The notes beneath the pieces were generated by a model. That model saw only the letters and a list, made by a program, of their open reading frames with translations, was not told where the DNA came from and did not search any database. From positions 13,220 through 77,219 of IMG/VR virus record IMGVR_UViG_3300032219_001391: a stretch of DNA of 64,000 bases; one strand, written 5' to 3'. This document shows positions 1 to 64,000 of the stretch, piece by piece. The DNA is from a virus. Taxonomy: Duplodnaviria; Caudoviricetes. The position numbers and the translations under genes are program-made. Within the stretch, counting starts at the first letter, position 1. Each line of letters starts with the position of its first letter.

Positions 1-150
1 TTTAATGCCAAGAATATTAAAATATCAAAAGAGACTCACGAGTTATTGAAATTGTATTGTGATAAAAGAGGTTTGAAGATTTACAAATTTTTAGACAATC
101 TTATTAAGGAGAAATGTACCGAGAAGAAAGACATTTACGGTGAGAATTAA
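1..150 (+). CDS. 3' end of a small basic protein, possibly ribbon-helix-helix DNA-binding (partial)
   Basis: Open frame from base 1 to TAA 148-150: ...KNIKISKETHELLKLYCDKRGLKIYKFLDNLIKEKC...; beta strand followed by two helices. Confidence 0.45.
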   Translation, partial: FNAKNIKISKETHELLKLYCDKRGLKIYKFLDNLIKEKCTEKKDIYGEN

Positions 151-1208
151 ACCAATTTAGATTCAAAAATTAAACTTACATTTTGAGTATTGTCTGTCGG
201 TGTGATAACAAACTCGGCACTATCACCAAGATTTAATTCTAATTTACTTGGATTCGTATAAGTAACCGTATCCACCCCAACATTATTATCAACCAAGACT
301 TGGAATGATGAAACGTTTGTAGAACCATTTAAGTTCATATTAACCCTGTATGGTGCGTTGTAAGTGTAGTAACCAATTCCTGTATTATCCGGAGCTACAG
401 TTATGACTATATCAAACAAATCAGGATTTTCAGGGAACTTTTTCTTTTTAGGTTTCTTTTTGTAATTATCAACCTCAAACATTGTAAACGCTCTTGATAC
501 CACAGGTTTTACTTCAAACTCTTCCTCATCAATTAAAAATCCTTGTAATGTAAAACTATATTTTTGTAAGTAATATTTTCTCTTTTCTAAATCTAAAACA
601 GATTCATCACTACTTTCTTTCGTAACAATAGGAATATAATGACCTTTAACAGTAGCATACGCTTGAGCAGATGAGAATGTTTGCATAACAACCTTATTGA
701 AGGTGTTTAACTCTCTCATTCTATTACACATAATATAAACACTATACTCAATATCTATTGGAACGGGTTGAGGTATTGTATATAAATCCAAACCCTTTCT
801 TGTTCCGTCCCAAGTTGGTACAACTGCATAAAAATATTGTTTTCTATTTGGTATTGTATATAATCCAGGTAACGTTCCTCTTTTAACAACAGATTCACGA
901 ACTACAGAAATAAATGGAACTTGTACGTTTTTATCTAAGTCATTAAAATCCCAAGTTTGTGTGAATTGAGCCCAATTTTGAGTGGTTAATAATACGTTCA
1001 AAACTGGAACTACTTTTCCTTCTGAAGTTATTTTTAACCTATCTTGAACAAAGTCCAAAAACCCCCTATCCAAATCAGCATGTAATATTGATTTAGGTAA
1101 ATAAGTCCCATCCTCATTGATAAAATCAAGTAGTTGTTCTCTTCTTTCTAAAAGTGTTTTTTTAGGTGAGAGTTCTATTGTCGGTATTACTTTTTTAGGT
1201 ATTGCCAT
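147..1208 (-). CDS. virion neck/tail-completion protein (T4 gp15-like, tentative)
   Basis: 353 aa ORF coupled to the upstream neck-like gene; P-rich segment (TIPQPVPIDIEYSV) typical of tail terminator proteins. Confidence 0.45.
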   Translation of the reverse strand: MAIPKKVIPTIELSPKKTLLERREQLLDFINEDGTYLPKSILHADLDRGFLDFVQDRLKITSEGKVVPVLNVLLTTQNWAQFTQTWDFNDLDKNVQVPFISVVRESVVKRGTLPGLYTIPNRKQYFYAVVPTWDGTRKGLDLYTIPQPVPIDIEYSVYIMCNRMRELNTFNKVVMQTFSSAQAYATVKGHYIPIVTKESSDESVLDLEKRKYYLQKYSFTLQGFLIDEEEFEVKPVVSRAFTMFEVDNYKKKPKKKKFPENPDLFDIVITVAPDNTGIGYYTYNAPYRVNMNLNGSTNVSSFQVLVDNNVGVDTVTYTNPSKLELNLGDSAEFVITPTDNTQNVSLIFESKLV

Positions 1209-1723
1209 TATAATCCTCTAAATTCGTTATTATTGACAGGTGCCGCAATATACGTTTTATAAAACGCTTTATATCCCCCGTATGAATGTTTAAGATCAGA
1301 TGTAACACGACCATCATTTACCACACTATAATATCTAACTCTTGTTTCGGTTTCGTAGTAAGCAATATAGTCACCAAAATCTATAGTTATATTCAATTCA
1401 TCCAATTCTTTCATATAAACCGAAAATGTCATATTACCCGGTTCCATTTGATCTAATTGTGTTTTACCTAACGTTTTATTATCGGGACCAACAATCTTAA
1501 CATAAGCTTTGAATTCTACAGGTGGTTCAAATTTAATTCCGTCGCTAACCGCTTCACCATAGACATCATCATTATTAGTCTTTTGACGATCTACTTTATA
1601 TAAAACCAATGTGAAGTTCATATCACCCTCCAACCATTCACGACCCATTTCAATGTCTAAGTCATAGTCTTCGGCGCCAAAAAACTTTCCTAATCTTGTT
1701 ATCGGTACTTTACGCTCTGCCAT
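1208..1723 (-). CDS. head-closure/neck protein (gp14-like, tentative)
   Basis: 171 aa; DDVYGEA...F.PPVEF pattern seen in head-closure proteins; TATTTAT motif 4 nt before ATG. Confidence 0.45.
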   Translation of the reverse strand: MAERKVPITRLGKFFGAEDYDLDIEMGREWLEGDMNFTLVLYKVDRQKTNNDDVYGEAVSDGIKFEPPVEFKAYVKIVGPDNKTLGKTQLDQMEPGNMTFSVYMKELDELNITIDFGDYIAYYETETRVRYYSVVNDGRVTSDLKHSYGGYKAFYKTYIAAPVNNNEFRGL

Positions 1724-1765
1724 ATTGATAAATACTTGATTGTTTATTATATTTACCTTTTAAGT

Positions 1766-4615
1766 ATGAATGAAATAAAAATCAATCAACCGCTTGAAAT
1801 TAGAGCACTTGATGTCCTTGATAATTATTCAGGGGCAAACAACTATATTATTAAATTAAAAATCAAAAAAGATACTAATAAGAAGTTCTATCCCACAAGG
1901 AATCAAGCAGAATATATCTTAGCATATAAAGACACTACACCTAAGATTGCAAGAAAATGGGTTAATCTTGATTTATATTTTGCTAACAAACTTGCGGATG
2001 AAAAATTATTAACGGAAGTTCCAACAAAAATATGGGTTGAGAAGTTATTAGTGGAAAAAGATACATCTTATCACATTTGGGGTAAATTTAATGAACACGA
2101 GGAGTTATATGATTTTTGGGTACCAAAATCAGGAATTATTAAAGACAACTCCATTAAAGTTAGTATTGATTATGAAAAGTATTCTCATAGACCCCCATTG
2201 TCTCACCAAATAGAAGGTATTGAAAAATTAGTTGGGAATAAGAAATATATTCTAGCAGATGATATGGGATTGGGTAAAACAACTCAAACAATCATTGCCG
2301 CTTTGGAAACGGGTGTTGATAAGATTTTAATCATTAGTCCTGCATCATTAAAGATTAACTGGCAACGTGAAATTGAAAATTATACGGATCGTTCAGTTGC
2401 TATCATTGATGGTAAAAAATGGGAATCCGCAGATTTCGTTATTGTAAATTACGACATCTTAAAGAATTTTCACGATCCAAAAAATAGAGAAAATAGTCAG
2501 ATATTAAATGAAGGTTTTGGTTTGGTTGTTTTAGATGAATGTTTTACATACGATACTAAAATTATCACTGAATTTGGTGAAAAAAATATTGGAGATATTG
2601 TAGAGAATGGGTTAGATGTTAAAATTTTAACATTTAATCACAAAAATAATATTTTTGAATATAAAAAAATAAATAGATGGATTAGAAAAAATAAAGACAC
2701 TATATACAAAATAAAACTCAACAACGGACTATTTATAGAGTGTACTGATAATCATAAGTTCTATGTAAATAATAAAGGATATGTTAGAGCAAAAGACCTT
2801 ACATCAACCGACGACTTGTATATGTTGTCAAAAACCACTTTCAAAGAAACAAATTTGGAAGAAGGGAAAATGTTGTTCAAAGAGTTGTTCATCAATAATA
2901 AGGAACAAAATGTCACCACAAAAACCAAAGGAATTAAAATTTCACAAAAATTGTCCGGAATGTGGAAATATAATGAGTTTCACAACAGAAACAAAAATGA
3001 AAAAGAAAACATATTGTTCTGTGACATGTTCGAACAAAGTAAAATCAAACAACGTGGAAGTAAAAGAAAAGAGAAAAAAAACAATAGAAAAAAATGGTGG
3101 GTGGTCAAAAATAATGATAAATACACATATGAAAAATCCTCATATGGCAAAACTATCTTCTCAAAGGATGAAAAAAAACAATCCAATGAAAAATTTGGAG
3201 AGTTTAGAAAAAATGAAACAAAAATTAAAAGGGAGAACTTTTTTGTCGAGGGGTGGGAATGGCAAAATAACACCTCAACAAGAAATGTTATTTCAGATGT
3301 TAGGGGAAGGTTGGGTGTTGGAATTACCAATTTTAACAGAAAACGTAAAACCTTTATTCAAAAGTTTACCACCTTCTTACAAAGTGGATATAGGGAATCC
3401 AAATTTGAAAATATCAATAGAAGTAGATGGGAAGTCTCACAAAACAAAAAAATGGAAATACTTGGACAGACGAAAGACAAAGGTATTGAATTCGTTAGGG
3501 TGGAAAGTATTGAGATTTTGGAACGAGGAAGTTATGATAAATCCACAAATGTGTATTCAAAAAATACAAGAGTTTATGATTTAGAAATTGAGGATAATCA
3601 TAACTATTTTGCTAACAATATCTTAGTAAGTAATTGTCATTATATTCAAAACACACAAGCACAGAGAACAAAACTAATCAATGATTTTGTTAAAAAAATT
3701 GATAGATTATGGTTATTGACAGGTACACCAATCACATCAAGACCAATCAATTATTATAACTTATTGAATTTAATTGATTCCCCCGTTGCTATGAATTGGA
3801 TGGCGTATGTTATCAGATATTGTGAAGGGTATCAATTCAGTGTTGGTAAAAGAAAAGTATGGAATGTTAGTGGTGCATCAAATCTTGAAGAACTTCGTGA
3901 TAGAACATCTCGTCAAGTATTAAGACGTTTGAAAACCGATGTATTGGATCTACCCGAAAAAATCATAACACCAGTCTATCTTAAATTAAAATCTTATGAA
4001 TACGAGAGATTGATGGGCGAATATTATGATTGGTACGATAAATCTGAGGAATCAACATCATTGACCGTTCAATTTACCAAACTAATGAAAGTTAGACAGG
4101 TAATTTCAGAAGAGAAAGTTAAATCAACTATTGAGTTATGTGAGAATATTATTGAACAAGGTAAGAAGGTTATTGTATTTACCAATTTTACCAACTCGTT
4201 AAATACTATCTTATCACATTTCGGAAAAAAAGCCGTTGGTCTTGATGGTAGTATGCCACAAGGAATGAGACAAGATAATGTTGATAAATTCCAAAATGAT
4301 GAAAGTATTATGGTATTTGTTGGGAATATCAAAGCGGCAGGTGTTGGTATTACCTTAACATCCGCCGAGGTTGTAGTTATGAACGACTTATCATTTGTTC
4401 CATCAGACCATTCACAAGCGGAAGATCGTGCATATAGATACGGACAAAAGAATAACGTTTTGGTGTATTACCCTATTTTTGATAATACAATTGAGGGTGT
4501 TATATACAATATTCTACAGAAAAAGAAAAACATATTTGAAACCGTTATGGGTGATAATCTAAGTAAGGGTGATATTGTTGAGGAGATTATGAACCTAATC
4601 AACACTAAAAGATAA
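1766..4615 (+). CDS. SNF2-family (DExH) helicase precursor containing an intein
   Basis: Motif I ILADDMGLGKT, motif II split as VVLDE/CH by the intein, LLTGTP, HelicC motifs AAGVGITLT and QAEDRAYRYGQ; ATG 1766 preferred over TTG 1736. Confidence 0.92.
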   Translation: MNEIKINQPLEIRALDVLDNYSGANNYIIKLKIKKDTNKKFYPTRNQAEYILAYKDTTPKIARKWVNLDLYFANKLADEKLLTEVPTKIWVEKLLVEKDTSYHIWGKFNEHEELYDFWVPKSGIIKDNSIKVSIDYEKYSHRPPLSHQIEGIEKLVGNKKYILADDMGLGKTTQTIIAALETGVDKILIISPASLKINWQREIENYTDRSVAIIDGKKWESADFVIVNYDILKNFHDPKNRENSQILNEGFGLVVLDECFTYDTKIITEFGEKNIGDIVENGLDVKILTFNHKNNIFEYKKINRWIRKNKDTIYKIKLNNGLFIECTDNHKFYVNNKGYVRAKDLTSTDDLYMLSKTTFKETNLEEGKMLFKELFINNKEQNVTTKTKGIKISQKLSGMWKYNEFHNRNKNEKENILFCDMFEQSKIKQRGSKRKEKKNNRKKWWVVKNNDKYTYEKSSYGKTIFSKDEKKQSNEKFGEFRKNETKIKRENFFVEGWEWQNNTSTRNVISDVRGRLGVGITNFNRKRKTFIQKFTTFLQSGYRESKFENINRSRWEVSQNKKMEILGQTKDKGIEFVRVESIEILERGSYDKSTNVYSKNTRVYDLEIEDNHNYFANNILVSNCHYIQNTQAQRTKLINDFVKKIDRLWLLTGTPITSRPINYYNLLNLIDSPVAMNWMAYVIRYCEGYQFSVGKRKVWNVSGASNLEELRDRTSRQVLRRLKTDVLDLPEKIITPVYLKLKSYEYERLMGEYYDWYDKSEESTSLTVQFTKLMKVRQVISEEKVKSTIELCENIIEQGKKVIVFTNFTNSLNTILSHFGKKAVGLDGSMPQGMRQDNVDKFQNDESIMVFVGNIKAAGVGITLTSAEVVVMNDLSFVPSDHSQAEDRAYRYGQKNNVLVYYPIFDNTIEGVIYNILQKKKNIFETVMGDNLSKGDIVEEIMNLINTKR
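2540..3634 (+). mobile_element. intein (365 aa) inserted in the helicase DExH box
   Basis: Starts CFTYDTKI (block A), has IECTDNHKF (block B TxxH), ends VYDLEIEDNHNYFANNILVSN followed by Cys+1; excision restores VVLDE-CHYIQN. Confidence 0.95.
2781..3584 (+). CDS. DUF559/Vsr-like (EDxHD-type) homing endonuclease with two Zn-binding modules, in the +1 frame inside the intein
   Basis: CxxC...CSxxC twice, basic NUMOD3-like linker, then YKVD...IEVDGKSH...D and LGWKVLRFWN; ATG 2781 to TAG 3582-3584. Confidence 0.88.
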   Translation: MLEQKTLHQPTTCICCQKPLSKKQIWKKGKCCSKSCSSIIRNKMSPQKPKELKFHKNCPECGNIMSFTTETKMKKKTYCSVTCSNKVKSNNVEVKEKRKKTIEKNGGWSKIMINTHMKNPHMAKLSSQRMKKNNPMKNLESLEKMKQKLKGRTFLSRGGNGKITPQQEMLFQMLGEGWVLELPILTENVKPLFKSLPPSYKVDIGNPNLKISIEVDGKSHKTKKWKYLDRRKTKVLNSLGWKVLRFWNEEVMINPQMCIQKIQEFMI

Positions 4616-4634
4616 TGATATATTTATCATTATG
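4613..4634 (+). promoter_or_regulatory. 22-nt palindromic intergenic element containing TATTTAT (copy 1)
   Basis: TAATGATA-TATT-TATCATTA-TG runs from the helicase stop to the SOD start; identical to the reverse complement of 11419-11440. Confidence 0.7.
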
Positions 4635-5309
4635 AAACAATTAGAAAGAAAGATAGAATTACTTGAAACGATATTGGAAGGTAAAAACATTTTTGAGGCA
4701 AATTACAAAGCACAAAAATTGGATTATAACCCTAACTCTTTATCCGACTTCATAGACAAGGAAACTATGGATGTCCATTATAATGGACATTACAAAACGT
4801 ACATCAAAAAATTAAATGATCTTCTACCTGATGATCAAACAATTCCAATTGAGGTTTTAATTAAAAAAATATCAAGGTATAACAGAAAGGTGAGAAATAA
4901 TGCCGGTGGTGTTTATAATCATCAACTTTTTTGGAAAATGTTATCACCAAATAAGACAAAACCATCAGAGGAGTTGTTAGATAAAATCATTAAAGATTTT
5001 GGTTCCTACGATGATTTTAGAAAAAAGTTTGAGAGGGTTGCACAAGATAAATTTGGTTCAGGATGGGTTTGGTTGGTTGTTGGAAGTAATGGAAAACTTC
5101 GTGTTACCTCAACATCAAATCAAGATAACCCTGAGATGAATAATATTAGAGGTGGAGGAAAAGTTTTATTGGGGCTTGACATTTGGGAACATGCGTATTA
5201 TCTTAGCTACCGAAATAAGAGAGACCAATACATCAAGAACTTTTGGAAGGTTGTAAATTGGGATTTCGTAAATTCAGAATATCAGAAACTTAAACCAAAT
5301 AAAAAATGA
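4632..5309 (+). CDS. sodA: Fe/Mn superoxide dismutase (Mn-type signature) with N-terminal extension
   Basis: VHYNGHYKTY, NNAGGVYNHQLFW, FGSGWVWL, NQDNP, LDIWEHAYY: all four metal ligands present; GG and NQD point to Mn type. Confidence 0.95.
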   Translation: MKQLERKIELLETILEGKNIFEANYKAQKLDYNPNSLSDFIDKETMDVHYNGHYKTYIKKLNDLLPDDQTIPIEVLIKKISRYNRKVRNNAGGVYNHQLFWKMLSPNKTKPSEELLDKIIKDFGSYDDFRKKFERVAQDKFGSGWVWLVVGSNGKLRVTSTSNQDNPEMNNIRGGGKVLLGLDIWEHAYYLSYRNKRDQYIKNFWKVVNWDFVNSEYQKLKPNKK

Positions 5310-6121
5310 AAAAGTTGTTTGTCATTAACGAAGAAAAAGTAACAAAATGTTCCTATTCAGATGTTATTGAGTACAGAGAGTTGTTTAACAGAAATCCTAA
5401 AGTTAAATGGATTTATCGTGAAGCAATTGACAAAGCGGTTAAATCAGTATTCCACGAAAATTGGGTAGATCATCCAAAAGGTGGTGAAACCGTATCAGGT
5501 GTTTTTGATTTAGAAGGTTCGGGAAGATCGGTATTGAACAAACTAAACACCAACTATAGTGGGTTTTATATCTTAGTAAGAGATATAAATCGTGTGTTGA
5601 GTGCTAAGCAATTAGAATTGTTGAACTTCAATAAGTCAAGTGAGGAACAAATCTTTGAGGTACGTAAAATGGCAGTGGCAATTAACACGTTCAAAGATCG
5701 TATATTCAATACGGACTCTTCCACTTTCAACACAATCATGTCAACATTAAATCGTACCCACAAATTGGGTGAGAAAAGAGAAAATGTTGTTGTTGATGTT
5801 TTGAAGAAAGTTTATGGTGAGAATATGGTTTCAAAAGTTGGTGGGTTAAATAGTTCTGAGGATATGACATCGGGTGTAGATGCGATTATCAATACAAGTA
5901 CAGGTACTAAAACCGCCCAAGTAAAACCATTCTACAAAACCACAAAAAATGATACAACTATTGTTTTCTCAGATACCGGTAACGTTAAAGAGTACAAAAC
6001 CGATTATATCATTTTTGATGGAGCCAAAGAGGTTTATGTAATGAATAACGATAAAACAAAAATCGTTAATGGTCAATATACGTTCCCAATTGAGTCTGTC
6101 CTTCATATATTATCAAAATGA
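5306..6121 (+). CDS. hypothetical protein, possible PD-(D/E)XK nuclease
   Basis: 271 aa, ATGA-coupled to SOD; C-terminal EDMTSGVDAII...TAQVKPF resembles PD-(D/E)xK motifs II-III. Confidence 0.5.
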   Translation: MKKLFVINEEKVTKCSYSDVIEYRELFNRNPKVKWIYREAIDKAVKSVFHENWVDHPKGGETVSGVFDLEGSGRSVLNKLNTNYSGFYILVRDINRVLSAKQLELLNFNKSSEEQIFEVRKMAVAINTFKDRIFNTDSSTFNTIMSTLNRTHKLGEKRENVVVDVLKKVYGENMVSKVGGLNSSEDMTSGVDAIINTSTGTKTAQVKPFYKTTKNDTTIVFSDTGNVKEYKTDYIIFDGAKEVYVMNNDKTKIVNGQYTFPIESVLHILSK

Positions 6122-6125
6122 TTGA

Positions 6126-6132
6126 TATTTAT
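6126..6132 (+). promoter_or_regulatory. putative late promoter TATTTAT
   Basis: 13 nt upstream of ATG 6146. Confidence 0.6.
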
Positions 6133-6145
6133 ATGAAAAAAGACT

Positions 6146-7258
6146 ATGGCAATTATCCCTGAACCAGAAAGAAGTCAATTATACAAAAGAATTAAAAATC
6201 TTTTAGGAGCCCCAATCCGTTCTGTTGAGATTGAGGATGAAATGATGGATTCCCTTATGGAATTATCCATAGGTGATTACTCACAATACGTTTTGGATTG
6301 GTTGATTGAATCACAATGGACTTCCCTATATGGATTAAATCTTGATGAAAAATCAGTTGCAAATGCTCTTGTTAGGAGAACATTAGATTGGGAAACTCAA
6401 TACACTTACGCTTATTCAAAAATTGTGGGATTACAAACAAATGGTCCTTGGGTATTGAAACAAGATTTTTTTGATCTTACACCAAATCAACAACTATATG
6501 AAATTCCTGCAGGTAGAGAAGTTAATGAGTTAATGTGGTACACAAGACCGGCATTAAATAATACATTATTTGATCCTTGGTCTATGGGATTTTTAGGTGG
6601 TCCCGGTATTGGTGGTCCTGCCGGTTTCTCTCAAATGGGATTCCAAGGTGGATACTTTATGATGTCGGCTTATGATATGGTTGCTCGTATGCAAGATATC
6701 AATCTTAAATCAAGAATTTTAGGTTCCGATCTTACCTATAGAATTACCGCACTTCCTGACGGAAAGAAAATGGTTCACTTATTAAACGTTCCTGGTGGTA
6801 AATTTAATTTTGGAAATATCGGATATAATCAATACAGAGTTTTTTATTGGTATTATGATACTACCGATGATAATAGAGATGCGTGTTTATCAGCAAATCC
6901 TGATATCGTTAAATTACCTTCCGATGTTCCATTAGAAAATTTATCTTGGATTGATTTGAATGTACCAGCACAACAATGGGTTCGTCGTTGGTTTACTGCC
7001 TATGTTAAAGAAACTTTGGCTAGAGTTAGGGGTAAATACTCGGGTAACTTAAAGACACCGGATTCAGAACTTCAAATGGAGTATACAACACTTCAGACTG
7101 AAGCTAAAGACGAAAAATCTACACTTTTAGAGGAACTTAAATTACGTTTAGAAAGACTACGACCTGAAAAACAAATGGAAAAAGAAGCATCTATTGCTGA
7201 AAACCTAAATAAACAACTTAAATTCAGAGCGTTTAAAGTACCAATTCAAGCGATATAA
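6146..7258 (+). CDS. neck protein (T4 gp13-like)
   Basis: N-terminal IKNLLGAPIRSVEIEDEMM helix pattern and C-terminal ETLARVRGKYSG typical of gp13-like head-tail adaptors. Confidence 0.65.
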   Translation: MAIIPEPERSQLYKRIKNLLGAPIRSVEIEDEMMDSLMELSIGDYSQYVLDWLIESQWTSLYGLNLDEKSVANALVRRTLDWETQYTYAYSKIVGLQTNGPWVLKQDFFDLTPNQQLYEIPAGREVNELMWYTRPALNNTLFDPWSMGFLGGPGIGGPAGFSQMGFQGGYFMMSAYDMVARMQDINLKSRILGSDLTYRITALPDGKKMVHLLNVPGGKFNFGNIGYNQYRVFYWYYDTTDDNRDACLSANPDIVKLPSDVPLENLSWIDLNVPAQQWVRRWFTAYVKETLARVRGKYSGNLKTPDSELQMEYTTLQTEAKDEKSTLLEELKLRLERLRPEKQMEKEASIAENLNKQLKFRAFKVPIQAI

Positions 7259-7259
7259 T

Positions 7260-7577
7260 ATGCAACAAGTTAAAAGAACAATTGTAAGAACAAGTTTACC
7301 TGACCTAAGAAGAACATTAGTTAGTGATTTAGATATCATCACAACTAGTGGTGAATCATTAGTTATTGCAAAAAATAATTGTAAGATTAAATTAAACTCA
7401 CAATTAGGTGATTCAATAATTGTTAAAGTACTAAACGGAGCTTTAATTATTCCAGATTTTGGTCGTATTGACGAAGAATGGGATGAAATTATTTTAGAAA
7501 AAGGTGCCTGTGTTGATTTCAGGTTTGTTGAAGGGAACTGGTATATTCTATCATCAGATGGGTTGAAAACAGTTTAA
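7260..7577 (+). CDS. hypothetical protein (beta-rich)
   Basis: 105 aa ORF directly after the neck gene. Confidence 0.6.
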   Translation: MQQVKRTIVRTSLPDLRRTLVSDLDIITTSGESLVIAKNNCKIKLNSQLGDSIIVKVLNGALIIPDFGRIDEEWDEIILEKGACVDFRFVEGNWYILSSDGLKTV

Positions 7578-10360
7578 ATGAACTGTTCCCAACCCTCTGT
7601 TGCGTTTTCATACATATAGTATGGATCTAATCCTCTTTTTCCCCAATATTTAAACTCATCTTCAGATATGGTCAATACTTCTTGTAGGGAGTCTTGATCA
7701 CCATCTTCTAATGGAAGACCATTAACCAATTCACATTGTGTTGCGGTAAACAATCCTCTATTTTCGGGTTCGGAAACCAAAAGACTATTTCTAACTTCTT
7801 CACCAAACACAACCATAAGTGGTTCTAAACGTTTGTTAAATGTAACAACCGCTCTCGGTACATTATAATCTCCTAATAAATCAGGATTATTCTCAATGTC
7901 AGCCGGATCTAATCTGTAACAATTTATTTTAACTGTAGGATCATAATATTGGTTAGGATCATTAACTTTACCATAAGCCAACATCTGTTCTTCCATTTCC
8001 TTTTTGGCCTTGACACTTGTAACTTTTTGAACGTCTCCGTGAGATGCTTTAGTTCCATTATTTACATAATAAATAACATCACCAAGGTTCACAGATATTC
8101 CGTCTTTCATCACTAACTCCATATGTGCCATTCTACTCATAGAATTACCCGCTTTAGTTGTGGACGAACATCGGATTTTATAATCCTCCATACTCAACTT
8201 AACTTTTGCTCTCTGAGCAATCTTAACTAAAGGAATTTGTTTGTTATAGATCTTATCAAGGTATTCATAATAATACTCAACAAATTCCTTACCCTCACCT
8301 TTCAATAACATCTTAATCCCCTTATCCAAGAATTCCTCAATATATACCGGTAACTTCTTAGATTTAATCGTGTTCCCAACAAGTTTAATCTTACCTTTAT
8401 CAGTGATAAGAGCGTAGTTCTTTCTAGCGATGTTAATACAGGACGGCCAAACACCATCAGTATCTAACGCCATTTCACCTCTCATAAATAAATCGTTATA
8501 TTCGGCAACATCAGCTTCGGCTCCTGTATATTCCTTACCCTCCTTAACTTTCCAATTGTTTCCTTTCCCAATATACTTACGATTATCAATATCGTCAGGA
8601 GATGAAAAGTTCACACCATCGGTATCCATCACAAGTGGTTGATACCCTTTCTTCATAAAGAATTTAATCATCTGTCTTAAATATTGACGACCAGTACAGG
8701 TGATCTGTTCTCCCATATACATATCCCCCCAATGATATACTTGTGGAGCAGATAACGCACCAAACATCGAGTTAATGAAAATCTTAATAGGAAGTTGTTT
8801 TCGGTCATAAGATACTGATTTTTTAGGATCAATAGTATAAAACTCCTCGGCGAGTTGTTTATATTTAATACGAGTATCACGGAAATACTTTAACATCCCC
8901 TTCATCGCACCTGTAATGTCACATTTTGGGAACACATCATGTACTAATTGGATTGATGGGTAAAGTGATGAAAAGTCGAGTTTCAATACGTTCTTAGAAT
9001 ACCCTACAGTAATCAATCTTGATAGACCACCAACAAAGTCTGTTTTACCTTGTTTTTCAGGAATTGCCAATTTGTATTTATAGGACCAAGCCAACATAAT
9101 CATTTTCCATAACGTTGCCGTACCCATTGTTGAAACTCTCTCATATGTTGTTGGTACCTGTGATGCCAACAAGAACGAACCTTGTGAAAATTCTTCATCC
9201 ACTTTGAGAGTTTCCTCCAAGTCATCGTCAAGATACATCTCAACCAATTCCCTACCACTGATCTTTTTATAAACACCAGGAAAACGAACATCCAAATCAT
9301 TAAATTCAGGTTTATCTGCCTTTTTGTATTTACCGTTGGTAACGTTCAACCAAAAATCATCATTGTCTCTGTAATAAGGTCCGATATCCAAGTGGTCAAT
9401 ATACACACGATCAGGTGCCTCGGCTTCAATATATTGGGTAATATATTTAAGACCCGCACTTTTAATACTTGAATTGATTGCCTGTGCTCTACGAACTGAA
9501 TGGATAATATCAATTACGTTATAACCCCACATACCAACTTGGTTATACTTCTCAACCTCATTGGCTAATTTCAACAAAGACTCATTTTGTTTAATCTTAA
9601 CTTCAGGATTTAATGTTTGAGCAATCTTCTTAATATCCAAACCAAGAATTCTTGTTCTTTCAAATATCCAATACCAGTCAAAGTTTGCGGAGTTATAACC
9701 ACCGATAATACTTGGTTTTAACTCGTTTATAACTCGGAAAAATTCAATCAATCCTGCACGTTCCTCATCGTCGTTAGTACATTCAATAACCCGACGATAT
9801 CCTTTATTGGTTTTCATACCAATCATGAAGATACGACCATCCTTTGGTTCTAACGAGGTCGTCTCCAAGTCAAATACAAATCTAGTAATCTCATCATACT
9901 CCTCAAATCCTTTGAATAATCGTTTTTCCTTTGATATTAAGAATTGTTCTACAGGTGGTAAGACCATAATAAGATCCTTAGTGTTTTCACCCCACGGATC
10001 AACTCCACCCTCTCTAAAAAATTGTATTAGATTTCTATATCCCATTAAGGATCTTACCATAAACGTAAGACCTTTTTCTAATCTTTCATCATCATCCGTA
10101 CGGAGTTTTTCAATGACAATTTTGTGTTTTGTCATCGCTTCCTTCTGTGCCGCTTTGGAAGATTTATAGAAGTTTAACCCCCTTAAATCACCAACCCAAG
10201 CAAATGGAATAAATGTGTCTTTTTTGATTTGTTTTCCGTGGATCGGGTGTTCAATAATTTTCCAAATACAATCTTTGGTATAATCATATTCAACACCGAC
10301 AATGTATTGCTCAGGATCATTTCCTTGCAAAAACCTTTCAATTTCGTTTTGATCAATCAT
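7574..10360 (-). CDS. polB: family B DNA polymerase (gp43-like)
   Basis: ExoI VFDLETTS, ExoII YNSANFDW, KLDFSSLYPS, KIFINSMFG, MDTDG; ATG 10360 preferred over the track start 10399. Confidence 0.95.
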   Translation of the reverse strand: MIDQNEIERFLQGNDPEQYIVGVEYDYTKDCIWKIIEHPIHGKQIKKDTFIPFAWVGDLRGLNFYKSSKAAQKEAMTKHKIVIEKLRTDDDERLEKGLTFMVRSLMGYRNLIQFFREGGVDPWGENTKDLIMVLPPVEQFLISKEKRLFKGFEEYDEITRFVFDLETTSLEPKDGRIFMIGMKTNKGYRRVIECTNDDEERAGLIEFFRVINELKPSIIGGYNSANFDWYWIFERTRILGLDIKKIAQTLNPEVKIKQNESLLKLANEVEKYNQVGMWGYNVIDIIHSVRRAQAINSSIKSAGLKYITQYIEAEAPDRVYIDHLDIGPYYRDNDDFWLNVTNGKYKKADKPEFNDLDVRFPGVYKKISGRELVEMYLDDDLEETLKVDEEFSQGSFLLASQVPTTYERVSTMGTATLWKMIMLAWSYKYKLAIPEKQGKTDFVGGLSRLITVGYSKNVLKLDFSSLYPSIQLVHDVFPKCDITGAMKGMLKYFRDTRIKYKQLAEEFYTIDPKKSVSYDRKQLPIKIFINSMFGALSAPQVYHWGDMYMGEQITCTGRQYLRQMIKFFMKKGYQPLVMDTDGVNFSSPDDIDNRKYIGKGNNWKVKEGKEYTGAEADVAEYNDLFMRGEMALDTDGVWPSCINIARKNYALITDKGKIKLVGNTIKSKKLPVYIEEFLDKGIKMLLKGEGKEFVEYYYEYLDKIYNKQIPLVKIAQRAKVKLSMEDYKIRCSSTTKAGNSMSRMAHMELVMKDGISVNLGDVIYYVNNGTKASHGDVQKVTSVKAKKEMEEQMLAYGKVNDPNQYYDPTVKINCYRLDPADIENNPDLLGDYNVPRAVVTFNKRLEPLMVVFGEEVRNSLLVSEPENRGLFTATQCELVNGLPLEDGDQDSLQEVLTISEDEFKYWGKRGLDPYYMYENATEGWEQFI

Positions 10361-10389
10361 AAAATATTTTTTTCGTGTGGTACATTCGC

Positions 10390-10406
10390 TGCCCGACAAA
10401 CGGACA
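10390..10406 (-). promoter_or_regulatory. GC-rich hairpin in the polymerase 5' leader
   Basis: Minus strand UGUCCG-UUUGU-CGGGCA, about 30 nt before the AUG. Confidence 0.4.
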
Positions 10407-10421
10407 TTAACCTTAACACCA

Positions 10422-10452
10422 CAAAGATATCTTAAAAAAACAACAAAATCAA
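10422..10452 (-). promoter_or_regulatory. Bacteroidota-type housekeeping promoter for the polymerase
   Basis: TTG-N20-TATCTTTG matches the -33/-7 (TAnnTTTG) consensus. Confidence 0.65.
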
Positions 10453-10464
10453 CAACAGGTCATA

Positions 10465-11052
10465 TCAAGTTTGTGTATTGGTTGGTGTAATACTTGGTGT
10501 TGGTGTAATAGTTGGTGTAATAGTTGGTGTAATACTTGGTGTAATAGTTGGTGTAATACTTGGTGTTGGTGTAATAGTTGGTGTAATACTTGGTGTGGGG
10601 GTTTGGGTTCTTCTTGGTGTTAGCGATGGAAAATCAACATTTGATGAACAACAAGAAATATTTAATTTATATTTAGTATTATTTGTTTGAAGTTCACCAC
10701 CAAAAGAATCTAAAACCATACAATAAATTTTTTCTTTGATTGGGAATATTTCGGTACCTCGTTCATCAATATGAGAAATCTGAACTTCAAATGTTTTACT
10801 TTCTTTAGTTTCATTCAAACTAAATTGATAATTTATAAAGTAACTTAATAACCCTTCTTCATTTACTTCACTGGTTATCGTACATTCTTTTTTTATTGTT
10901 TTGTATATTTTCTTTTCAATGTCCCACAAAGACAAATAAAATGTGTCAGAATTACCCAAAGCAGTATTCAACAGATAATCACTACGACCATCATTGATCA
11001 ATTCAAATTTTAACTTTGGTAATGTTGAGTTTTTCTTTATAAAAAAATTCAT
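10465..11052 (-). CDS. virion-type protein with C-terminal Thr/Pro (mucin-like) repeat; paralog of the next gene
   Basis: N-terminus MNFFIKKNSTLPKLKFELINDGR vs MEFFIRKDATLPLLKMQVVNDGR; tail TPTPSITPTITPTPSITPT... Confidence 0.75.
   Translation of the reverse strand: MNFFIKKNSTLPKLKFELINDGRSDYLLNTALGNSDTFYLSLWDIEKKIYKTIKKECTITSEVNEEGLLSYFINYQFSLNETKESKTFEVQISHIDERGTEIFPIKEKIYCMVLDSFGGELQTNNTKYKLNISCCSSNVDFPSLTPRRTQTPTPSITPTITPTPSITPTITPSITPTITPTITPTPSITPTNTQT
10483..10596 (-). repeat. tandem TGGTGT/AATA(G/C)T hexamer array encoding (TP/TI/SI)n
   Basis: Alternating TGGTGT and AATAGT/AATACT units read directly on the + strand. Confidence 0.95.
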
Positions 11053-11061
11053 TAGATATAA

Positions 11062-11421
11062 TTATGAAAAATCAGTTATGTTTATGAAAAGTCGGTCTCT
11101 AATTGGTGTGATCAAGGTACCATTTTCGGTCTGTATAATAAACTCACCTTCAAACCTACCTGCTTTATTTGTATCAACAGGTCTAAATTTGTAGTAAATA
11201 TAATATTCAGGTTTTGCGTTAGGATCCATATTTGTTTTTTCCACAATTCTTGCAGGTAATGTATTGATTTTTATAATACCATTATCCGTGTTTGTCATTG
11301 AAAAATATATGGAAGCGGTTTCTAACGTATTCATAAAATTTTCAAACGTCATTCTTCCATCATTTACCACTTGCATTTTTAGAAGTGGTAATGTTGCGTC
11401 TTTTCTTATAAAAAATTCCAT
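11062..11421 (-). CDS. small BppU-N/Ig-like virion protein (tentative)
   Basis: 119 aa; Y.F...DT.KAG.FEGEF pattern; late motif upstream. Confidence 0.55.
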   Translation of the reverse strand: MEFFIRKDATLPLLKMQVVNDGRMTFENFMNTLETASIYFSMTNTDNGIIKINTLPARIVEKTNMDPNAKPEYYIYYKFRPVDTNKAGRFEGEFIIQTENGTLITPIRDRLFINITDFS

Positions 11422-11440
11422 AATGATAAATATATCATTA
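11419..11440 (-). promoter_or_regulatory. 22-nt palindromic intergenic element containing TATTTAT (copy 2)
   Basis: Reverse complement is TAATGATATATTTATCATTATG, identical to 4613-4634; the inverted repeat extends to 10 bp (11419-11428/11433-11442). Confidence 0.7.
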
Positions 11441-13099
11441 TGATTCTTTTCTTAAGTCTCTTGAATAATGATCAAACCTATCGTGTTCAGTTGGTGTCAT
11501 TAACAATAACGCACCATTTAGATTACCTTTTTTGTGTTCTTGATACATAAAACTCATCCAAGTTTGTTCATATGGATGTGCCCATTTAGTATTCAAAAAC
11601 ATTTTTCTATTACCTTCACGACTTACAACCTGTGGCCAATTTGAGTAATATATCTCACCATCAACATATGGAACACCTTGATATGATCTAATATTGTTGA
11701 ACTTTGTTTTTGGTGCGTTAGGATCGGTTCCGATTTGAGGTAATTTTGGGTATGTTGGCCAGAACTCTTCTCTAATATTTTGTGGGACATTATACCAAGA
11801 CCATTGTGTGCCATTATCTCCAAAAAACTCAGTATAATTTAATTTAAGAAAATCAAAATTTTGATTGTTAATTATACCCATAGATTTGTTGTATAAGTTT
11901 TCAACATATCTATTTAAACCATTTTTACAAACTTCACCTTTTTTTGGATAAAAGAACATATCATCTTCAAAAAACCAATAATAATCTAATCCCGATTCTT
12001 CAAAATGTTCCGCAATCCACTGTCTTCCACCACAAATACCTAAATTATCTTTCTTTATATGTTCAAAACCATAAATTTCACATAGTTTTTTGTATTCATC
12101 AGTAGTTGATAGATCAGTTGAATTATCTAACAGGTACTTTTTAGTATCATCTATAAAGTTTCTATCATACTCTAACATTGAAAATATTAGAGTTTCAAAT
12201 TGTTTTGGACTATTAAATCCTATTACATATAATCCTGTCTTGTCTGTGTCGTGATTATATAAAACTTTCTTAAATGATTTTGTAACAACATTATCATTTT
12301 TAACATCTTCACAAAATTTACTAATCAATCCATTACCTTCTATTTCAAAATAATTATATCTTTCTGAATTACGATACAACAAAATACTAAATATAGATTC
12401 TTCAGTACCCATATAACCACTTCTTAACGTCTCCATCAACATTGAGTAATAGTCTGAATTAAACTGGGTAATCATTTCTTTTGGTCCACCAAATATACCA
12501 CCTCTACCCACATACTTAACATCATCACCGGCATATTTATTCATTGCATTTATTTCAAAACCATGAATTTCAGATGTTGTTTCATAAGGAAAACAAATAA
12601 AACTTACTTTTTTGAAAAGTGTGTCAAATTTATTTTGAATGTTATCGTGAGTGAAATATCCGGAATGAATAGTATTTGTAATACCCGCATCAATCCATAC
12701 TAAATGAGTTGATTCAAATTTATCTAATATCTTAGCATCATGTAATAAAAAAGGTTTTGACATAACCAATGGATTATATAATTCTAATCTAGCTTGAGTA
12801 GACTCCACTAACCATCCTACTTGGTTATACCATTCAGGTTTTTTTCTTATATCTTGGATTAACTCATAATATTCATTACTTCTAAACCAAGAAACATCTC
12901 TTTTAATAAATTGAGTATTAGATATGTCTCTTCGTTCAAAAACAAATTTTTCAATCTCGTCATCACCAAAAATAATCATATTATTTTCAATTTTTAATAA
13001 TTGATCAAACTTGTCTAAATAATGTTGGAATGTCCGTGACCACCCTTCGGTTAATCCATCTCTGTTAATATTCCATAAACCTGTAACTATTGTGATCAT
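11438..13099 (-). CDS. HtrL/YibB-family glycosyltransferase fused to a GT-A domain
   Basis: TIVTGLWNINR...YNPLVMSKPFLL...VWIDAG (HtrL/YibB-like); second domain with FFEDDM. Confidence 0.7.
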   Translation of the reverse strand: MITIVTGLWNINRDGLTEGWSRTFQHYLDKFDQLLKIENNMIIFGDDEIEKFVFERRDISNTQFIKRDVSWFRSNEYYELIQDIRKKPEWYNQVGWLVESTQARLELYNPLVMSKPFLLHDAKILDKFESTHLVWIDAGITNTIHSGYFTHDNIQNKFDTLFKKVSFICFPYETTSEIHGFEINAMNKYAGDDVKYVGRGGIFGGPKEMITQFNSDYYSMLMETLRSGYMGTEESIFSILLYRNSERYNYFEIEGNGLISKFCEDVKNDNVVTKSFKKVLYNHDTDKTGLYVIGFNSPKQFETLIFSMLEYDRNFIDDTKKYLLDNSTDLSTTDEYKKLCEIYGFEHIKKDNLGICGGRQWIAEHFEESGLDYYWFFEDDMFFYPKKGEVCKNGLNRYVENLYNKSMGIINNQNFDFLKLNYTEFFGDNGTQWSWYNVPQNIREEFWPTYPKLPQIGTDPNAPKTKFNNIRSYQGVPYVDGEIYYSNWPQVVSREGNRKMFLNTKWAHPYEQTWMSFMYQEHKKGNLNGALLLMTPTEHDRFDHYSRDLRKES

Positions 13100-13101
13100 A
13101 A

Positions 13102-13731
13102 TTATCTTTTTACCTTACAAACCCAAACAACCTTATCAAAGGTTTCTTTTTTATAACTTATTAAATTATTTTTAATACAAGCGTTCTCAATATCAGAATC
13201 AGATATTTCATACCAATTCCATAATTTCATATAAACATCTCGTTCAAAAGTTTCCCTATCCTGAGAATAATCATGTGCCATAATATAATCACCAGTTTTT
13301 AGATAGTTTGATAATAGATTAAATTCATGTATTTTACTACCCCCATCACAAAGAATTAAAGTAACTCCGTCTTGTTGGATGAAGTCAATAACTTCCTGTT
13401 TAACCTCTGAATAATCGTAATTAAAAACATTCTCAACTCTAACATCAATACCTTCTGAAATCATATCTTTATACCAACTATGTTCGTTAATATCATAAGA
13501 CAAAATATGACAATCAATTGATATTTTTTTACAGGTATAATTCAAAAATGATGTGAAGCCCCCGATTGAGGTACCTATTTCCAATATTCTACTTGGTTTT
13601 ATATCATTCAAAAAATAGTGGAAGGTCTCAAAAACATTTGGGTTTTGTTGAGCACCCCATCCATCATACGTGGATATACTATCATTATGTTCTAAATTTG
13701 ATTTTTTGTAAACTTTATCTTCGTAATTCAT
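13102..13731 (-). CDS. class I SAM-dependent methyltransferase
   Basis: ILEIGTSIGG motif I; ILCDGG and AHDY motifs. Confidence 0.75.
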   Translation of the reverse strand: MNYEDKVYKKSNLEHNDSISTYDGWGAQQNPNVFETFHYFLNDIKPSRILEIGTSIGGFTSFLNYTCKKISIDCHILSYDINEHSWYKDMISEGIDVRVENVFNYDYSEVKQEVIDFIQQDGVTLILCDGGSKIHEFNLLSNYLKTGDYIMAHDYSQDRETFERDVYMKLWNWYEISDSDIENACIKNNLISYKKETFDKVVWVCKVKR

Positions 13732-13732
13732 A

Positions 13733-14596
13733 CTATAATGTTATTATTTTTTTTAATAGATTAAACTCCTTAAAGTATCTTTTTTTAATTTGTTTTAGTC
13801 CTTCTATTTTTTGTTTATAAATTTCATCAGAATTATTGTTTATATGATTTAACAAGTTACTTATCTCTTCAAGATTGTTAATATCATTTATTAAGATATA
13901 TCCGTCTTCAGGATATATATCTTTAATATTTTTACACCCAAAATAAATAGGTATAGTATCTGTTAAAACTGAATCGTAAAATTTTTCAGAAATCCAGTTT
14001 TTTTGATATTCGTTTTCAATTGAGATGTTGAATTTATAATTAACCAACGAGTCGTGTCTTTTTGGACTATTTTTCCAACCACCGTACACATCCACAAAAG
14101 GTAAATGTTCGTTAATCATTTGAGCAATTTGATATCTTTGGGGATAGAGACAATTAGGTCCTTCTAATTTGTTTAAACTTGTAATTGATGATGATATATT
14201 TTTTGTTTTTGTAAAATTATAACTTTTTAAGTTATCATAAGACCAGAAATCTAACGGATCCATCCATGGCCCTCTACCTCCATAAAACGTATGTGATGGG
14301 GTTTCAATACATGGTTTATTATATAAACACTCTTCATAACCAAATATAGTCAAATCTTCATTAAATATTTTTTGATGACTCCCTGAAAATGTAGGTTCGT
14401 GTGGAAAAACAAATAGTCTCGTATTTTCCTTTACAGTTAGATTAACATAATTAAAAAATACAACAACATCATAATCATCATCATAAACAAATTGGATACC
14501 ATCTAAATTAATGTCTTCTGTTTTGAATTGTTTAATTAATCTTTCAGTTATATTTTGTGAATTATCCCATCCAGCTGAAACTCTAATTTTTTTCAT
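13733..14596 (-). CDS. GT10 (alpha-1,3/4-fucosyltransferase-like)
   Basis: YKFNISIEN...WISEKFYDSVLTDTIPIYFG matches the alpha-1,3-FucT motif. Confidence 0.85.
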   Translation of the reverse strand: MKKIRVSAGWDNSQNITERLIKQFKTEDINLDGIQFVYDDDYDVVVFFNYVNLTVKENTRLFVFPHEPTFSGSHQKIFNEDLTIFGYEECLYNKPCIETPSHTFYGGRGPWMDPLDFWSYDNLKSYNFTKTKNISSSITSLNKLEGPNCLYPQRYQIAQMINEHLPFVDVYGGWKNSPKRHDSLVNYKFNISIENEYQKNWISEKFYDSVLTDTIPIYFGCKNIKDIYPEDGYILINDINNLEEISNLLNHINNNSDEIYKQKIEGLKQIKKRYFKEFNLLKKIITL

Positions 14597-15391
14597 TTAT
14601 TCTATCATTACATATTCGTACCTATCCTCATCATCTACCACATAATCTATATAATTATCATTTTGTGCGTTGGGAAAATAGGATGTGATTGGGTATATTA
14701 TTTTATTTGCCCTACTTAAAAATGCCGCCCAAAATGAGAAACTACCTTGACTACATATTATGTTTTTATATTTAGTCAAATCTTTAAACGTGTCTGGTTC
14801 ATTTGTTTTCATTAAAATAGGATTATACGGTTCTAATGCTTTTAATACATCTTCGTGATTAATAATGTTATCGGCATAGATATAAATTTCCGGTACATTC
14901 ATTTTTTCAATTGAGTCAATATAATATTTTGGATATACCTTAAATCTTTTATCTAATGGATCATTTCTTAAATGAATTGCAACTTTATTTTCATCATAAG
15001 ATTCATTCACTGATATGAAATCATTAAAATATGACTTAACCTTTTCTTTATGATTTTTCCAATATGAATATTTTTGATAATACCCACCACTAATAATATT
15101 GTAATTTTTAGTAGATAAAAAATCAATAGCATTGTCTACTGTTTTATGTAATGTTGAAAACCCATCATCAATTCCGTATAGTTCATTTTGTGAAAAATCT
15201 AAGCCCTCTAAATCTTGAAATTTATGTTCTATATTGGGAGTTTGATATTGCGTATTGGGTAAATTATATTCAAAAGATGGACTGACTAAACTATAATTTA
15301 GATTTTCTGCAAGTAATCTACAATAAGAATACATAAATAGTTTATTTCCTAAACCAACAGAATTAAATGGGTAACTATCTATTTTAATCAT
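14597..15391 (-). CDS. GT11 (alpha-1,2-fucosyltransferase-like)
   Basis: GLGNKLFMY, VAIHLR, SFSFWAAFL are GT11 motifs. Confidence 0.85.
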   Translation of the reverse strand: MIKIDSYPFNSVGLGNKLFMYSYCRLLAENLNYSLVSPSFEYNLPNTQYQTPNIEHKFQDLEGLDFSQNELYGIDDGFSTLHKTVDNAIDFLSTKNYNIISGGYYQKYSYWKNHKEKVKSYFNDFISVNESYDENKVAIHLRNDPLDKRFKVYPKYYIDSIEKMNVPEIYIYADNIINHEDVLKALEPYNPILMKTNEPDTFKDLTKYKNIICSQGSFSFWAAFLSRANKIIYPITSYFPNAQNDNYIDYVVDDEDRYEYVMIE

Positions 15392-15394
15392 ATT

Positions 15395-16132
15395 CTATTT
15401 TTTATTACCATTAAATTCAAAACCTAATATGGTAACCGTGTCACCATAAGACATATCAAACATATCATTTAATTCGGCTTTCCTCAAGGAAATACCAATT
15501 TCAAAAGCATCACAATGACTACCGCCTTCCCCATTTTTATTTTGTAAAAAAGTATTCATTTCACACCAGTTATCAGCAAACGTTTTTATCTTATTTGGAA
15601 CATTTTTTAATATTAAAAAATGTTCACTTGGTAATCGTGATTCAAATATATCATCATTTAGGTTGTACTTTAAGATTTCATACGAATCAAATTTATGTGA
15701 GAATGTATTACTCATATTATCTAAATAATAGTTATATTCATTTTTTAATACAGCATCTAATCTAGTCCCAATAACTTCATTATTTTCTAATAACCTCTCA
15801 ATTAAATTTATTGATTCTTGTCTCCATCCTTTTAATTTTATATCCCCATCTAAATAAATTATATAATCATACTTTTCAGGAATATTTTGAAATGATAAAA
15901 ACTTCAAGTTGTAATTAAAACCCGCCGAGTATTTTAGAATTAGTGATGAGTCGTTAATTTCCCGAATTATAACTCTGTTATTTATTTTATTTGAAAAATA
16001 AATAACCTCGTTAGTTGTTAAGATAATATCAAAATCAGTTCGGTTTAAAATTTCATCAATCAAATTAGATGTTGCATCCAAATACATTGGGTTCCCACAA
16101 TTTACCGACAATAATGTAAATACTCCTCTCAT
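15395..16132 (-). CDS. GT-A fold glycosyltransferase
   Basis: YDYIIYLDGD (DxD) and cluster context. Confidence 0.6.
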   Translation of the reverse strand: MRGVFTLLSVNCGNPMYLDATSNLIDEILNRTDFDIILTTNEVIYFSNKINNRVIIREINDSSLILKYSAGFNYNLKFLSFQNIPEKYDYIIYLDGDIKLKGWRQESINLIERLLENNEVIGTRLDAVLKNEYNYYLDNMSNTFSHKFDSYEILKYNLNDDIFESRLPSEHFLILKNVPNKIKTFADNWCEMNTFLQNKNGEGGSHCDAFEIGISLRKAELNDMFDMSYGDTVTILGFEFNGNKK

Positions 16133-17070
16133 GATATAAATTTATTAAATTTTGACATTACAATTTCAGGTGAAAACTGAAGATACGGGGTATAATAATC
16201 ATCATATTTAATATAATTATCAAGATTATTAATGATGTCGTAAACATTTTCTTTTCCTTTATAATAGATCCCTCTTTCTCCCAAAATTTCAATGTGACTT
16301 CTTTCTCCTGATAATTCATAAGTAATAATTGGTTTATTTGACAAAGCAAATTCTGAAATAGCCAAACCAAACGTTTCACCACCACTTCTAGCGTGAATCA
16401 TAGCATCACATGTATTAACAAATGCCGACTTTTTATTTAAGTCATATGAACCTGGTAAAAATTTAATTTGTGGGTGTGAATAAAACTCATCAACATTCAT
16501 AAAAATAAACGTAATATCATTTCTGTTTTCAACAGTTTCAATAATAGCTTCTTTTACAAACTGAATATTAAATTCAGTTGATCCTCCGTAACATCCAAAT
16601 ACTTTAGATGTTAATTTGATGTCCAGTTCTTCTCTTAAATTATAATTAACTTCTGGTAATTTTTCACAAATATATGGTAATGAATGAGTTTCAGGGTCAT
16701 ATCCTTGGTCTTTAGCTAACCAATCAGAGATATAAATATATTTATACCCATGTGGGTTATTAAATCTAAACACAGTATGTACTATTGTTTTTGGTTCATT
16801 AAAAGAATAACCATCATCTAATCCCATTTTAGTAACATAAAGAAAATCAAAATTATTTTCTTTTAGATAAGTTTCATATCCCCACCAATCTATCAATACA
16901 ACTTCAAATCTTTCTTGAAACTTAGGTAACGCGTCCATATTAGCACCAGGAAATGAAAATATAACACTTTTATTACCTAATATTTCTTCATTGTATTTGG
17001 CATAATTAAACATCGCTACTTCAGTTCCTCGTAAGCATAGTTGATTACTATGGAAAGCTATTTTTTTCAT
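16129..17070 (-). CDS. GT-B (GT4-like) glycosyltransferase
   Basis: HARSGGETFGLAISE (E-x7-E-type motif). Confidence 0.75.
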   Translation of the reverse strand: MKKIAFHSNQLCLRGTEVAMFNYAKYNEEILGNKSVIFSFPGANMDALPKFQERFEVVLIDWWGYETYLKENNFDFLYVTKMGLDDGYSFNEPKTIVHTVFRFNNPHGYKYIYISDWLAKDQGYDPETHSLPYICEKLPEVNYNLREELDIKLTSKVFGCYGGSTEFNIQFVKEAIIETVENRNDITFIFMNVDEFYSHPQIKFLPGSYDLNKKSAFVNTCDAMIHARSGGETFGLAISEFALSNKPIITYELSGERSHIEILGERGIYYKGKENVYDIINNLDNYIKYDDYYTPYLQFSPEIVMSKFNKFIS

Positions 17071-18332
17071 AAATTACCTGTTAATCTTTCACACCAACCC
17101 TTAGATGTACTATATGGCCAAACAACCCAATATTTAGGTTTGATAGTTGTTTGGAATTCTCTCCATACCTTACAATATCCATCAGGATCGTTGAAGTATC
17201 CGTTTATTTCGTTTATATCAGAATCTTTTCTAAATATTGTATTGTCGTCCTCGTCATGGAACGCGACAACCCAAAACTCATAGTCTTTTTCAGGTACTTG
17301 TGAATATCCAACATCAATACAATGTTTGAATATACTTGAGAAACTATCTTTCCACTCTTCTTCTGTTTGATAGTTGTACGTATTTGGTGGATATTTTTTA
17401 TCAATCGTTTCTTGTTGGATCGCTCTACGTTCAAACAATAACCCTGAGAATTTTTCGTATTCTCTCAGTGTTCTAACTGACCCAAAACCATATTTTCCAA
17501 AATCTATAACGTCTGTCTCACCATCCATACCAAACAATACTCTGTTTCGTTTGTGTGCTACGTTGTTCTTATCACCCCATTGTTTATCATCATCCCATTG
17601 TTTGGTTCTTCCTTTTCTTGTGTATTCATGCCAAATAATTGGTTTGTGTGGGTGAAATAAGTCGTAACCATGTGTGTAAGCTCTCGCGGCAATTGATATC
17701 TCTTCCCCGTGAAAATAAAATAATGGATCGTGTTGTACTTCCTCAGAAAACTCACCAAGGGTAAAACAAAAATGTGCCGAATAAAATCTTGATGTTACCG
17801 GTCTGTTTAATGATTGCCAATTTGGAATTGTCTCAGGTAAAAAGAAAACCGCACCTTCTGGAATAAAACGATCAAACACCATTCTCCAAGGTTCCTGTAC
17901 TCTTGCGCCAGGATCATTATCAGGATCAAAAGATGGAATATAACCTGTTAAAAGTGGTTTTGGATAACCATCATTTTGTAGATCTTTAACCATCTTAATG
18001 AGTTCTGTATCCCAATGAGGTGTAAATCTATGGTGTGAATCCAATTGTAGTGTGTAACCCTCACCATCATATTGTTGTTGTAATAAATTTCTTGCCCAAC
18101 AAGCACCTTTGGATTCTGTGTAGATTACATCAATAATCTTAAATCTTTTATCCTTACGATATTCATCCAATGTATCAAAACCATCTTCATGGTTATATTG
18201 ACGACAAATTGATAAAACTAAATTTTCGGGTTTGTCAGCATTTTCCAACATTGATTTAATTGTTGGTTCAAGTTGTGGGTCTCTGTATGATGCAATCTGA
18301 ACAAAGATCTTACTATTACGTCTTTTAGCCAT
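17067..18332 (-). CDS. GT60-like polypeptide alpha-GlcNAc transferase (Skp1 Gnt1/OGNT family)
   Basis: IFVQIASYRDPQL, GACWAR, LQLDSHHRF..WD, FHGEEISIAARAYTHGYDLFHP. Confidence 0.85.
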   Translation of the reverse strand: MAKRRNSKIFVQIASYRDPQLEPTIKSMLENADKPENLVLSICRQYNHEDGFDTLDEYRKDKRFKIIDVIYTESKGACWARNLLQQQYDGEGYTLQLDSHHRFTPHWDTELIKMVKDLQNDGYPKPLLTGYIPSFDPDNDPGARVQEPWRMVFDRFIPEGAVFFLPETIPNWQSLNRPVTSRFYSAHFCFTLGEFSEEVQHDPLFYFHGEEISIAARAYTHGYDLFHPHKPIIWHEYTRKGRTKQWDDDKQWGDKNNVAHKRNRVLFGMDGETDVIDFGKYGFGSVRTLREYEKFSGLLFERRAIQQETIDKKYPPNTYNYQTEEEWKDSFSSIFKHCIDVGYSQVPEKDYEFWVVAFHDEDDNTIFRKDSDINEINGYFNDPDGYCKVWREFQTTIKPKYWVVWPYSTSKGWCERLTGNL

Positions 18333-18381
18333 TTAACTTATGTTTGTAATAAACATAAATTATAAAAAATAAAAGTATAGG

Positions 18382-19443
18382 TTACCAACCCAATAAAGAG
18401 GATCTTTTCCATTGGTTAGTTCCCACACAAATATAAATAAAATCAGAATCCCAAGTTATGGTTCCTGTTGTTCCAGTATCTCCACTATTTGTTGGGGGAG
18501 TAGATGGTTGAGGTAATAAAAAAGATCCATTTATTGTGGTTGTGGTGTTTATAGTCGTTGCCGTACTTTTAAATACCGCAGAATTACTAAGAGAACCATC
18601 AGCACCATTACCAATGATAAATAAGGTATTAGAATCGGTTATTGGTGAGTTGTATCTACCAACAACAAATTGATTATCACCATCAGAAGTTGTGTGATCA
18701 CCTGACGTAAATGAATTCGTATTATTTGATGTTGTATAATTACCAAGAGCGGTTGAGTTTTGACCGATAGATCTTGCGTAAGTACCTTGAGATAATGAGT
18801 TTGGACCTGTTGATTGTGAGAATGTTCCTAATGCAATGGAAAATCCTCCTGTAGCATATGTTCCAAACCCTAAACTTAAATCCGAAGATCCTACCGAAGT
18901 TGCTGAGTTATTCCTAACCCCATTACTAAAAGTTGTTATACCGGTAACATTTAATGTATTCAAAATTGTATTATTAAATACTGTTACAGCACTTAAGAAT
19001 GATGAAACACCTGTAACTGTTAAAAGATTGATTGTTATACCACTATTAATAAATAAATTATTATAAAAGTTTGTTAAACCATAAAAACTACTATTACCGG
19101 AAATTGTTAAATTATTATAAATTAAGGTATTACCACTAAATTCTGTTTGACCGGTAACCAATAAATTATTTATTGTTGCAGTACTATTTAAGAAATTTGC
19201 AGCATTATCTAGTCTAGTATTACCAGTTACATATAAATTACTATTAATATTAACAGTATTACCGGTTGAATAAATATTAGCAGTATATACATTCCATCCG
19301 GTTGAAACAACTGATTGAGCCATTCCGGATAATGTTATTTTTTTAGTAGTTGGTGTATTTCTAATATCTACTATTGGAAATAGGTCCCCACCACCGGGTT
19401 GATCACCTAATAAAGGTAATTCAGTTATTTTAACATTTGCCAT
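18382..19443 (-). CDS. tail fibre/adhesin-like protein with YadA-head-like repeats
   Basis: N-terminal KITELP; N/T/G-rich beta repeats; A.G..S.A.G repeats; C-terminal GTITWDSDFIYICVGTNQWKR. Confidence 0.7.
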   Translation of the reverse strand: MANVKITELPLLGDQPGGGDLFPIVDIRNTPTTKKITLSGMAQSVVSTGWNVYTANIYSTGNTVNINSNLYVTGNTRLDNAANFLNSTATINNLLVTGQTEFSGNTLIYNNLTISGNSSFYGLTNFYNNLFINSGITINLLTVTGVSSFLSAVTVFNNTILNTLNVTGITTFSNGVRNNSATSVGSSDLSLGFGTYATGGFSIALGTFSQSTGPNSLSQGTYARSIGQNSTALGNYTTSNNTNSFTSGDHTTSDGDNQFVVGRYNSPITDSNTLFIIGNGADGSLSNSAVFKSTATTINTTTTINGSFLLPQPSTPPTNSGDTGTTGTITWDSDFIYICVGTNQWKRSSLLGW

Positions 19444-19444
19444 A

Positions 19445-21427
19445 TCAAATTATTTTTGTATAAATTTCATCACCATTTTCGGTGGTTAATATATCATCAT
19501 CTTCTGTTGATAAATACAGAGTTGTTGGAGTGTAATCACAATTAACACAGAAAAGGTCTAACAACCCAAAATTATTTTTTAATATTCTAAAATTATGTTG
19601 AACTTCAGGAACACTTAATGGTTTTGAATACATTCTAAATTGTGAGATTGCCCCATCAAAACTTCCTGCAAATGATTGTTCAATTAAAATATTTGTGTTT
19701 AACCCACTTAAACTTGTTTGTTGTAAAATGTAATCGGGGAATAATTGTGGATCTTGTTGGTATGTAAAAGTATTTCCTGTTGTCAAAGCACTTAAAACCA
19801 AATTTTCATGTAATCCTTGTGTACCCCCACCCCAAGATATGTTGAATGGGACACCAACCTGTCTTTCTTTTCTTTCATTTAATGGTCTTGGTATTACTTC
19901 TTCAAAGTTATCTATAACAAAAAATTTCTTACCATTAACATAAATTGTTAATTTACCTAATCTATAATATAAATCATCAATCCATTCACGATCTAATGAA
20001 ACTATTTCAATCTGTTCTTCGGGTAAATCATCATGAGTTACTGGTGGTCTAACCAAACTAATTGAGTTACTTGCCATGGATGCGGTGTAAGCCGAGTGAG
20101 TTAGATTACCAATTCCTCCTCGCCAGTATAAATCACAATCATCTAAATACATATTTCTCTCAAATGAGATATCAACTTGAACCCAATGAGGATATTCAAC
20201 CCAAGTTGTTCCGGTACAACTATCATAAATTCTACTAGTAGAACAATATGTCTCAATTGTATATCCACTTGTATAAGTTTGACCCGTATTAAAACAAGAA
20301 CCTGATGTCGTACAATCACCTGTTATTTTCAATACTCTAGCACAAATATTTGGGTTAAGTGGATTACCACTAAACATAACTGCGAGAGCGTTCGACATTG
20401 AATCATCTAAAGGATTATGAATTGGGTCTAAAACAGTTTCACAAGATACTTTCGGTTGTTCAAAATAATTTATTTTATGTATGTTAGTCGTCCCTTGTTT
20501 AGGATAAACTGTAATACAATCTGAATTGGTTATTGCCGTATTTGAACAAGCACAAGTTACTAACTCTTTTGAGGTTTGTGTAACCGGTGTATAACCACTT
20601 GAAGTACCTGTTAGTATGTAATCGGCCGGATGATAGAATTTATCCTCGGCACGAGTACCCATATAAAAGAATATGTTCTTATTGTTTGGGTAATATTCAT
20701 TTAATGTTGTTTCACCAACTGTTGGTAAATAATCATTACTAACTCTGGGTCTTAACAACATTTCTACCGACCATCCTTTATGAAATCTTGTCGGTAATAC
20801 TTCGTAATCATATCCAAATAACTTATAAAAACCTTGGTAAAAAGAACCATATAATTCGTGATACCTTCCGTAAGGGTATTCGTCAAATGAAACCACACCA
20901 TAATCAGTCGCTGCGGTTATACCTGAAAAATACGAACCCAACTCTCTGACATTAGATTTTACTTGGAACATCTTAAATCTTCTATCGTATGAGTATCTAT
21001 CAAACATAGAATTACCGGTTAGTAATCCCATAGTATAACTAATAGAGTTACCTGTCATTCCTGACATCAATCCGTTATCAATACCTGTTAGTCCAATATC
21101 ACAAATAGTTTCACTTAAAAAACACCCACTTTCTAAAAATGAACGAGAATAATTTTCAAGGTTATAGTAATTCTTAGAAATTAAAATGTTATTGTAGGGA
21201 TAAGGTCCGTAATAGGTAATATCTAAAGGTTGTGCCGAACCTGAAAAATCCAAGTTAATGTTAATAGGTAAAACGTTACCGTCATTTGCACCGATAACGT
21301 CAGTAGAAAACACAACTTCTTCATTAAAATCTTTTTCATCAGATGTTAATGAAATGTCTGATATTTCTATAGCAGGTTTAAGATAAACCTTACTAAATAC
21401 ATATTGATTTATATTTTGATATGCCAT
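19445..21427 (-). CDS. large virion structural protein with LamG-like C-terminal region
   Basis: 660 aa; LTIYVNG...FDGAISQFRMYSKPLS..EV..N (LamG-like); late motif upstream. Confidence 0.6.
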   Translation of the reverse strand: MAYQNINQYVFSKVYLKPAIEISDISLTSDEKDFNEEVVFSTDVIGANDGNVLPININLDFSGSAQPLDITYYGPYPYNNILISKNYYNLENYSRSFLESGCFLSETICDIGLTGIDNGLMSGMTGNSISYTMGLLTGNSMFDRYSYDRRFKMFQVKSNVRELGSYFSGITAATDYGVVSFDEYPYGRYHELYGSFYQGFYKLFGYDYEVLPTRFHKGWSVEMLLRPRVSNDYLPTVGETTLNEYYPNNKNIFFYMGTRAEDKFYHPADYILTGTSSGYTPVTQTSKELVTCACSNTAITNSDCITVYPKQGTTNIHKINYFEQPKVSCETVLDPIHNPLDDSMSNALAVMFSGNPLNPNICARVLKITGDCTTSGSCFNTGQTYTSGYTIETYCSTSRIYDSCTGTTWVEYPHWVQVDISFERNMYLDDCDLYWRGGIGNLTHSAYTASMASNSISLVRPPVTHDDLPEEQIEIVSLDREWIDDLYYRLGKLTIYVNGKKFFVIDNFEEVIPRPLNERKERQVGVPFNISWGGGTQGLHENLVLSALTTGNTFTYQQDPQLFPDYILQQTSLSGLNTNILIEQSFAGSFDGAISQFRMYSKPLSVPEVQHNFRILKNNFGLLDLFCVNCDYTPTTLYLSTEDDDILTTENGDEIYTKII

Positions 21428-21432
21428 TACAG

Positions 21433-21459
21433 ATAAATACGCAACTAATAGATATTTAT
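21433..21459. promoter_or_regulatory. back-to-back divergent TATTTAT motifs
   Basis: ATAAATA at 21433-21439 (for the gene starting 21427, -) and TATTTAT at 21453-21459 (for 21473, +). Confidence 0.65.
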
Positions 21460-21472
21460 TGATAAAAAGTTT

Positions 21473-22294
21473 ATGAGTTTCATAGGTAAAGATCTTTTTT
21501 ATCCACCTTACTACTTTTTCTTGAAAGAGAATAAAGATGGATATACTTTATATTATAGTGTTGAAAACACATTGTCCGAAGCAACAAAAAAGGACAAGTC
21601 AGTTAAGTTCAAAAAATCATCAAAAAATGATATAAAAAACTTGATGTCAAAAGCCGTTGGAAGTAGGGGGAAATTCAAAATTGATGATATTGAGAATGAG
21701 ATTAAGAAAATTAAAAAAACTGAGGTTGATGAGTTTGTAGATGATGATTTGTCAATATCTAGTTCTAACGTCCCCATTCTTAATTCAAGACTACATCCAA
21801 AGAAAACTCAAGACCAAACAGTTGCGGCTACAAGACAAACTATGAATCCAATCTTACGAGGTTATCGTGTGTATTATGGTGAATCGGTTGTTAGAGAAAC
21901 AGATATGTCTGATGCGTTTGGTTATGAGGAAACAAAAGATTTAGATGGTAAAAAAACTTATAAATATTTTAAGGATAATTTAGACTTATCACCTGAAGAA
22001 GCAAAAGATAGAACAGAACAACAAGGTAAAGATCCTTCAGGTAAAAGAACAAAAAAGGCACCAAAATCAATTAGAAGAAAAAAAGGATTTATAGATAGAT
22101 TGACATTATCTGAAAAGGAAGAAAAAATGTTAGAAGATATAATATCCAAAAAATTAAGAGATACTGATATTTTATTTAAAGATCTTGATTATTCAAAGTT
22201 CTTTTTAAGACAATTAAAAACCCTTAAAAGAATGGCTGATAAAGAAGGAATCTCAAATAAAGAAATTTTGAAATTACTAAATAGAGATGAATAA
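21473..22294 (+). CDS. hypothetical protein
   Basis: 273 aa charged ORF, first of a coupled operon. Confidence 0.7.
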   Translation: MSFIGKDLFYPPYYFFLKENKDGYTLYYSVENTLSEATKKDKSVKFKKSSKNDIKNLMSKAVGSRGKFKIDDIENEIKKIKKTEVDEFVDDDLSISSSNVPILNSRLHPKKTQDQTVAATRQTMNPILRGYRVYYGESVVRETDMSDAFGYEETKDLDGKKTYKYFKDNLDLSPEEAKDRTEQQGKDPSGKRTKKAPKSIRRKKGFIDRLTLSEKEEKMLEDIISKKLRDTDILFKDLDYSKFFLRQLKTLKRMADKEGISNKEILKLLNRDE

Positions 22295-22745
22295 ACAACT
22301 ATACGGAAAAAATTATCCATTACCTAACAAACTAGTGAAGTATTTAGATCAATGTTTTAATCACGTTAAAAACAAAGATGAAAATACTGAAGGGTTTAGA
22401 AGAAATAGAGATCTTGTCTCAAAAAAACAAGTAAGTTATTCTGTATTGAAAAGAATAAAAAACTGGTTTGACAACTTCAAAGGTAAAAAAAATGACGCAC
22501 CATATATCTTAAATGGTGGTGATTATATGAGAAATTGGGTAAATAGTAGTTTGGAAATGGATAGAAAAGGTATTGAAAGAAGTAGTGATAATAGAGAAAA
22601 CACCGGCATGGACAACAATAGTAATCCTTCATCAAGTGATGCTAAAGTAGGTAAAGACAATATAAATATGAAGGTTGAAAAATTGGACATGGCTGTTACA
22701 GAAAGTCTTAAAAGAATAAACGAAATAATGAGTAAACTATTATAA
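22287..22745 (+). CDS. hypothetical protein
   Basis: 152 aa ORF overlapping the upstream stop. Confidence 0.7.
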   Translation: MNKQLYGKNYPLPNKLVKYLDQCFNHVKNKDENTEGFRRNRDLVSKKQVSYSVLKRIKNWFDNFKGKKNDAPYILNGGDYMRNWVNSSLEMDRKGIERSSDNRENTGMDNNSNPSSSDAKVGKDNINMKVEKLDMAVTESLKRINEIMSKLL

Positions 22746-22746
22746 T

Positions 22747-23037
22747 ATGGCACTAGAACCATTAGATTTTTCACAACCAGCAAATAGGTTATCAAAAATC
22801 GCAGAACAACAAAGAGCAATATTATTTCCAAGAAATGATTTTGTTCAATTTAAAAACGAATATAATGCAACTAACCCTGATGCGCTTGCCGATGGTGATG
22901 AAATGGGTAGAGGTACTGGTGTGTTTTTAGATGTATATAATGAAAATGCGGGTACGTCTATTGACGTAACCGAGAGAAAACTTGAAGTTAAGATAAATAA
23001 GTTTTCACCATCAAACCCATATAAAGTAGTTGATTGA
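22747..23037 (+). CDS. hypothetical protein
   Basis: 96 aa ORF. Confidence 0.65.
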   Translation: MALEPLDFSQPANRLSKIAEQQRAILFPRNDFVQFKNEYNATNPDALADGDEMGRGTGVFLDVYNENAGTSIDVTERKLEVKINKFSPSNPYKVVD

Positions 23038-23444
23038 TGAAATTACTTAATACCGTTAAACAACTTGTTTTAGAAGGGGTATCCGTTCAAACAATAACCG
23101 ATGCTATTAAGAAAAAACAAGTTGTGGTTATATACTACGATGGTGATGAACCCGGAGGTCGTGGTCTTAGAGAAGTGTGGCCAGTATGTTTGGGTTATTC
23201 AAAAGCGAATAACCAAGTGTTACGTGCTTGGGATCTTGAAGGTGCTTCACACAAAGCGTATTTAGGTAAAAGACCATTACCTAGTTGGAGATTATTTCGT
23301 GTTGATAAAATACAATCATTTAAACCTACAGGTGAAAACTTTACAACTTTACCATCTGATTATAACATTAACGGAGATAAGTCTATGACAAGAGTTATCA
23401 TAAACGCAAGACAAGAAAATGAACCAGGAGTAACTGAAGCATGA
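23034..23444 (+). CDS. stand-alone WYL-domain protein
   Basis: IYYDG...REVWP..LG......LRAWD.......WRLFRVDKI is a WYL pattern. Confidence 0.75.
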   Translation: MMKLLNTVKQLVLEGVSVQTITDAIKKKQVVVIYYDGDEPGGRGLREVWPVCLGYSKANNQVLRAWDLEGASHKAYLGKRPLPSWRLFRVDKIQSFKPTGENFTTLPSDYNINGDKSMTRVIINARQENEPGVTEA

Positions 23445-24007
23445 AAAATGAAAATGATTTAATATCAAAACTTATGGTATCCAAAGCCATAATGGATAAA
23501 CATAGTGGAATAAAAAGAGGTAATATGGACGCAATGGCATTATCCAACCCAATGGTTGAGGGATATGAACCGGTATCGGCAAATTACAATATTCCTCAAG
23601 AATTGTTATCTGAAGTCCAAACACCAACACCTAAAACACAGGGACCACCAACAAAAGATAGAATTTTAAGTTCTAAACTTCCTGATGAAATCAAGAGACT
23701 AATGATGGAAAACCCAATAGTACAACCTGCAGGTCCTGCGGTTGGTATTAGTAATGAATTGGCTGAAAAGGCGAGTAAGTTGATGGGACTACAAAAAAAT
23801 AACACGGTAACCCCAATACAGAAGAACTCATCACCATCAATAGATCCTACAGAACTTAAAGATATGATTCGTGAAGCACTATCTGAAGTGTTGGAAGAAA
23901 GTGGATTGTTGATTGAATCAACAACAAATTCAAAAGAGATGATCCAAATCAAAATAGGAAAACATATTTTTGAAGGTACGATCAAAAAGGTTAAAAAAAC
24001 AATTTAA
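23441..24007 (+). CDS. hypothetical protein
   Basis: 188 aa ORF, ATGA-coupled. Confidence 0.7.
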   Translation: MKNENDLISKLMVSKAIMDKHSGIKRGNMDAMALSNPMVEGYEPVSANYNIPQELLSEVQTPTPKTQGPPTKDRILSSKLPDEIKRLMMENPIVQPAGPAVGISNELAEKASKLMGLQKNNTVTPIQKNSSPSIDPTELKDMIREALSEVLEESGLLIESTTNSKEMIQIKIGKHIFEGTIKKVKKTI

Positions 24008-24010
24008 TGT

Positions 24011-24038
24011 AAACCCTCACAAAAAGTGAGGGTTTTTT
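24011..24038 (+). terminator. intrinsic terminator
   Basis: AAACCCTCAC-AAAAA-GTGAGGGTTT-TTT. Confidence 0.9.
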
Positions 24039-24099
24039 ATTTGACGTACTTTATGTTTCGTTCATTTTATATTACAATTAAATTAGAAAAAATATAATT

Positions 24100-25326
24100 A
24101 TGAGTGAAACAAAAAAAGAAAAAATTAGAGTACTAGTCGTACCATCTGACAGAACAGGTGTAGGTAAATTTAGATCAGTTGATCCACACATTTTTTTACA
24201 AAATCTGTATCCAGATGATTTCCATATTGATATTGAGTTTAATCCTGACTTAAACAACATAGGTCATTTGATGAGTTATCAAATCATTCACATGCACAGA
24301 AGTTTAGGACCTGATTTTGACAGATCAATACAAGCGATAAAAACATTAAATTCATTAGGTGTAATTACAATACTGGATATTGATGATTATTGGTTACCCG
24401 GTAAAGAACACCCTATCCACGATATTATCGTTGCAAATAAGATCAATGAAAAGATTATTGAGAATATTAAAGTAGCTAAGTATGTTACAACAACTACAAC
24501 AATCTTTGCGGATGAAATTAAAAAATACAATAAAAATGTTGTAATTTATCCAAACGCTATTGATCCAAACGAACCACAATTCAAAGAGAAAACACAACCA
24601 TCGGATAAACTACGTATTGGTTGGTTAGGGGGTTCATCTCACTTACACGATTTAATGTTCTTAAATGATTTATTTCCAAAAGTAAGTCCTATTAAAGATA
24701 AAATGCAAGTTTATTTATGTGGGTTTGACACTAGAGGAACTATGACTGAAATTAACCAACAAACAGGTGAACAGAAACAAAGACCTATTAAACCTGAAGA
24801 AACTGTTTGGTTTACCTATGAAAATATTTTCACAAATAACCATAGTCTTATCTCACCTGAATACTCAACCTTCTTAAAGAAATTTAAACAAGAAGATAGA
24901 CCTGAATATTCTGACGAGTTCTATCAAAGAGTTTGGACTAAACCTGTTACATCTTATGCTAAAAACTATTCAAAATTTGATGTATCATTAGCACCAATTA
25001 AAAATCACATCTTCAACAGAGTTAAATCACAACTTAAAGTAATTGAAGCAGGATTTTATAAGAAAGCGTTGATCGCATCAAATATCGGACCTTATACTAT
25101 TGACTTGAAACATTGCTTGGAAAATGGTAACTTTGTAGATGGAAACGCACTTTTGGTGGATGAACAAAGAAACCATAGTGATTGGTTCAAATACGTTAAA
25201 AAATTAGTTGATAATCCTAATATGGCTTTTGATATGGGACAAAGACTATATGAAACAGTAAAAGATACTTACGATTTGAATCAAGTTACCAAAACAAGGG
25301 CAGAATGGTATAAAACTTTAATATAA
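24100..25326 (+). CDS. GT-B (GT4-like) glycosyltransferase
   Basis: ILDIDD, IGWLGGSSH..DL, FDVSLAP...FNRVKSQLKVIEAG. Confidence 0.8.
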   Translation: MSETKKEKIRVLVVPSDRTGVGKFRSVDPHIFLQNLYPDDFHIDIEFNPDLNNIGHLMSYQIIHMHRSLGPDFDRSIQAIKTLNSLGVITILDIDDYWLPGKEHPIHDIIVANKINEKIIENIKVAKYVTTTTTIFADEIKKYNKNVVIYPNAIDPNEPQFKEKTQPSDKLRIGWLGGSSHLHDLMFLNDLFPKVSPIKDKMQVYLCGFDTRGTMTEINQQTGEQKQRPIKPEETVWFTYENIFTNNHSLISPEYSTFLKKFKQEDRPEYSDEFYQRVWTKPVTSYAKNYSKFDVSLAPIKNHIFNRVKSQLKVIEAGFYKKALIASNIGPYTIDLKHCLENGNFVDGNALLVDEQRNHSDWFKYVKKLVDNPNMAFDMGQRLYETVKDTYDLNQVTKTRAEWYKTLI

Positions 25327-26024
25327 TGATAAACACACCTCTAACAAAACTTTTGTTCTTAGACATTGAAACCGTCGGAACCGAAAAGGATTTTTTCCAT
25401 TTCACAAAAAATTACCCAAGAATATCTGAATTTTTTATTAAAAACAGATCTTGGTTAGATAAACGATATCCTGAACATCAGGAATCAACGATTGAAGAAT
25501 TATATCTTAGTGTTTCTGCACTAATCCCTGAATTTGGAAAAATCGTATGTGTTGCGGCAGGATTTGAAGATCCTAACGGGAACTTTGTTACAAAAATAAT
25601 TAGTGGTGAGGAAAAACATATCCTGAAAGAAACTCATTCCTTACTTAATAAAGTACAAGGAATGGGTTTTTGGATATGTGGACACAATGTTAAATCATTT
25701 GATATTCCATATATCATAAAAAGAAGTTTAATGAATGGTATTAAACCATCAACACTATTACCAACACCCGATACTAAACCTTGGGAAGTAAAAGCGGTGG
25801 ATACTAAAGAATTTTGGCAATTGGGTAATTATACCTCACTTTGTTCATTAGATCTAATGTGTGCGTCAATGGATGTTGAATCTTCCAAAGATGGTGAAGT
25901 AACAGGAAACAATTTACACTTTTCGTATTGGAATACTGATAGTCAAGAAAAAATAAACGAGTACTGCGAAAAAGACATCAAGGTACTATACCAAGTAGTA
26001 AAGAAATTTTATGAGCTTAAATAA
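25326..26024 (+). CDS. PolB-like 3'-5' exonuclease (DEDD, RNase H fold)
   Basis: LFLDIETV, GHNVKSFDIPY, EYCEKD. Confidence 0.85.
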   Translation: MINTPLTKLLFLDIETVGTEKDFFHFTKNYPRISEFFIKNRSWLDKRYPEHQESTIEELYLSVSALIPEFGKIVCVAAGFEDPNGNFVTKIISGEEKHILKETHSLLNKVQGMGFWICGHNVKSFDIPYIIKRSLMNGIKPSTLLPTPDTKPWEVKAVDTKEFWQLGNYTSLCSLDLMCASMDVESSKDGEVTGNNLHFSYWNTDSQEKINEYCEKDIKVLYQVVKKFYELK

Positions 26025-26640
26025 TTCTGAAATTTCCATTAAAGAATTGATGGAACTTAGACAACAATTAGAAGATCAATTTGATCTAATCCAAGAAACA
26101 GGAAATGAGGATATCTCAAATAAAATAAAAGAAATGTTTAATATTGATTTGAATGATCTTGATAATGAGATTGATGATTTATTACACAAAGTAAATCTTA
26201 AATTTGAGTTGTTGTGTGATGAAGAAACAAATGAAAAAATTACACCAACATATAACTACCCATCAGATTCGGGGTTTGATTTATATAACGTTGGTCCTCA
26301 TATCATATTACAACCGTTTAGTCGTACATTGATACCGACAGGAATTAAATTAGATATTCCAAAAGGTTTTGAAGTACAGGTAAGATCTAAAAGTGGTTTA
26401 GCTTTGAACCAAGGTTTATTTGTGTTAAATAGTCCTGGAACTGTTGATCAAGGATACACCGGTGAGATTAAAGTTATTTTATATAATTCTACCACAGAAC
26501 CAATTAACGTACCCAATATGATGAAGGTTGGACAAGCGGTTTTATGTCCTGTTGTTTCAGGATCAAAAGTAATGTTAGTTAACAAAAAAGTGGAAGATAA
26601 AGATAGATCAGATAAAGGTTTTGGAAGTACGGGAATATGA
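26011..26640 (+). CDS. dut: trimeric dUTPase with N-terminal helical extension
   Basis: DSGFDL, RSKSGLA, GTVDQGYTGE, GQAV, GFGSTG. Confidence 0.92.
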   Translation: MSLNNSEISIKELMELRQQLEDQFDLIQETGNEDISNKIKEMFNIDLNDLDNEIDDLLHKVNLKFELLCDEETNEKITPTYNYPSDSGFDLYNVGPHIILQPFSRTLIPTGIKLDIPKGFEVQVRSKSGLALNQGLFVLNSPGTVDQGYTGEIKVILYNSTTEPINVPNMMKVGQAVLCPVVSGSKVMLVNKKVEDKDRSDKGFGSTGI

Positions 26641-28250
26641 TTACAATAGGTTATAGTACAAGAAGTCATAAACCTGAGTTTATTGAGTATTTGAAAAGTG
26701 CGGCAGGACATCCAAAAGTACAAATCATTGAAAAGGTAAATAATGGTGAAAAATCATTATCTCAAGTATATAATGAAATTATTGAAGAATCTGAATTTGA
26801 TATTGTGGTGTTGTGTCACGATGACTTATATTTTGATTCAAAAAAGTTTGCATTAAAGATTGAAAAACATTTTTCTAAATCAGACTACGGAATATTAGGT
26901 GTTGCAGGTACCCCTGAAATGCCAAAATCTGGTATGTGGTGGGAAGGTAGAAGAATGTTGGGTATTGTTAATCACGAACACGAAGGAAACAAATGGGAAA
27001 ACAAATACTCTGAAGATTTAGGTAACCAAATTAGAACCGCAGCTGTTGTTGATGGTTTGTTTATTGCATTACATAAACAAAGAATTTCCAAAACTTTTGA
27101 TGAGACAGTAGAGGGATTTCACTTCTATGACATTAACTTCTCTTTTAGAAACCTTTTAGATGGGGTTAAAATTGGTGTTATTTTTGACGTTAGAATTACT
27201 CACTTATCTATTGGTATGACCAATGATAGTTGGGAAAAAAACAAACAGATTTTTGCTGAAAAATATAAAGAACAATTACCAAGAAGAGTAAAACTGAGAG
27301 AAGATGAAAAATTAAAAATTTTAATAACTTGTTTGAGTTTTAGGACATTTACAGGATCTGAAATGTATGTGTATGAATTATCTAAGAAATTAAAATCATT
27401 AGGTCACGATGTTACAGTATGTTCAGAAATTGGGGGACCTTTAACAATGAAGGCAAACAATGAAGGGATTAAAACTGTTTCATTAAGAGAACCACCAGGG
27501 TTTAAATTAGGTGATGGTAAGTCTAGTATACAAACACCTGAAGGTGTATTTGTTACTCAACCTAACCAATTATATTTTGTAAAAGACACTAACTTTGATC
27601 TTATATTAACACAACATACACCAATTAATAGATATATGTGTCAAATATATCCAAACACAGATAAGATCAATATCATTCACTCCGAAAAGGCAATAAGATC
27701 CGCAACAGAAATGTTAGAAGAACCCTTTATCCATCCATCAATAAGAAAATACATAGCAATCAGACCATCAATTAAAGAACATTTGGTTGATAACTTTTCA
27801 ATTGATGAAAATATGATTGATGTGGTATATAATCCATTTGATGAAAATAGATTTAATACTAAAAATACATCAGATAATGGGTTTACATTATTCGTAGGAA
27901 CCATTGATTATCTTAGAAAAGAAATGTTGTTTGACATTGCGGAGAAAACAAAAGAAGAGGGTAGAGATTTATACTTAGTAGGTGCTGACCACGGAAACTA
28001 TTTAAGTGATTTATTAAAATATGACCATGTGAAGAAGTTTGATCCTGTGTATGATATTGAAAGATTTACCAAAAAATGTCACAATACTGTTGGTATATTA
28101 TTAGGTAGGACGACTATTGAGGGATGGATGTGTGGAAAACCAGGTTGGATCTACTACGTAGACAATGATGGTTACATTTTAAATAAAGAATATACCGAAC
28201 CAAACTATGATTCGGTTAAATGTGATATGAATAAATTATTGGAAATATGA
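26637..28250 (+). CDS. two-domain glycosyltransferase (GT-A plus GT-B)
   Basis: VVLCHDD, VVDGLF, GFHFYD (GT2-like); second half FTGSEMYVYEL...GRTTIEGWMCG (GT4-like). Confidence 0.75.
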   Translation: MITIGYSTRSHKPEFIEYLKSAAGHPKVQIIEKVNNGEKSLSQVYNEIIEESEFDIVVLCHDDLYFDSKKFALKIEKHFSKSDYGILGVAGTPEMPKSGMWWEGRRMLGIVNHEHEGNKWENKYSEDLGNQIRTAAVVDGLFIALHKQRISKTFDETVEGFHFYDINFSFRNLLDGVKIGVIFDVRITHLSIGMTNDSWEKNKQIFAEKYKEQLPRRVKLREDEKLKILITCLSFRTFTGSEMYVYELSKKLKSLGHDVTVCSEIGGPLTMKANNEGIKTVSLREPPGFKLGDGKSSIQTPEGVFVTQPNQLYFVKDTNFDLILTQHTPINRYMCQIYPNTDKINIIHSEKAIRSATEMLEEPFIHPSIRKYIAIRPSIKEHLVDNFSIDENMIDVVYNPFDENRFNTKNTSDNGFTLFVGTIDYLRKEMLFDIAEKTKEEGRDLYLVGADHGNYLSDLLKYDHVKKFDPVYDIERFTKKCHNTVGILLGRTTIEGWMCGKPGWIYYVDNDGYILNKEYTEPNYDSVKCDMNKLLEI

Positions 28251-28915
28251 AATTACTTATAAAGTTTCCTACCAGAGGTAGGCCCGAAAAGTTTCTCAAT
28301 ACCTTAAAATTATATTATCAAAATTGTACTGATATTGATAATATAATTTTCTTGATAACAATTGATCAAGATGATCCATCAATGAATAGTCCTGATATAA
28401 TTGATCAATTGAAAACTATGAAAAATCTATATTTCTTTATAGAAAAAAGTACATCTAAAGTTGACGCGGTAAATAGAGACTTAGATAAATTTGATCAAGA
28501 ATGGGATATTGTATTACTAGCATCTGATGATATGATACCACAAACTAAAGGATACGATGTTATAATAAAAAAATTAATGAAAGAACATTTTTCAGATACT
28601 GATGGTGTTCTACATTTTAATGATGGATATCAAAAGGAAACATTAAATACTTTATGTGTATTAGGTAAAAAATATTATAATAGGTTTAATTACATCTATT
28701 ATCCAGGATACAAATCATGTTGGTCAGATAATGAGTTTATGGAGGTTTCACGATTATTAAATAAAACCATTTATTTTGATTTTATAATAATACGTCACGA
28801 ACATCCTGATTGGGGGCATGGTAATCACGACATAATACATACTAAAAATCAAATAGATTATGAATTTGATCAAAATCTGTTTTTAACAAGAAAACAAAAT
28901 AATTTTAATATATGA
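28247..28915 (+). CDS. GT-A glycosyltransferase
   Basis: KFPTRGRP, LLASDDM, WSDNEF. Confidence 0.7.
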   Translation: MKLLIKFPTRGRPEKFLNTLKLYYQNCTDIDNIIFLITIDQDDPSMNSPDIIDQLKTMKNLYFFIEKSTSKVDAVNRDLDKFDQEWDIVLLASDDMIPQTKGYDVIIKKLMKEHFSDTDGVLHFNDGYQKETLNTLCVLGKKYYNRFNYIYYPGYKSCWSDNEFMEVSRLLNKTIYFDFIIIRHEHPDWGHGNHDIIHTKNQIDYEFDQNLFLTRKQNNFNI

Positions 28916-29742
28916 GAGTAGCTATAAACACTATGGTAAAAAACGAAGAAATATTACTTTCAAATGTTTTACCTATTTGGAAATCTTATCCTGTTGACCA
29001 TTTCATTTTCTATGATGATAACTCATCAGACAATACTTTAAGTGTGATTCAAAATATTTTACCCAAAGAAAAGATAATCATTATTAATGATAATTTAGAA
29101 AAATTCAATGAGGGATATCAAAGACAGCAGATGATTAATAAATCAAGAGAATTAAATGTTGACTATGTGATTTGTTTAGATGCCGATGAACTACTAAGTG
29201 CCAGTATTACAAGAGATTTTAAAAAATTTTTAAGTATATATGATAATACAAACTTATATTTATATTGGTTTAATATCGTAAACGATTCTTTAAATTATTA
29301 TAGATCAGATCCTCAATATATTAATAATTATAGATCATTTGTACTTCCTTTAAAGTACACATCTAATTTAGATACTAATTTATGGCAATATCATACACCT
29401 AGAACTCCAAATATAAACTTACCATCCTCACACACAAAAGAATATGGTATTATACACTTACAATCTGCAAATAAAAAGTATTATACATTTAAACAATTAT
29501 GGTATAAACATTATGAATATTTAAATTATAAACATACTGTTGAATTCGTTAATCAACGATACGATCCTGTGGTAAATAATTTAACATTTAATGAAACAAC
29601 AACACCTAACAATATAATAGATGGAATTACAATTAATTTATCATTTTTTGAAGGATTAGAGGTTACTAAAGGTTATTATGATTTTGTAAAAAATAATTTA
29701 AATAAAGAATTATTAACATTTGGTAAAGAGTATTTTTTATGA
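28912..29742 (+). CDS. GT2-like glycosyltransferase
   Basis: MVKNEE, FYDDNSSDNT, CLDADE. Confidence 0.8.
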   Translation: MRVAINTMVKNEEILLSNVLPIWKSYPVDHFIFYDDNSSDNTLSVIQNILPKEKIIIINDNLEKFNEGYQRQQMINKSRELNVDYVICLDADELLSASITRDFKKFLSIYDNTNLYLYWFNIVNDSLNYYRSDPQYINNYRSFVLPLKYTSNLDTNLWQYHTPRTPNINLPSSHTKEYGIIHLQSANKKYYTFKQLWYKHYEYLNYKHTVEFVNQRYDPVVNNLTFNETTTPNNIIDGITINLSFFEGLEVTKGYYDFVKNNLNKELLTFGKEYFL

Positions 29743-30479
29743 ACTTAACAATAGGAATAACAACCTTTTCTAAACGATTTGGATTTTTAGAAAAATTAGT
29801 AGGTCAAATTCGTTCTTTTGTTGATTACCCAATAATATTAACAATTAATGGTGAAAAAGACGGTAAAACAGATGACCAATATTTAAAAAATGTTTTATCT
29901 TTATGTCAGAGATATAATCAAATATATCCTACATTCTTTTTAGAAACTAGAGGGTTATCTAAAATGTGGAACACTATAGTTATTAACTCACCTAATGACA
30001 ATATTTTAATATTAAATGATGATGTGGAGATTATCAGTAATGAAATTTTTATAAAATGTGAAGAAGTTTTTAAATCAAACCATTTCCAAGGAATTGTAAA
30101 AATGAACTCATCATTTTCTCATTTTTTAGTTGATAAAAAAATAATTGAAGAGTTGTCATTTTTTGATGAAAGATTAATTGGTTTTGGGGAAGAAGATGGT
30201 GACATAACTTACAGAATGTTAAAAATGAATAAAACAATAGGTAATGTACACGTTAATGGGTTAATAAATATTGTTTCAGAAATAAGACATGATCATATAA
30301 AATCAGGTATTGGTAAATATTCAAAATTTAATCGTGAATTTATCTATGTTCATAAGTATATGACAGATTACAATAGTACAATAAGAGGTATGTTTGACAC
30401 TCCGATGAGGGAAAACTTAGAGAATATACCACAATATCCGTATGAGTTATTTTTTAGGAAAAATAAATCTAATTTATGA
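29739..30479 (+). CDS. GT2-like glycosyltransferase
   Basis: ILILNDD, FFDERLIGFGEEDGD. Confidence 0.75.
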   Translation: MNLTIGITTFSKRFGFLEKLVGQIRSFVDYPIILTINGEKDGKTDDQYLKNVLSLCQRYNQIYPTFFLETRGLSKMWNTIVINSPNDNILILNDDVEIISNEIFIKCEEVFKSNHFQGIVKMNSSFSHFLVDKKIIEELSFFDERLIGFGEEDGDITYRMLKMNKTIGNVHVNGLINIVSEIRHDHIKSGIGKYSKFNREFIYVHKYMTDYNSTIRGMFDTPMRENLENIPQYPYELFFRKNKSNL

Positions 30480-31696
30480 AAAAAATAATTAAATTACAAG
30501 ATTTAAAACCTTTCATAAATTTATTTGTGAAAGATGAAAATGATAGAGAAATAAATATTTATCATTTAAATAATGTACAATTTTATCAAAATAATACATA
30601 TTACCCAAACGTATTATTAGATAGTGATTATGGTATAATTGACCCAGTGAATGAAACAATACAATCATTAAAAAGTATCTCATTTGATAAATTAAATACT
30701 ACAAAAAGTGAAGTTCTGGGTTTTAATGATCAACCTTTATTTTTCTTCATATATAATACTGATAATTATTATCATTTTATTTATGATACCTTACCATATT
30801 TGATTAGTTTTTTTGAATTAAAAAAACGTATTCCAAATTTAAAACTTTTAATGAATTATCCTAATAATCAAAAAATAAACAATTATAAATTTGTTGATGA
30901 GTTTTTAAATATATTATCAATAACCGAAAATGATATACAAATTGTAAACAGTTACACCGAATACCGTAATCTATACATATCAAATTCATATACACATGAT
31001 AATAAATCTAACTTACCACCTAGAAATGAAATTTATGAACTGTATAATAATATAGTTAAAATTGTGACAAATAAAAACCCTGTCTATCAAGAACTACCTA
31101 AAAATATTTACATATCAAGGAGGACTTGGATTAATAAAGACACTTCTAATATTGGTACTAACTACACAACAAGACGAAAATTAGTAAATGAGGATGAAGT
31201 TGTTGAATATTTAAAATCTAAAAATTTTGTTGAGGTTTTTACTGAAAATCTATCAACTGAGGAAAAAATTCTTTTATTTGATTCTGCTGAACACATTGTC
31301 GGTCCGATTGGTGGTGGATTGTGTAATGTTCTTTTTTCTAAAGAACACACTAAACTTGATGTCATTAATTCCCCTCATTTTTTTGAGATTAATAAAAGAT
31401 TTATCTTCTCATTCAACAATGTTAGATATAATATAATTAACATTTCGTCTCATGTGGAAGAGGGTGAAATTAAAAAATATATGAGAGTCAAATTTGACAA
31501 TATGGTTGGAGAAGTTATTGATATAAATGATAATATCATTATAATTAATGTTAGTGATATTGACGTGGCTGGATGGAATAATAATAATCAGTATATGAAA
31601 ATAACAAAAAAAATGGGGGAGGTTGAAAAGTTGGATGAGGGTTTAAATTCGGAATGGGAAATAAACATGAAAAAATTAAAAGAAATTATATGTTAA
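30476..31696 (+). CDS. GT61/DUF563-family glycosyltransferase
   Basis: NYYHFIYDTLP, IYISRR, RKLVNEDEV, IVGPIGGGLCN. Confidence 0.8.
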   Translation: MKKIIKLQDLKPFINLFVKDENDREINIYHLNNVQFYQNNTYYPNVLLDSDYGIIDPVNETIQSLKSISFDKLNTTKSEVLGFNDQPLFFFIYNTDNYYHFIYDTLPYLISFFELKKRIPNLKLLMNYPNNQKINNYKFVDEFLNILSITENDIQIVNSYTEYRNLYISNSYTHDNKSNLPPRNEIYELYNNIVKIVTNKNPVYQELPKNIYISRRTWINKDTSNIGTNYTTRRKLVNEDEVVEYLKSKNFVEVFTENLSTEEKILLFDSAEHIVGPIGGGLCNVLFSKEHTKLDVINSPHFFEINKRFIFSFNNVRYNIINISSHVEEGEIKKYMRVKFDNMVGEVIDINDNIIIINVSDIDVAGWNNNNQYMKITKKMGEVEKLDEGLNSEWEINMKKLKEIIC

Positions 31697-32490
31697 ATTT
31701 TGTGATTTATACCCACACAGATTACTTAGACGTATTAACAATACAAACTGATTATTGTGAAAAAATTTATAATAAAGTCTTGTTCATCAATGAAAATAGT
31801 TTAGACCTTAGTGACATTTACTCTAAATATGAACGAGTTTGTTTTTATAAAAATGAGGACCCGTACTCAAAAAGGTTAATACAATGCCTAAATCAAATAG
31901 AAGATGATTATATTGTTTTTTTTCACGATATTGATATTCTAATTAATATGAACCCAAATACAATTATAACACTACATGATTTTTTAAAAACTAAAAAATA
32001 CGATAGGATTGATTTAAAACATACCGAATCAATTAATTCGTCGTTAATCTATGAATGTTTAAATATTCATGATCATTTAACTTGGGGTAAATGTGATACT
32101 GTTAATGATACTAATATGTTTTTAATTAAACAAGATGACCCGAGAGAGTATATATACAATGTTAATCCGTCAATATGGAGAAGAGAAACTTTATTAGAAA
32201 TAATGAATAAGTTCCCAACTAAGACATACAGAACAATTGAAGATATGGATGTTCAGTTATTTTGTAAAAAATATAATATATTTAAACTTTACTCAAAACA
32301 TAAATACGAATGTGGTTATTTTAATTGTGTTGAAGATTTCAAATTCTTACATATCTCACACAATGGTAAATTACTACCATTAAATGATTATAGAACCGTT
32401 TATGGTCAATCATATTTGGATGTTAAAGATGAATACGAAAGTATTGTAAATAAATTTGATTTAAAAAAAAATAATAAATGGATAAATTAA
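31690..32490 (+). CDS. putative glycosyltransferase
   Basis: [26 protein letters not shown]; ATG 31690 preferred. Confidence 0.55.
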
Positions 32491-33233
32491 AACCTGTTTT
32501 TATTATTGCTCATAAATATTTTAGAGGATATACATCATACTTAAAACATTATATTGAAAATATTTTTAAGTTTTACGGTAACAATTGTTTAATTATTATT
32601 GTTGATAATAATTCTAACTATCCTAGCGACGTTTTTAGTACATTACCTGTTAATGATAATTTAATAATATTAAATAATGATATTGCCTGTAAATTTGAAT
32701 TAGGTGCTTATCAAGTGGGGATTAAATACATATTGGATAATAATATATTAAATAATTACGACTACTACGTATGTACTCAAGATAATTTTATTATTAAAAA
32801 TAAAGTAGATTTTGATCAGTTATTTAAATCAAATGTTTTTGCATGTCCAATTAATTCTTATTATCAGGATGGTGGTCATATGGACATTTGTAATTATGTA
32901 CTAAATAGATTGAATTTAAACAATAACATAGACAAATTAACATTTTGTTGGTGTAGTAGTTTTATTGTCCATAGGGATAAGATTGAACAATTATACAATT
33001 ATCTAACCCAAATAATTATAACTGTTAGGAGAGAAAGTGAGGCGTCTGAAAGATATCTTGCTAGAATATTATGGGAATTAAATAATTATAAAAACAATGA
33101 TATTGATGGTGATATTCGGGATTTAAAGGAACGTCATTATTACTGTTGGGATGTAGACCCATTATCTCCAGCGACTTCCTTTTTTGTAAAAAGAGTTCAA
33201 CAAAAAAATGAACTTACCCAAGATATATTATGA
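32478..33233 (+). CDS. putative glycosyltransferase
   Basis: IIVDNNS, FELGAY, YVCTQD; cluster context. Confidence 0.5.
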
Positions 33234-34138
33234 GTTTAAAAAAAGTTAATAATTCTTTAATTTCATATTATGAAATACCACCATTACACATAAGTGAATA
33301 TTATAACTATTGTTTAAATATTTTAATTAATTTATTGTCAAAGACAGATTTTAGTTTAAATATTATATTTGGGGATATACCAACAAATTTTAATAACAAA
33401 AACAAAATTATTAAAATTGATATTCAATGTGAGCATACATTGGTATTAAAAGGTGGTAGAGGTGTGACTGAAGAAATATTTGGCAATACTATGAACGAAA
33501 ATAACGAACCTTACCTAATACGAGTAGATAGATATAATTATCTGAATAGTATTGATTTTGTCATTGACTATAGTTTTCCCAATCTCTTCAATATAACAAG
33601 TAATAACTATTTTAATCAGTTCAGTAAAAAAATATTAGTAGTTTCACCAATAATATATGATGTGAATACTTCAAATAAAGAAAAAACTGATTCAATCACT
33701 ATGTTCACTAACATTAACAACCCTAGAAGGGATCAAATGTTAAATAATTTAAAAAAAGTAGATCCTAAATTTAAAAATATAACGGATTGTTTTTCTTCTA
33801 AAGATATCACAAGACTTTATAAAACAACTAAAATATTAGTAAATATACATCAAACAGACCATCATCATACTTTTGAAGAATTACGTGTTTTACCTGCGTT
33901 AACTCAAGGGGTTTTAGTCATTAGTGAAAATGTACCATTAAAGGATAAAATACCATATCATGAACATATTATATGGTCAGATTATGATGATATACCAAAC
34001 ACTTTAATGTATGTTCAAAACAATTATGAAATGATTTATAATAAAGTTTTTAATGATAGTCTATTTAAAAAATTTGAATTAATGTTATTAAATAATAATC
34101 AAGAATTTGCTAAAATTTTTAATATAGAAAACGAATGA
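33230..34138 (+). CDS. putative GT-B glycosyltransferase
   Basis: KILVNIH...[16 protein letters not shown]. Confidence 0.6.
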
Positions 34139-35577
34139 CGGCAGCAATATTAATTTCCGGTTATTTAAGATCTTATGATAACATTATAAAGTATGTTCAA
34201 ACAGATTTGATAAATCATTTTGATGAGTATGATGTATTCATTCACATAACTAAAAATGAAAGTAAGGAAGACAAATATTTAAACCTAATTGACGAAGAAA
34301 CAGATATTAAAAAAATTATAAATAAATTAAAACCTAAAAGTGTTTTAATTGAGGAAAATGAACACTATACTAAATCTACAAATATTGATTCCACAATAAA
34401 TCAATGGGCTAAGCTTTATAGATTAAACACTATTAAGACAAGTTATGAAATCCTTGAAGGTAAAAAATATGATGTAGTTATAAGATTACGTCCTGACCTA
34501 CATATAAAAACTAATAATATTTTTAATATAAAATGTAAAGAAAATACAATTTATGTCCCAAAGGATAGTAAAATTGACCATACAAAATTGTTAAATATTA
34601 ATGATGAATACCTTTGTGACGCAATTGCGTTTGGGACATCAGAAAGTATGGACAAATACTTTTTAATTTACGAGAACATATATAATAACATAAAAAAATA
34701 TGGATATATCTCAGAGACATTATTAATTAATCACCTAAGAGACGTAAATCTTAAGGTAAAAAAAATGAATATAGATTATAGTTTTATCTTATCAAAGTGT
34801 AATGTATTTGCAATATGTGGTGATTCTGGTTCAGGAAAAAGTACATTAAGTGAAATACTAAAAGGGTTGTTTAAGGATTCTTTTACCCTTGAATGTGATA
34901 GATATCACAAATGGGAAAGGGGTAACAAAAATTGGTCAAAATTTACTCATTTAAATCCGAGTGCCAATTATATTGAAAAGATGAAGGAAGATGTTTTTAA
35001 TCTTAAAATTGGTAAAGAAATTTATCAGGTTGATTATGACCATAAAACAGGTAAATTTACAGAACAACAACAAATAGATCCGTCAAATAATTTAATAATT
35101 TGTGGTTTACATACAATATATGATGAAAAAATAAACTCACTATATGATGTTAAAATATTTATGGATCCACAAAAAGAACTTAAATATAAATGGAAAATCA
35201 TTAGAGACGTTAAACATAGAGGATATAGTATTGAAAAAGTACTTGAGTCTATCAAACAAAGAGAATCTGATTATGAAAAATATATACTACCTCAAAAAGA
35301 TAATGCTAATATAGTTGTTAGTTTTTTTAGTAAGAACGAAATAAAAATGTATGATTTGGATGATGAGGATGAGATCGGATTAAAAATTACATTAGATAAA
35401 GATATCAATATTGAGTACATTAACAATATATTAAGTAACTCCAACATTAGTTATGAAAAAATAGAAGAAAATGATAAAACCTCATTCATATTCAACAACT
35501 ACACCCCCTCCCCACTTATAAAAAATTATGTAAATAATTTTTATGATTATGTGATTTTATTTATCCTGAATTTGTAA
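34135..35577 (+). CDS. fusion: putative GT-like domain plus phosphoribulokinase/uridine-kinase-family kinase
   Basis: N-terminal AILISGYLR...DAIAFG; C-terminal ICGDSGSGKST, DRYH...THLNPSAN, RDVKHRG. Confidence 0.75.
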   Translation: MTAAILISGYLRSYDNIIKYVQTDLINHFDEYDVFIHITKNESKEDKYLNLIDEETDIKKIINKLKPKSVLIEENEHYTKSTNIDSTINQWAKLYRLNTIKTSYEILEGKKYDVVIRLRPDLHIKTNNIFNIKCKENTIYVPKDSKIDHTKLLNINDEYLCDAIAFGTSESMDKYFLIYENIYNNIKKYGYISETLLINHLRDVNLKVKKMNIDYSFILSKCNVFAICGDSGSGKSTLSEILKGLFKDSFTLECDRYHKWERGNKNWSKFTHLNPSANYIEKMKEDVFNLKIGKEIYQVDYDHKTGKFTEQQQIDPSNNLIICGLHTIYDEKINSLYDVKIFMDPQKELKYKWKIIRDVKHRGYSIEKVLESIKQRESDYEKYILPQKDNANIVVSFFSKNEIKMYDLDDEDEIGLKITLDKDINIEYINNILSNSNISYEKIEENDKTSFIFNNYTPSPLIKNYVNNFYDYVILFILNL

Positions 35578-35600
35578 TTTACTATTACCTTTAAAAACGG

Positions 35601-35608
35601 TATATTTG
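35601..35608 (+). promoter_or_regulatory. Bacteroidota-type -7 element
   Basis: TATATTTG 19 nt before ATG 35628; no well-spaced -33 element. Confidence 0.45.
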
Positions 35609-35627
35609 TTATATAACACTAATATAA

Positions 35628-36278
35628 ATGAATACCGACTTATTAAATTTATCTAAATCTATATCTAAATATGTTGTTGGTATGGAGGGTAACATATCAA
35701 GAAAAAACAAAAATAGTATTACAATAAAGGCTAGTGGTGCTAAGATAAATAACATTACAAATGATGATTTTGTTGATGTTGATTTTGATGGTACTCAACT
35801 AAATAATTTTGACAAAAAGGGTAGTATTGAGTTGGGGTTTCATCTTTTCTTATTAAGTAATTTTGATATAAAATATGTCTCACATACACATCCTACAAAT
35901 ACTTTAAAGATACTGACAACAAACAAGTCAAAATTATTTGCGGAAAAAAGATTCTTTCCTGATCAAGTTGTTTTTAATGGTAAAAAGTCATGTTTAGTTC
36001 CCTACGCAAAACCAGGTGTTGATTTGACAAATAGTATTAAAAAATCAATCCATTCATTCATATCTGAGGAGAATTTTTTTCCAAAACTAATATTATTAGA
36101 AAATCACGGAATAATTGTATGTGGTAACACTATAGATGAATGTACGATAATTACAGAAATTTGTGAAAAGTCTGCAGAAATTTTTCTAACTCAATTTGAA
36201 ATAAACTATTTAAGTGATTCTGAAATCAATAACTTAATTACTGATAAAAATGAAATATATAGACTTAGTAAAGTATGA
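35628..36278 (+). CDS. class II aldolase/adducin-family protein
   Basis: EGNIS, SIELGFH, VSHTHP, LLENHGIIVCG. Confidence 0.85.
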   Translation: MNTDLLNLSKSISKYVVGMEGNISRKNKNSITIKASGAKINNITNDDFVDVDFDGTQLNNFDKKGSIELGFHLFLLSNFDIKYVSHTHPTNTLKILTTNKSKLFAEKRFFPDQVVFNGKKSCLVPYAKPGVDLTNSIKKSIHSFISEENFFPKLILLENHGIIVCGNTIDECTIITEICEKSAEIFLTQFEINYLSDSEINNLITDKNEIYRLSKV

Positions 36279-36568
36279 AAATAATATACGTAGATATTGA
36301 CGAAACAATATGTGTAACGTCGGAAGATAGAAAATATGAAAACTCAAAACCAATATTTAAAAACATTAGTAAAATTAATAAACTTTACGATGAGGGAAAT
36401 ACAATAGTATATTGGACTGCAAGAGGTAGTAGAAAACAGATTAATTGGTATGATTTAACTTTGGAGCAATTAAATAATTGGGGTGCGAAATTTCACGAAC
36501 TAAGAGTAGATAAACCATATTACGATCTCTTTATTGATGATAAAACATGTGACATTAAAGATATATGA
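36275..36568 (+). CDS. small HAD-family phosphatase (capsule-biosynthesis type)
   Basis: YVDIDETI, YWTARG, KP...LFIDDK. Confidence 0.85.
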   Translation: MKIIYVDIDETICVTSEDRKYENSKPIFKNISKINKLYDEGNTIVYWTARGSRKQINWYDLTLEQLNNWGAKFHELRVDKPYYDLFIDDKTCDIKDI

Positions 36569-37446
36569 ATTTTTCTTTAGACAAGATAACCATTTCATCT
36601 TATGAAATGGGTTTTATTTTAATAAAAAATAATAGTGGTTTCTGTTATGATGAAAATAAATCGTTTATTTTAGAGTCTAACGATTCTTGTTACCTTTTTA
36701 ATGGTATTTGTAATCCACCACAAATTGTTTCTGAAGATACGTTTTTAAATTTTAAGATAATTCCATTTTTAACCAATTTCCACACTGGAGTACATGCGTA
36801 TTCAGGTATATATTCAATGTTAAATGAGTATATGAAAAACTATAATTTATATGTTGATTATAAAATTTGTGTTTATAAAAACATACAAAAAGGAATTTTA
36901 GACATATTATATGAATTTTTTGATAAATCAAAAATAGTATTATTAAATCAAGATATTGTTTATCGGTTTTCAGAAATAAAAATAATACCTAACTCATTAC
37001 ATAGTTTTTTAGAAAATAAAAACATAACTAAGGAAATATCTGAACTACTCATTACAAAAGTTAAAAAATCAAATAACGAGATATATCCAAAAAAAATAGC
37101 AATTTTTAAAACGTTTGATACCTCAGTAACATCAACAATGGGTGCTATAAATTTTGATGATGCTAAAAATTATTGTATAAATAATGGATATGATCTAATT
37201 ATACCTGAAAAATTAGGTGAAGTTAATTTAATTAACTATATTAATAATTGTGAAGAAATAATTTTTTCATGGGGTACCACTTTTATGAAAAATTTTATTT
37301 TTATTTCAGAAAAATGTTTAAAATCTAAAGTTTTTGTATTCGGTAATGAATTTAATTATGAATACAATGATGCTATAAGAAGAGATATATTAATACAAAA
37401 ATATAAAAATTGTACTTTTGAGTACGTAATAAACGAATTAAAGTAA
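36565..37446 (+). CDS. second GT61-like glycosyltransferase
   Basis: HAYSGIY...; IIPEKL..V.LI.YINN.E.II.SWG. Confidence 0.5.
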   Translation: MNFSLDKITISSYEMGFILIKNNSGFCYDENKSFILESNDSCYLFNGICNPPQIVSEDTFLNFKIIPFLTNFHTGVHAYSGIYSMLNEYMKNYNLYVDYKICVYKNIQKGILDILYEFFDKSKIVLLNQDIVYRFSEIKIIPNSLHSFLENKNITKEISELLITKVKKSNNEIYPKKIAIFKTFDTSVTSTMGAINFDDAKNYCINNGYDLIIPEKLGEVNLINYINNCEEIIFSWGTTFMKNFIFISEKCLKSKVFVFGNEFNYEYNDAIRRDILIQKYKNCTFEYVINELK

Positions 37447-37453
37447 ACTTAAA

Positions 37454-38071
37454 ATGGGTGATTATTTAATGAAATTTGAACAAGAGTATTTTGATACAAT
37501 AAAACACAATTGTGACATTATTTTTGACGTTGGGGTTGGGGATTTTTCAGTATTTTTTGAGGAACCTAATCTTGAGGTTCATTATTTTGAACCGTTTAAA
37601 AGATCATACGATTTGTTGAACGGTTTAGATATTAAAAATAAAAAATATTTTATAAATAACTTCGGTCTTAGCGATAGTAATGAAATTGTTCAATATTATG
37701 AGGAAGGGTCTCTCTTTGATAGAAAACTAACTAATAAAATATTAGAAGAGTGTCTTGTTAAGACTGGCAAAGAATATTGTATTGAAAATAATATTTCACA
37801 TATCGACTTTCTTAAAATAGACGTTGAGGGTATGGAAACTAAAGTACTTTTAGGGTTTGGTGATTTTCTAAAAAATGTTAGGTATATCCAATTTGAGTAT
37901 GGTATTGGATTACAAGATGCCGGAAGTAATTTATCCGAAATAACACAATTACTTAATGAGTATGGGTTTAAAGATTTTTATCGTGACGGTAACGTAAAAT
38001 TAGAAAATTCAAATGATTTTTGGCAATGGTGTAATATTAACAGTGAAAATGTAAATTTTATTAAAGAATGA
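37454..38071 (+). CDS. FkbM-family methyltransferase
   Basis: IFDVGVG, YFEP, FLKIDVEGME..VL.G, IQFEY. Confidence 0.85.
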   Translation: MGDYLMKFEQEYFDTIKHNCDIIFDVGVGDFSVFFEEPNLEVHYFEPFKRSYDLLNGLDIKNKKYFINNFGLSDSNEIVQYYEEGSLFDRKLTNKILEECLVKTGKEYCIENNISHIDFLKIDVEGMETKVLLGFGDFLKNVRYIQFEYGIGLQDAGSNLSEITQLLNEYGFKDFYRDGNVKLENSNDFWQWCNINSENVNFIKE

Positions 38072-38514
38072 TTAAAATATCACATAGAGGTAATATAACA
38101 GGGTCTAACGTTGAAAAAGAAAATCGTCCGAGTTATATTGACGTAGCATTACAATTAGGTTATAATGTTGAAATAGACATTAGATTTATTAATAACGAAT
38201 TTTGGTTAGGTCACGATTTTCCACAATACAAAGTAGATTTGAATTGGTTAAGTTTAAGAAAAGATAAATTATGGATACACTGTAAAGATAAAAATTCAGC
38301 ATCTGAATTTTTGAAATGTAATCAAGGTTTTAATTTTTTTTGTCACACTATGGATCATTATGTTTTAACAAGTTCCGGTCATATATGGTTACATGATTTG
38401 TCGTCTAATGTTGATGAAACAACAATAATACCCCTATTAAATTTGGAGGATATTGAAAACTATATTGGGAATGTTCCTTTTGCAATATGTTCTGATTATG
38501 TAAGTGTTTTATAA
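38068..38514 (+). CDS. minimal glycerophosphodiester-phosphodiesterase-like protein
   Basis: ISHRGN...EN, VEIDI, LGHD, WIHCK, ICSDY. Confidence 0.75.
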   Translation: MIKISHRGNITGSNVEKENRPSYIDVALQLGYNVEIDIRFINNEFWLGHDFPQYKVDLNWLSLRKDKLWIHCKDKNSASEFLKCNQGFNFFCHTMDHYVLTSSGHIWLHDLSSNVDETTIIPLLNLEDIENYIGNVPFAICSDYVSVL

Positions 38515-40075
38515 AATGGATAATATACAATTAATAATACCAATGTCGGGAGTTGGTAGAAGGTTTATAAACTCAGGTTATTCCGAACCAAAACCTCTAA
38601 TTGAGGTTGACGGTAAAACTATGATAGAACACGTTTTAAATTTGTTTCCAGGTGTTAATGACATTACATTTATATGTAATAAAAAACATTTAGAAACGAC
38701 AAATATGAGACAAGTTTTACTAACTTTGAGACCTGATTCTAAGATTGTTGAGGTTGGTAATGATTTAAAAAAAGGACCTGTTTATGCAATATCTGAAAGT
38801 TTTGATTTTATTGACGATAAAAAAGAGATAATAATCAGTTATTGTGATTATAGTAGTGTTTGGAATTTTGATGAATTTTTAAAAATTAGAGAAAAGTATG
38901 ATGGTATTATACCTTGTTATACCGGATTTCATCCTCACATGTTAGGAACTGATAATTATGCATTCTGTAAGGTAGTTGATGGTTATGTATCTGAAGTTAA
39001 AGAAAAAGAACCTTTTACCGATAACAAAATGAATGAATATGCATCAAATGGTACTTATTATTTTAAATCAGGAGAAGTTGTTAAAAAATACTTTAAAGAG
39101 ATAATATCCTTAGATATTAATGTTAATGGAGAATATTATGTAAGTTTAGTATATAATCTATTAATTAGGGATGGTTCAAAGGTTGGTATTTTTGAAATAG
39201 ATAAGATGTTACAATGGGGAACACCTTACGATTTGGAAATTTATAAAGGGTGGTCATCTTATTTCAATAAACTGAAAGTGTGGAACCCTTCGTCAAAATG
39301 TCCAAAAAACACAACTCTTATATTACCTATGGCGGGTAAAGGGAGTAGATTTTCTAACGTGGGTTATGATGTCCCAAAACCATTATTACCAATAAATAAT
39401 AACCTTATGATCATTGAAGCAGTAAATTGTTTACCGAAAACAGACAAAAAAACTTTTATGTGTTTAAATGATCATATATTGAAATATTCAATAGATAATA
39501 CATTACTGACTAATTTTGAAAACAGTAATGTTGTGAAAATTACTAAAACTACAGAAGGACAGGCTTGTACTTGTGAGATAGGTATTATTGAAAGTGAAAT
39601 TAATGAAGATTATCCGATACTGATATCTGCCAGCGACAATGGAATATTATATGATAATCAAGAAATTCAAAGATTGTTAGACGATGAAAACATAGATGTT
39701 ATTGTTTGGTCCTTTAGAAATAATCAATCAAGTAAATTACAACCAAACTCTTATGCGTGGTTAAGTGTTGATAATGAAAATAATATACTTAATGTTTCTT
39801 GTAAAAAATTCATACATGACGATCCATTAAAAACACACGCAATTGTTGGTACTATGTTTTTTAGAAAAACCAAATATTTTATTGACGGATTAAGAAAAAA
39901 TTATGAAGAAAATATACGAACAAATAATGAATTTTATGTTGATGATGTTATAAATCAAAATATAAAAAATGGATTAGTTGTTAAAGTATTTGAAGTTGAG
40001 AATTACATTTGTTGGGGAACCCCTAATGATTATTTAACTTATAACTATTGGTATGAATATTTTAACATACAATAA
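38504..40075 (+). CDS. tandem (two-domain) sugar-phosphate nucleotidyltransferase
   Basis: IIPMSGVGRRF...PKPL...WGTP and ILPMAGKGSRF...PKPL...WGTP repeated within one ORF. Confidence 0.85.
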   Translation: MFYKMDNIQLIIPMSGVGRRFINSGYSEPKPLIEVDGKTMIEHVLNLFPGVNDITFICNKKHLETTNMRQVLLTLRPDSKIVEVGNDLKKGPVYAISESFDFIDDKKEIIISYCDYSSVWNFDEFLKIREKYDGIIPCYTGFHPHMLGTDNYAFCKVVDGYVSEVKEKEPFTDNKMNEYASNGTYYFKSGEVVKKYFKEIISLDINVNGEYYVSLVYNLLIRDGSKVGIFEIDKMLQWGTPYDLEIYKGWSSYFNKLKVWNPSSKCPKNTTLILPMAGKGSRFSNVGYDVPKPLLPINNNLMIIEAVNCLPKTDKKTFMCLNDHILKYSIDNTLLTNFENSNVVKITKTTEGQACTCEIGIIESEINEDYPILISASDNGILYDNQEIQRLLDDENIDVIVWSFRNNQSSKLQPNSYAWLSVDNENNILNVSCKKFIHDDPLKTHAIVGTMFFRKTKYFIDGLRKNYEENIRTNNEFYVDDVINQNIKNGLVVKVFEVENYICWGTPNDYLTYNYWYEYFNIQ

Positions 40076-40079
40076 AAAA

Positions 40080-41048
40080 ATGAAGAGATCACTTATAACA
40101 GGAATTAATGGTCAAGATGGGTCTTATCTTGCCGAATTTTTACTAAACAAAGGGTATGATGTACACGGAACATTAAAAAGAAATTCAGTGTCAGAAAATC
40201 AAACATCTCGATTAGAAAGTATATACGAGAAAATTACCTTACATTATGCAGATTTAACCGATATGTCATCACTGATTTCGGTTATACAAAAAGTAATGCC
40301 AGATGAAATATATAACTTAGCCGCTCAATCACACGTTAGAATATCATTTGACCAACCATTATACACCGCAAATGTAACAGGTATTGGTACTTTGAATTTA
40401 TTAGAGGCGGTTAAACTTATAAAACCGGACACTAAAATATACCAAGCATCATCATCAGAAATGTTTGGTAACTCGATAGATTCGGACGGATTCCAAAGAG
40501 AAACGACACCAATGAACCCTGTATCACCATATGGTTGTGCTAAAGTATTTAGCTATAATATTTGTCGTAATTATAGAAATTCTTATGGAATGTTCATCTC
40601 AAATGGGATCTTGTTTAATCACGAATCACCAAGACGAGGAACTAACTTTGTGACAAATAAGGTATGTAAAGAAGCCGTTAAAATTAAATTGGGTTTGTCT
40701 AATGAATTAAAACTTGGTAATCTCGATGCTACCAGAGATTGGGGACATGCTAAAGACTATATTAAAGCTATGTGGGAAATACTACAATTAGAACAACCCG
40801 ATGATTTTGTTTGTTCAACAGGAATTTCACATTCAGTTAGAGAACTTTGTCAATATGTTTTTTCTAAGTTAGACTTAAATTGGTCTGATTATGTAAAACA
40901 AGATGAAAAATTTTTAAGACCTGAAGAATTGAATGACCTAAAAGGTGATTCGTCTAAATTAAAAAACGCAACAGGTTGGGTTCCTGACTATACTTTTGAG
41001 AGTATGTTAGATGAAATGATACAATATTGGTTAGAATATTATGGATAA
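40080..41048 (+). CDS. gmd: GDP-mannose 4,6-dehydratase
   Basis: LITGINGQDGSYLAE, YNLAAQSHV..SF, YQASSSE, SPYGCAK, LFNHESPRRG.NFVT; ATG 40080 preferred. Confidence 0.95.
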   Translation: MKRSLITGINGQDGSYLAEFLLNKGYDVHGTLKRNSVSENQTSRLESIYEKITLHYADLTDMSSLISVIQKVMPDEIYNLAAQSHVRISFDQPLYTANVTGIGTLNLLEAVKLIKPDTKIYQASSSEMFGNSIDSDGFQRETTPMNPVSPYGCAKVFSYNICRNYRNSYGMFISNGILFNHESPRRGTNFVTNKVCKEAVKIKLGLSNELKLGNLDATRDWGHAKDYIKAMWEILQLEQPDDFVCSTGISHSVRELCQYVFSKLDLNWSDYVKQDEKFLRPEELNDLKGDSSKLKNATGWVPDYTFESMLDEMIQYWLEYYG

Positions 41049-41946
41049 TAAAAAATTGTTAATTACCGGAAAAGGTCTTATTGGTTCTGAATTTGTGAAT
41101 GAACAAAAAATAGGATCTGAATATGATTTAAGAAACAAAACCGTTTCCGATTTAATTATTAGTCATTATAATCCTGATTATGTTATACACACAGCAGGTA
41201 AGGTAGGTGGTTTAGGTGCTAATATGAATATGTTAGGTGAGTTCTTCTATGACAATATTATGATGAATACTAATATAATTGAAAGTTGTAGAAAATATAA
41301 TGTAAAAAGACTGATATGTTTTTTATCAACGTGTGTATTCCCTGACAATGTTGAATATCCCCTAACCGAAGATAAAATCCAATTAGGACCTCCTCACCCA
41401 TCTAATTTTGGTTATGCTTATGCTAAAAGAATGGCACAGGTTCAAATTGATGCCTATAATAAACAATATGGGACAAAATACTTTTCGGTTATACCTTGTA
41501 ACGTATATGGACCCAACGATAACTATAATTTGGAAAATGGTCACGTAATCCCTTCCTTGATCCACAAAACATATTTAGCTAAGAAAAACAATACTGATTT
41601 AGTAATATGGGGTTCAGGTAACCCATTAAGAGAATTTATATATTCTAAGGACATTGCGAAAATTTGTATGATCCTGATTGAAAAATATAATGATACTGAA
41701 CCGATTATTTTATCTACATCACAAGAAATAACAATACGTGATGTAGTTGAAATGATTGTTGAAATAATTGGATTTGAAGGTAATGTGATATACGATACTT
41801 CCAAACCTGATGGACAATATAGAAAACCATCCGACAACTCAAAACTTTTATCTATCATTGGTGATTTTGAATTCACACCATTAAGAACTGGTCTTGAAGA
41901 GACTATTGAGTTTTTTGTAAAAAACTATAATATTTTAAGAAAATAA
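41041..41946 (+). CDS. fcl: GDP-L-fucose synthase
   Basis: AGKVGGLGAN, STCVFP, YAYAKR, PCNVYGPNDN, HVIP.L, WGSG.P.REF. Confidence 0.95.
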   Translation: MDNKKLLITGKGLIGSEFVNEQKIGSEYDLRNKTVSDLIISHYNPDYVIHTAGKVGGLGANMNMLGEFFYDNIMMNTNIIESCRKYNVKRLICFLSTCVFPDNVEYPLTEDKIQLGPPHPSNFGYAYAKRMAQVQIDAYNKQYGTKYFSVIPCNVYGPNDNYNLENGHVIPSLIHKTYLAKKNNTDLVIWGSGNPLREFIYSKDIAKICMILIEKYNDTEPIILSTSQEITIRDVVEMIVEIIGFEGNVIYDTSKPDGQYRKPSDNSKLLSIIGDFEFTPLRTGLEETIEFFVKNYNILRK

Positions 41947-41950
41947 TTAA

Positions 41951-42670
41951 ATGACTAGACGTAAATCAAACTTGTCTTTAGAAGAGTCAAAACCTTTATC
42001 TAAAAAAGACATCATTAACAAAATTGTTACAAAAAAATCAAAAGATAAGTTTTTAACTGACAATCAAAAAAAATATTACGATACTTTATCTAATAACCAA
42101 ATAACGATTTGTTCAGGTCCTGCGGGTGTTGGTAAATCATACATCGCGATGAAAGCGGCTGTTGATTTATTGGTTGATTATAACACACCATATGAAAAAA
42201 TTATTATTGTTAGACCAGCAGTTGAAGCTGAGGAAAAATTGGGAGCACTTCCGGGTAACCTTGAAGAAAAATTGGATCCTTACATCTTTCCATCATATTA
42301 CTTATTAAGTAAAATTATTGGTAAAGACGCTAAAGAAAAATTAGTAGAGAATGAGGTTGTTGAGGTATTCGCTTTAGCATATATGAGAGGGATGAATATT
42401 GACAACTCAATCTTGATCTTTGAGGAAGGTCAAAACGCGACCCCTAAACAGATGAAACTACTAATGACACGTATTGGGTCTAATAGTAAGTTTTTCATCT
42501 CAGGTGACTTAGAACAGACCGACAGGTATAAAGAAAAAACACAATCGGGATTGTACGACGCTCTTCGGAGATTTAATGATATTAACGATATTGGTATCTT
42601 TGAATTTTCAAATGAAGATGTTGTTAGAAATCCACTTATTTCTAAAATATTAAAAAAATACGAAGAATGA
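41951..42670 (+). CDS. phoH: PhoH-family ATPase
   Basis: GPAGVGKS, RPAVEAEEKLGALPG, YMRG, EEGQN, GDLEQTD. Confidence 0.93.
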   Translation: MTRRKSNLSLEESKPLSKKDIINKIVTKKSKDKFLTDNQKKYYDTLSNNQITICSGPAGVGKSYIAMKAAVDLLVDYNTPYEKIIIVRPAVEAEEKLGALPGNLEEKLDPYIFPSYYLLSKIIGKDAKEKLVENEVVEVFALAYMRGMNIDNSILIFEEGQNATPKQMKLLMTRIGSNSKFFISGDLEQTDRYKEKTQSGLYDALRRFNDINDIGIFEFSNEDVVRNPLISKILKKYEE

Positions 42671-43263
42671 GGATTGGTATTGATGTGAATGGTGTACTTA
42701 GAGACACAATTGGTAAGTTTAAACAAACTTATGAGAAGTTCTTAATAGAAAAATCTGAAATTTTTGAAAACGATGAGTTTGAATATAAAATTACAGAACC
42801 TATTGATACCTTAAATTTAATGGATCATTTTACTTTTAAGGATGAAGAAGAATATTTGTCTTTTATGTACGATGAATTTCCTATGCAGATTTTTGGTCAT
42901 GCAGGATCTACCGAACTATCAACATTCCATGATTTACAAGATTTTTATTTAGGGAATAGAGACAAACACGAAATAACTATTTTTTCACAAGAAAAAGGTA
43001 AAACCAAACCGGCAACATTGTTTTTTTTGTCAAAATTTGGTTGTGAGGTTGAATCCGTTAAATTCTATAATCAATCAACGATTGATAAATTATGGGAAGA
43101 TTATGATTTAATTTTAACAAGTGATCCCGAATTACTTTCAAAAGTTACAATTTTTACTATATTGATAAAATACAATACAGAGTACAATAAAAATAGTAAG
43201 ATTACTTGGAACGTAGACACGTTCAAAGAATTTAACGAACTAATTAAAAAAGAAATAAAATGA
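42667..43263 (+). CDS. HAD-family 5'(3')-deoxyribonucleotidase-like protein
   Basis: IGIDVNGVLRD (atypical DxN), KPAT..FL, YN... Confidence 0.6.
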   Translation: MRIGIDVNGVLRDTIGKFKQTYEKFLIEKSEIFENDEFEYKITEPIDTLNLMDHFTFKDEEEYLSFMYDEFPMQIFGHAGSTELSTFHDLQDFYLGNRDKHEITIFSQEKGKTKPATLFFLSKFGCEVESVKFYNQSTIDKLWEDYDLILTSDPELLSKVTIFTILIKYNTEYNKNSKITWNVDTFKEFNELIKKEIK

Positions 43264-43535
43264 TTGAAGTATTCGGAGAACATTATTTCATCGACATTGA
43301 TAAGATGGAACAATTCATTAACATACCAAAAACAGAACCTGTTAGTGGTGACACAAATGAACAACATATCAGTGTTGTTAAATACGAAGTGGTTAAAACT
43401 ATGATTGATGTAATCATGGGAGAAAACGAAGAGTTTGATGATAACTTGGGTCTTAAAAGTGCGAAAGGGGCTTCACTACCTTTCAAAATAGCTTTCAATA
43501 CAATGCTTAAACATAAATTAATTGAACACTTATAA
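43260..43535 (+). CDS. hypothetical protein
   Basis: 91 aa coupled ORF. Confidence 0.65.
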   Translation: MIEVFGEHYFIDIDKMEQFINIPKTEPVSGDTNEQHISVVKYEVVKTMIDVIMGENEEFDDNLGLKSAKGASLPFKIAFNTMLKHKLIEHL

Positions 43536-43536
43536 T

Positions 43537-44589
43537 ATGGATCAAAACTTAAAAGTTAAGTTGGAGACCTCGATCTCTAATATGGAGAATAAATCATCCA
43601 AGATTTATTTCTTTGTACAAGACACAATGGGAAATGCCAAAGCCTCAATTAGACACATTTACAAAATGGCTATGGTTCTCAAAAAAGAAGGATATAATCC
43701 TATAATGCTACACGAAAAACCTGACTACACCGGTATTGGTGGATGGTTAGGTGTTGAATATGCTGAGTTACCTCACCAATCTATTGAGGGTACTCAACTT
43801 ATGGTTGCCCCTGAAGACTTTTTAATCATTCCTGAAATCTTTGGATTTGTTATGGAACAAGTTAAAGATTTACCTTGTGGTAAAGTGGTACTATGTCAAG
43901 CATATGACCACATGTTAGAAACATTGGCACCAGGTATTGGTTGGTCACAATATGGTTTTTATAAATGTATTACAACTTGTGAAACACAGAGACAACAGAT
44001 TGATAAAATCATGAAAGGGGTTTCAATTGATATTATTGAACCAACAATATCAAGTTGTTTTGAAAAACAAAAATATCCACCAAAACCTATTATTGCTGTA
44101 CATGCAAGAGAACAAAGAGATGGTTTGAATTTAATTAAACAATTCTATTTGAGATTCCCACAATACAGATGGTTTACATTTAGAGATTTGAGAGGTATGT
44201 CTGAAGAAGAATTCTCAAATTCATTAAAAGATTGTTTTGTATCGGTATGGATTGATCCTACCAGTGGTTGGGGATCGTTTCCTTTGGAATCTATGAGATC
44301 AGGAGTTCCTGTTATCGGTAAAACACCTAATTTGGTTCCTGATTGGATGAATGAAAAAAATGGTATTTGGGTAGAAAATCAAAATCATATTATTGATGTA
44401 TTAGCCGATTTTTGTCAAAACTGGCTTGAGGATAATATTTTAGAAGAACTATATACGAATATGGAAGAAACGTCAAACAAATATATTGACGAAAATAAAT
44501 TTGAGACTTTAGTTGTTTCCAGTTTTGAAGGTTACTTAAATACTAGAAAACAATCTTTTGTTGATCAACTTCAAAAAATTAGTGAATAA
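43537..44589 (+). CDS. GT-B (GT4-like) glycosyltransferase
   Basis: LIIPE, WIDPTSGWGSFPLESMRSGVPVIG; ATG 43537 preferred. Confidence 0.75.
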   Translation: MDQNLKVKLETSISNMENKSSKIYFFVQDTMGNAKASIRHIYKMAMVLKKEGYNPIMLHEKPDYTGIGGWLGVEYAELPHQSIEGTQLMVAPEDFLIIPEIFGFVMEQVKDLPCGKVVLCQAYDHMLETLAPGIGWSQYGFYKCITTCETQRQQIDKIMKGVSIDIIEPTISSCFEKQKYPPKPIIAVHAREQRDGLNLIKQFYLRFPQYRWFTFRDLRGMSEEEFSNSLKDCFVSVWIDPTSGWGSFPLESMRSGVPVIGKTPNLVPDWMNEKNGIWVENQNHIIDVLADFCQNWLEDNILEELYTNMEETSNKYIDENKFETLVVSSFEGYLNTRKQSFVDQLQKISE

Positions 44590-45395
44590 TGAATAAATTT
44601 AATGTATCGGTAGTATTACCCATCAAGTCTTCAGTGGTTAAAGATTTTGATGTTTATTTTGAAAAAGCAATCACATCATTAAAAACCCAAATTGTAGGGA
44701 TCAATGAATTAGTTATCGTTCATACAAATGAGACACAATTACTAGAAAAATTAGAGTCGTTTGACTTTGGTGATCTTAATGTTGTAAAAGTTTTATTTGA
44801 AGGTACACCATCATTTCAAGCACAAGTGAACCTTGGTATTGAAAAATCAACAGGTGATTGGGTTTCCATTTTTGAATTTGATGATGAATATTCATCAATT
44901 TGGTTTAAGAATGTTAAGAAGTATGTTGATGCATATGGTGATGAAGTTGACGCTTATTTACCTATTGTTGTTGATGTTGATAACAAGGGAGTATTTGCAG
45001 GATTTACAAATGAGGCAACATTTGCGGCGGCATTTGCAATGGAAGTTGGATACTTAACAAATGATATGTTACACGACTATCAAAATTTCCAATCATCAGG
45101 TATGGTTGTAAGAAGAGAAAGATTGATGGAATGTGGATTATTCAAAGAGAGTTTCAAATTAACCTTTGTATATGAACTCTTATTAAGATTAACATACAAC
45201 TCGTTAAAAATTATGACGATCCCAAAGATCGGATACAAACACCAAAATATGAGAGAAGGATCTATCTTTTGGAACTATAAGTTTGGTGACGATCGTGTTA
45301 CCGATGAAGAAGTTCAGTTTTGGTTGTCGGCAGCAAAAAAAGAGTATTTCTTCAAGAATGATAGAAATCTAAAATTCGAACCCAAAAACGCTTAA
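44589..45395 (+). CDS. GT2-like glycosyltransferase
   Basis: VSVVLP, VNLGIE, SIFEFDD, YELLLRL. Confidence 0.75.
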   Translation: MNKFNVSVVLPIKSSVVKDFDVYFEKAITSLKTQIVGINELVIVHTNETQLLEKLESFDFGDLNVVKVLFEGTPSFQAQVNLGIEKSTGDWVSIFEFDDEYSSIWFKNVKKYVDAYGDEVDAYLPIVVDVDNKGVFAGFTNEATFAAAFAMEVGYLTNDMLHDYQNFQSSGMVVRRERLMECGLFKESFKLTFVYELLLRLTYNSLKIMTIPKIGYKHQNMREGSIFWNYKFGDDRVTDEEVQFWLSAAKKEYFFKNDRNLKFEPKNA

Positions 45396-46138
45396 TGTTA
45401 TCAGGTGAATCAATTACCAATGATTTACAACTCACAAGAAGGGGACGAAAAACAGTAAAAGATAATTATTTTGATGTTAGAGAAGAGGTTGCGGTTAGGA
45501 TGTACTTAACCGCAACTACTTTTGATGAGAAAAACAAAATCTATAATAATTTCTTACGAGAACCCTTAGATAAGATGATATCTTCAATCATTAGAAGATA
45601 TAAGTTGTATCGTAAAGATATGGACTTCTCAGAAATCCATATAGATACTCATTCATTTTTGATGACAAAAATTGATAAATTTTCACCATCAAAAGAAAAA
45701 AAGGCATATTCTTATTTTGGAACAATTTGTAAGAATTATTTGATGGGTCAAATAATTAAAGACCAAAAAGATACGAATAGAAAAATTTCTTACGAAGATA
45801 TATCATCCAATTTAGAAAATAGACCTGATATGGTTTATTATATTGAAAATGAACAAATTGAAGCGGAAGAAATAATTCAAAAATTCAAAGACGATCTCAA
45901 AAAATTTATTGATGTTGAGGAGATGACAATCAATGAGAGAAAATTGGGAATTGCGTTAATTGATATATTTGAGAATTATGATCAGATAATATCCGGTAAT
46001 GAAACTAACAAATTTAATAAAAATGTTATATTGATGACATTAAGGGAAAATACTAATTTAAGTACCAAAGAAATACGGTCATCAATTAAAAAGTACAAAA
46101 AGTTATATACCGTATTATTAAATAAAATGTTGCAATAA
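45395..46138 (+). CDS. phage sigma factor (T4 gp55-like, late transcription)
   Basis: FSPSKEKKAYSYFGTICKNYL resembles sigma region 2 of gp55 (NPFAYFTQI); C-terminal HTH-like region. Confidence 0.7.
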   Translation: MLSGESITNDLQLTRRGRKTVKDNYFDVREEVAVRMYLTATTFDEKNKIYNNFLREPLDKMISSIIRRYKLYRKDMDFSEIHIDTHSFLMTKIDKFSPSKEKKAYSYFGTICKNYLMGQIIKDQKDTNRKISYEDISSNLENRPDMVYYIENEQIEAEEIIQKFKDDLKKFIDVEEMTINERKLGIALIDIFENYDQIISGNETNKFNKNVILMTLRENTNLSTKEIRSSIKKYKKLYTVLLNKMLQ

Positions 46139-46139
46139 A

Positions 46140-46146
46140 TATTTAT
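46140..46146 (+). promoter_or_regulatory. putative late promoter TATTTAT
   Basis: 4 nt before ATG 46151. Confidence 0.6.
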
Positions 46147-46150
46147 TGAT

Positions 46151-46519
46151 ATGGCAAAAGGTAAAAAAGAAATCAATTTAACAAAAGATTCTGTGTTAGC
46201 TCTTTTACAAGAGGTTTATAATGAACTTGTTGAACAGAGAAATACCGCAATTAGAATGCAAAATAAATTGATCGGTATGATGAAAACAGCTGAAGATATG
46301 ACGGTACTTGGTCCAGTAATTGAAAAACAACAAAAGATCATTAACGATTGTGTTGATAAAAAATTACAATTGGGAAAACTACAATCCGGTCTTTGGGAAA
46401 AAACTCAAAACACATCTGATAATTTTACTTTGACTGAAATGGATGATGATCTATTACAAAGTTTAATCATGAAAGATGTTGAAAAAGGGAGTAACGATTC
46501 TGTAAAATATAATTTATAA
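46151..46519 (+). CDS. hypothetical coiled-coil protein
   Basis: 122 aa helical ORF. Confidence 0.7.
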   Translation: MAKGKKEINLTKDSVLALLQEVYNELVEQRNTAIRMQNKLIGMMKTAEDMTVLGPVIEKQQKIINDCVDKKLQLGKLQSGLWEKTQNTSDNFTLTEMDDDLLQSLIMKDVEKGSNDSVKYNL

Positions 46520-46520
46520 A

Positions 46521-48440
46521 ATGGCGGTAACTTTAGATACTTCACAGGCTTACAGAGAAATCTCTGAAGAATTAGCATCCATTCAATCGTTCAAATCGGT
46601 TCAGGATGCTAATGATCTATTGAAAAAGAAAACAGGTGATAAATTAGAACAAAATAAAAATAACTTAGTCACCGAATACAAGAAGGTTAAGGAAGCTCCC
46701 AAAAAGTTTCAACAACAAGTAAAAACACAATTGGATCATTTGGTTGATCTTTTGAAACAAACAAAACCAGGATCAAGTGAAACTACGAAATACATTAAGA
46801 AAACTTTATTCAAAACAGCAGTAAAAGTTAAACCTGAAATTAAACAAATAATTTTAGATGAATATAGTAAAGTTTTAGGTTGTTCACAAAATCAAGAATA
46901 TGTACCACAACCTATTTGGATCCCTGTAAGTTCTATTGACCTATTTCAAATGTTAAAATCTGAACCGAGTTCAAATTATGGTAAAATTACTTTTGAAACT
47001 TCAGATTTATCCACAAGTAGTTTTCCATATCCGATGAATAAACAACTTTATAATCGAACACAAAACTTAGGTAATTCGTTTGAACAAGAATATGATCAAT
47101 TTTATAAAGGTGCTTCGGGACAAGATTTATTTAATATTGAATATACTAACACCAATCAAAGTGGTTTTACTGGTGGTGATTATTTTAAGGTGACATTATT
47201 ATCAAGACAAATTGGTATAAATTCAATTGAAGAATTCATTGTTGATTATTTTGAATCAATACAATTATTTGAAAATCAAAACTTTTTCAAGAATTTAATG
47301 GAGACTATTGTTGGGTCATTAAAAGTTCAGTTACCAACAAAAACGATTGAGGTTGATCAAAAATTTCAAAAACTCATACAACGAGTATTGGGAATGTGTT
47401 TTGATAATGCAACTGAGATTGATGTAACGGGTACCGCTAAGATTTCAGAATCTGATGGTATTGATGATTCTTTTTTTGAAATGACATCAATAGATCTTAG
47501 ACAAATTGATGAATCAATTTCGTTAATTCAAAGAGGTGTTGTTAAGTTTGAAGATTGTGACAATGTTGAATTACCTGTTGATAAAGATTCATTGATACAA
47601 AAGATCACACAATTAACCAATCCTGATGTATCTGATAATGATTCAAAGATTGTTGAAGTTGCTGACGAATTAACAAACACGTTATCAAGTCCTTGGTCTT
47701 TTACTATCCCAACAGGATTAAATCTAACAATAGATACTGATCTTATTAAAAATCTTATTAAAGGTTTAATGACCACAATTTTATCACCAAAAGTATTATT
47801 ACCATTGATGGTTATGTTAAAGGCTATCGGTAATCAAATTGTGGATTCTATTTATGATGCGGTTGAGTTCTCAAGAAAATTAAAAACATTGTTCTTAAAT
47901 GTGGTATCAAAAATAGGTGCAATATTTATAAAGACCTTAACCGATATTTTAATTAAAGATATTAGAAATTTACTATTAGTAGTCCAAAAAGAACTAGCCA
48001 ATAGTAATAAATTAAAACAATACCAAATCTATGTGGCGGCGTTAAACACCGCACTAACTGTGGCTAAGGGGATTAAAGACTACCGAAAATGTAAAAGTAT
48101 TTTGGATGAAATAAAAACGATAATCCAACTTGCCAAATCATTATTACCAACATTTGTTCCAAAATCAATTAGAAGTTTGGCGGCACTTAAATCAGGTTAT
48201 GATTGTACCAGATCGGTTCTTAATCAAATAAAAGAATTACAATTGGTCGGATTTCCTACAGGACCAACACCATCGGGAAAACCAAATATGAAAATACAAA
48301 CAATGATTGCGGCATGTAAGGGAGCTCAAAAAGAAAGAATTGATAATGGAAAGATGGTGGGTATAATACCACCAATTGATATTAGCCAATTATTGGGTGC
48401 CGCAACAGGACCTATAAACATTGATGTACTTGAATCATGA
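46521..48440 (+). CDS. large hypothetical virion/baseplate-region protein
   Basis: 639 aa in a late operon preceding the gp5-like gene. Confidence 0.6.
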   Translation: MAVTLDTSQAYREISEELASIQSFKSVQDANDLLKKKTGDKLEQNKNNLVTEYKKVKEAPKKFQQQVKTQLDHLVDLLKQTKPGSSETTKYIKKTLFKTAVKVKPEIKQIILDEYSKVLGCSQNQEYVPQPIWIPVSSIDLFQMLKSEPSSNYGKITFETSDLSTSSFPYPMNKQLYNRTQNLGNSFEQEYDQFYKGASGQDLFNIEYTNTNQSGFTGGDYFKVTLLSRQIGINSIEEFIVDYFESIQLFENQNFFKNLMETIVGSLKVQLPTKTIEVDQKFQKLIQRVLGMCFDNATEIDVTGTAKISESDGIDDSFFEMTSIDLRQIDESISLIQRGVVKFEDCDNVELPVDKDSLIQKITQLTNPDVSDNDSKIVEVADELTNTLSSPWSFTIPTGLNLTIDTDLIKNLIKGLMTTILSPKVLLPLMVMLKAIGNQIVDSIYDAVEFSRKLKTLFLNVVSKIGAIFIKTLTDILIKDIRNLLLVVQKELANSNKLKQYQIYVAALNTALTVAKGIKDYRKCKSILDEIKTIIQLAKSLLPTFVPKSIRSLAALKSGYDCTRSVLNQIKELQLVGFPTGPTPSGKPNMKIQTMIAACKGAQKERIDNGKMVGIIPPIDISQLLGAATGPINIDVLES

Positions 48441-48634
48441 AAAATTTTGAAGATATTATTGAGAAACTAAAAGATATTGAAAATCTACCAAACAAAGATC
48501 TTACTGATTTAATGGATCATTTGCAAGAAGATTTTACAAAAACTAAACAAGCAATTATTGATTTGACATATCATTTAGATAATGTTGAAATCCTATATAA
48601 TAAGATAAACAAAGAATATGAACGAAGGTTTTGA
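48437..48634 (+). CDS. small coiled-coil hypothetical protein
   Basis: 65 aa, coupled on both sides. Confidence 0.65.
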   Translation: MKNFEDIIEKLKDIENLPNKDLTDLMDHLQEDFTKTKQAIIDLTYHLDNVEILYNKINKEYERRF

Positions 48635-50138
48635 TTTAAGTAAGTTAGACAAGAATTTATTTCAAACAATTTTTACGGGTATAGTTATTGATGACCAAGA
48701 TCCGATGATGCTTGGTAGAATTAGGGTTGAACCTCAAAACATATGGAATATTCAAGATGTTAAAGGAACGTTCAACGAAAATACTGATAAATGGTCAAAC
48801 AAAGACCCATTCCTATCTTACCCAATATTACCTTTCTTTGTGTATCAAACACCAAAAGTTAATGAGTATGTGAACATACTCTTTGGTGATAATAAGTTTC
48901 AATATCAAAATATGTTTTATTTTCAAGGGATGTATTCATCACCGATGGCATCTCCTTTTGAAACATATAATCAGTCAATGAAATCTAATTCTTTGGGTTC
49001 AAGGGTTAGACCAAGTTTGGCATTAAAAAATAATTTAGGTGAGTTAAATAACAAAAAGAGTTTAGGTATTTTCCCTGAACCTGGTGATAATGCTGTATTA
49101 GGTAGAGGTCCGAGTGACATTGTTGTTAAAAGTAATGAAGTACTTTTACGTGCAGGTAAGACAAACGAATTAAACATTGACAGATACCCAACACCAAATC
49201 CAAATAGAGCATCACTACAATTATCAAACTTTACAACCGCAACTCTTAATGTTGGTCCGAAACAAGAAGCGTTAATTATTGAGGAAGGTATTCAAGATGT
49301 TAAATATATTATAGAATATTTAATATCCAATCCTGAAAATAATGAAGATAGTTTCTCCGGTAATATCACCATAAAGAGTTTAAGACCTAATGAATTAACA
49401 AAAAGTAATGTAATAAAGGTCACCTCTAATTTAGAAAGTTTAGAAACGTTATATTATACTGAAAATTTTTCAGCACTTCCGATGAGTGGTCTTGTAAATA
49501 CTATTAACACATTTATTACAAACTTTAATAATGGTACTTTTGGTAGTAATCAAACAATAACTAACCAATTCCCATTTGCATATAGACCATCACCATTAAC
49601 ATACGCTTGGATTAAGAACTTCAATGGTATTGATAGTGTTAAACAATTTACCAACGTAACAAAATTATTTATCCAAGTTGGATTATTTCCGGGTATTAAG
49701 GGTCGTGGGTTTGGTATTGTTGGTGGTCAAAACCAATTAGGTATTGCACCAAAGATTAACATAGACGAATCACAACCAAAAACCACAGTAATAGTACCGA
49801 ATTCTGCTGCAATATTGAATGCGGATAAGGTTGTATTCTTAGCTAATAATACTGCTCAACCCGGTAAAGACATTATAAATTTAGAAAATAATATTTACGG
49901 ATTTTCTCAAAATGAGATTAACAATGATATTACAAAAAATACATCATCTATGGTTAGGGGTGAAGCCCTTGTTGAAGTATTGGATCTTATAATAAAATTT
50001 TTAATTTCCCACATACACCCCGAAGCAATGTTACCACCTGATGATGTTTCATTATTGGGGACATCCACAACACAACTACAAACGGAATTACAAAATGCTT
50101 ATCAAAAACTTTTGAATTCAAATATCAGAATCAATTGA
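48618..50138 (+). CDS. baseplate hub/spike protein (gp5-like OB fold, no lysozyme motif seen)
   Basis: GIVIDDQDPMMLGRIRV, PKVNEYV, GDNAVLGRG, C-terminal H.HP. Confidence 0.75.
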   Translation: MNEGFDLSKLDKNLFQTIFTGIVIDDQDPMMLGRIRVEPQNIWNIQDVKGTFNENTDKWSNKDPFLSYPILPFFVYQTPKVNEYVNILFGDNKFQYQNMFYFQGMYSSPMASPFETYNQSMKSNSLGSRVRPSLALKNNLGELNNKKSLGIFPEPGDNAVLGRGPSDIVVKSNEVLLRAGKTNELNIDRYPTPNPNRASLQLSNFTTATLNVGPKQEALIIEEGIQDVKYIIEYLISNPENNEDSFSGNITIKSLRPNELTKSNVIKVTSNLESLETLYYTENFSALPMSGLVNTINTFITNFNNGTFGSNQTITNQFPFAYRPSPLTYAWIKNFNGIDSVKQFTNVTKLFIQVGLFPGIKGRGFGIVGGQNQLGIAPKINIDESQPKTTVIVPNSAAILNADKVVFLANNTAQPGKDIINLENNIYGFSQNEINNDITKNTSSMVRGEALVEVLDLIIKFLISHIHPEAMLPPDDVSLLGTSTTQLQTELQNAYQKLLNSNIRIN

Positions 50139-50145
50139 TATTTAT
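50139..50145 (+). promoter_or_regulatory. putative late promoter TATTTAT
   Basis: 11 nt before ATG 50157. Confidence 0.6.
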
Positions 50146-50156
50146 AATAAAAAGCA

Positions 50157-51638
50157 ATGTCAATATTCCGATCTTATTTCAGTAAGAACAACACAATTAC
50201 TTATAGTTCAACAACAAATACTGGTAGAAATCCAATAACTCAGTTATATTTTGGATCACCAAATGACACATTAGGTCCTGTTGGGTATTCAAGATTTATC
50301 TTTGATTTGGATCTGACAGATTTACAAAGTAAAATATCTGAAGGACAGATAACTCAATCAACAATTACTTCTCACATTTTAAGAATGACAAATACCTCAG
50401 CATTTGATACTGAGTTATTAAATTCAACAACAAGTGAGGGTAGTAGAAGAGCCACATCATTTGATTTAGTTCTTTACAGAATACCTACAAGTACTTGTAC
50501 CGACGCGGAAATGTGTTCTTGGGACGAAGGTGTTGGTTATGATTATAACGATACTAAATTAAGTAAAAACTCGTCTTCGGGTTCATTATCTATTGATAAC
50601 TTAAATAGTGATAGATCGTATTCTGATAGACCAAGTAACTGGCCAAAAAAATCAACATTATATTCTTGGGGTAATCCCGGTACATATAACAATTCGGGAC
50701 CATTACCTGTTGAGATTGATAGACAACATTTTGAATTAGGTAATGAAGATATCGCGTTTGATATGACAACCGAAATTAACACACGATTATTTAATAACTC
50801 ACCTGGATATTTCCAAATAGGTTATGTTGTGGCGTATCTACCGGCATATGAACAAATCACGGGTCTTACAGAAAATTATTCAGTTGGTTTCTTTACAAGA
50901 CACACCCAAACGTTCTATCAACCATTTTTAGAGACAAATTACAATGATCTGATAACTGATAACAGAAATAACTTTGCGTCCAACAGAACGAACTATTTGT
51001 ATCTCTATTCGTATTATAATGGGGATTTCAAGAAATTAGATTCATTACCTAAAGTAAATATTCTTGATCCTAATGGAGATCCTATATCAGGTTTCACAGG
51101 ATTAACTACAACTGCTATTACAACAGGTGTTTATGCCGTTACTATACCACCAATCACAGGTTACTCAACCCCATGTGAATTTTCAGATGTATGGTCGGGA
51201 ATTACTGTTGATGGAAACAGATTAAGTAATATCACAAATACATTCATACTATTACCAAATAGTAGTGCGTATCAGATTGGTGTTGATTCAAAAGAACCTA
51301 GTCTATTCGGATTTGATTTTTATGGAATTAAACAAAACGAAAAAATACTAAATACCGACAAAAGAAAAGTTGGGGTAATAGTTAAAAAAGCTTACTCAAC
51401 ACAACAAATATTGAATGATATTAAAACATATTACAGAATATACGTAAGAGAAGGTACCACCGAGGTACAGGTTCAAGATTGGACACAAATAAACAGAACA
51501 CCTAATGAATATTATTTCATATTTGATATGGTTGATAAATTACCAAATGAATATTATGTGGATATGAAAGTAGAATCATCAGGACAAGTAGATACTTATA
51601 AGAAACAATTAACATTTCAAATAGTCAATAGAAAATGA
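50157..51638 (+). CDS. virion structural protein (baseplate/tail region)
   Basis: 493 aa, S/T/N-rich, Ig-like C-terminus, late motif. Confidence 0.6.
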   Translation: MSIFRSYFSKNNTITYSSTTNTGRNPITQLYFGSPNDTLGPVGYSRFIFDLDLTDLQSKISEGQITQSTITSHILRMTNTSAFDTELLNSTTSEGSRRATSFDLVLYRIPTSTCTDAEMCSWDEGVGYDYNDTKLSKNSSSGSLSIDNLNSDRSYSDRPSNWPKKSTLYSWGNPGTYNNSGPLPVEIDRQHFELGNEDIAFDMTTEINTRLFNNSPGYFQIGYVVAYLPAYEQITGLTENYSVGFFTRHTQTFYQPFLETNYNDLITDNRNNFASNRTNYLYLYSYYNGDFKKLDSLPKVNILDPNGDPISGFTGLTTTAITTGVYAVTIPPITGYSTPCEFSDVWSGITVDGNRLSNITNTFILLPNSSAYQIGVDSKEPSLFGFDFYGIKQNEKILNTDKRKVGVIVKKAYSTQQILNDIKTYYRIYVREGTTEVQVQDWTQINRTPNEYYFIFDMVDKLPNEYYVDMKVESSGQVDTYKKQLTFQIVNRK

Positions 51639-52108
51639 TAACAGATAACCAAATCAGAAAAGCTTTGAGGAGACTTCACGAAGCAGAACACTCAACTGAA
51701 AGATATATGTTTTTCAGTAATTTACAACAAATAAAAAGACAAGCAGAATTGTTATTAGAACAAGATGAACAAATGATTGAATCCATCTTAAATAACGGAC
51801 ACGATTGGGCGGATGATCATATCACAGTTGCCAAAGAAAATATGGATCAAGTTTTTGATTTCTTTATGAATGAGATTGAAGGTGATGGTGAACAAGATAT
51901 TGATGATCACTCGTTTAACGATGATATGGTAATGATGGAAGGTCGTAAAAAAACAGGTACTAAATTATGTGCTAGAGGTAAATCGGCCGCTAAGTCTAAA
52001 TTCAAAGTTTATCCCAGTGCTTATTCGAATGGTTACGCTGTACAAGTATGTAAAGGTAGAATGCCGGGATTAGATGGTAAGAAAAGGTGTTCATCACCTT
52101 ATTGTTAA
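51635..52108 (+). CDS. hypothetical protein: acidic N-domain plus basic Cys-containing C-domain
   Basis: C-terminal LCARGKSAAKSKFKVYPSAYSNGYAVQVCKG. Confidence 0.7.
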   Translation: MITDNQIRKALRRLHEAEHSTERYMFFSNLQQIKRQAELLLEQDEQMIESILNNGHDWADDHITVAKENMDQVFDFFMNEIEGDGEQDIDDHSFNDDMVMMEGRKKTGTKLCARGKSAAKSKFKVYPSAYSNGYAVQVCKGRMPGLDGKKRCSSPYC

Positions 52109-52111
52109 AAC

Positions 52112-52140
52112 AAAACCCCCATTTTTTAGTGGGGGTTTTT
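52112..52140. terminator. bidirectional intrinsic terminator
   Basis: AAAACCCCCA-TTTTTTAG-TGGGGGTTTTT between convergent genes. Confidence 0.9.
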
Positions 52141-52148
52141 AGTTTATA

Positions 52149-53330
52149 TTATCCTTTATCATACCAACCAACGTAATACGTTCTACCCTCAATTCTATAA
52201 TAGTTATAACTACCATCATAGGTTAACAAACCGTAATCAGAATCTCTGTAATAATCATCATATACTTCATCCCAATCAATATAATATGTAATAGAAAGAT
52301 CTTCTTTTCGTAGATACGAATAAGCATCATCCTCAATTTTACTTTTAATATCGGCAAGTAATTCTTCTATCTTTTCATCTAACATACTATGATCAAACCC
52401 CACAGGGTTATCCCTAATAGACTCAATTTCGGTTTCAATCTCTTCTATTCTTTCACTATCTTCATTGGGGTCTAAATCTTTACGCTCGTTTTCCAATTCT
52501 TGAATTTCACTTAATTGTTCATCACTAAGAACTAATTCATCCGAATCAAAATAATCGGTCGGGTTGTTTTTAATCATCCCTTCTGATTTTTCTCTTTCAT
52601 CGTCCTCCACACTATTCCAAACTAGGTACCAATCAATAAAATTTGAAAAATAGTCATCATCATGTCCGGAAAAATCCATGTCTTCAATATACGATCTAAG
52701 AGCCTTATCCCATTCATCATCAGTACCTGAATATACAACATCTTTAGAAACATGATAATTCCCTGCTAAAACGGTAAATTCAGATAATCCACCATAGTAA
52801 GTATTAGATACCTTGGATAAGTTAGCTATCGAGTTTTCATTAAAATATTCAACCTCTTCATCATATTTTGTTATAAAATCCTCAACTCGTTTCTTTTTCT
52901 TAGGATCGTTAATGGTCTCGACACGATTTCGTAACTCATCAACTCTCTCAGTGTATTTTTGAAGTCTTTTATATTCATCATACATCTCTTCCCAATTCTT
53001 ATATCCAAAAGTTCCATCATCACAAAGGAAATTATAAGCGGCTAAACGTTCAGGTTCATCAGTAAGGTCATCTGACTCCAAAGACTCTTCAGCCTCATCT
53101 ACCATATTTTTGTATTTTAATTCACTATTTATATGATAACCATAGTTACGGTTAACAGAATAAAATTCTTCTTTAACTTTAGATAAATGTTCAGGATAAA
53201 GACCACTTGTCTCCAACCAATTTATAATCTTATCAAGATGTGATATATTTTTTTCGTACTGCTCAGAAGTGTGATACCCCCAACCTAAACTTTTATATCC
53301 TAACTGTGTTAAAAAACGATCAAAATCCAT
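52149..53330 (-). CDS. highly acidic hypothetical protein
   Basis: 393 aa D/E/Y-rich ORF; TATTTAT motif (ATAAATA at 53347-53353 on +). Confidence 0.7.
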   Translation of the reverse strand: MDFDRFLTQLGYKSLGWGYHTSEQYEKNISHLDKIINWLETSGLYPEHLSKVKEEFYSVNRNYGYHINSELKYKNMVDEAEESLESDDLTDEPERLAAYNFLCDDGTFGYKNWEEMYDEYKRLQKYTERVDELRNRVETINDPKKKKRVEDFITKYDEEVEYFNENSIANLSKVSNTYYGGLSEFTVLAGNYHVSKDVVYSGTDDEWDKALRSYIEDMDFSGHDDDYFSNFIDWYLVWNSVEDDEREKSEGMIKNNPTDYFDSDELVLSDEQLSEIQELENERKDLDPNEDSERIEEIETEIESIRDNPVGFDHSMLDEKIEELLADIKSKIEDDAYSYLRKEDLSITYYIDWDEVYDDYYRDSDYGLLTYDGSYNYYRIEGRTYYVGWYDKG

Positions 53331-53387
53331 AAAAAACCTTTATCTAATAAATATCAAAACAATAGTAAAAAAAAAGTTAAAATATTT

Positions 53388-53418
53388 TTTGGTAATTCAA
53401 AAAATACCATTACCTTTG
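53388..53418 (+). promoter_or_regulatory. Bacteroidota-type housekeeping promoter
   Basis: TTTG-N19-TACCTTTG, an exact -33/-7 consensus match. Confidence 0.8.
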
Positions 53419-53439
53419 TCTTATCAAATCAAATAAACT

Positions 53440-53880
53440 ATGACAATTAAATCCTACTTCAAAAGAATCGGAATGAGAATGTTTTACCGATTCAAGATTC
53501 TTGTTAAACGAGGTATTTGGGAAGATGAACCTGTAAATGGTTCTTCAATTCAAACAAATGCCACAAATATCTGTAGAAGAACAATGCATCTACAAGATTC
53601 AGAATTGTTATACGCACCAATGTCACAAAAACGATACATCCGAAACGAAAAGTTAGGTATTTTTATCATCATCAAAGATAAACAAATAGATATCGTAAAT
53701 CACGTTTATCACTATAACGTTGAGTTATCCAATAAAAATATTGAACGAGTAATCGGAATGTTCGATAGAGAAACAGAACTCAGGAGAACAACCTACGAAA
53801 AAGAAATGTTATCACAAATAGGTCACTCATTAGAGACCATTTTAGATCACGTAAAAGGGACCAAATTAACTACCGAATAA
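53440..53880 (+). CDS. hypothetical protein (early)
   Basis: 146 aa ORF with its own host-type promoter and terminator. Confidence 0.7.
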   Translation: MTIKSYFKRIGMRMFYRFKILVKRGIWEDEPVNGSSIQTNATNICRRTMHLQDSELLYAPMSQKRYIRNEKLGIFIIIKDKQIDIVNHVYHYNVELSNKNIERVIGMFDRETELRRTTYEKEMLSQIGHSLETILDHVKGTKLTTE

Positions 53881-53883
53881 AAC

Positions 53884-53911
53884 AAAAAACGGGACTTAAA
53901 TCCCGTTTTTT
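53884..53911. terminator. bidirectional intrinsic terminator
   Basis: AAAAAACGGGA-CTTAAA-TCCCGTTTTTT. Confidence 0.9.
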
Positions 53912-54822
53912 TATTTCTTAAGTTCAGATAAGAGTGTTTGTCTTACCATTGTTTTTATATTTTCGGAAATACTCTCATTCTTTTTCTTTGGTTTATAAGA
54001 AACCATTTTTGGTTTATTACCCGTACCTGTTTTATTGTGAGTTTTTTCAGCCTTTCGTTTCTGAGCACAAGCAGATTTCTTCTGTGAATCCGACATCTTA
54101 CCCGCAACACCCACTGCTCTACATTTAGGATAACCACGATCAGACGCCTCAGGTCTACCACATGGTGGATGCTTACCATCAACCTTTCGACATATATTCA
54201 CCCAAGGACCCTTTGGTTGTTTTGAACCTTTAGGTTTTTTCTTGGTACCAAACCACACAGCCAAATCTTCATTTATTGAATGGGGTTCGTTAATATCAAC
54301 ATCATAAGTACCATCCTCACCTTTTTCCCAAACACCGACTATTCTTTTCAAATTATTACGTAAAGTGTTTTTAACTTTTTCATCATTGACAGGATGATCC
54401 GAAAACTCAGTAAAAGGTCCTAACTCTTTCTTATTCCATTTTTTCATCCCTAACTCAATAGGTGCGTTATACTCACCGGCAGTTACCGACGTACTTCTTT
54501 CAAAAATTAAATCGTATCTTTTATCAATACTCTCGTCGTTTTGTTGAAAATGTGTTGTATGATACTTTTTACTGTTTCTTGACATTTTTTCCATTTTATT
54601 AGCAACAGATTTACTAACATCTAATGATCCATCTAAACTGTCGTAATTTAATTGTGGATTATCAAAGTAATTTATTTCTATATCATATGGATGTAATGTA
54701 GTTTTTTTCCATTTTTTTAATCCTAAAGAAAATGGCATAGTAAATTGTCCCGCGTGACCACCAGTTCCAATTCCCTCATTAACATAAGATTTTAATATTT
54801 CCTTTATCCTTGTTTTATTCAT
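53911..54822 (-). CDS. modular basic hypothetical protein with internal repeat (candidate head-internal protein)
   Basis: Start MNKTRIKE at 54822; repeat AGQFTMPFSLGLKKWKK / AGEYNAPIELGMKKWNK; EDLAVWF...PCGR...YPKCR domain; ATAAATA at 54848-54854. Confidence 0.7.
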   Translation of the reverse strand: MNKTRIKEILKSYVNEGIGTGGHAGQFTMPFSLGLKKWKKTTLHPYDIEINYFDNPQLNYDSLDGSLDVSKSVANKMEKMSRNSKKYHTTHFQQNDESIDKRYDLIFERSTSVTAGEYNAPIELGMKKWNKKELGPFTEFSDHPVNDEKVKNTLRNNLKRIVGVWEKGEDGTYDVDINEPHSINEDLAVWFGTKKKPKGSKQPKGPWVNICRKVDGKHPPCGRPEASDRGYPKCRAVGVAGKMSDSQKKSACAQKRKAEKTHNKTGTGNKPKMVSYKPKKKNESISENIKTMVRQTLLSELKK

Positions 54823-54832
54823 AGAAATAAAA

Positions 54833-54840
54833 TATATTTG
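54833..54840 (+). promoter_or_regulatory. Bacteroidota-type -7 element
   Basis: TATATTTG 21 nt before ATG 54862. Confidence 0.5.
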
Positions 54841-54861
54841 TACATATATAAATATACGAAT

Positions 54862-55098
54862 ATGGTAAATGATACGACAACAAATCAAATATCTGGAAAA
54901 TTATTTGATTCCATGATATATAACTCACAAGATACATTAAACAATTTTATTGATAATTTATCTAAGGAACAAGCAAATCAAATAATAATTGAAGCCGTTA
55001 AATCCGCACATAGTAGAGGTGTGTTCTCTCTACAAGAAAGTGAATTAGTGTCCAAATCTCTACGATTATTACTTACACCATCAAAAAGTGTTGAATAA
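54862..55098 (+). CDS. small hypothetical protein
   Basis: 78 aa from ATG 54862; ends at a terminator. Confidence 0.65.
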   Translation: MVNDTTTNQISGKLFDSMIYNSQDTLNNFIDNLSKEQANQIIIEAVKSAHSRGVFSLQESELVSKSLRLLLTPSKSVE

Positions 55099-55128
55099 AA
55101 AAAAGGTCAGATTTCTCTGACCTTTTTT
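55099..55128. terminator. bidirectional terminator (major capsid transcript end)
   Basis: AAAAAAGGTCAGA-TTTC-TCTGACCTTTTTT. Confidence 0.92.
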
Positions 55129-55145
55129 ATTAGTAGTAGTTAAAA

Positions 55146-56993
55146 TTATCTCAATTCTCTTAAGTCGAATGTACGAACACCGTCAACTGTGATACGTCCG
55201 TAGAAACGGTTGTTAACCATCTTCTTAGCGTAACGTGTCATAATACCTTTGATAGGTGTAAAGTTGAATGGATTGTACATTGTTGGAGTTAATTGTAGAG
55301 GTACATATGGTGCGTAAACGTAACCAGTATCCAATAGAGAAGTACCTTTGTGACCCAATAACACTTGGTTAGCTGGGAAGTAAGGATCTCTATACACTTG
55401 GTAACGACCTGCTAATGTACCAACCCTTTCAATACCCATGTTGTACTGATCTTGCTCAGGAGCCGCGTTTGATACGTGGAAATATTCCAAATCATCAAAG
55501 ATAGCAGATACTTCAGAAGATACAACGATCCAGTTAGCACCACCTCTCAAAGTTGATTTGTGAATTTGAGCAGAGATTTGGTTAATTGCTGTGATAAGAG
55601 TTTGGTTCCAATCCTTTTGAGTGTAAGGGGTTGAGTTAGTTGAAGAAATTCTCTTCCAACCATTGTAATCCCATCTTAAGTTCCAAGCCGCACCTTTTCT
55701 AAGGTCACGAAGAATTTCACGGTCAATTTCTGCCGCAACTTGTTCAGACAACAACGCTGTCAATTCAGCTTCAGCATCGATGTTGTGGAACGCTGCAACG
55801 TCTTGAGCCAATTCAGGAGACCATTGTGCTCTTAATTTTCTTTCAGTTACAGATACTGTTACAGAATCCAACTCGAAAGAAACCTCACCAATTCTGTCTT
55901 CAAATTCAAGTTCTTGGTAACGTCTGTACAATGCTTGGAATGCTCCGTTAGTTGCTGTAGATGATGAGAATGTAGTACCTGTGTAACCATCTAATGAGTT
56001 AGAACCGAAATTAGCGGGTGTTGACAAATCAATCTCAAGATAAATAATACCTGATGGTGAACAAATATTGAAGAAAGAACCTCCGTTACCATCACCAGTT
56101 GCAGACCAAGTAGTTGTAGTTGTAGTACCGTAGTTAACAATACCTTTACCATATTGTTGTGTTACTACACGGAACAAATATGGAGTAGTTGTGTTAGCTG
56201 AAGTATATACGTTAAGAGAACTACCAATAATTCTTAAGTCAGATAAGAAAGATTCTGTGTCCATTTCTTGACCATCAGGACCGATCAATTTACCAGCACC
56301 TGTGCTAGAGAAACCTGACATCGCAATGATAACCTTTTTAGTGTTTGCGTCAAGTGGATACGCGGTAGGAGACAATGTACCTCCAGTCCAGTTAACTGTT
56401 GCTGTACCCGCAGAAACAACAACCCAAGGACCTTTAGAATAGTCGAACAAACCTGCAGGATCTAAACCTGGTTCAGTTCCTTCATAGAACAAATCGTAAA
56501 GATTTTTAGAGTAAGTTGGATTATAAGAACCTGTACCTGTATTGTAACCTGAGTTTTGGTTTCCTGGGTAGTTACCCGGAGCACCGATTGGTCCGTAGTG
56601 TTGTCCTGAAGAACCTGCTGCCGATCCTGGATAACCATCACCTGTACCGCCAGAATAACCTTGGATTTTAGGTACGAAGTAGAACAATTTACCGATAGGT
56701 AAGTTCATTGCTTGTACAGAAACGATATCATTCGCTAACAACTTAGAGAATACACGTCTGATGATTGGAAATACAACCGTCTCAAAAGAACCTGAATCAG
56801 TAGTTGTTGACGCTTCGTTAATTAAGAAAGATGCTTGGTTTTCATATAACTGAGCCATGTTCTCTTTCAAGTGCCCGTTTAAACCTTCTAGGAACCCAAG
56901 CTTGTTCCATTTGTTGATTGTATCTTCTTTGATAACTTTAAGGTGCTTAAGACCAATGTTACCAACAAGACCGCTTTCTAATAATGCTCCCAT
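55146..56993 (-). CDS. gp23: major capsid protein (T4 gp23 family)
   Basis: DIVSVQAMNLPIGKLFY, RKLRAQWSPELAQD..AFH.IDAEAELTALLSEQVAAEIDREI, GYVYAPYVPL, P.KGIMTRY. Confidence 0.97.
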   Translation of the reverse strand: MGALLESGLVGNIGLKHLKVIKEDTINKWNKLGFLEGLNGHLKENMAQLYENQASFLINEASTTTDSGSFETVVFPIIRRVFSKLLANDIVSVQAMNLPIGKLFYFVPKIQGYSGGTGDGYPGSAAGSSGQHYGPIGAPGNYPGNQNSGYNTGTGSYNPTYSKNLYDLFYEGTEPGLDPAGLFDYSKGPWVVVSAGTATVNWTGGTLSPTAYPLDANTKKVIIAMSGFSSTGAGKLIGPDGQEMDTESFLSDLRIIGSSLNVYTSANTTTPYLFRVVTQQYGKGIVNYGTTTTTTWSATGDGNGGSFFNICSPSGIIYLEIDLSTPANFGSNSLDGYTGTTFSSSTATNGAFQALYRRYQELEFEDRIGEVSFELDSVTVSVTERKLRAQWSPELAQDVAAFHNIDAEAELTALLSEQVAAEIDREILRDLRKGAAWNLRWDYNGWKRISSTNSTPYTQKDWNQTLITAINQISAQIHKSTLRGGANWIVVSSEVSAIFDDLEYFHVSNAAPEQDQYNMGIERVGTLAGRYQVYRDPYFPANQVLLGHKGTSLLDTGYVYAPYVPLQLTPTMYNPFNFTPIKGIMTRYAKKMVNNRFYGRITVDGVRTFDLRELR

Positions 56994-57015
56994 TTTAATT
57001 TTTATTTAAGGAAAT

Positions 57016-58554
57016 TTATTTTATTATTTTTGACATTATGTCTTTCATTCTTAAAAACTGAGGATTTTCATATGTTTTTGATTCCATCAAATTAACTGCA
57101 GATCCTGTAGAAATAGATTTGTCAATTTTATTTTCGATAGACTCGTTAATATTTGATCCTGTATTTTTAGAACCCAATTCGTCTTTGATTGTCTTATATA
57201 CTGATTTAGACTCTTTCAACGTTTCAACAGAATCAAATCTTTTTAAGATATTGATTTTTTCTTGTTTAGTTGTTGAGTGTTCAGTAAACAATCTAGTAGC
57301 ATATGCCAAGTTTGAATTAAAAACCGCAACTTCATTTAATTTATCACGGAAAATATTCAAAGCTCTTCTATACTCCTCATTTTTTTGTCTCAAAACTTCT
57401 AATTCTTGGTTTTCTTTAATCGGAAAAGTTAAGTTTCTATTTGGTGTAATACCTTTTCTTAAACCTCTACCTTTTTTAGAACCCATACCAAAAGTTCTTG
57501 ACGCTTCTTTTGATTCTTCTTTTTTGAAAGGACTATTCATTCTTTTAATTGGTCCATCCATAGTTCCACCTTCTTTGAATTCAAATTTAGCTTTACCTAA
57601 TTTAGCACCATTACCTACTTTATAGGTTTCTTTACCTGTTTTTTTACCCTTCGCAAAAGAATTATCTTTTGATTTTTCATAAGAAAATTTAGGTGTACCT
57701 ATCTTAGCTTTTTTACCAACAACAGGTTTGATTGTACCTTTCATTTTTTTAGATTCGTTCATGTAAGATTCTTCTTCTTCCATGTCTTCTTCTTCCATGT
57801 CTTCTTCTTCCATTTCAATTTCGTACATGATTTCTTCCATATCCATCATGTCACCTTCTTCCATGTCTTCTTCTTCCATTTCAATTTCGTACATCATACC
57901 TTCTTCTTCCTCTTCTTCGTAATCTTCTTCGTCCATGTCCATTTTAGAAGAATAATCTTCATCTTCCATTTCAGTGAATAATTTGTCCAAAAGATCATCA
58001 TCATCCATATCCATTTCATCAGACATCATGTCCATATCGAAATCTTCTTCCATTTCTTCCATAGACTCGTCAGATTCTCTCATGTCGATAAGAAACTCGG
58101 AACCTCCTTCCTCATCGTCAATATGCAAATAATCTCCGTCTTTAACAACTTGGATCTTGTCGTTTGGTCCCAACTTTTTGAAAACCTTAGCAACCTCTTC
58201 AGGTGATGCGTTAGTTAAGTCAAGAACATCTGAATCCATATCCATTTCCATCTCATCTTCATCTGAATCCATATCCATTTCCATTTCATCTTCGTCAGAA
58301 TCCATATCCATTTCATCTTCGTCAGAATCCATATCCATATCATCCATTTCGTTATCATCGTCTTCGGCTTCTGCCATTTCAGATTCGTTCCATCCTTCTT
58401 CCATCTCTTCAGACTTTAGGGATTCTTTTACCAATTCCGAGATTTCTTCCTTCATTGTAGAAGCAAGTATTCCTTTTGCATTCTCAGCAATTACGTTCTC
58501 CAAACTTTTAATTTGGGACATTGCCTCTTCAACTAATTTTTTAGTGTCTGCCAT
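57016..58554 (-). CDS. prohead core/scaffold protein, very acidic with D/E/M repeats
   Basis: Directly upstream of the capsid gene; acidic repeats; C-terminal coiled coil LNEVAVFNSNLAY; ATG 58554 preferred; ATAAATA at 58574-58580. Confidence 0.8.
   Translation of the reverse strand: MADTKKLVEEAMSQIKSLENVIAENAKGILASTMKEEISELVKESLKSEEMEEGWNESEMAEAEDDDNEMDDMDMDSDEDEMDMDSDEDEMEMDMDSDEDEMEMDMDSDVLDLTNASPEEVAKVFKKLGPNDKIQVVKDGDYLHIDDEEGGSEFLIDMRESDESMEEMEEDFDMDMMSDEMDMDDDDLLDKLFTEMEDEDYSSKMDMDEEDYEEEEEEGMMYEIEMEEEDMEEGDMMDMEEIMYEIEMEEEDMEEEDMEEEESYMNESKKMKGTIKPVVGKKAKIGTPKFSYEKSKDNSFAKGKKTGKETYKVGNGAKLGKAKFEFKEGGTMDGPIKRMNSPFKKEESKEASRTFGMGSKKGRGLRKGITPNRNLTFPIKENQELEVLRQKNEEYRRALNIFRDKLNEVAVFNSNLAYATRLFTEHSTTKQEKINILKRFDSVETLKESKSVYKTIKDELGSKNTGSNINESIENKIDKSISTGSAVNLMESKTYENPQFLRMKDIMSKIIK
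57770..58345 (-). repeat. tandem repeats in the scaffold gene (MDMDSDEDE; MYEIEMEEEDMEE)
   Basis: GAATCCATATCCAT recurs 4 times at about 58230-58335; CATGTCTTCTTCTTCCATTTCAATTTCGTACAT occurs twice (about 57796 and 57862). Confidence 0.85.
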
Positions 58555-58617
58555 TTGCAATAACTTTTTCAATATAAATATATGGAAAAATCAAAAAATC
58601 ACTTTGGCACGTATAAA

Positions 58618-58648
58618 AACAAAAAACCCCCGACTTTCGCCGAGGGTT
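58618..58648 (-). terminator. intrinsic terminator with GNRA loop
   Basis: Minus-strand RNA AACCCUCGGC-GAAA-GUCGGGGGUU-UUUU. Confidence 0.85.
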
Positions 58649-58668
58649 AATCCTAAAAACAAAATTAA

Positions 58669-58884
58669 TTAGTCTTTATCAAACACTTCATTGATTTTAC
58701 TTTCCGATACCGAAGTAATTCTCCATTCATGAGGAAACCCTTCATATTTTTTAGTTACGATAGCTTCAACATCGGTAACCGAAATCGCACTAACCAACTT
58801 TTCTTCACGAATTTTTTTAATACGACCAGTATTTTCATCTGGTAAATCGTACTGAACTTTTGCAACAAAAAATTTTTCTTCCAT
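58669..58884 (-). CDS. DUF4494-like small protein
   Basis: FFVAKVQYD...KKIREEKLVSAISVTDVEA resembles Bacteroidota DUF4494 (KKV.E.YLVDA.SFTEAEA). Confidence 0.6.
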   Translation of the reverse strand: MEEKFFVAKVQYDLPDENTGRIKKIREEKLVSAISVTDVEAIVTKKYEGFPHEWRITSVSESKINEVFDKD

Positions 58885-58894
58885 AATATATAAT

Positions 58895-59620
58895 TTACTT
58901 TCCCAAATAATGAGAAAGTTTTTTCATAAGGTCAAGCGATTTGTTAGAAGAATTCACCTCTTGGTCTGTTATTTCGGTTCTCATTTTATTTTCTTCATCA
59001 AGATTTTCTTCAAAATTAAAACGATCTTCAGGTTTGTTGAATAGGTAAGCACCTGGTGTTGATGGAGATGATACCAAGTCAAAACAGATCAATTCAAAAT
59101 CTTTTTGAACTTCATTCTGTTCTCCTTTTTTTACAAGGGATCCAACACCTCTTGAAGATATACCTAATGTAACCCCTTGTCTTAATAAATTAGCGGCTTG
59201 GTCACCCTTTGTTGATACAATACCTCTTTCGTGAAACCCTGGTGATGTTAATAGTTTTAATTTACCCATTAAAATATTTCCCTCCCACCATATTTCAGTT
59301 ATAATGTGAGATACTCTATCCAAATCAATTAAAGAAGATTCAGGGTGATTTAATTCTGATAGAGCCGTTCCCTTATCTATCATTTTTTTATAATTCATAC
59401 TCTCCCTTTTTAATACTTCTTCAGGATAAATTCTTCCGTTTCTATTTGGGGTATTATATTTCTGTAATACAGCATAAAATTCAAATGGTTTTGAATGATC
59501 CAACATATTTTTGGATTCTTGAATAACTCTTGCATTTCTAGATTCTGTAGGTGAGATGTATCCAGCATCATACTCAACTAAAATTCCTCTACCTATTTCT
59601 GTGGGTCCTAATATTTTCAT
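58895..59620 (-). CDS. gp21: prohead maturation protease (T4 gp21 family)
   Basis: NRNGRIYP, ELNHP, VSHII, GISSRGVGS, FDLVSSPSTPGA; ATAAATA at 59636-59642. Confidence 0.95.
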   Translation of the reverse strand: MKILGPTEIGRGILVEYDAGYISPTESRNARVIQESKNMLDHSKPFEFYAVLQKYNTPNRNGRIYPEEVLKRESMNYKKMIDKGTALSELNHPESSLIDLDRVSHIITEIWWEGNILMGKLKLLTSPGFHERGIVSTKGDQAANLLRQGVTLGISSRGVGSLVKKGEQNEVQKDFELICFDLVSSPSTPGAYLFNKPEDRFNFEENLDEENKMRTEITDQEVNSSNKSLDLMKKLSHYLGK

Positions 59621-59645
59621 AAAATATTTTTACCTATAAATAGTA

Positions 59646-60089
59646 TTAAACAAGTGTTTTATCATTTTTAGTTAATGAAAATTCAAAATCATTGTTTGAT
59701 AACAAATTGTGTTGGTAAATAACTTTAGTGATATTTTTCATTTCATTTTTAATTATGTTATCTCTAAAATCCAAATCACCTTTGGTATAAAAAGTTATTT
59801 CTAAATTCATAAAACTCTTTTTACCTGTTTGTATTCCACTTGATCTCATATCAAGATCCACAATAATGTTGTCGTGTAGAATTGTTTTATTTATTTCATC
59901 CAAGACATTATTTTTAATTTCTCTTTGAAATAATAAGATTGTTTTATTCCAACTCTCTTTGTGTGTTTTGGGCAATCCCCAAGTTTGAATGTTTAAATAA
60001 ATGGATTTTAAATTTTTACAGTCAACCGTTCCGTATAAAACTTTTGCTCGGTCAAATCCCGAAAGTTTTATTGTTTTTCCTTTTTTCAT
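59646..60089 (-). CDS. hypothetical protein
   Basis: 147 aa ORF in the head module. Confidence 0.7.
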   Translation of the reverse strand: MKKGKTIKLSGFDRAKVLYGTVDCKNLKSIYLNIQTWGLPKTHKESWNKTILLFQREIKNNVLDEINKTILHDNIIVDLDMRSSGIQTGKKSFMNLEITFYTKGDLDFRDNIIKNEMKNITKVIYQHNLLSNNDFEFSLTKNDKTLV

Positions 60090-60111
60090 CTAATATATGT
60101 CATATTACAGA

Positions 60112-60118
60112 TATTTAT
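60112..60118 (+). promoter_or_regulatory. putative late promoter TATTTAT for bS21
   Basis: 38 nt before ATG 60157, on the coding strand. Confidence 0.5.
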
Positions 60119-60156
60119 TTTCACTAAACATATATAAAAAAAACAAATAAGTCAAA

Positions 60157-60348
60157 ATGTTAATAGTTGAAGTAAAAGATCAAAAGAATTTGGATAAAGC
60201 ATTAAAGTTGTTGAAGTCCAAAATTATTAAGACTAAACAAATGGATGCTCTGTATAACAGGAGAGAATATAAAAAGAAATCTGTTTTACGTAGAGAAACT
60301 TTACTAAATGCCACTTACAAACAGAGAAAAAAAGATAACGAAAATTAA
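60157..60348 (+). CDS. rpsU: ribosomal protein bS21 (Bacteroidota type)
   Basis: MLIVEVKD..NLDKALK..KSK..KT.....L..R..Y.K.S..RR......Y54 aligns without gaps to Flavobacterium bS21 as recalled (MLIIPIKDGENIDRALKRYKRK...KPSVVKR...AAY). Confidence 0.88.
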   Translation: MLIVEVKDQKNLDKALKLLKSKIIKTKQMDALYNRREYKKKSVLRRETLLNATYKQRKKDNEN

Positions 60349-61040
60349 AGTGATTCGTATAAACTTTGTAACTTAACAAAGTTATATTTATCACATTCGT
60401 CATTTTCAATTTTCATAATTACGTTTTCAATCGTCGTTTTAACGTCCGATTCAGAAATCACCATTTGTGATTTTAACTTAGTAATTGTATTCTCTTTCAA
60501 AGTTTCATATTCTCTTTTAAGATCGTCATCAGTCATTGATAATATCTCATCTAACCCCTCCTTAATTTGAGGATCCAAAGAATCTATATATTTTTCAATA
60601 TTATATTTCACAACATTTTCCACAAATGGAGTAAAAGATTTATCATCAGTTTCCTTAGATTCTGATAATAATTTAATGAGGTCTTTCTTAATTTTAATGG
60701 TCTCTTCAATCTGTGTAGGTCTTGAATTAACCAAGTGATCTATATGTTCGTAATTATTTTTTGTATTAACAGATGAAATCCAGTTATTGACTTTAGAAAG
60801 GTCAATATGTTCTACCTTATCTTTCAAAATTTTTACAGACTCTTCAATAAATTCTTTAGCGGTTTCTTTATCTAACCCCTTATTTTTATTTAGTTCTGTG
60901 TATAGATAAAAACATTCACTTAACATTTTGTTGTTAAGAACAATATTCTTGAAATTTTTAATCTCAGTTTCAAATGTTTGTTTGATATAAGATTCCTCTA
61001 AATGTTTTTCTATTTTTGATATTGTTAAACCTAATTTCAT
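60345..61040 (-). CDS. helical head-module protein (possible prohead core component)
   Basis: 231 aa after the portal gene; ATAAATA at 61056-61062. Confidence 0.65.
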   Translation of the reverse strand: MKLGLTISKIEKHLEESYIKQTFETEIKNFKNIVLNNKMLSECFYLYTELNKNKGLDKETAKEFIEESVKILKDKVEHIDLSKVNNWISSVNTKNNYEHIDHLVNSRPTQIEETIKIKKDLIKLLSESKETDDKSFTPFVENVVKYNIEKYIDSLDPQIKEGLDEILSMTDDDLKREYETLKENTITKLKSQMVISESDVKTTIENVIMKIENDECDKYNFVKLQSLYESL

Positions 61041-61062
61041 TTTTTCTCTTTTGTTATAAATA

Positions 61063-62895
61063 TTATGAATTAAGTAATTTGTCTAACTCTTTTGACATCT
61101 CACCCAAACTTTCACGTGCTTTACCTAAATCTAAATAATCATCACCGAACCACACATCACTCTCAATTAGTAAGTTCATTCTATCTTCTCTACCTTCAGG
61201 TGTTACTCCTGCTTCACCACCAGGTTCAGGTCCCGGAGGTGGTGGGGGTGATGATGGGGGAGAACTTTCAAATCCTCCACCGAAGTCACCGCCTAATCCA
61301 CTTTCAGAAGACGATTCAGTTTCTGTTGCCGTAGTGTCAGTAGAACCACTTGGTTTAACACCATATAGTTTATCTAATTGGTCAAAGAACCCTGTGTGTT
61401 TAATAACTTCAGGAGTTAATTCAATCTCCTTAGCGATCGCCGTTTGGATTCTTTGTTGTTGTAAATCCAACTTAATATCTTCATCAGAAAATCCAAGAAT
61501 ATGTTTCTTAGCCCAAGATGCCGATGCCGGTGCAATACCCTCAATTTTTGTAACCATATCTTTATACAGTAACACTTTTTCTTTCCAAACGTCAATTTTT
61601 AACAGATCGGCTTGTGTTGATGGATTACTTAACCCTAAAGTAAAGTTTGAAATCTCATCTTCAAAACCTAAGATAAATAAGTGAATAATAGCAATCTTAT
61701 TTAACTCCGCCAACATTGAATTCTGAATTCTGTTGATTGTTCTTGCGAAACGAATATCTTGTAATGATAAGTTTTTACCATCACCAACAACTTCCTCAAA
61801 ACCCAAAAAGGCTTTAGGGATTCTTAATGCGGTAACGAGTTTCTTTTGGATATATTCAATATCCGCAATTTCTGATAAGTTTTTAGCACCATCTAATGTC
61901 TCAATTGGAGATGCTTGGGCAACATCACGAACAGGGACAAAATAATCCTGATCGACCGCCATTTGATTGTATCTTAAATCAACATTACCTGTTTGGTCAT
62001 CAACAATAGGTTGTCTTTTGAACCTATTAGCAAAACGTTGTACATATGGTTCAATATCGGCATCATCCATATTACCAACAAATACTTTGAATACACGTCT
62101 TTCTGGCGCTCTTGATGTTCTATAAATTAACATCGCGTCCTCGGCTAATATAAGTTGTTTCCAAGTCCTTCTTGCCTTTTCAAGCATTGAAGTACCATAT
62201 GGTAGTTTTCTATCATCCCCTAATAATCTGAAGTGTGCAATTTCCCAAGTATTAAACTCCATATCCTTAGCTCTCCACACGAATTTCATCGCCTTTTGTT
62301 GTGGTGCGGTATCATTGTATCTTGGTGATATTGACATACCTCGTTCCAAACGTTCCACCTCAATGATTGGTAATTGGAAACACCCAACAACCCCTTTTTC
62401 AGGATCTAATTTTAGATAAACAAAATTATCACCATACTTACAAGTATTTCTTGTCCACATGGGTAAGTTTGTGTTAATATCTAATGAGTTATTAAATAAG
62501 TCAGTAAGTATAGATTTAATTCTTTTTGATTCAGAATAAATTTGTAACATATATCCATTCTGATCTACAGTAGTAGATTCCTCAGCATAAGTGTCCAACG
62601 CAGCAGAAATTTCAGGTGTATATTCCATTGATTCGTAATCATACGCTGCCGCCAATCTTGTAGGACCATAATAAACGGATTGTTGATATAAATTATTTTC
62701 AATCTTGGCCCAGTGACCTGCCAAAAATTTAGTTTGTTGTGCTTGTAATTTTTCTTTTTCATACTCCTCTTTATCCCGAGTTTTCAAAAGAACTTTTTTA
62801 TCAAACTTAAATGTTGGATAATCTTGGTTTAGCAAAGAATCAGGACCAAATGACTTGGATAATCTTTGCCATACTGTTAAATTTTTATTTTCCAT
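61063..62895 (-). CDS. gp20: portal protein (T4 gp20 family)
   Basis: PEISAALD, LPYGTSMLEKARRTWKQL.L.EDA.LIYR.SRAPERRVF, IEYIQKKL..AL.IPK; ATAAATA at 62925-62931. Confidence 0.96.
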   Translation of the reverse strand: MENKNLTVWQRLSKSFGPDSLLNQDYPTFKFDKKVLLKTRDKEEYEKEKLQAQQTKFLAGHWAKIENNLYQQSVYYGPTRLAAAYDYESMEYTPEISAALDTYAEESTTVDQNGYMLQIYSESKRIKSILTDLFNNSLDINTNLPMWTRNTCKYGDNFVYLKLDPEKGVVGCFQLPIIEVERLERGMSISPRYNDTAPQQKAMKFVWRAKDMEFNTWEIAHFRLLGDDRKLPYGTSMLEKARRTWKQLILAEDAMLIYRTSRAPERRVFKVFVGNMDDADIEPYVQRFANRFKRQPIVDDQTGNVDLRYNQMAVDQDYFVPVRDVAQASPIETLDGAKNLSEIADIEYIQKKLVTALRIPKAFLGFEEVVGDGKNLSLQDIRFARTINRIQNSMLAELNKIAIIHLFILGFEDEISNFTLGLSNPSTQADLLKIDVWKEKVLLYKDMVTKIEGIAPASASWAKKHILGFSDEDIKLDLQQQRIQTAIAKEIELTPEVIKHTGFFDQLDKLYGVKPSGSTDTTATETESSSESGLGGDFGGGFESSPPSSPPPPPGPEPGGEAGVTPEGREDRMNLLIESDVWFGDDYLDLGKARESLGEMSKELDKLLNS

Positions 62896-62931
62896 ATATA
62901 AAATATAATCTTTTTTTCAAATACATAAATA

Positions 62932-64000
62932 TTATCTTCTTAACCCAAACAACCACCCGTAATTTTGGTAGTCTTGAAGAGTGGGTCCATTTTTTCTCAC
63001 GTCTTGTTGGTTTCCAAAGGAAGGTAATACCGGATTAAATATATCTTGTTTTATTGTTGATTTTTCCTCAACGTGCCAAGCATCAATTAGTGCTTTTGTT
63101 TGTTCGGTTACTTTTGTTAATGAAGAAAATGAATTTTCCCCAACATAAATAGCCATCGCCAATGACATCAATAAATCATCGTGTTGCCCCTTTTGGTGAT
63201 CAGCACGACCATTAACATAAACAAATGTTCTCATCTCGTTTAGGAGACGATTACTTCTTATTTTATATCCGTGTCTAACCTTCTCCTCCAACGCACCGAT
63301 AATTTGTTCTCTCTTACTATTAAAATTCAAACCAGGTACCTTGTTTGCCGCCTTTGGATCAAACTTCCATCTGTTCTGATAATCAACACCATCAAAAAAC
63401 AAATTTTTATATCCAAGTTCTTGTAGTTTTCTTGAGGTTGAAACTCCCATACCACCAGTAATATCAATTACAATAAATGTGTCATACATATTACCCCACT
63501 TAAAACATATCTCAGCGGCAACATCAGGTGGTACCTTTCCGAGGTATTCCACAACCTGTTCTTGTTCGTCAAAATCAACGATCTGAAACGTTGTGAAGTC
63601 CTCACTATCACCTCGTGACACATCAACCCCCATAATGTATCTATGACCCGGTATTGGGTCTTTCCAAACCCATAACGCACCACCCATCATCTTACCCGTG
63701 GGTTCCTGTAGTAAATTATTGTTTATTCTAGCAATATCTAATTGATCAAAAACGTTATCACCCGATCCCAAGAAGTTACATTCCAACTCTTGTGAAACTT
63801 TTCTTTTGTCAAATTTTAACTTCTTAACCATCTTCTCAAACCAATCTGAAGATGGGGAATAACCAGTTTTTAATAGATCTCGTATTTCTTCAAAATTTCT
63901 TTCATCAAATGGTATTGAGGAATAATCTATTAAGGTTTCCTTACCATACTCTTCTCTATTCAAAAAGTAATGGATTATATTATTGGTCTTAACCAAATAT
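62932..64000 (-). CDS. gp17: terminase large subunit, C-terminal nuclease domain (partial)
   Basis: QELECNFLGS, YIMGVDVSRG..DF, HDDLLMSLAMA; the frame runs off the window end. Confidence 0.92.
   Translation of the reverse strand, partial: YLVKTNNIIHYFLNREEYGKETLIDYSSIPFDERNFEEIRDLLKTGYSPSSDWFEKMVKKLKFDKRKVSQELECNFLGSGDNVFDQLDIARINNNLLQEPTGKMMGGALWVWKDPIPGHRYIMGVDVSRGDSEDFTTFQIVDFDEQEQVVEYLGKVPPDVAAEICFKWGNMYDTFIVIDITGGMGVSTSRKLQELGYKNLFFDGVDYQNRWKFDPKAANKVPGLNFNSKREQIIGALEEKVRHGYKIRSNRLLNEMRTFVYVNGRADHQKGQHDDLLMSLAMAIYVGENSFSSLTKVTEQTKALIDAWHVEEKSTIKQDIFNPVLPSFGNQQDVRKNGPTLQDYQNYGWLFGLRR

Follow-up and report, generated by a model that had tools for sequence, protein, structure and literature searches.

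A SNF2-family helicase gene of a freshwater jumbo phage carries an element that we read as a homing intein with two functions in two reading frames, namely splicing in the helicase frame and an independent nuclease, written in the +1 frame, that homes. We place the probability of this reading at roughly 85%. The gene lies in the window, a 64,000-nt stretch corresponding to positions 13,220 to 77,219 of IMG/VR record IMGVR_UViG_3300032219_001391, in which its parts are arranged as listed in Table 1.

The helicase frame would yield a 950-aa precursor from which the class-1 intein (Cys1, block-B His, terminal Asn and Cys+1) would be excised, and the residues present suggest that its removal would restore the DECH box of the helicase. 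The middle of the intein protein is a by-product of the +1 frame, selected only for the absence of stops, as the stop counts and substitution rates given below show. The +1 gene would give rise to a separate zinc-finger and Vsr-fold EDxHD nuclease, probably by way of an internal transcript from a TATTTAT motif and a start at ATG 2781. During mixed infection this nuclease would cut or nick an intein-free Walker B sequence, and recombinational repair would copy the intein along with part of the DNA that flanks it. For a recipient that reads DEAH, the distribution of alleles suggests that repair must also bring the Cys+1 codon needed for splicing.

Table 1. Features of the helicase gene, its intein and the overlapping nuclease gene (window positions).
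Feature	Position	Strand	Description
SNF2-family helicase frame	1766 (ATG)-4615	+	single open frame
N-extein, SNF2-family helicase	1766..2539	+	motif I DDMGLGKT; ends at Walker B ...VLDE
Class-1 intein (splicing predicted), 365 aa, helicase frame	2540..3634	+	insertion at Walker B, DE/CH
TATTTAT, candidate phage promoter motif	2730..2736	+	in intein codons 64-66, 44 nt before nuclease ATG
Predicted nuclease gene, 267 aa, +1 frame	2781..3584	+	DUF559/Vsr; AlphaFold mean pLDDT 90
Two CxxC...CxxxC putative zinc-binding modules	2817..3029	+	C13/C16/C32/C36 and C58/C61/C79/C83
Helical linker of nuclease	3030..3254	+	conserved RMxxNNPM, RGGNG; +1 dN/dS 0.23
Vsr-like/DUF559 catalytic domain (predicted)	3255..3581	+	fold match and catalytic residues
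Dual-coded segment	3494..3584	+	nuclease GWxVLRFxN and final helix over intein RVxSxEI and block F start
C-extein	3635..4615	+	Cys+1, His, then SNF2 motifs III-VI

The intein and the nuclease within it

The helicase frame matches SNF2 (2e-21) and Helicase_C (2e-20) in Pfam. Its insert is classed as a class-1 intein on its splicing domain, its residues and the existence of empty alleles, with splicing itself predicted. PF14890 (Intein_splicing) matches at 9e-16, with 58.5 bits against a cutoff of 35.8. Cys1 is encoded at 2540, block B TDNH occupies residues 69-72 (T69-H72; 2744-2755), block F VYDLEI begins at residue 345 (from 3572), and the terminal Ser-Asn (3629-3634; N365) is followed by Cys+1. 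The penultimate residue is Ser instead of His, a feature shared by 81 of the 172 family members described below. When a natural mini allele served as query, the closest solved intein was the Spl DnaX mini-intein 7CFV (5.5e-10). A single-sequence fold of the intein frame reached a pLDDT of 32, splicing domain included; being uninformative even for the splicing domain, it was not counted as evidence of disorder.

The nuclease ATG falls inside the block-B codons for Tyr-Val, and its TAG stop inside block F. Pfam matches to the 267-aa ORF comprise DUF559 (2.6e-14) and MTES_1575 (3.7e-10). Using VIA-align, the nuclease model was matched to 3hrl (Z 12.1), to 3r3p, which is I-Bth0305I (Z 10.8, rmsd 2.4, 88 aa), and to 1cw0, which is Vsr (Z 9.9); Foldseek gave nothing at E < 0.001, with 3hrl, 3r3p and 1vsr in its top ranks. 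Profile comparison likewise placed the DUF559 structure 3HRL (1.8e-13) closer than 3R3P, the latter being a weak match (E 0.0025). Residues E181, D203, D216, H220 and D229, invariant in 48 homologues, correspond to E170, D196, N208, H213 and D222 of I-Bth0305I by motif spacing and partly by profile alignment, the catalytic roles in I-Bth0305I being those given in PMC3239194. The model and these residues together point to a Vsr-fold nuclease of the EDxHD type with all five catalytic positions present. LAGLIDADG gave no match to the nuclease in Pfam or in structure comparison.

The zinc modules are presumed to bind DNA. They resemble MYM/FCS/YacG/L24e zinc fingers weakly (E 0.04-0.5), their C83 is almost invariant, and their +1 dN/dS is 0.28. 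Together with the helical linker they match the HNH-endonuclease family phrog_1271 (2.7e-7), which suggests that this region is a module common to other homing enzymes. An earlier note on this DNA, made from its letters, had described the linker as NUMOD3-like; no NUMOD match to support this was found in Pfam anywhere in the nuclease, N-terminal part and linker included. The coordinates and anatomy it gave for helicase frame, intein and +1 ORF agree with the frames and Pfam matches, and its identification of the ORF as DUF559/Vsr is sustained by the matches above. Its attribution of the DNA to a Bacteroidota jumbo phage was a reasonable inference: the head module contains a bS21 gene in antisense orientation, and the 77-kb record is 26% complete by the CheckV estimate.

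Two open frames: chance and selection

The third forward frame contains 34 stops and the antisense frames 20, 11 and 4. An antisense ORF at 2980-3330 had no Pfam match and was discarded as a shadow ORF. Chance was gauged by holding one protein fixed and resampling its codons from genome usage in 20,000 trials. With the +1 protein fixed, the host frame acquired 26.9 stops on average and never fewer than 12, against the 0 observed; in the converse test, which fixed the host protein, 9.3 stops arose on average in the +1 frame. None of the 20,000 resamplings was stop-free in either direction. Since both frames are open, codons ending in T before AA, AG or GA are lacking, with counts of 0 of 46 for the window and 0 of 8,172 across the family, compared with 1,288 of 2,002 in ordinary genes. 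Homologous inteins, examined for stops in the +1 frame, keep both frames open down to nuclease identities of ~30-50%.

The dN/dS ratios swap frames. In the middle of the intein the +1 frame stands at 0.15-0.28 and the host frame, over intein residues ~95-315, at 1.1-1.5; in the N-terminal domain of the intein the host-frame ratio is 0.24. Selection maintains the +1 nuclease in the middle and the host frame in the splicing domains, and the overlapping layout is confirmed as real and kept by selection. In the dual-coded segment both readings are kept in 161 family members, with amino-acid identities of 0.73 (+1) and 0.69 (host) and depressed silent rates in both frames. The central intein had been portrayed as motif-less and as a disposable linker, and each description survives in part. 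The last ~30 overlapped codons do contain a motif, the RVESxEI strand and the start of block F, and are constrained in both frames; elsewhere the centre is indeed motif-less, and over host residues ~95-315 it behaves as disposable, both in its dN/dS and in a 552-nt natural in-frame deletion that takes out the middle of the intein in two relatives (L004/L005).

A family of inteins on Walker B

The same layout was found in 172 distinct inteins, all with an open host frame and all followed by Cys or Ser at +1. Insertion is directly after DE in 138 and 2-3 residues later in 32, with two unplaced. The hosts, which fall into 46 extein clusters at 40% identity, are SF2, UvrD and DnaX proteins, some members occupying the DE/CH site of DnaX, and the catalytic pattern is present in 162 of 170 members. 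Cultured Vibrio phages, including CP-T1 and 1.088.O, also carry the layout, and in CP-T1 and the Nahant Vibrio phages the nuclease is unannotated. Judged by these sequence matches, the family is wide, mostly unannotated and confined to Walker B of P-loop NTPases, and the layout is commoner than the earlier note had supposed.

Relatives of the nuclease were found at 225 loci. At 181 of them the frame one base back is open and contains an intein C-end, and at 31 more that frame is open; an intact in-frame fusion of intein and nuclease occurs in 0 of the 225. Some six free-standing relatives occur in bacteria, one of which (L257) retains a relic intein C-end and was thus derived from an intein. 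At the thresholds used there were no pairs of close inteins in very distant exteins, so that jumps between host-gene families would be old or rare. Splicing-domain and nuclease distances are only moderately correlated (rho 0.45).

We lean, at slightly better than even odds, towards regarding out-of-frame coding as a fixed design, common to a large intein family that is as yet undescribed, and not as a rare accident. A single Vsr/EDxHD lineage would be written in +1 and locked in there by the nucleotides that its last strand has in common with a strand of the splicing domain, in which its promoter would also be hidden. It would be specialised on the DNA of Walker B in P-loop NTPases that are unrelated to one another (SNF2, other SF2, UvrD, DnaX), and homing could rewrite DEAH to DECH and so bring its own +1 nucleophile.

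Evidence for homing

Empty alleles are joined exactly at the insertion site, as DE-AH in 79 of the 79 closest and as DE-CH in L382 and L404. Full, mini (L004/L005) and empty (L006-L011) alleles coexist among exteins that are 92-98% identical. In L001 the intein DNA is 94% identical and the N-extein 70%, while the window and L004 differ by 0 mismatches in the 120 nt on either side of the intein and by 3-5% elsewhere. Well-supported branches of a quick extein tree force at least five gains or losses. The patchy distribution, the contrast in L001 and the mixture of alleles support homing, and the +1 nuclease probably spreads the intein. The idea that Cys+1 is always imported by co-conversion is weakened by the two empty DECH alleles, and import is thus not the sole reading.

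A selected nuclease might serve another end here, for example as a nickase or mismatch nuclease in phage-phage competition or repair, for which the intein is a safe haven. The closest structure, 3hrl, is that of a DUF559 protein that stands alone, Vsr acts as a nickase in repair, and free-standing bacterial relatives exist. We nevertheless regard this as improbable, given that the nuclease is strictly coupled to one insertion motif across the 46 extein clusters, that signs of horizontal transfer and co-conversion are present at the intein, that deletion of the nuclease, seen in a near-identical phage, is an expected step of the homing cycle, and that free-standing L257 came out of an intein.

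Expression of the nuclease

TATTTAT stands ahead of 18 of the 72 genes of the contig, compared with 3.4 in shuffles (maximum 9). It is present in 17 of the 23 nuclease-bearing relatives listed (the exceptions being L002, L095, L103, L104, L105 and L172) and is destroyed in the nuclease-deleted mini allele L004; third positions of intein codons 62-66 are near-invariant in 15 relatives. The word also arises in 10 of 25 ordinary (L/V/I)-F-(I/M) codon runs. We infer that it may serve as the promoter of the nuclease. A sigma-70 scan gave no signal exceeding shuffles, and no RNA structure was found across the nuclease start (z +0.64).

The nuclease domain could alternatively be drawn from the helicase message by recoding, through a ribosomal +1 shift or polymerase slippage at an A8 run (MKKNNP codons near 3168-3176), giving a fusion of N-extein, intein and nuclease. 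At L086 (helicase) and L090 (clamp loader), loci unrelated to each other, one base is lost at the A-run and the N-part of the intein is fused in frame to the catalytic domain, but the host gene is broken in both, and they have the appearance of homopolymer errors or dead alleles. A clear or properly spaced Shine-Dalgarno sequence is lacking before the nuclease ATG, as it is before most genes here; against this, a Shine-Dalgarno-like word precedes a +1 ATG in 73 of 162 family members, and the ATG-bearing Tyr-Val codons are kept, the Y81 codon being TAT in 15 of 15 relatives. The +1 frame is moreover under purifying selection well upstream of the A-run, in the zinc modules, and many relatives that are intact (L015, L093-L096, L101, L170) have an interrupted run. 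Slippage at the run was rejected on its lack of conservation, and recoding as a whole seems a shade less probable still than a nuclease that does not home. In a metagenome assembly one might suspect an artefact, raised earlier as an indel joining the frames, or that an intein nuclease once in frame has recently been frameshifted twice, but this is refuted by the homologues and carries a negligible probability: the frame relation is identical in all 172 inteins, cultured CP-T1 and 1.088.O among them, the host frame is open end to end as an indel error would not leave it, and none of the 225 loci holds an intact in-frame version.

Relation to known systems

Intein nucleases encoded out of frame have been described before (Gorbalenya 1998, cited here through a bioRxiv preprint, 10.64898/2026.09.14.751524), and preprints of 2025-26 describe antisense Vsr-like, shifted LAGLIDADG and EndoVII intein nucleases (10.1101/2025.01.02.630785; 10.64898/2026.09.14.751524). 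The actinobacteriophage precedent mentioned in the earlier note exists, as does a cyanobacterial one, and the concept is less surprising than was implied. The general design has already been described; the same-strand +1 Vsr version on Walker B appears new, as we found no paper on such a family, the CP-T1 intein included, in a search covering few subscription papers.

In the literature such layouts are viewed as extremely rare intermediates, expected to decay, split or move into frame. Since 172 distinct cases were found here and an intact in-frame version in none, this intermediate model of nuclease gain by inteins becomes testable. The nuclease escapes gene callers, and many of the inteins whose middle has been put down as decayed or unknown may therefore be active homing elements. 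The family also provides a natural set of overlapping genes, in which the overlap is ~800 nt long and includes a doubly functional segment, and a source of nucleases presumably aimed at Walker-B sequences. Its cultured members permit direct tests.

The cyanobacterial DnaX intein (Phillips, DeSimone, Gogarten, 10.64898/2026.09.14.751524) resembles the present one in being contiguous, with a same-strand '+2 ORF', frame-swapped dN/dS and full, mini and empty alleles side by side. Its mini-intein, 7CFV, is the nearest solved relative of our splicing domain; its nuclease, however, is a LAGLIDADG enzyme, whereas ours is Vsr/EDxHD with two zinc modules. It was termed a rarity of one host gene in one phylum, whereas the present family occurs in both phages and bacteria and has numerous P-loop NTPases as hosts. 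We take its site to be Walker B DE/CH of DnaX as well.

Actinobacteriophage inteins (Gosselin, Arsenault, Gogarten, 10.1101/2025.01.02.630785) are likewise full inteins whose nuclease has an ORF of its own, some VSR-like (3R3P) and one type out of frame on the same strand. The VSR-like nucleases there are antisense, whereas ours is on the same strand in +1; the same-strand case is an endonuclease VII in frame 3, and the hosts are DNA polymerase, minor capsid, terminase and thymidylate synthase genes instead of a helicase Walker B. I-Bth0305I (PMC3239194) shares the five catalytic positions, a Vsr fold at the C-terminus and modules for DNA binding at the N-terminus, but is intron-encoded with NUMOD2/HTH repeats, whereas ours is encoded in an intein and has zinc-finger modules. 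In the fractured genes of Dassa 2009 (PMC2677866) the 3' end of a Vsr-like nuclease gene also overlaps the C-part of an intein, there by 6-69 bp, but the nuclease genes lie between split intein halves with the host in two ORFs, while here the intein is unbroken within one helicase frame. The ShiLan insertion in phage methylases (PMC11855218) similarly hides a zinc-finger nuclease, written in a different frame beneath a host frame that stays open; that nuclease is an HNH enzyme in frame 3 with no intein splicing domain, as opposed to a Vsr enzyme in +1 within an intein.

Two selected reading frames in one stretch of DNA

The feature is real and under selection. The earlier note had claimed a complete intein in the DE/CH box of the helicase, and all of the splicing residues it named were located – Cys1, TDNH at residues 69-72, block F at 345, the terminal Ser-Asn, and Cys+1 – within an unbroken helicase frame. 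Its description of the +1-frame protein held for the zinc modules and the DUF559/Vsr-like catalytic domain; for the linker that it called NUMOD3-like, no NUMOD could be shown. AlphaFold models the protein with confidence (mean pLDDT 90) as a pair of zinc modules followed by a helical linker and a domain at the C terminus; structural alignment of that domain gives Z 12.1 with DUF559 3HRL, Z 10.8 with the catalytic domain of I-Bth0305I, and Z 9.9 with Vsr. Residues E181, D203, D216, H220, and D229, invariant in 48 homologues, correspond to all five published active-site positions of I-Bth0305I, the prototype EDxHD homing endonuclease (PMC3239194). The model and these residues predict that the nuclease works like such an enzyme, the zinc modules being its own feature relative to the prototype.

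Two lines of evidence support the further proposal that both frames would hardly be stop-free without selection. Firstly, when the +1 protein was held constant and its codons were resampled by genome usage, the host (helicase and intein) frame acquired 27 stops on average over the nuclease gene, and at least 12 in each of 20,000 trials, versus none observed. A T-ending +1 codon before AA, AG, or GA creates a host stop, and the host frame is open because such codons are avoided (0/46 in this element versus 64% in ordinary window genes). Secondly, dN/dS relative to 17 same-site relatives, a pooled pairwise estimate on related sequences whose pattern is weightier than its decimals, is 0.24 for the host frame over the N-terminal splicing domain but 1.1-1.5 through the middle, and reverses in the +1 frame (1.57, 0.28, 0.23, and 0.15 in order along the intein). 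Over the final 29 codons of the nuclease both frames are constrained, and identical nucleotides encode nuclease GWxVLRFxN and intein RVxSxEI in 161 family members. The nuclease starts inside the block-B Tyr-Val and stops inside block F.

Features and loci discussed in the text (window coordinates, except for the L-numbered related loci)
Feature	Position	Strand	Remarks
SNF2-family helicase gene	1766-4615	+	Single open frame; SNF2 and Helicase_C matches
Intein, 365 aa	2540-3634	+	Splits Walker-B DE and CH of helicase
TATTTAT, candidate promoter motif	2730-2736	+	44 nt upstream of nuclease ATG
ATG-TAA minigene	2763-2768		+1 frame; 18 nt upstream of nuclease start
Nuclease gene, 267 aa	2781-3584	+	+1 frame; DUF559 domain, 2.6e-14
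Fe/Mn superoxide dismutase gene	4632-5309	+	Directly 3' of helicase; TATTTAT upstream
Phage bS21 gene	60157-60348	+	Antisense within head module; Pfam 2.4e-9
Empty allele L382	2233-2256		Reads VILDE-CH
Empty allele L404	4241-4264	-	Reads VILDE-CH
DExH/C insertion subgroup			L183, L186, L189, L256, L259, L261, L263, L270
DExHR/C insertion subgroup			L120, L122, L129

Family size, sites, and hosts

DNA searches that ignored reading frame, run on viral, metagenome, and genome collections, returned at least 225 loci with a nuclease relative. Among these matches, at least 181 have an intein C-end one frame back with that frame open, a further 31 share the open frame, about six are free-standing, and none is an intact in-frame intein-nuclease fusion. 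The matches include at least 172 distinct inteins, all with an open host frame and Cys or Ser at +1, inserted directly after the Walker-B DE (138/172) or two or three residues further on (32/172), with two unplaced. Many members of the subgroups whose insertion point has moved these two or three codons along the motif lie in Anaerolineae methylase-helicase genes. Host genes, in phages and bacterial contigs, include SNF2 and other SF2 helicases, UvrD, DnaX-type clamp loaders, and methylase-helicase fusions; a contig-wide check found one family intein, that of the helicase. An assembly indel joining the frames is excluded as the source of the layout, because the same layout occurs in many inteins and in the cultured Vibrio phages CP-T1 and 1.088.O, where the nuclease is unannotated.

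The free-standing relatives occur in bacterial genomes (L257, 2988-3700; L264, L268, L269, L283, and L287). A decayed intein C-end persists in an overlapping frame of L257, which suggests that its nuclease escaped from an intein. The helicase of loci L002 and L003 (host ORF 873-4838 in L002) has a second intein at motif I, between GK and T, with a LAGLIDADG-like motif in frame, and thus holds a canonical-looking element plus a +1-frame element.

Mobility and target allele

We regard the element as very probably a working homing intein (probability roughly 0.85). The nearest empty alleles lack the intein in exteins 92-96% identical to ours, and on the well-supported branches of a quick extein tree the intein must have been gained or lost no fewer than five times. 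In locus L001, intein DNA is 94% identical versus just 70% for the N-extein. Loci L004 and L005, with exteins 97-98% identical, carry a mini-intein from which 552 nt (window 2933-3484) have been deleted in frame, between two 10-nt words that are nearly identical. For 120 nt either side of the intein these two loci show no mismatch to the window, and beyond that they diverge by 3-5%, which looks like a co-conversion tract.

Empty alleles found by C-extein similarity read DEAH in 79/79 cases, and Ala is unable to act as the +1 residue of an intein. Invasion of these DEAH alleles would therefore have to import the Cys codon as well. A directed search also turned up L382 and L404, two empty alleles of this helicase family that read DECH. 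Both have the upstream Leu usually seen where the intein is present, and they may represent either the favoured homing target or precise losses of the intein.

Expression of the nuclease

TATTTAT, whose reverse complement matches most of the T4 late box, lies 11-60 nt ahead of 18/72 contig gene starts (3.4 in shuffles), mostly of structural genes, and is probably a phage promoter element, likely a late one. At the copy preceding the nuclease, intein codons 62-66 hardly vary at their silent positions, even with Leu, Val, or Glu at residue 64, and L004, its nuclease deleted, has two substitutions precisely there (2728 and 2730). Counting against a promoter, 40% of comparable codon runs also contain the motif, and it is missing in 6/23 nuclease-bearing relatives. 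The nearby minigene showed no conservation in relatives.

An unlikely alternative is that the nuclease is made by recoding at an A8 run rather than from its own start. Independent one-base losses there join the intein N-part to the catalytic domain in the L086 helicase (~900-915) and the L090 clamp loader (~1010-1020), but relatives do not conserve the run, and selection acts on the +1 frame upstream of it. These fusions may be homopolymer errors or dead alleles, or may mark a stage on the way to a split intein.

Relation to known systems

Out-of-frame intein nucleases are already known. In a cyanobacterial DnaX intein dN/dS is likewise swapped between the frames and three allele types occur, its shifted-frame nuclease being a LAGLIDADG enzyme (bioRxiv 10.64898/2026.09.14.751524). 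Actinophage inteins carry antisense LAGLIDADG, antisense VSR-like, and frame-3 endonuclease VII genes (bioRxiv 10.1101/2025.01.02.630785), whereas our Vsr-like gene is on the same strand at +1; ShiLan has an HNH in another frame without an intein (PMC11855218). Vsr-like genes described in 2009 sit between split inteins and overlap the intein C-part slightly at their 3' ends (PMC2677866), whereas the present intein is unbroken. In the part of the literature covered, we found no description of a Vsr-like gene written in the same-strand +1 frame of an unbroken intein, nor of the Walker-B restriction and breadth of such a family; the nuclease-frame-site combination and family size appear unpublished.

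Phage context

The contig, a 77-kb fragment rated 26% complete, encodes portal, major head, and neck proteins. The superoxide dismutase gene also follows the helicase in loci L087-L089. Its bS21 gene lies antisense within the head module, as in freshwater phages for which Bacteroidetes hosts are predicted (PMC9723584), and by analogy we infer a probable Bacteroidetes host for this phage.

Follow-up and report, generated by a model that had tools for sequence, protein, structure and literature searches.

Protist enzymes of glycosyltransferase (GT) family GT60 start mucin-type O-glycans, and the acceptors known for GT60 and GT27 enzymes are Thr, Ser or Hyp within Pro-rich unstructured segments (PMC8724618). 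Among phages, glycosylation of mycobacteriophage virions is cited in two papers (PMC12363180, PMC12619734), and virions of Xanthomonas phage XacN1 contain at least two Schiff-positive glycoproteins (PMC5852040), so the system described here is not the first phage case. XacN1 resembles the present phage in carrying a GT60 gene paired with a gene for an HtrL/YibB-type fusion (HtrL-GT); the glycoprotein staining was of XacN1 virions. In XacN1 and Xoo-sp13, GT60 is followed by three genes and then HtrL-GT, with a convergent gene for a 3313-aa protein bearing a Pro/Thr (PT) tract 3 kb off, and HtrL-GT recurs at 40% identity in XacN1, Xoo-sp13, CM1 and RAS14. In an unrelated lineage (L188/L189), a 320-aa mucin-like repeat protein, (TPTNTP)n, is encoded immediately upstream of GT60, after which come a GT60 paralogue, DUF5672, GT25, an FkbM methyltransferase, GT11 and an epimerase.

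The locus compared here belongs to an uncultured freshwater jumbo phage, represented by a 77-kb contig (G000) of only 26% completeness; the window analysed is a 64,000-nucleotide stretch of it. By the ORF listing, positions 10465-18332 form a compact minus-strand operon whose neighbouring genes, GT60 through the 195-aa paralogue, overlap by up to 4 nt or lie up to 16 nt apart (Table 1). It encodes GT60, a weak GT-B, a DxD protein, a weak GT11, GT10, a methyltransferase, the HtrL and GT-A fusion and two small paralogues. The enzyme run reported in the initial annotation is real, its ORFs and strand agreeing and its GT-B and GT11 members falling below the Pfam cut-off, and the fibre gene placed before GT60 is indeed fibre-like. 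A brief S/T/P stretch, PQPSTPPTNSGDTGTTGT, is part of this 353-aa protein, whose place in the close relative L001 is taken by a gene without DNA similarity. The 660-aa protein is probably structural, its C-terminus appearing faintly concanavalin/LamG-like; TATTTAT lies 5 nt 5' of its ATG. Homologues occur at 11 of the 80 related IMG/VR loci that form the comparison set (44-67% identity), and in the near-complete relative G001 the homologue has a peptidase at its C-terminus as well as a PT linker. The junction before the 119-aa gene may be a late promoter or start element: its 14-mer, TATTTATCATTATG, recurs at 4621-4634, and the motif is not enriched across the window (15 observed vs 12.3 expected).

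Table 1. Positions, within the window, of the minus-strand operon, its flanks and the plus-strand glycan genes.
Feature	Position	Strand	Evidence or remark
Family B DNA polymerase	7574-10399		Next gene downstream of operon
195-aa paralogue	10465..11052	(-)	N-terminal domain common to 119-aa paralogue, CC motif, C-terminal Thr/Pro tail
Thr/Pro tract, 51 residues (145-195 of 195-aa protein)	10468..10620	(-)	TPRRTQTP(TPSI/TPTI)n...TNTQT
119-aa paralogue	11062..11421	(-)	Conserved beta-sandwich domain alone (family alignment)
Stop-to-start junction	11419..11440	(-)	Holds TATTTATCATTATG
553-aa HtrL/YibB (WlaTC-type) + GT-A-like fusion	11438..13099	(-)	HtrL_YibB PF09612 1.9e-14, 54.3 bits, residues 2-250; operon's last enzyme
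209-aa SAM methyltransferase, cassette gene	13102..13731	(-)	FtsJ 9.6e-7, 29.3 bits; RMNT_CmcI 3.3e-6, 27.4 bits
287-aa GT10 fucosyltransferase-like, cassette gene	13733..14596	(-)	PF00852 E 8.2e-16, 58.6 bits; FucT motif FNISIENEYQKNWISEKF
264-aa GT11-like (alpha-1,2-fucosyltransferase-like), cassette gene	14597..15391	(-)	PF01531 19.9 bits (cut-off 23.9)
245-aa probable GT-A (DxD), semi-conserved cassette gene	15395..16132	(-)	DGD at residues 95-97
313-aa probable GT-B (GT4-like), variable cassette gene	16129..17070	(-)	Glycos_transf_1/PF00534 E 1e-4, 22.3 bits (cut-off 26.4)
GT60-family glycosyltransferase	17067..18332	(-)	PF11397 E 2.5e-72, 244.7 bits (cut-off 21); phrog_24687 1.6e-175
353-aa fibre-like protein	18382..19443	(-)	Directly upstream of GT60; weak YadA-head/BimA repeats, fibre-type C-terminus
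660-aa protein	19445..21427	(-)	First gene of minus-strand run; Laminin_G_3, E 0.0096 only
Second glycan gene block, low GC	24100..40075	(+)	GT at 24100-25326, GT2_5+GT4 fusion, GT2, GT2-like, GT61, PRK-like kinase fusion, class II aldolase, FkbM methyltransferase, double nucleotidyltransferase
GDP-mannose 4,6-dehydratase (GMD)	40053..41048	(+)	First step to GDP-L-fucose; PF16363 8.1e-119; TIGR01472 396.9 bits
GDP-L-fucose synthase (Fcl)-like epimerase/reductase	41041..41946	(+)	NF047922 2.5e-72; TGKGLIGS + YAYAK motifs

The analysis directly gives the genes and their families, the folds, the synteny, the replacement of cassettes, the presence of GDP-fucose genes, and the lack of multi-pass membrane proteins and of TET and C5 DNA-methylase genes among those found. 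The AF2 model of GT60 (pLDDT 95.2) has polypeptide GalNAc-transferases (ppGalNAc-Ts) as all of its top 29 PDB matches, with Z 19.1-22.3 and rmsd mostly 3.6-4.1 Å over about 263-292 residues, whereas other GT-A enzymes reach Z 17.7 or less; the modelled fold is nearest to that of ppGalNAc-Ts. Among 36 homologues no substitution occurs at D98, H100 or H235 and hardly any at S99, and an extra beta domain occupies about residues 330-421 at the C-terminus. We propose that the enzyme is an initiating polypeptide alpha-GlcNAc-transferase. The Skp1/hydroxyproline route considered in the initial annotation is unlikely, since a search for a prolyl hydroxylase found none.

Across the comparison set, GT60 is present at 66/80 loci and HtrL-GT at 76/80, the remainder being mostly truncated, and the small-protein family always follows HtrL-GT. 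GT60 and HtrL-GT are core genes conserved equally with the polymerase; the median identity is 72% for GT60 vs 70% for the polymerase. Between the two core genes the content changes completely: the 39 distinct cassettes of relatives contain 40 families. All are glycan enzymes: GT34-like, GT25, GT2, GT10 and PLOD-GT-like proteins, methyltransferases, UDP-Galp mutase and a HAD and nucleotidyltransferase fusion. In the present cassette, the 313-aa GT-B (phrog_2170 at 2.7e-4; motif GGETFGLAISEF) has no homologue among the 80 loci, GT10 is found at one, the GT11-like gene (phrog_2644 glycosyltransferase 8e-10, residues 14-253) at two, and the methyltransferase at eight. The last, with FtsJ and RMNT_CmcI both above cut-off and a rhamnosyl O-methyltransferase model at 3.5e-6, is a candidate sugar O-methylase. 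The 245-aa protein (10/80 loci, with a weak homologue in XacN1 ORF331) gave no match in a Pfam scan, and its Atlas neighbours are viral clusters, some of which carry GT8/Mannosyl_trans3 (a lead only). The C-terminal half of HtrL-GT has an FFEDD motif, an Atlas lead to GT2, a weak TAGT match (E 0.007) and a weak match to phrog_842, a beta-glucosyl-HMC-alpha-glucosyltransferase (5e-6 over 60 residues).

The two small proteins are one family (29% identity), and homologues of the 119-aa member occur at all 80 loci (38-82% identity). The AF2 model of the 195-aa protein (pLDDT 75.6) matches BppU-N, baseplate and minor-tail proteins in BFVD and, by VIA, baseplate chains of phages 80alpha, TP901-1 and NF5. 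The paralogy and the tail described earlier both stand; the label "virion-type" rests on a weak BppU-N-like fold, at Z 7-8 only, which suggests a location in the virion. The 119-aa protein is probably a virion anchor domain, and the 195-aa protein is a candidate glycan acceptor. The tract of the latter, which at the DNA level consists of 8.7 tandem copies of a 12-nt unit, is the sole one of its kind in the 77-kb contig.

On the plus strand, GMD and Fcl (40053-41946) appear to give the phage its own GDP-fucose supply, which would feed its fucosyltransferases. The block that precedes them may be tied to the minus-strand operon. The initial annotation left out both the GDP-fucose genes and this second glycan cluster (24100-41946).

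The best reading is still the one first offered, in which a GT60 initiator and elongating and capping enzymes stand beside a Thr/Pro-tailed virion-type protein; the ppGalNAc-T-like fold, GMD/Fcl, XacN1 and L188/L189 agree with it. Taken together, a relative of mucin starters, a swappable GT set and a Thr/Pro-tail protein suggest that the phage probably sugar-coats its own particle proteins. We put at roughly 0.5 the probability of a phage-encoded cytoplasmic protein O-glycosylation system that modifies late proteins of the phage itself and whose glycan cassette varies. From these data we infer, as follows, which proteins are modified, with which sugars, in what order the enzymes act and to what biological end. 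Soluble GT60 would place the first HexNAc (alpha-GlcNAc, judging from the family, with host UDP-GlcNAc as donor) on Thr/Ser in Pro/Thr-rich tracts of late proteins; its predicted substrates are TPTPSITPTITPT-type peptides and the 195-aa protein, with either UDP-GlcNAc or UDP-GalNAc as donor. The two-domain HtrL-GT fusion would then add conserved core sugars, and the middle genes, here GT-B, the DxD GT, GT11-like, GT10 and the methyltransferase, would decorate the glycan with fucose from the phage's own GMD/Fcl pathway. The likely acceptor would be the C-terminal tail of the BppU-N-like protein at the operon end and, in relatives, Thr/Pro linkers in their fibre proteins and in decoration proteins of the Hoc/SprB-like kind. 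The Lewis/H-like structure suggested earlier is a guess, as GT11 is below the Pfam cut-off and linkage is unreadable from sequence. As for the Bacteroidota host, there are weak hints only, and the promoter motif typical of that phylum shows no enrichment.

Alternatively, the cluster could remodel glycans of the host envelope during infection, whether on LPS/LOS, capsule or glycoproteins, for example in superinfection block or surface change. HtrL/WlaTC, GT25, GT10 and GT11 enzymes act in bacterial LOS and O-antigen loci, GT25, GT2, GT10 and GT11 are families typically met in LPS synthesis, and "auxiliary" glycan genes are frequent in phages. HtrL_YibB proteins are known from LOS/LPS loci alone (PMC4172580), and the JGI label of GT60 homologues is "involved in cell wall biosynthesis". 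We nevertheless consider this unlikely: GT60 is a protein-directed family with a ppGalNAc-T-like fold, the polymerase-like conservation concerns a GT60 and HtrL-GT core set among fibre and anchor genes, and XacN1 virions are themselves glycosylated. Moreover, flippases, polymerases and polyprenyl-phosphate transferases are multi-pass membrane proteins, and not one ORF of the 77-kb contig carries more than a single predicted membrane (hydrophobic) segment, so it holds nothing resembling these, nor a ligase or Gtr-type protein. This result agrees with a glycan built straight onto an acceptor in the cytoplasm. Peripheral GTs could, even so, act on host lipid-linked glycans.

It is also rather improbable that phage proteins are glycosylated while Thr/Pro tracts are mere flexible linkers, the acceptors lying elsewhere (capsid or fibre surfaces, as with chloroviruses and mycobacteriophages) and the adjoining tail being a coincidence of synteny. 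Such linkers are frequent in phage structural proteins without known sugar, and the tract is missing from P0008 (79% identity) and P0009 (73%), the homologues closest to the 195-aa protein. A tract is present in 33 of 51 distinct paralogue sets (65%) vs about 2% of ORFs genome-wide (7/331 in G001), although this co-occurrence with GT60 mostly reflects common descent in a single clade. The other 18 sets are without it, most of these loci retaining GT60 and/or HtrL-GT in the sequence covered, and the seven PT-tract proteins of G001 lie 14-70 kb from GT60. The tail is therefore dispensable as a substrate, and the tract-less sets and distant G001 proteins make it at most one of several acceptors. 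L200/L201 have HtrL-GT and GT60 as an adjacent pair with no PT ORF found within 10 kb, whereas the repeat protein abutting GT60 in L188/L189 and the Pro-rich acceptors known for GT60/GT27 argue against mere linkers. A PT-tract ORF within 10 kb in 5 of about 7 sampled GT60 lineages does not rise significantly above a PT-rich background (binomial estimate about 0.08 at G001 density).

Hypermodification of phage DNA with glycans, of the kind carried out by T-even glucosyltransferases, TET-associated GTs and arabinosyl-5hoC systems, is very improbable: it would account for the adjoining PolB (5 kb from the cluster in XacN1), and the weak TAGT and phrog_842 matches speak for it, but GT60 is protein-directed, neither Tet_JBP nor a C5 DNA methylase was found in G000 (26% complete) or four relatives, one 97%-complete, the sole ThyA homologue, in G001, has canonical dUMP-type PFNIAS/PPCH motifs, and we know of no fucosylated, methylated multi-sugar chains on DNA, even if phage GTs can place mono- to trisaccharides on 5hmC (bioRxiv 10.1101/2023.12.21.572611).

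If the phage does glycosylate its own particle proteins, the swapping of the middle cassette among otherwise similar phages would leave related phages with different virion glycans.

GT60, the putative initiator of the glycosylation operon, matches PF11397 with 244.7 bits against a cut-off of 21. Members of this family are the protist polypeptide alpha-GlcNAc-transferases, the starters of mucin-type O-glycans (PMC8724618). The AlphaFold (AF2) model of the phage enzyme (pLDDT 95.2) has a GT-A fold related to GT27, with a DxH metal-binding motif and a distal histidine. D98, H100, and H235 do not vary, and S99 hardly does, across 36 aligned homologues with identities as low as 36%. Polypeptide GalNAc-transferases (ppGalNAc-Ts) make up almost all of the best Foldseek matches in the PDB, and with VIA-align 29 of their PDB entries rank first (Z 19.1–22.3; rmsd mostly 3.6–4.1 Å over about 263–292 residues), with other GT-A enzymes following from Z 17.7 downward. 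By sequence, a phmmer search of GT60 and HtrL-GT (the HtrL/YibB and GT-A-like fusion) against PDB entries gave no match. The catalytic domain of the GT27 ppGalNAc-Ts, the mucin-type initiators of animals and apicomplexans, is the best structural match and shares the DSH motif, but the phage enzyme is only 13–17% identical to them, has no ricin-type lectin domain by sequence, belongs to another family, and probably uses UDP-GlcNAc as donor.

With the GT60 enzymes of protists (Dictyostelium and Trypanosoma cruzi, including Gnt1 acting on Skp1 hydroxyproline), the phage enzyme shares the strong PF11397 match, the GT-A fold with its DxH...H metal site, solubility, a Thr/Pro-rich candidate acceptor, and elongating glycosyltransferases, fucosyltransferases among them, encoded alongside (PMC8724618). 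It differs in being encoded by a bacteriophage and predicted to act in the bacterial cytoplasm, in carrying an additional C-terminal beta domain (about residues 330–421) outside the Pfam model, and in its pairing with an HtrL-GT fusion, unknown in protists. No hydrophobic segment was found in it. The initial annotation had cited hydroxyproline as a known acceptor of GT60 enzymes. A Skp1-type (Gnt1) route through it is rejected as unlikely because its partner is missing: no prolyl 4-hydroxylase was found by a PF13640 search of the viral contig that contains the window and of four relatives, one of them 97% complete. A literature search on PTVT repeats of Dictyostelium PsA as possible GT60 substrates gave nothing usable, and this parallel carries no weight here. 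The Thr/Pro-type peptide TPTPSITPTITPT is a possible synthetic acceptor. In metagenomes the family comprises at least 7,388 clusters at 90% identity and at least 4,516 at 50%; it was not found in 14 model prokaryote genomes. Public metagenomes also hold giant proteins of 1,600–2,500 aa in which as many as four GT60-like stretches stand in tandem (P0248–P0250, P0256, P0260). Literature searches on GT60 in phages yielded no more than a CAZy listing, from a preprint on a sponge virome, and those on jumbo phages and fucose nothing useful.

The 77-kb contig is 26% complete by CheckV, so the genome is probably that of a jumbo phage of ~290 kb. From 21427 down to 10465, the minus-strand genes are spaced by −4 to +49 nt. 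The gene content and order first described for the operon hold, while the labels GT-B, GT-A, and GT11, and the term "virion-type" for the small paralogues, are its weak points. Megablast of the region against isolated phages gave no match, and the closest cultured relatives of the family B DNA polymerase (PolB), from Salinibacter and Nostoc phages, are only ~24% identical. The listed TTG start of PolB adds 13 residues before MIDQNE, and the ATG at about 10360 is probably the real start.

Features of the window; numbers give the order of transcription in the operon
Order	Feature	Position	Strand	Match or remark
1	660-aa protein	19445-21427	-	faint LamG-like end
2	353-aa protein		-	fibre-like
3	GT60	17067-18332	-	PF11397, E 2.5e-72
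4	probable GT-B		-	Pfam score below cut-off
5	245-aa DxD protein		-	no Pfam match
6	GT11-like protein		-	below Pfam cut-off; phrog_2644 at 8e-10
7	GT10		-	8.2e-16
8	methyltransferase		-	FtsJ / CmcI rhamnosyl-O-MT
9	553-aa HtrL_YibB + GT-A-like fusion (HtrL-GT)	11438-13099	-
10	small paralogue, 119 aa	11062-11421	-
11	small paralogue, 195 aa	10465-11052	-
	family B DNA polymerase (PolB)	7574-10399	-	next gene after 195-aa paralogue
	GDP-mannose 4,6-dehydratase (GMD)	40053-41048		TIGR01472 396.9 bits, just below equivalog cut-off 415
	GDP-L-fucose synthase-like (Fcl)	41041-41946		NF047922 243.9 bits; TGKGLIGS + YAYAK motifs
	major head protein	55146-56993
	portal protein	61063-62895

An identical 14-mer, TATTTATCATTATG, occurs at 4621–4634 (+) and 11419–11432 (−), forming the stop-to-start junction at two unrelated genes, a SOD-like gene (4632) and that of the 119-aa paralogue. 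The pattern TATTTAT-N2-12-ATG shows no overall enrichment in the window (15 observed, 12.3 expected), and a version with fixed spacing gave no match. TATTTAT is present at six real gene starts, including those of the 119-aa gene and of the 660-aa gene (21427) and those at 1723, 46151, and 50157.

The enzymes encoded after GT60 are assigned with unequal confidence. GT10 scores 58.6 bits on the Pfam C-terminal domain (cut-off 23.9) and contains FNISIENEYQKNWISEKF, which we take to be the alpha-1,3-fucosyltransferase consensus motif. The GT11-like protein reaches 19.9 bits, under its cut-off of 23.9, with residues 201–242 alone aligned; phrog_2644, annotated "glycosyltransferase", covers residues 14–253. 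The GT-B candidate also stays under the cut-off for Glycos_transf_1 (22.3 bits, cut-off 26.4), and its GGETFGLAISEF motif is present. HtrL-GT matches PF09612 with 54.3 bits (cut-off 24.1). On the NCBIfam YibB equivalog it scores 66 of the required 265 bits and is therefore a member of the HtrL_YibB/WlaTC family, not a YibB orthologue.

Donor supply for fucosylation appears to be encoded by the phage itself. GMD and Fcl, which constitute the de novo pathway to GDP-L-fucose, are both present with intact cofactor motifs, and this fits with the two fucosyltransferase-like genes of the operon. They end a second glycan gene block, of low GC (24100–41946), that holds at least five further glycosyltransferase genes. 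Within it, the stretch 28000–40000 (ORFs 28247–40075, +) has ~25% GC compared with ~31% elsewhere and encodes GT2, a GT2-like gene, GT61, a class II aldolase/epimerase, an FkbM methyltransferase, a 523-aa protein of two nucleotidyltransferase halves, a 480-aa fusion whose C-terminal half resembles phosphoribulokinase/uridine kinase, and several ORFs without a family. This stretch may be a pathway to an unusual activated sugar.

Comparison with related phages separates a conserved frame from an exchanged cassette, the genes between GT60 and HtrL-GT. The small-paralogue family is present at 557 IMG/VR loci, of which 80 were fetched. In 76 of the 80, the gene immediately before that of the small protein is HtrL-GT; GT60 is found in 66 and PolB in 62, with most absences falling at contig ends. 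Median identities among relatives are 72% for GT60 and 62% for HtrL-GT, values like that of PolB (70%), so both are core genes. The stretch between them ranges from 0 to 7.6 kb, and the cassettes of the window and of 39 distinct relatives contain 40 protein families. In the relatives' cassettes scanned these are glycan enzymes: GT34-like, GT25, GT2, another GT10, methyltransferases, a PLOD-GT-like protein, UDP-galactopyranose mutase, and a HAD and nucleotidyltransferase fusion. None of the other cassettes sampled contains the window's GT-B or its GT10. A close relative, L001, is 90.5% identical in DNA from HtrL-GT through PolB (PolB protein 99%); its GT60 is 76% identical, and its cassette and fibre gene are without similarity. 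Between the two phages, the cassette has been cleanly replaced.

Bacterial O-antigen/LOS outer-core and flagellin-glycosylation islands are built alike, with conserved flanks around mosaic, exchangeable genes for glycosyltransferases, methyltransferases, and sugar-nucleotide synthesis. Acinetobacter OC loci also hold HtrL, GT25, and Glf (PMC4172580). Unlike these islands, the phage locus has no lipid-carrier, flippase, or ligase genes and sits among virion genes in a lytic-type jumbo-phage genome.

Candidate acceptors are found at the end of the operon. The 195-aa paralogue has a 51-residue C-terminal Thr/Pro (PT) tract, coded by a 12-nt tandem repeat and the sole such tract in the 77-kb contig; its closest homologues have no tail. 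The small-paralogue family, large in metagenomes, combines an N-terminal domain of ~120 residues, usually with a CC motif, with a variable C-terminal part of zero to more than 1,200 residues that very often opens with a Thr/Pro linker. The N-domain is modelled as a beta sandwich (pLDDT 75.6). Its BFVD matches, at TM 0.4–0.6 and E 1e-4 to 1e-3, include BppU-N, baseplate, and minor-tail proteins, and VIA gives Z 8.0 for the 80alpha baseplate, 7.7 for the TP901-1 baseplate, and 7.0 for the TP901-1 ORF48 N-domain, in the tool's grey zone. NF5 baseplate and Sf14 neck chains are also among the best PDB matches (Z 7–8, likewise grey zone), and no BppU match was found in the small paralogues with Pfam or PHROG. 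From the modelled fold, we infer that the N-domain could be a virion anchor displaying a variable C-terminal module.

Among relatives, 33 of the 51 distinct adjacent paralogue sets have a PT tract and 18 lack one, with GT60 and/or HtrL-GT still visible, within the sequence covered, in most loci of the latter kind. For comparison, a PT tract is carried by 7 of 331 ORFs in a near-complete related genome, G001, and by 0 of 323 in bacterial control loci; the PT proteins of G001 are encoded far from GT60. Two of those scanned (L098:3858-6620 and L098:11740-12720) match SprB repeats and Hoc-like head-decoration proteins. SprB repeats are characteristic of Bacteroidota gliding adhesins, and the matches hint at host phylum and surface display. 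Another is a 958-aa homologue of the window's 660-aa protein (L094:885-3761; G001 38885-41761); besides a PT linker it contains, at the C-terminus, a papain-like peptidase (phrog_16701, 2.3e-53) that is missing from the window copy. In many members of the small-paralogue family, two acidic C-terminal motifs recur after PT tracts, of the types NPILIGNDEYLxVGNNEYLxF (P0012, P0013, P0017, P0047) and LLQEDGxxLLQEDGSKIII (P0060, P0065, P0071); they might be docking motifs. LLQEDG-like strings also occur in the 660-aa protein and in ORF325 of Xanthomonas phage XacN1 (L081/L082).

The GT60 and HtrL-GT pair extends to other phage lineages. Xanthomonas phages XacN1 and Xoo-sp13 and Stenotrophomonas phages CM1 and RAS14 encode both in the window's order (GT60 47–50%, HtrL-GT 40% identical; ORF334 and ORF330 in XacN1). 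Other genes also sit between the two in this group, but in XacN1 they comprise a carbamoyltransferase together with two ORFs, the small BppU-N-like paralogue is missing, and the host is gammaproteobacterial. XacN1 and Xoo-sp13 have a convergent ~3,300-aa protein with a PT tract after their baseplate wedge genes. XacN1 virions contain at least two glycoproteins detected by Schiff staining, for which phage glycosyltransferases were proposed as the cause (PMC5852040); HtrL-GT was not recognised as a glycosyltransferase in that account. In two further loci (L200:8395-11248, L201:7526-10376), from another viral lineage, HtrL-GT (44–45%) lies immediately upstream of GT60 (59%), reversed relative to the window and with no cassette between. 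The L188/L189 lineage has neither HtrL-GT nor PolB synteny. There, a 320-aa protein consisting mostly of (TPTNTP/TPTATP)n is encoded immediately upstream of GT60, which is followed by a GT60 paralogue, DUF5672, GT25, an FkbM methyltransferase, a clear GT11 (E 2.5e-31 in L189), and an NDP-sugar epimerase. Overall, a PT ORF lies within 10 kb of GT60 in 5 of ~7 lineages sampled (binomial estimate 0.01–0.08, depending on background). This link is only suggestive, and most of the co-occurrence of GT60 and PT tracts is shared descent.

The reading given the most weight here, at roughly even odds (about 0.5), is that the phage encodes a cytoplasmic O-glycosylation of its own late proteins, made up of GT60 acting on Thr/Pro tracts, HtrL-GT, and a strain-variable cassette. 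GT60 would initiate on the tracts, the conserved HtrL-GT step would follow, and the cassette would complete the glycan, in the window phage by adding fucose and methyl groups. A phage-protein acceptor, Thr/Pro tracts in particular, is favored by the protein-directed family and fold of GT60, by the membrane check of the 77-kb contig, in which zero ORFs have two or more membrane segments, and by the frequency of PT tracts in the paralogue sets; the sets without a tract, the tail-less closest homologues, and the distance of the PT proteins from GT60 in G001 count against it. A Lewis/H-like structure and glycan mimicry are speculation. Alternatively, the cluster may remodel envelope glycans of the host, as HtrL, GT25, GT10, and GT11 are LPS-type families and lipid-linked intermediates of the host are open to peripheral glycosyltransferases; against this speak the lack of membrane machinery, the status of GT60 and HtrL-GT as core genes, and the staining of XacN1 virions. 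Glycosylation of phage DNA is unlikely because searches of the contig and four relatives found no Tet_JBP or C5-methyltransferase, and the single ThyA homologue, from G001, has the dUMP-type motifs of a canonical thymidylate synthase, even though the cluster adjoins a polymerase and modification genes could lie outside a contig that covers 26% of the genome.

A Bacteroidota host is plausible, though unproven. SprB repeats occur in relatives, and the nearest GMD matches include Saprospiraceae and Chitinophagales. The nearest cellular matches of GMD (70–77%) come from MAGs of both Acidobacteriota and Bacteroidota, and some of these contigs may be misbinned phage, so GMD affinity is an ambiguous guide to the host. 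GMDs 72–76% identical occur on L114 (JAAFIM010000001.1, 242,744 bp; Chitinophagales MAG) and L108 (251,339 bp; Acidobacteriota MAG), which may be misbinned phage genomes, given sizes near those of jumbo-phage relatives (242,064 bp in the related phage genome G003). The Bacteroidota promoter TTTG-N17-21-TAnnTTTG is not enriched in the window (4 matches, 5.1 expected) and so says nothing on the host. In PMC12619734, aquatic "moraphages" with core glycosyltransferases are predicted to infect Bacteroidota.

Apart from the hint in XacN1, a few mycobacteriophages are, to our knowledge, the only phages for which virion glycosylation by phage-encoded enzymes has been demonstrated. Chlorovirus PBCV-1 encodes its own GMD and GDP-fucose synthase, soluble multi-domain glycosyltransferases, and a sugar methyltransferase, and it assembles its glycans in the cytoplasm without relying on the secretory glycosylation of the host; they are N-linked to the major capsid protein. 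The two systems are alike in encoding GMD/GDP-fucose synthase, glycosyltransferases, and a methyltransferase (the chlorovirus machinery is also cited in PMC5852040); the chlorovirus differs in its N-linked glycans, its eukaryotic host, and the absence of a GT60 initiator. In mycobacteriophages Che8, Corndog, and Myrna, as described by Freeman et al. 2023 (cited in PMC12363180 and PMC12619734), phage glycosyltransferases, with Che8 gp110 and Corndog gp38 among them, glycosylate the phages' own virion proteins, and the glycans sit on capsid and tail-tube subunits, at their C-termini. By that description, these sites are comparable to the C-terminal tail here, while the host phylum differs and the present phage adds a GT60 initiator, genes for making GDP-fucose itself, and a hypervariable cassette. 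The proposed system is a variant of the virion glycosylation known from mycobacteriophages and chloroviruses, not a new category. What is new is the architecture of fixed frame and variable cassette, the GDP-fucose pathway encoded by the phage, and the connection with XacN1 and its glycosylated virions.

A more tentative extension, to which we give distinctly less credence, is that the operon is a "glyco-serotype" locus. The fixed frame of GT60 and HtrL-GT would place a core O-glycan on Thr/Pro tracts of virion appendages, and the cassette would set the outer glycan of the strain; that of the window phage would comprise two fucosyltransferases, two other glycosyltransferases, and a methylase, fed by its own GDP-fucose. 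Selection could stem from glycan-binding receptors or defences of the host, from grazers, or from adhesion to polysaccharide matrices. Such a locus would do for virions what O-antigen diversity does for bacteria and, from the number of GT60 clusters in metagenomes, would be widespread.

The proposed glycosylation is directly testable, because cultivable Xanthomonas and Stenotrophomonas phages carry the module. If it is real, a mucin-type logic otherwise known from eukaryotes, with a GT60 initiator acting on Thr/Pro repeats, would be in use among freshwater jumbo phages, in an abundant clade of them, and in several lineages unrelated to it; these phages would supply their own GDP-fucose and diversify the glycan through cassette exchange. 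Thousands of "auxiliary" phage glycosyltransferases and the uncharacterised HtrL/WlaTC family would gain a function, and soluble enzymes of the bacterial cytoplasm would become available for producing mucin-type glycopeptides. It would also alter the view of how phage surfaces deal with hosts, polysaccharide matrices, and predators.
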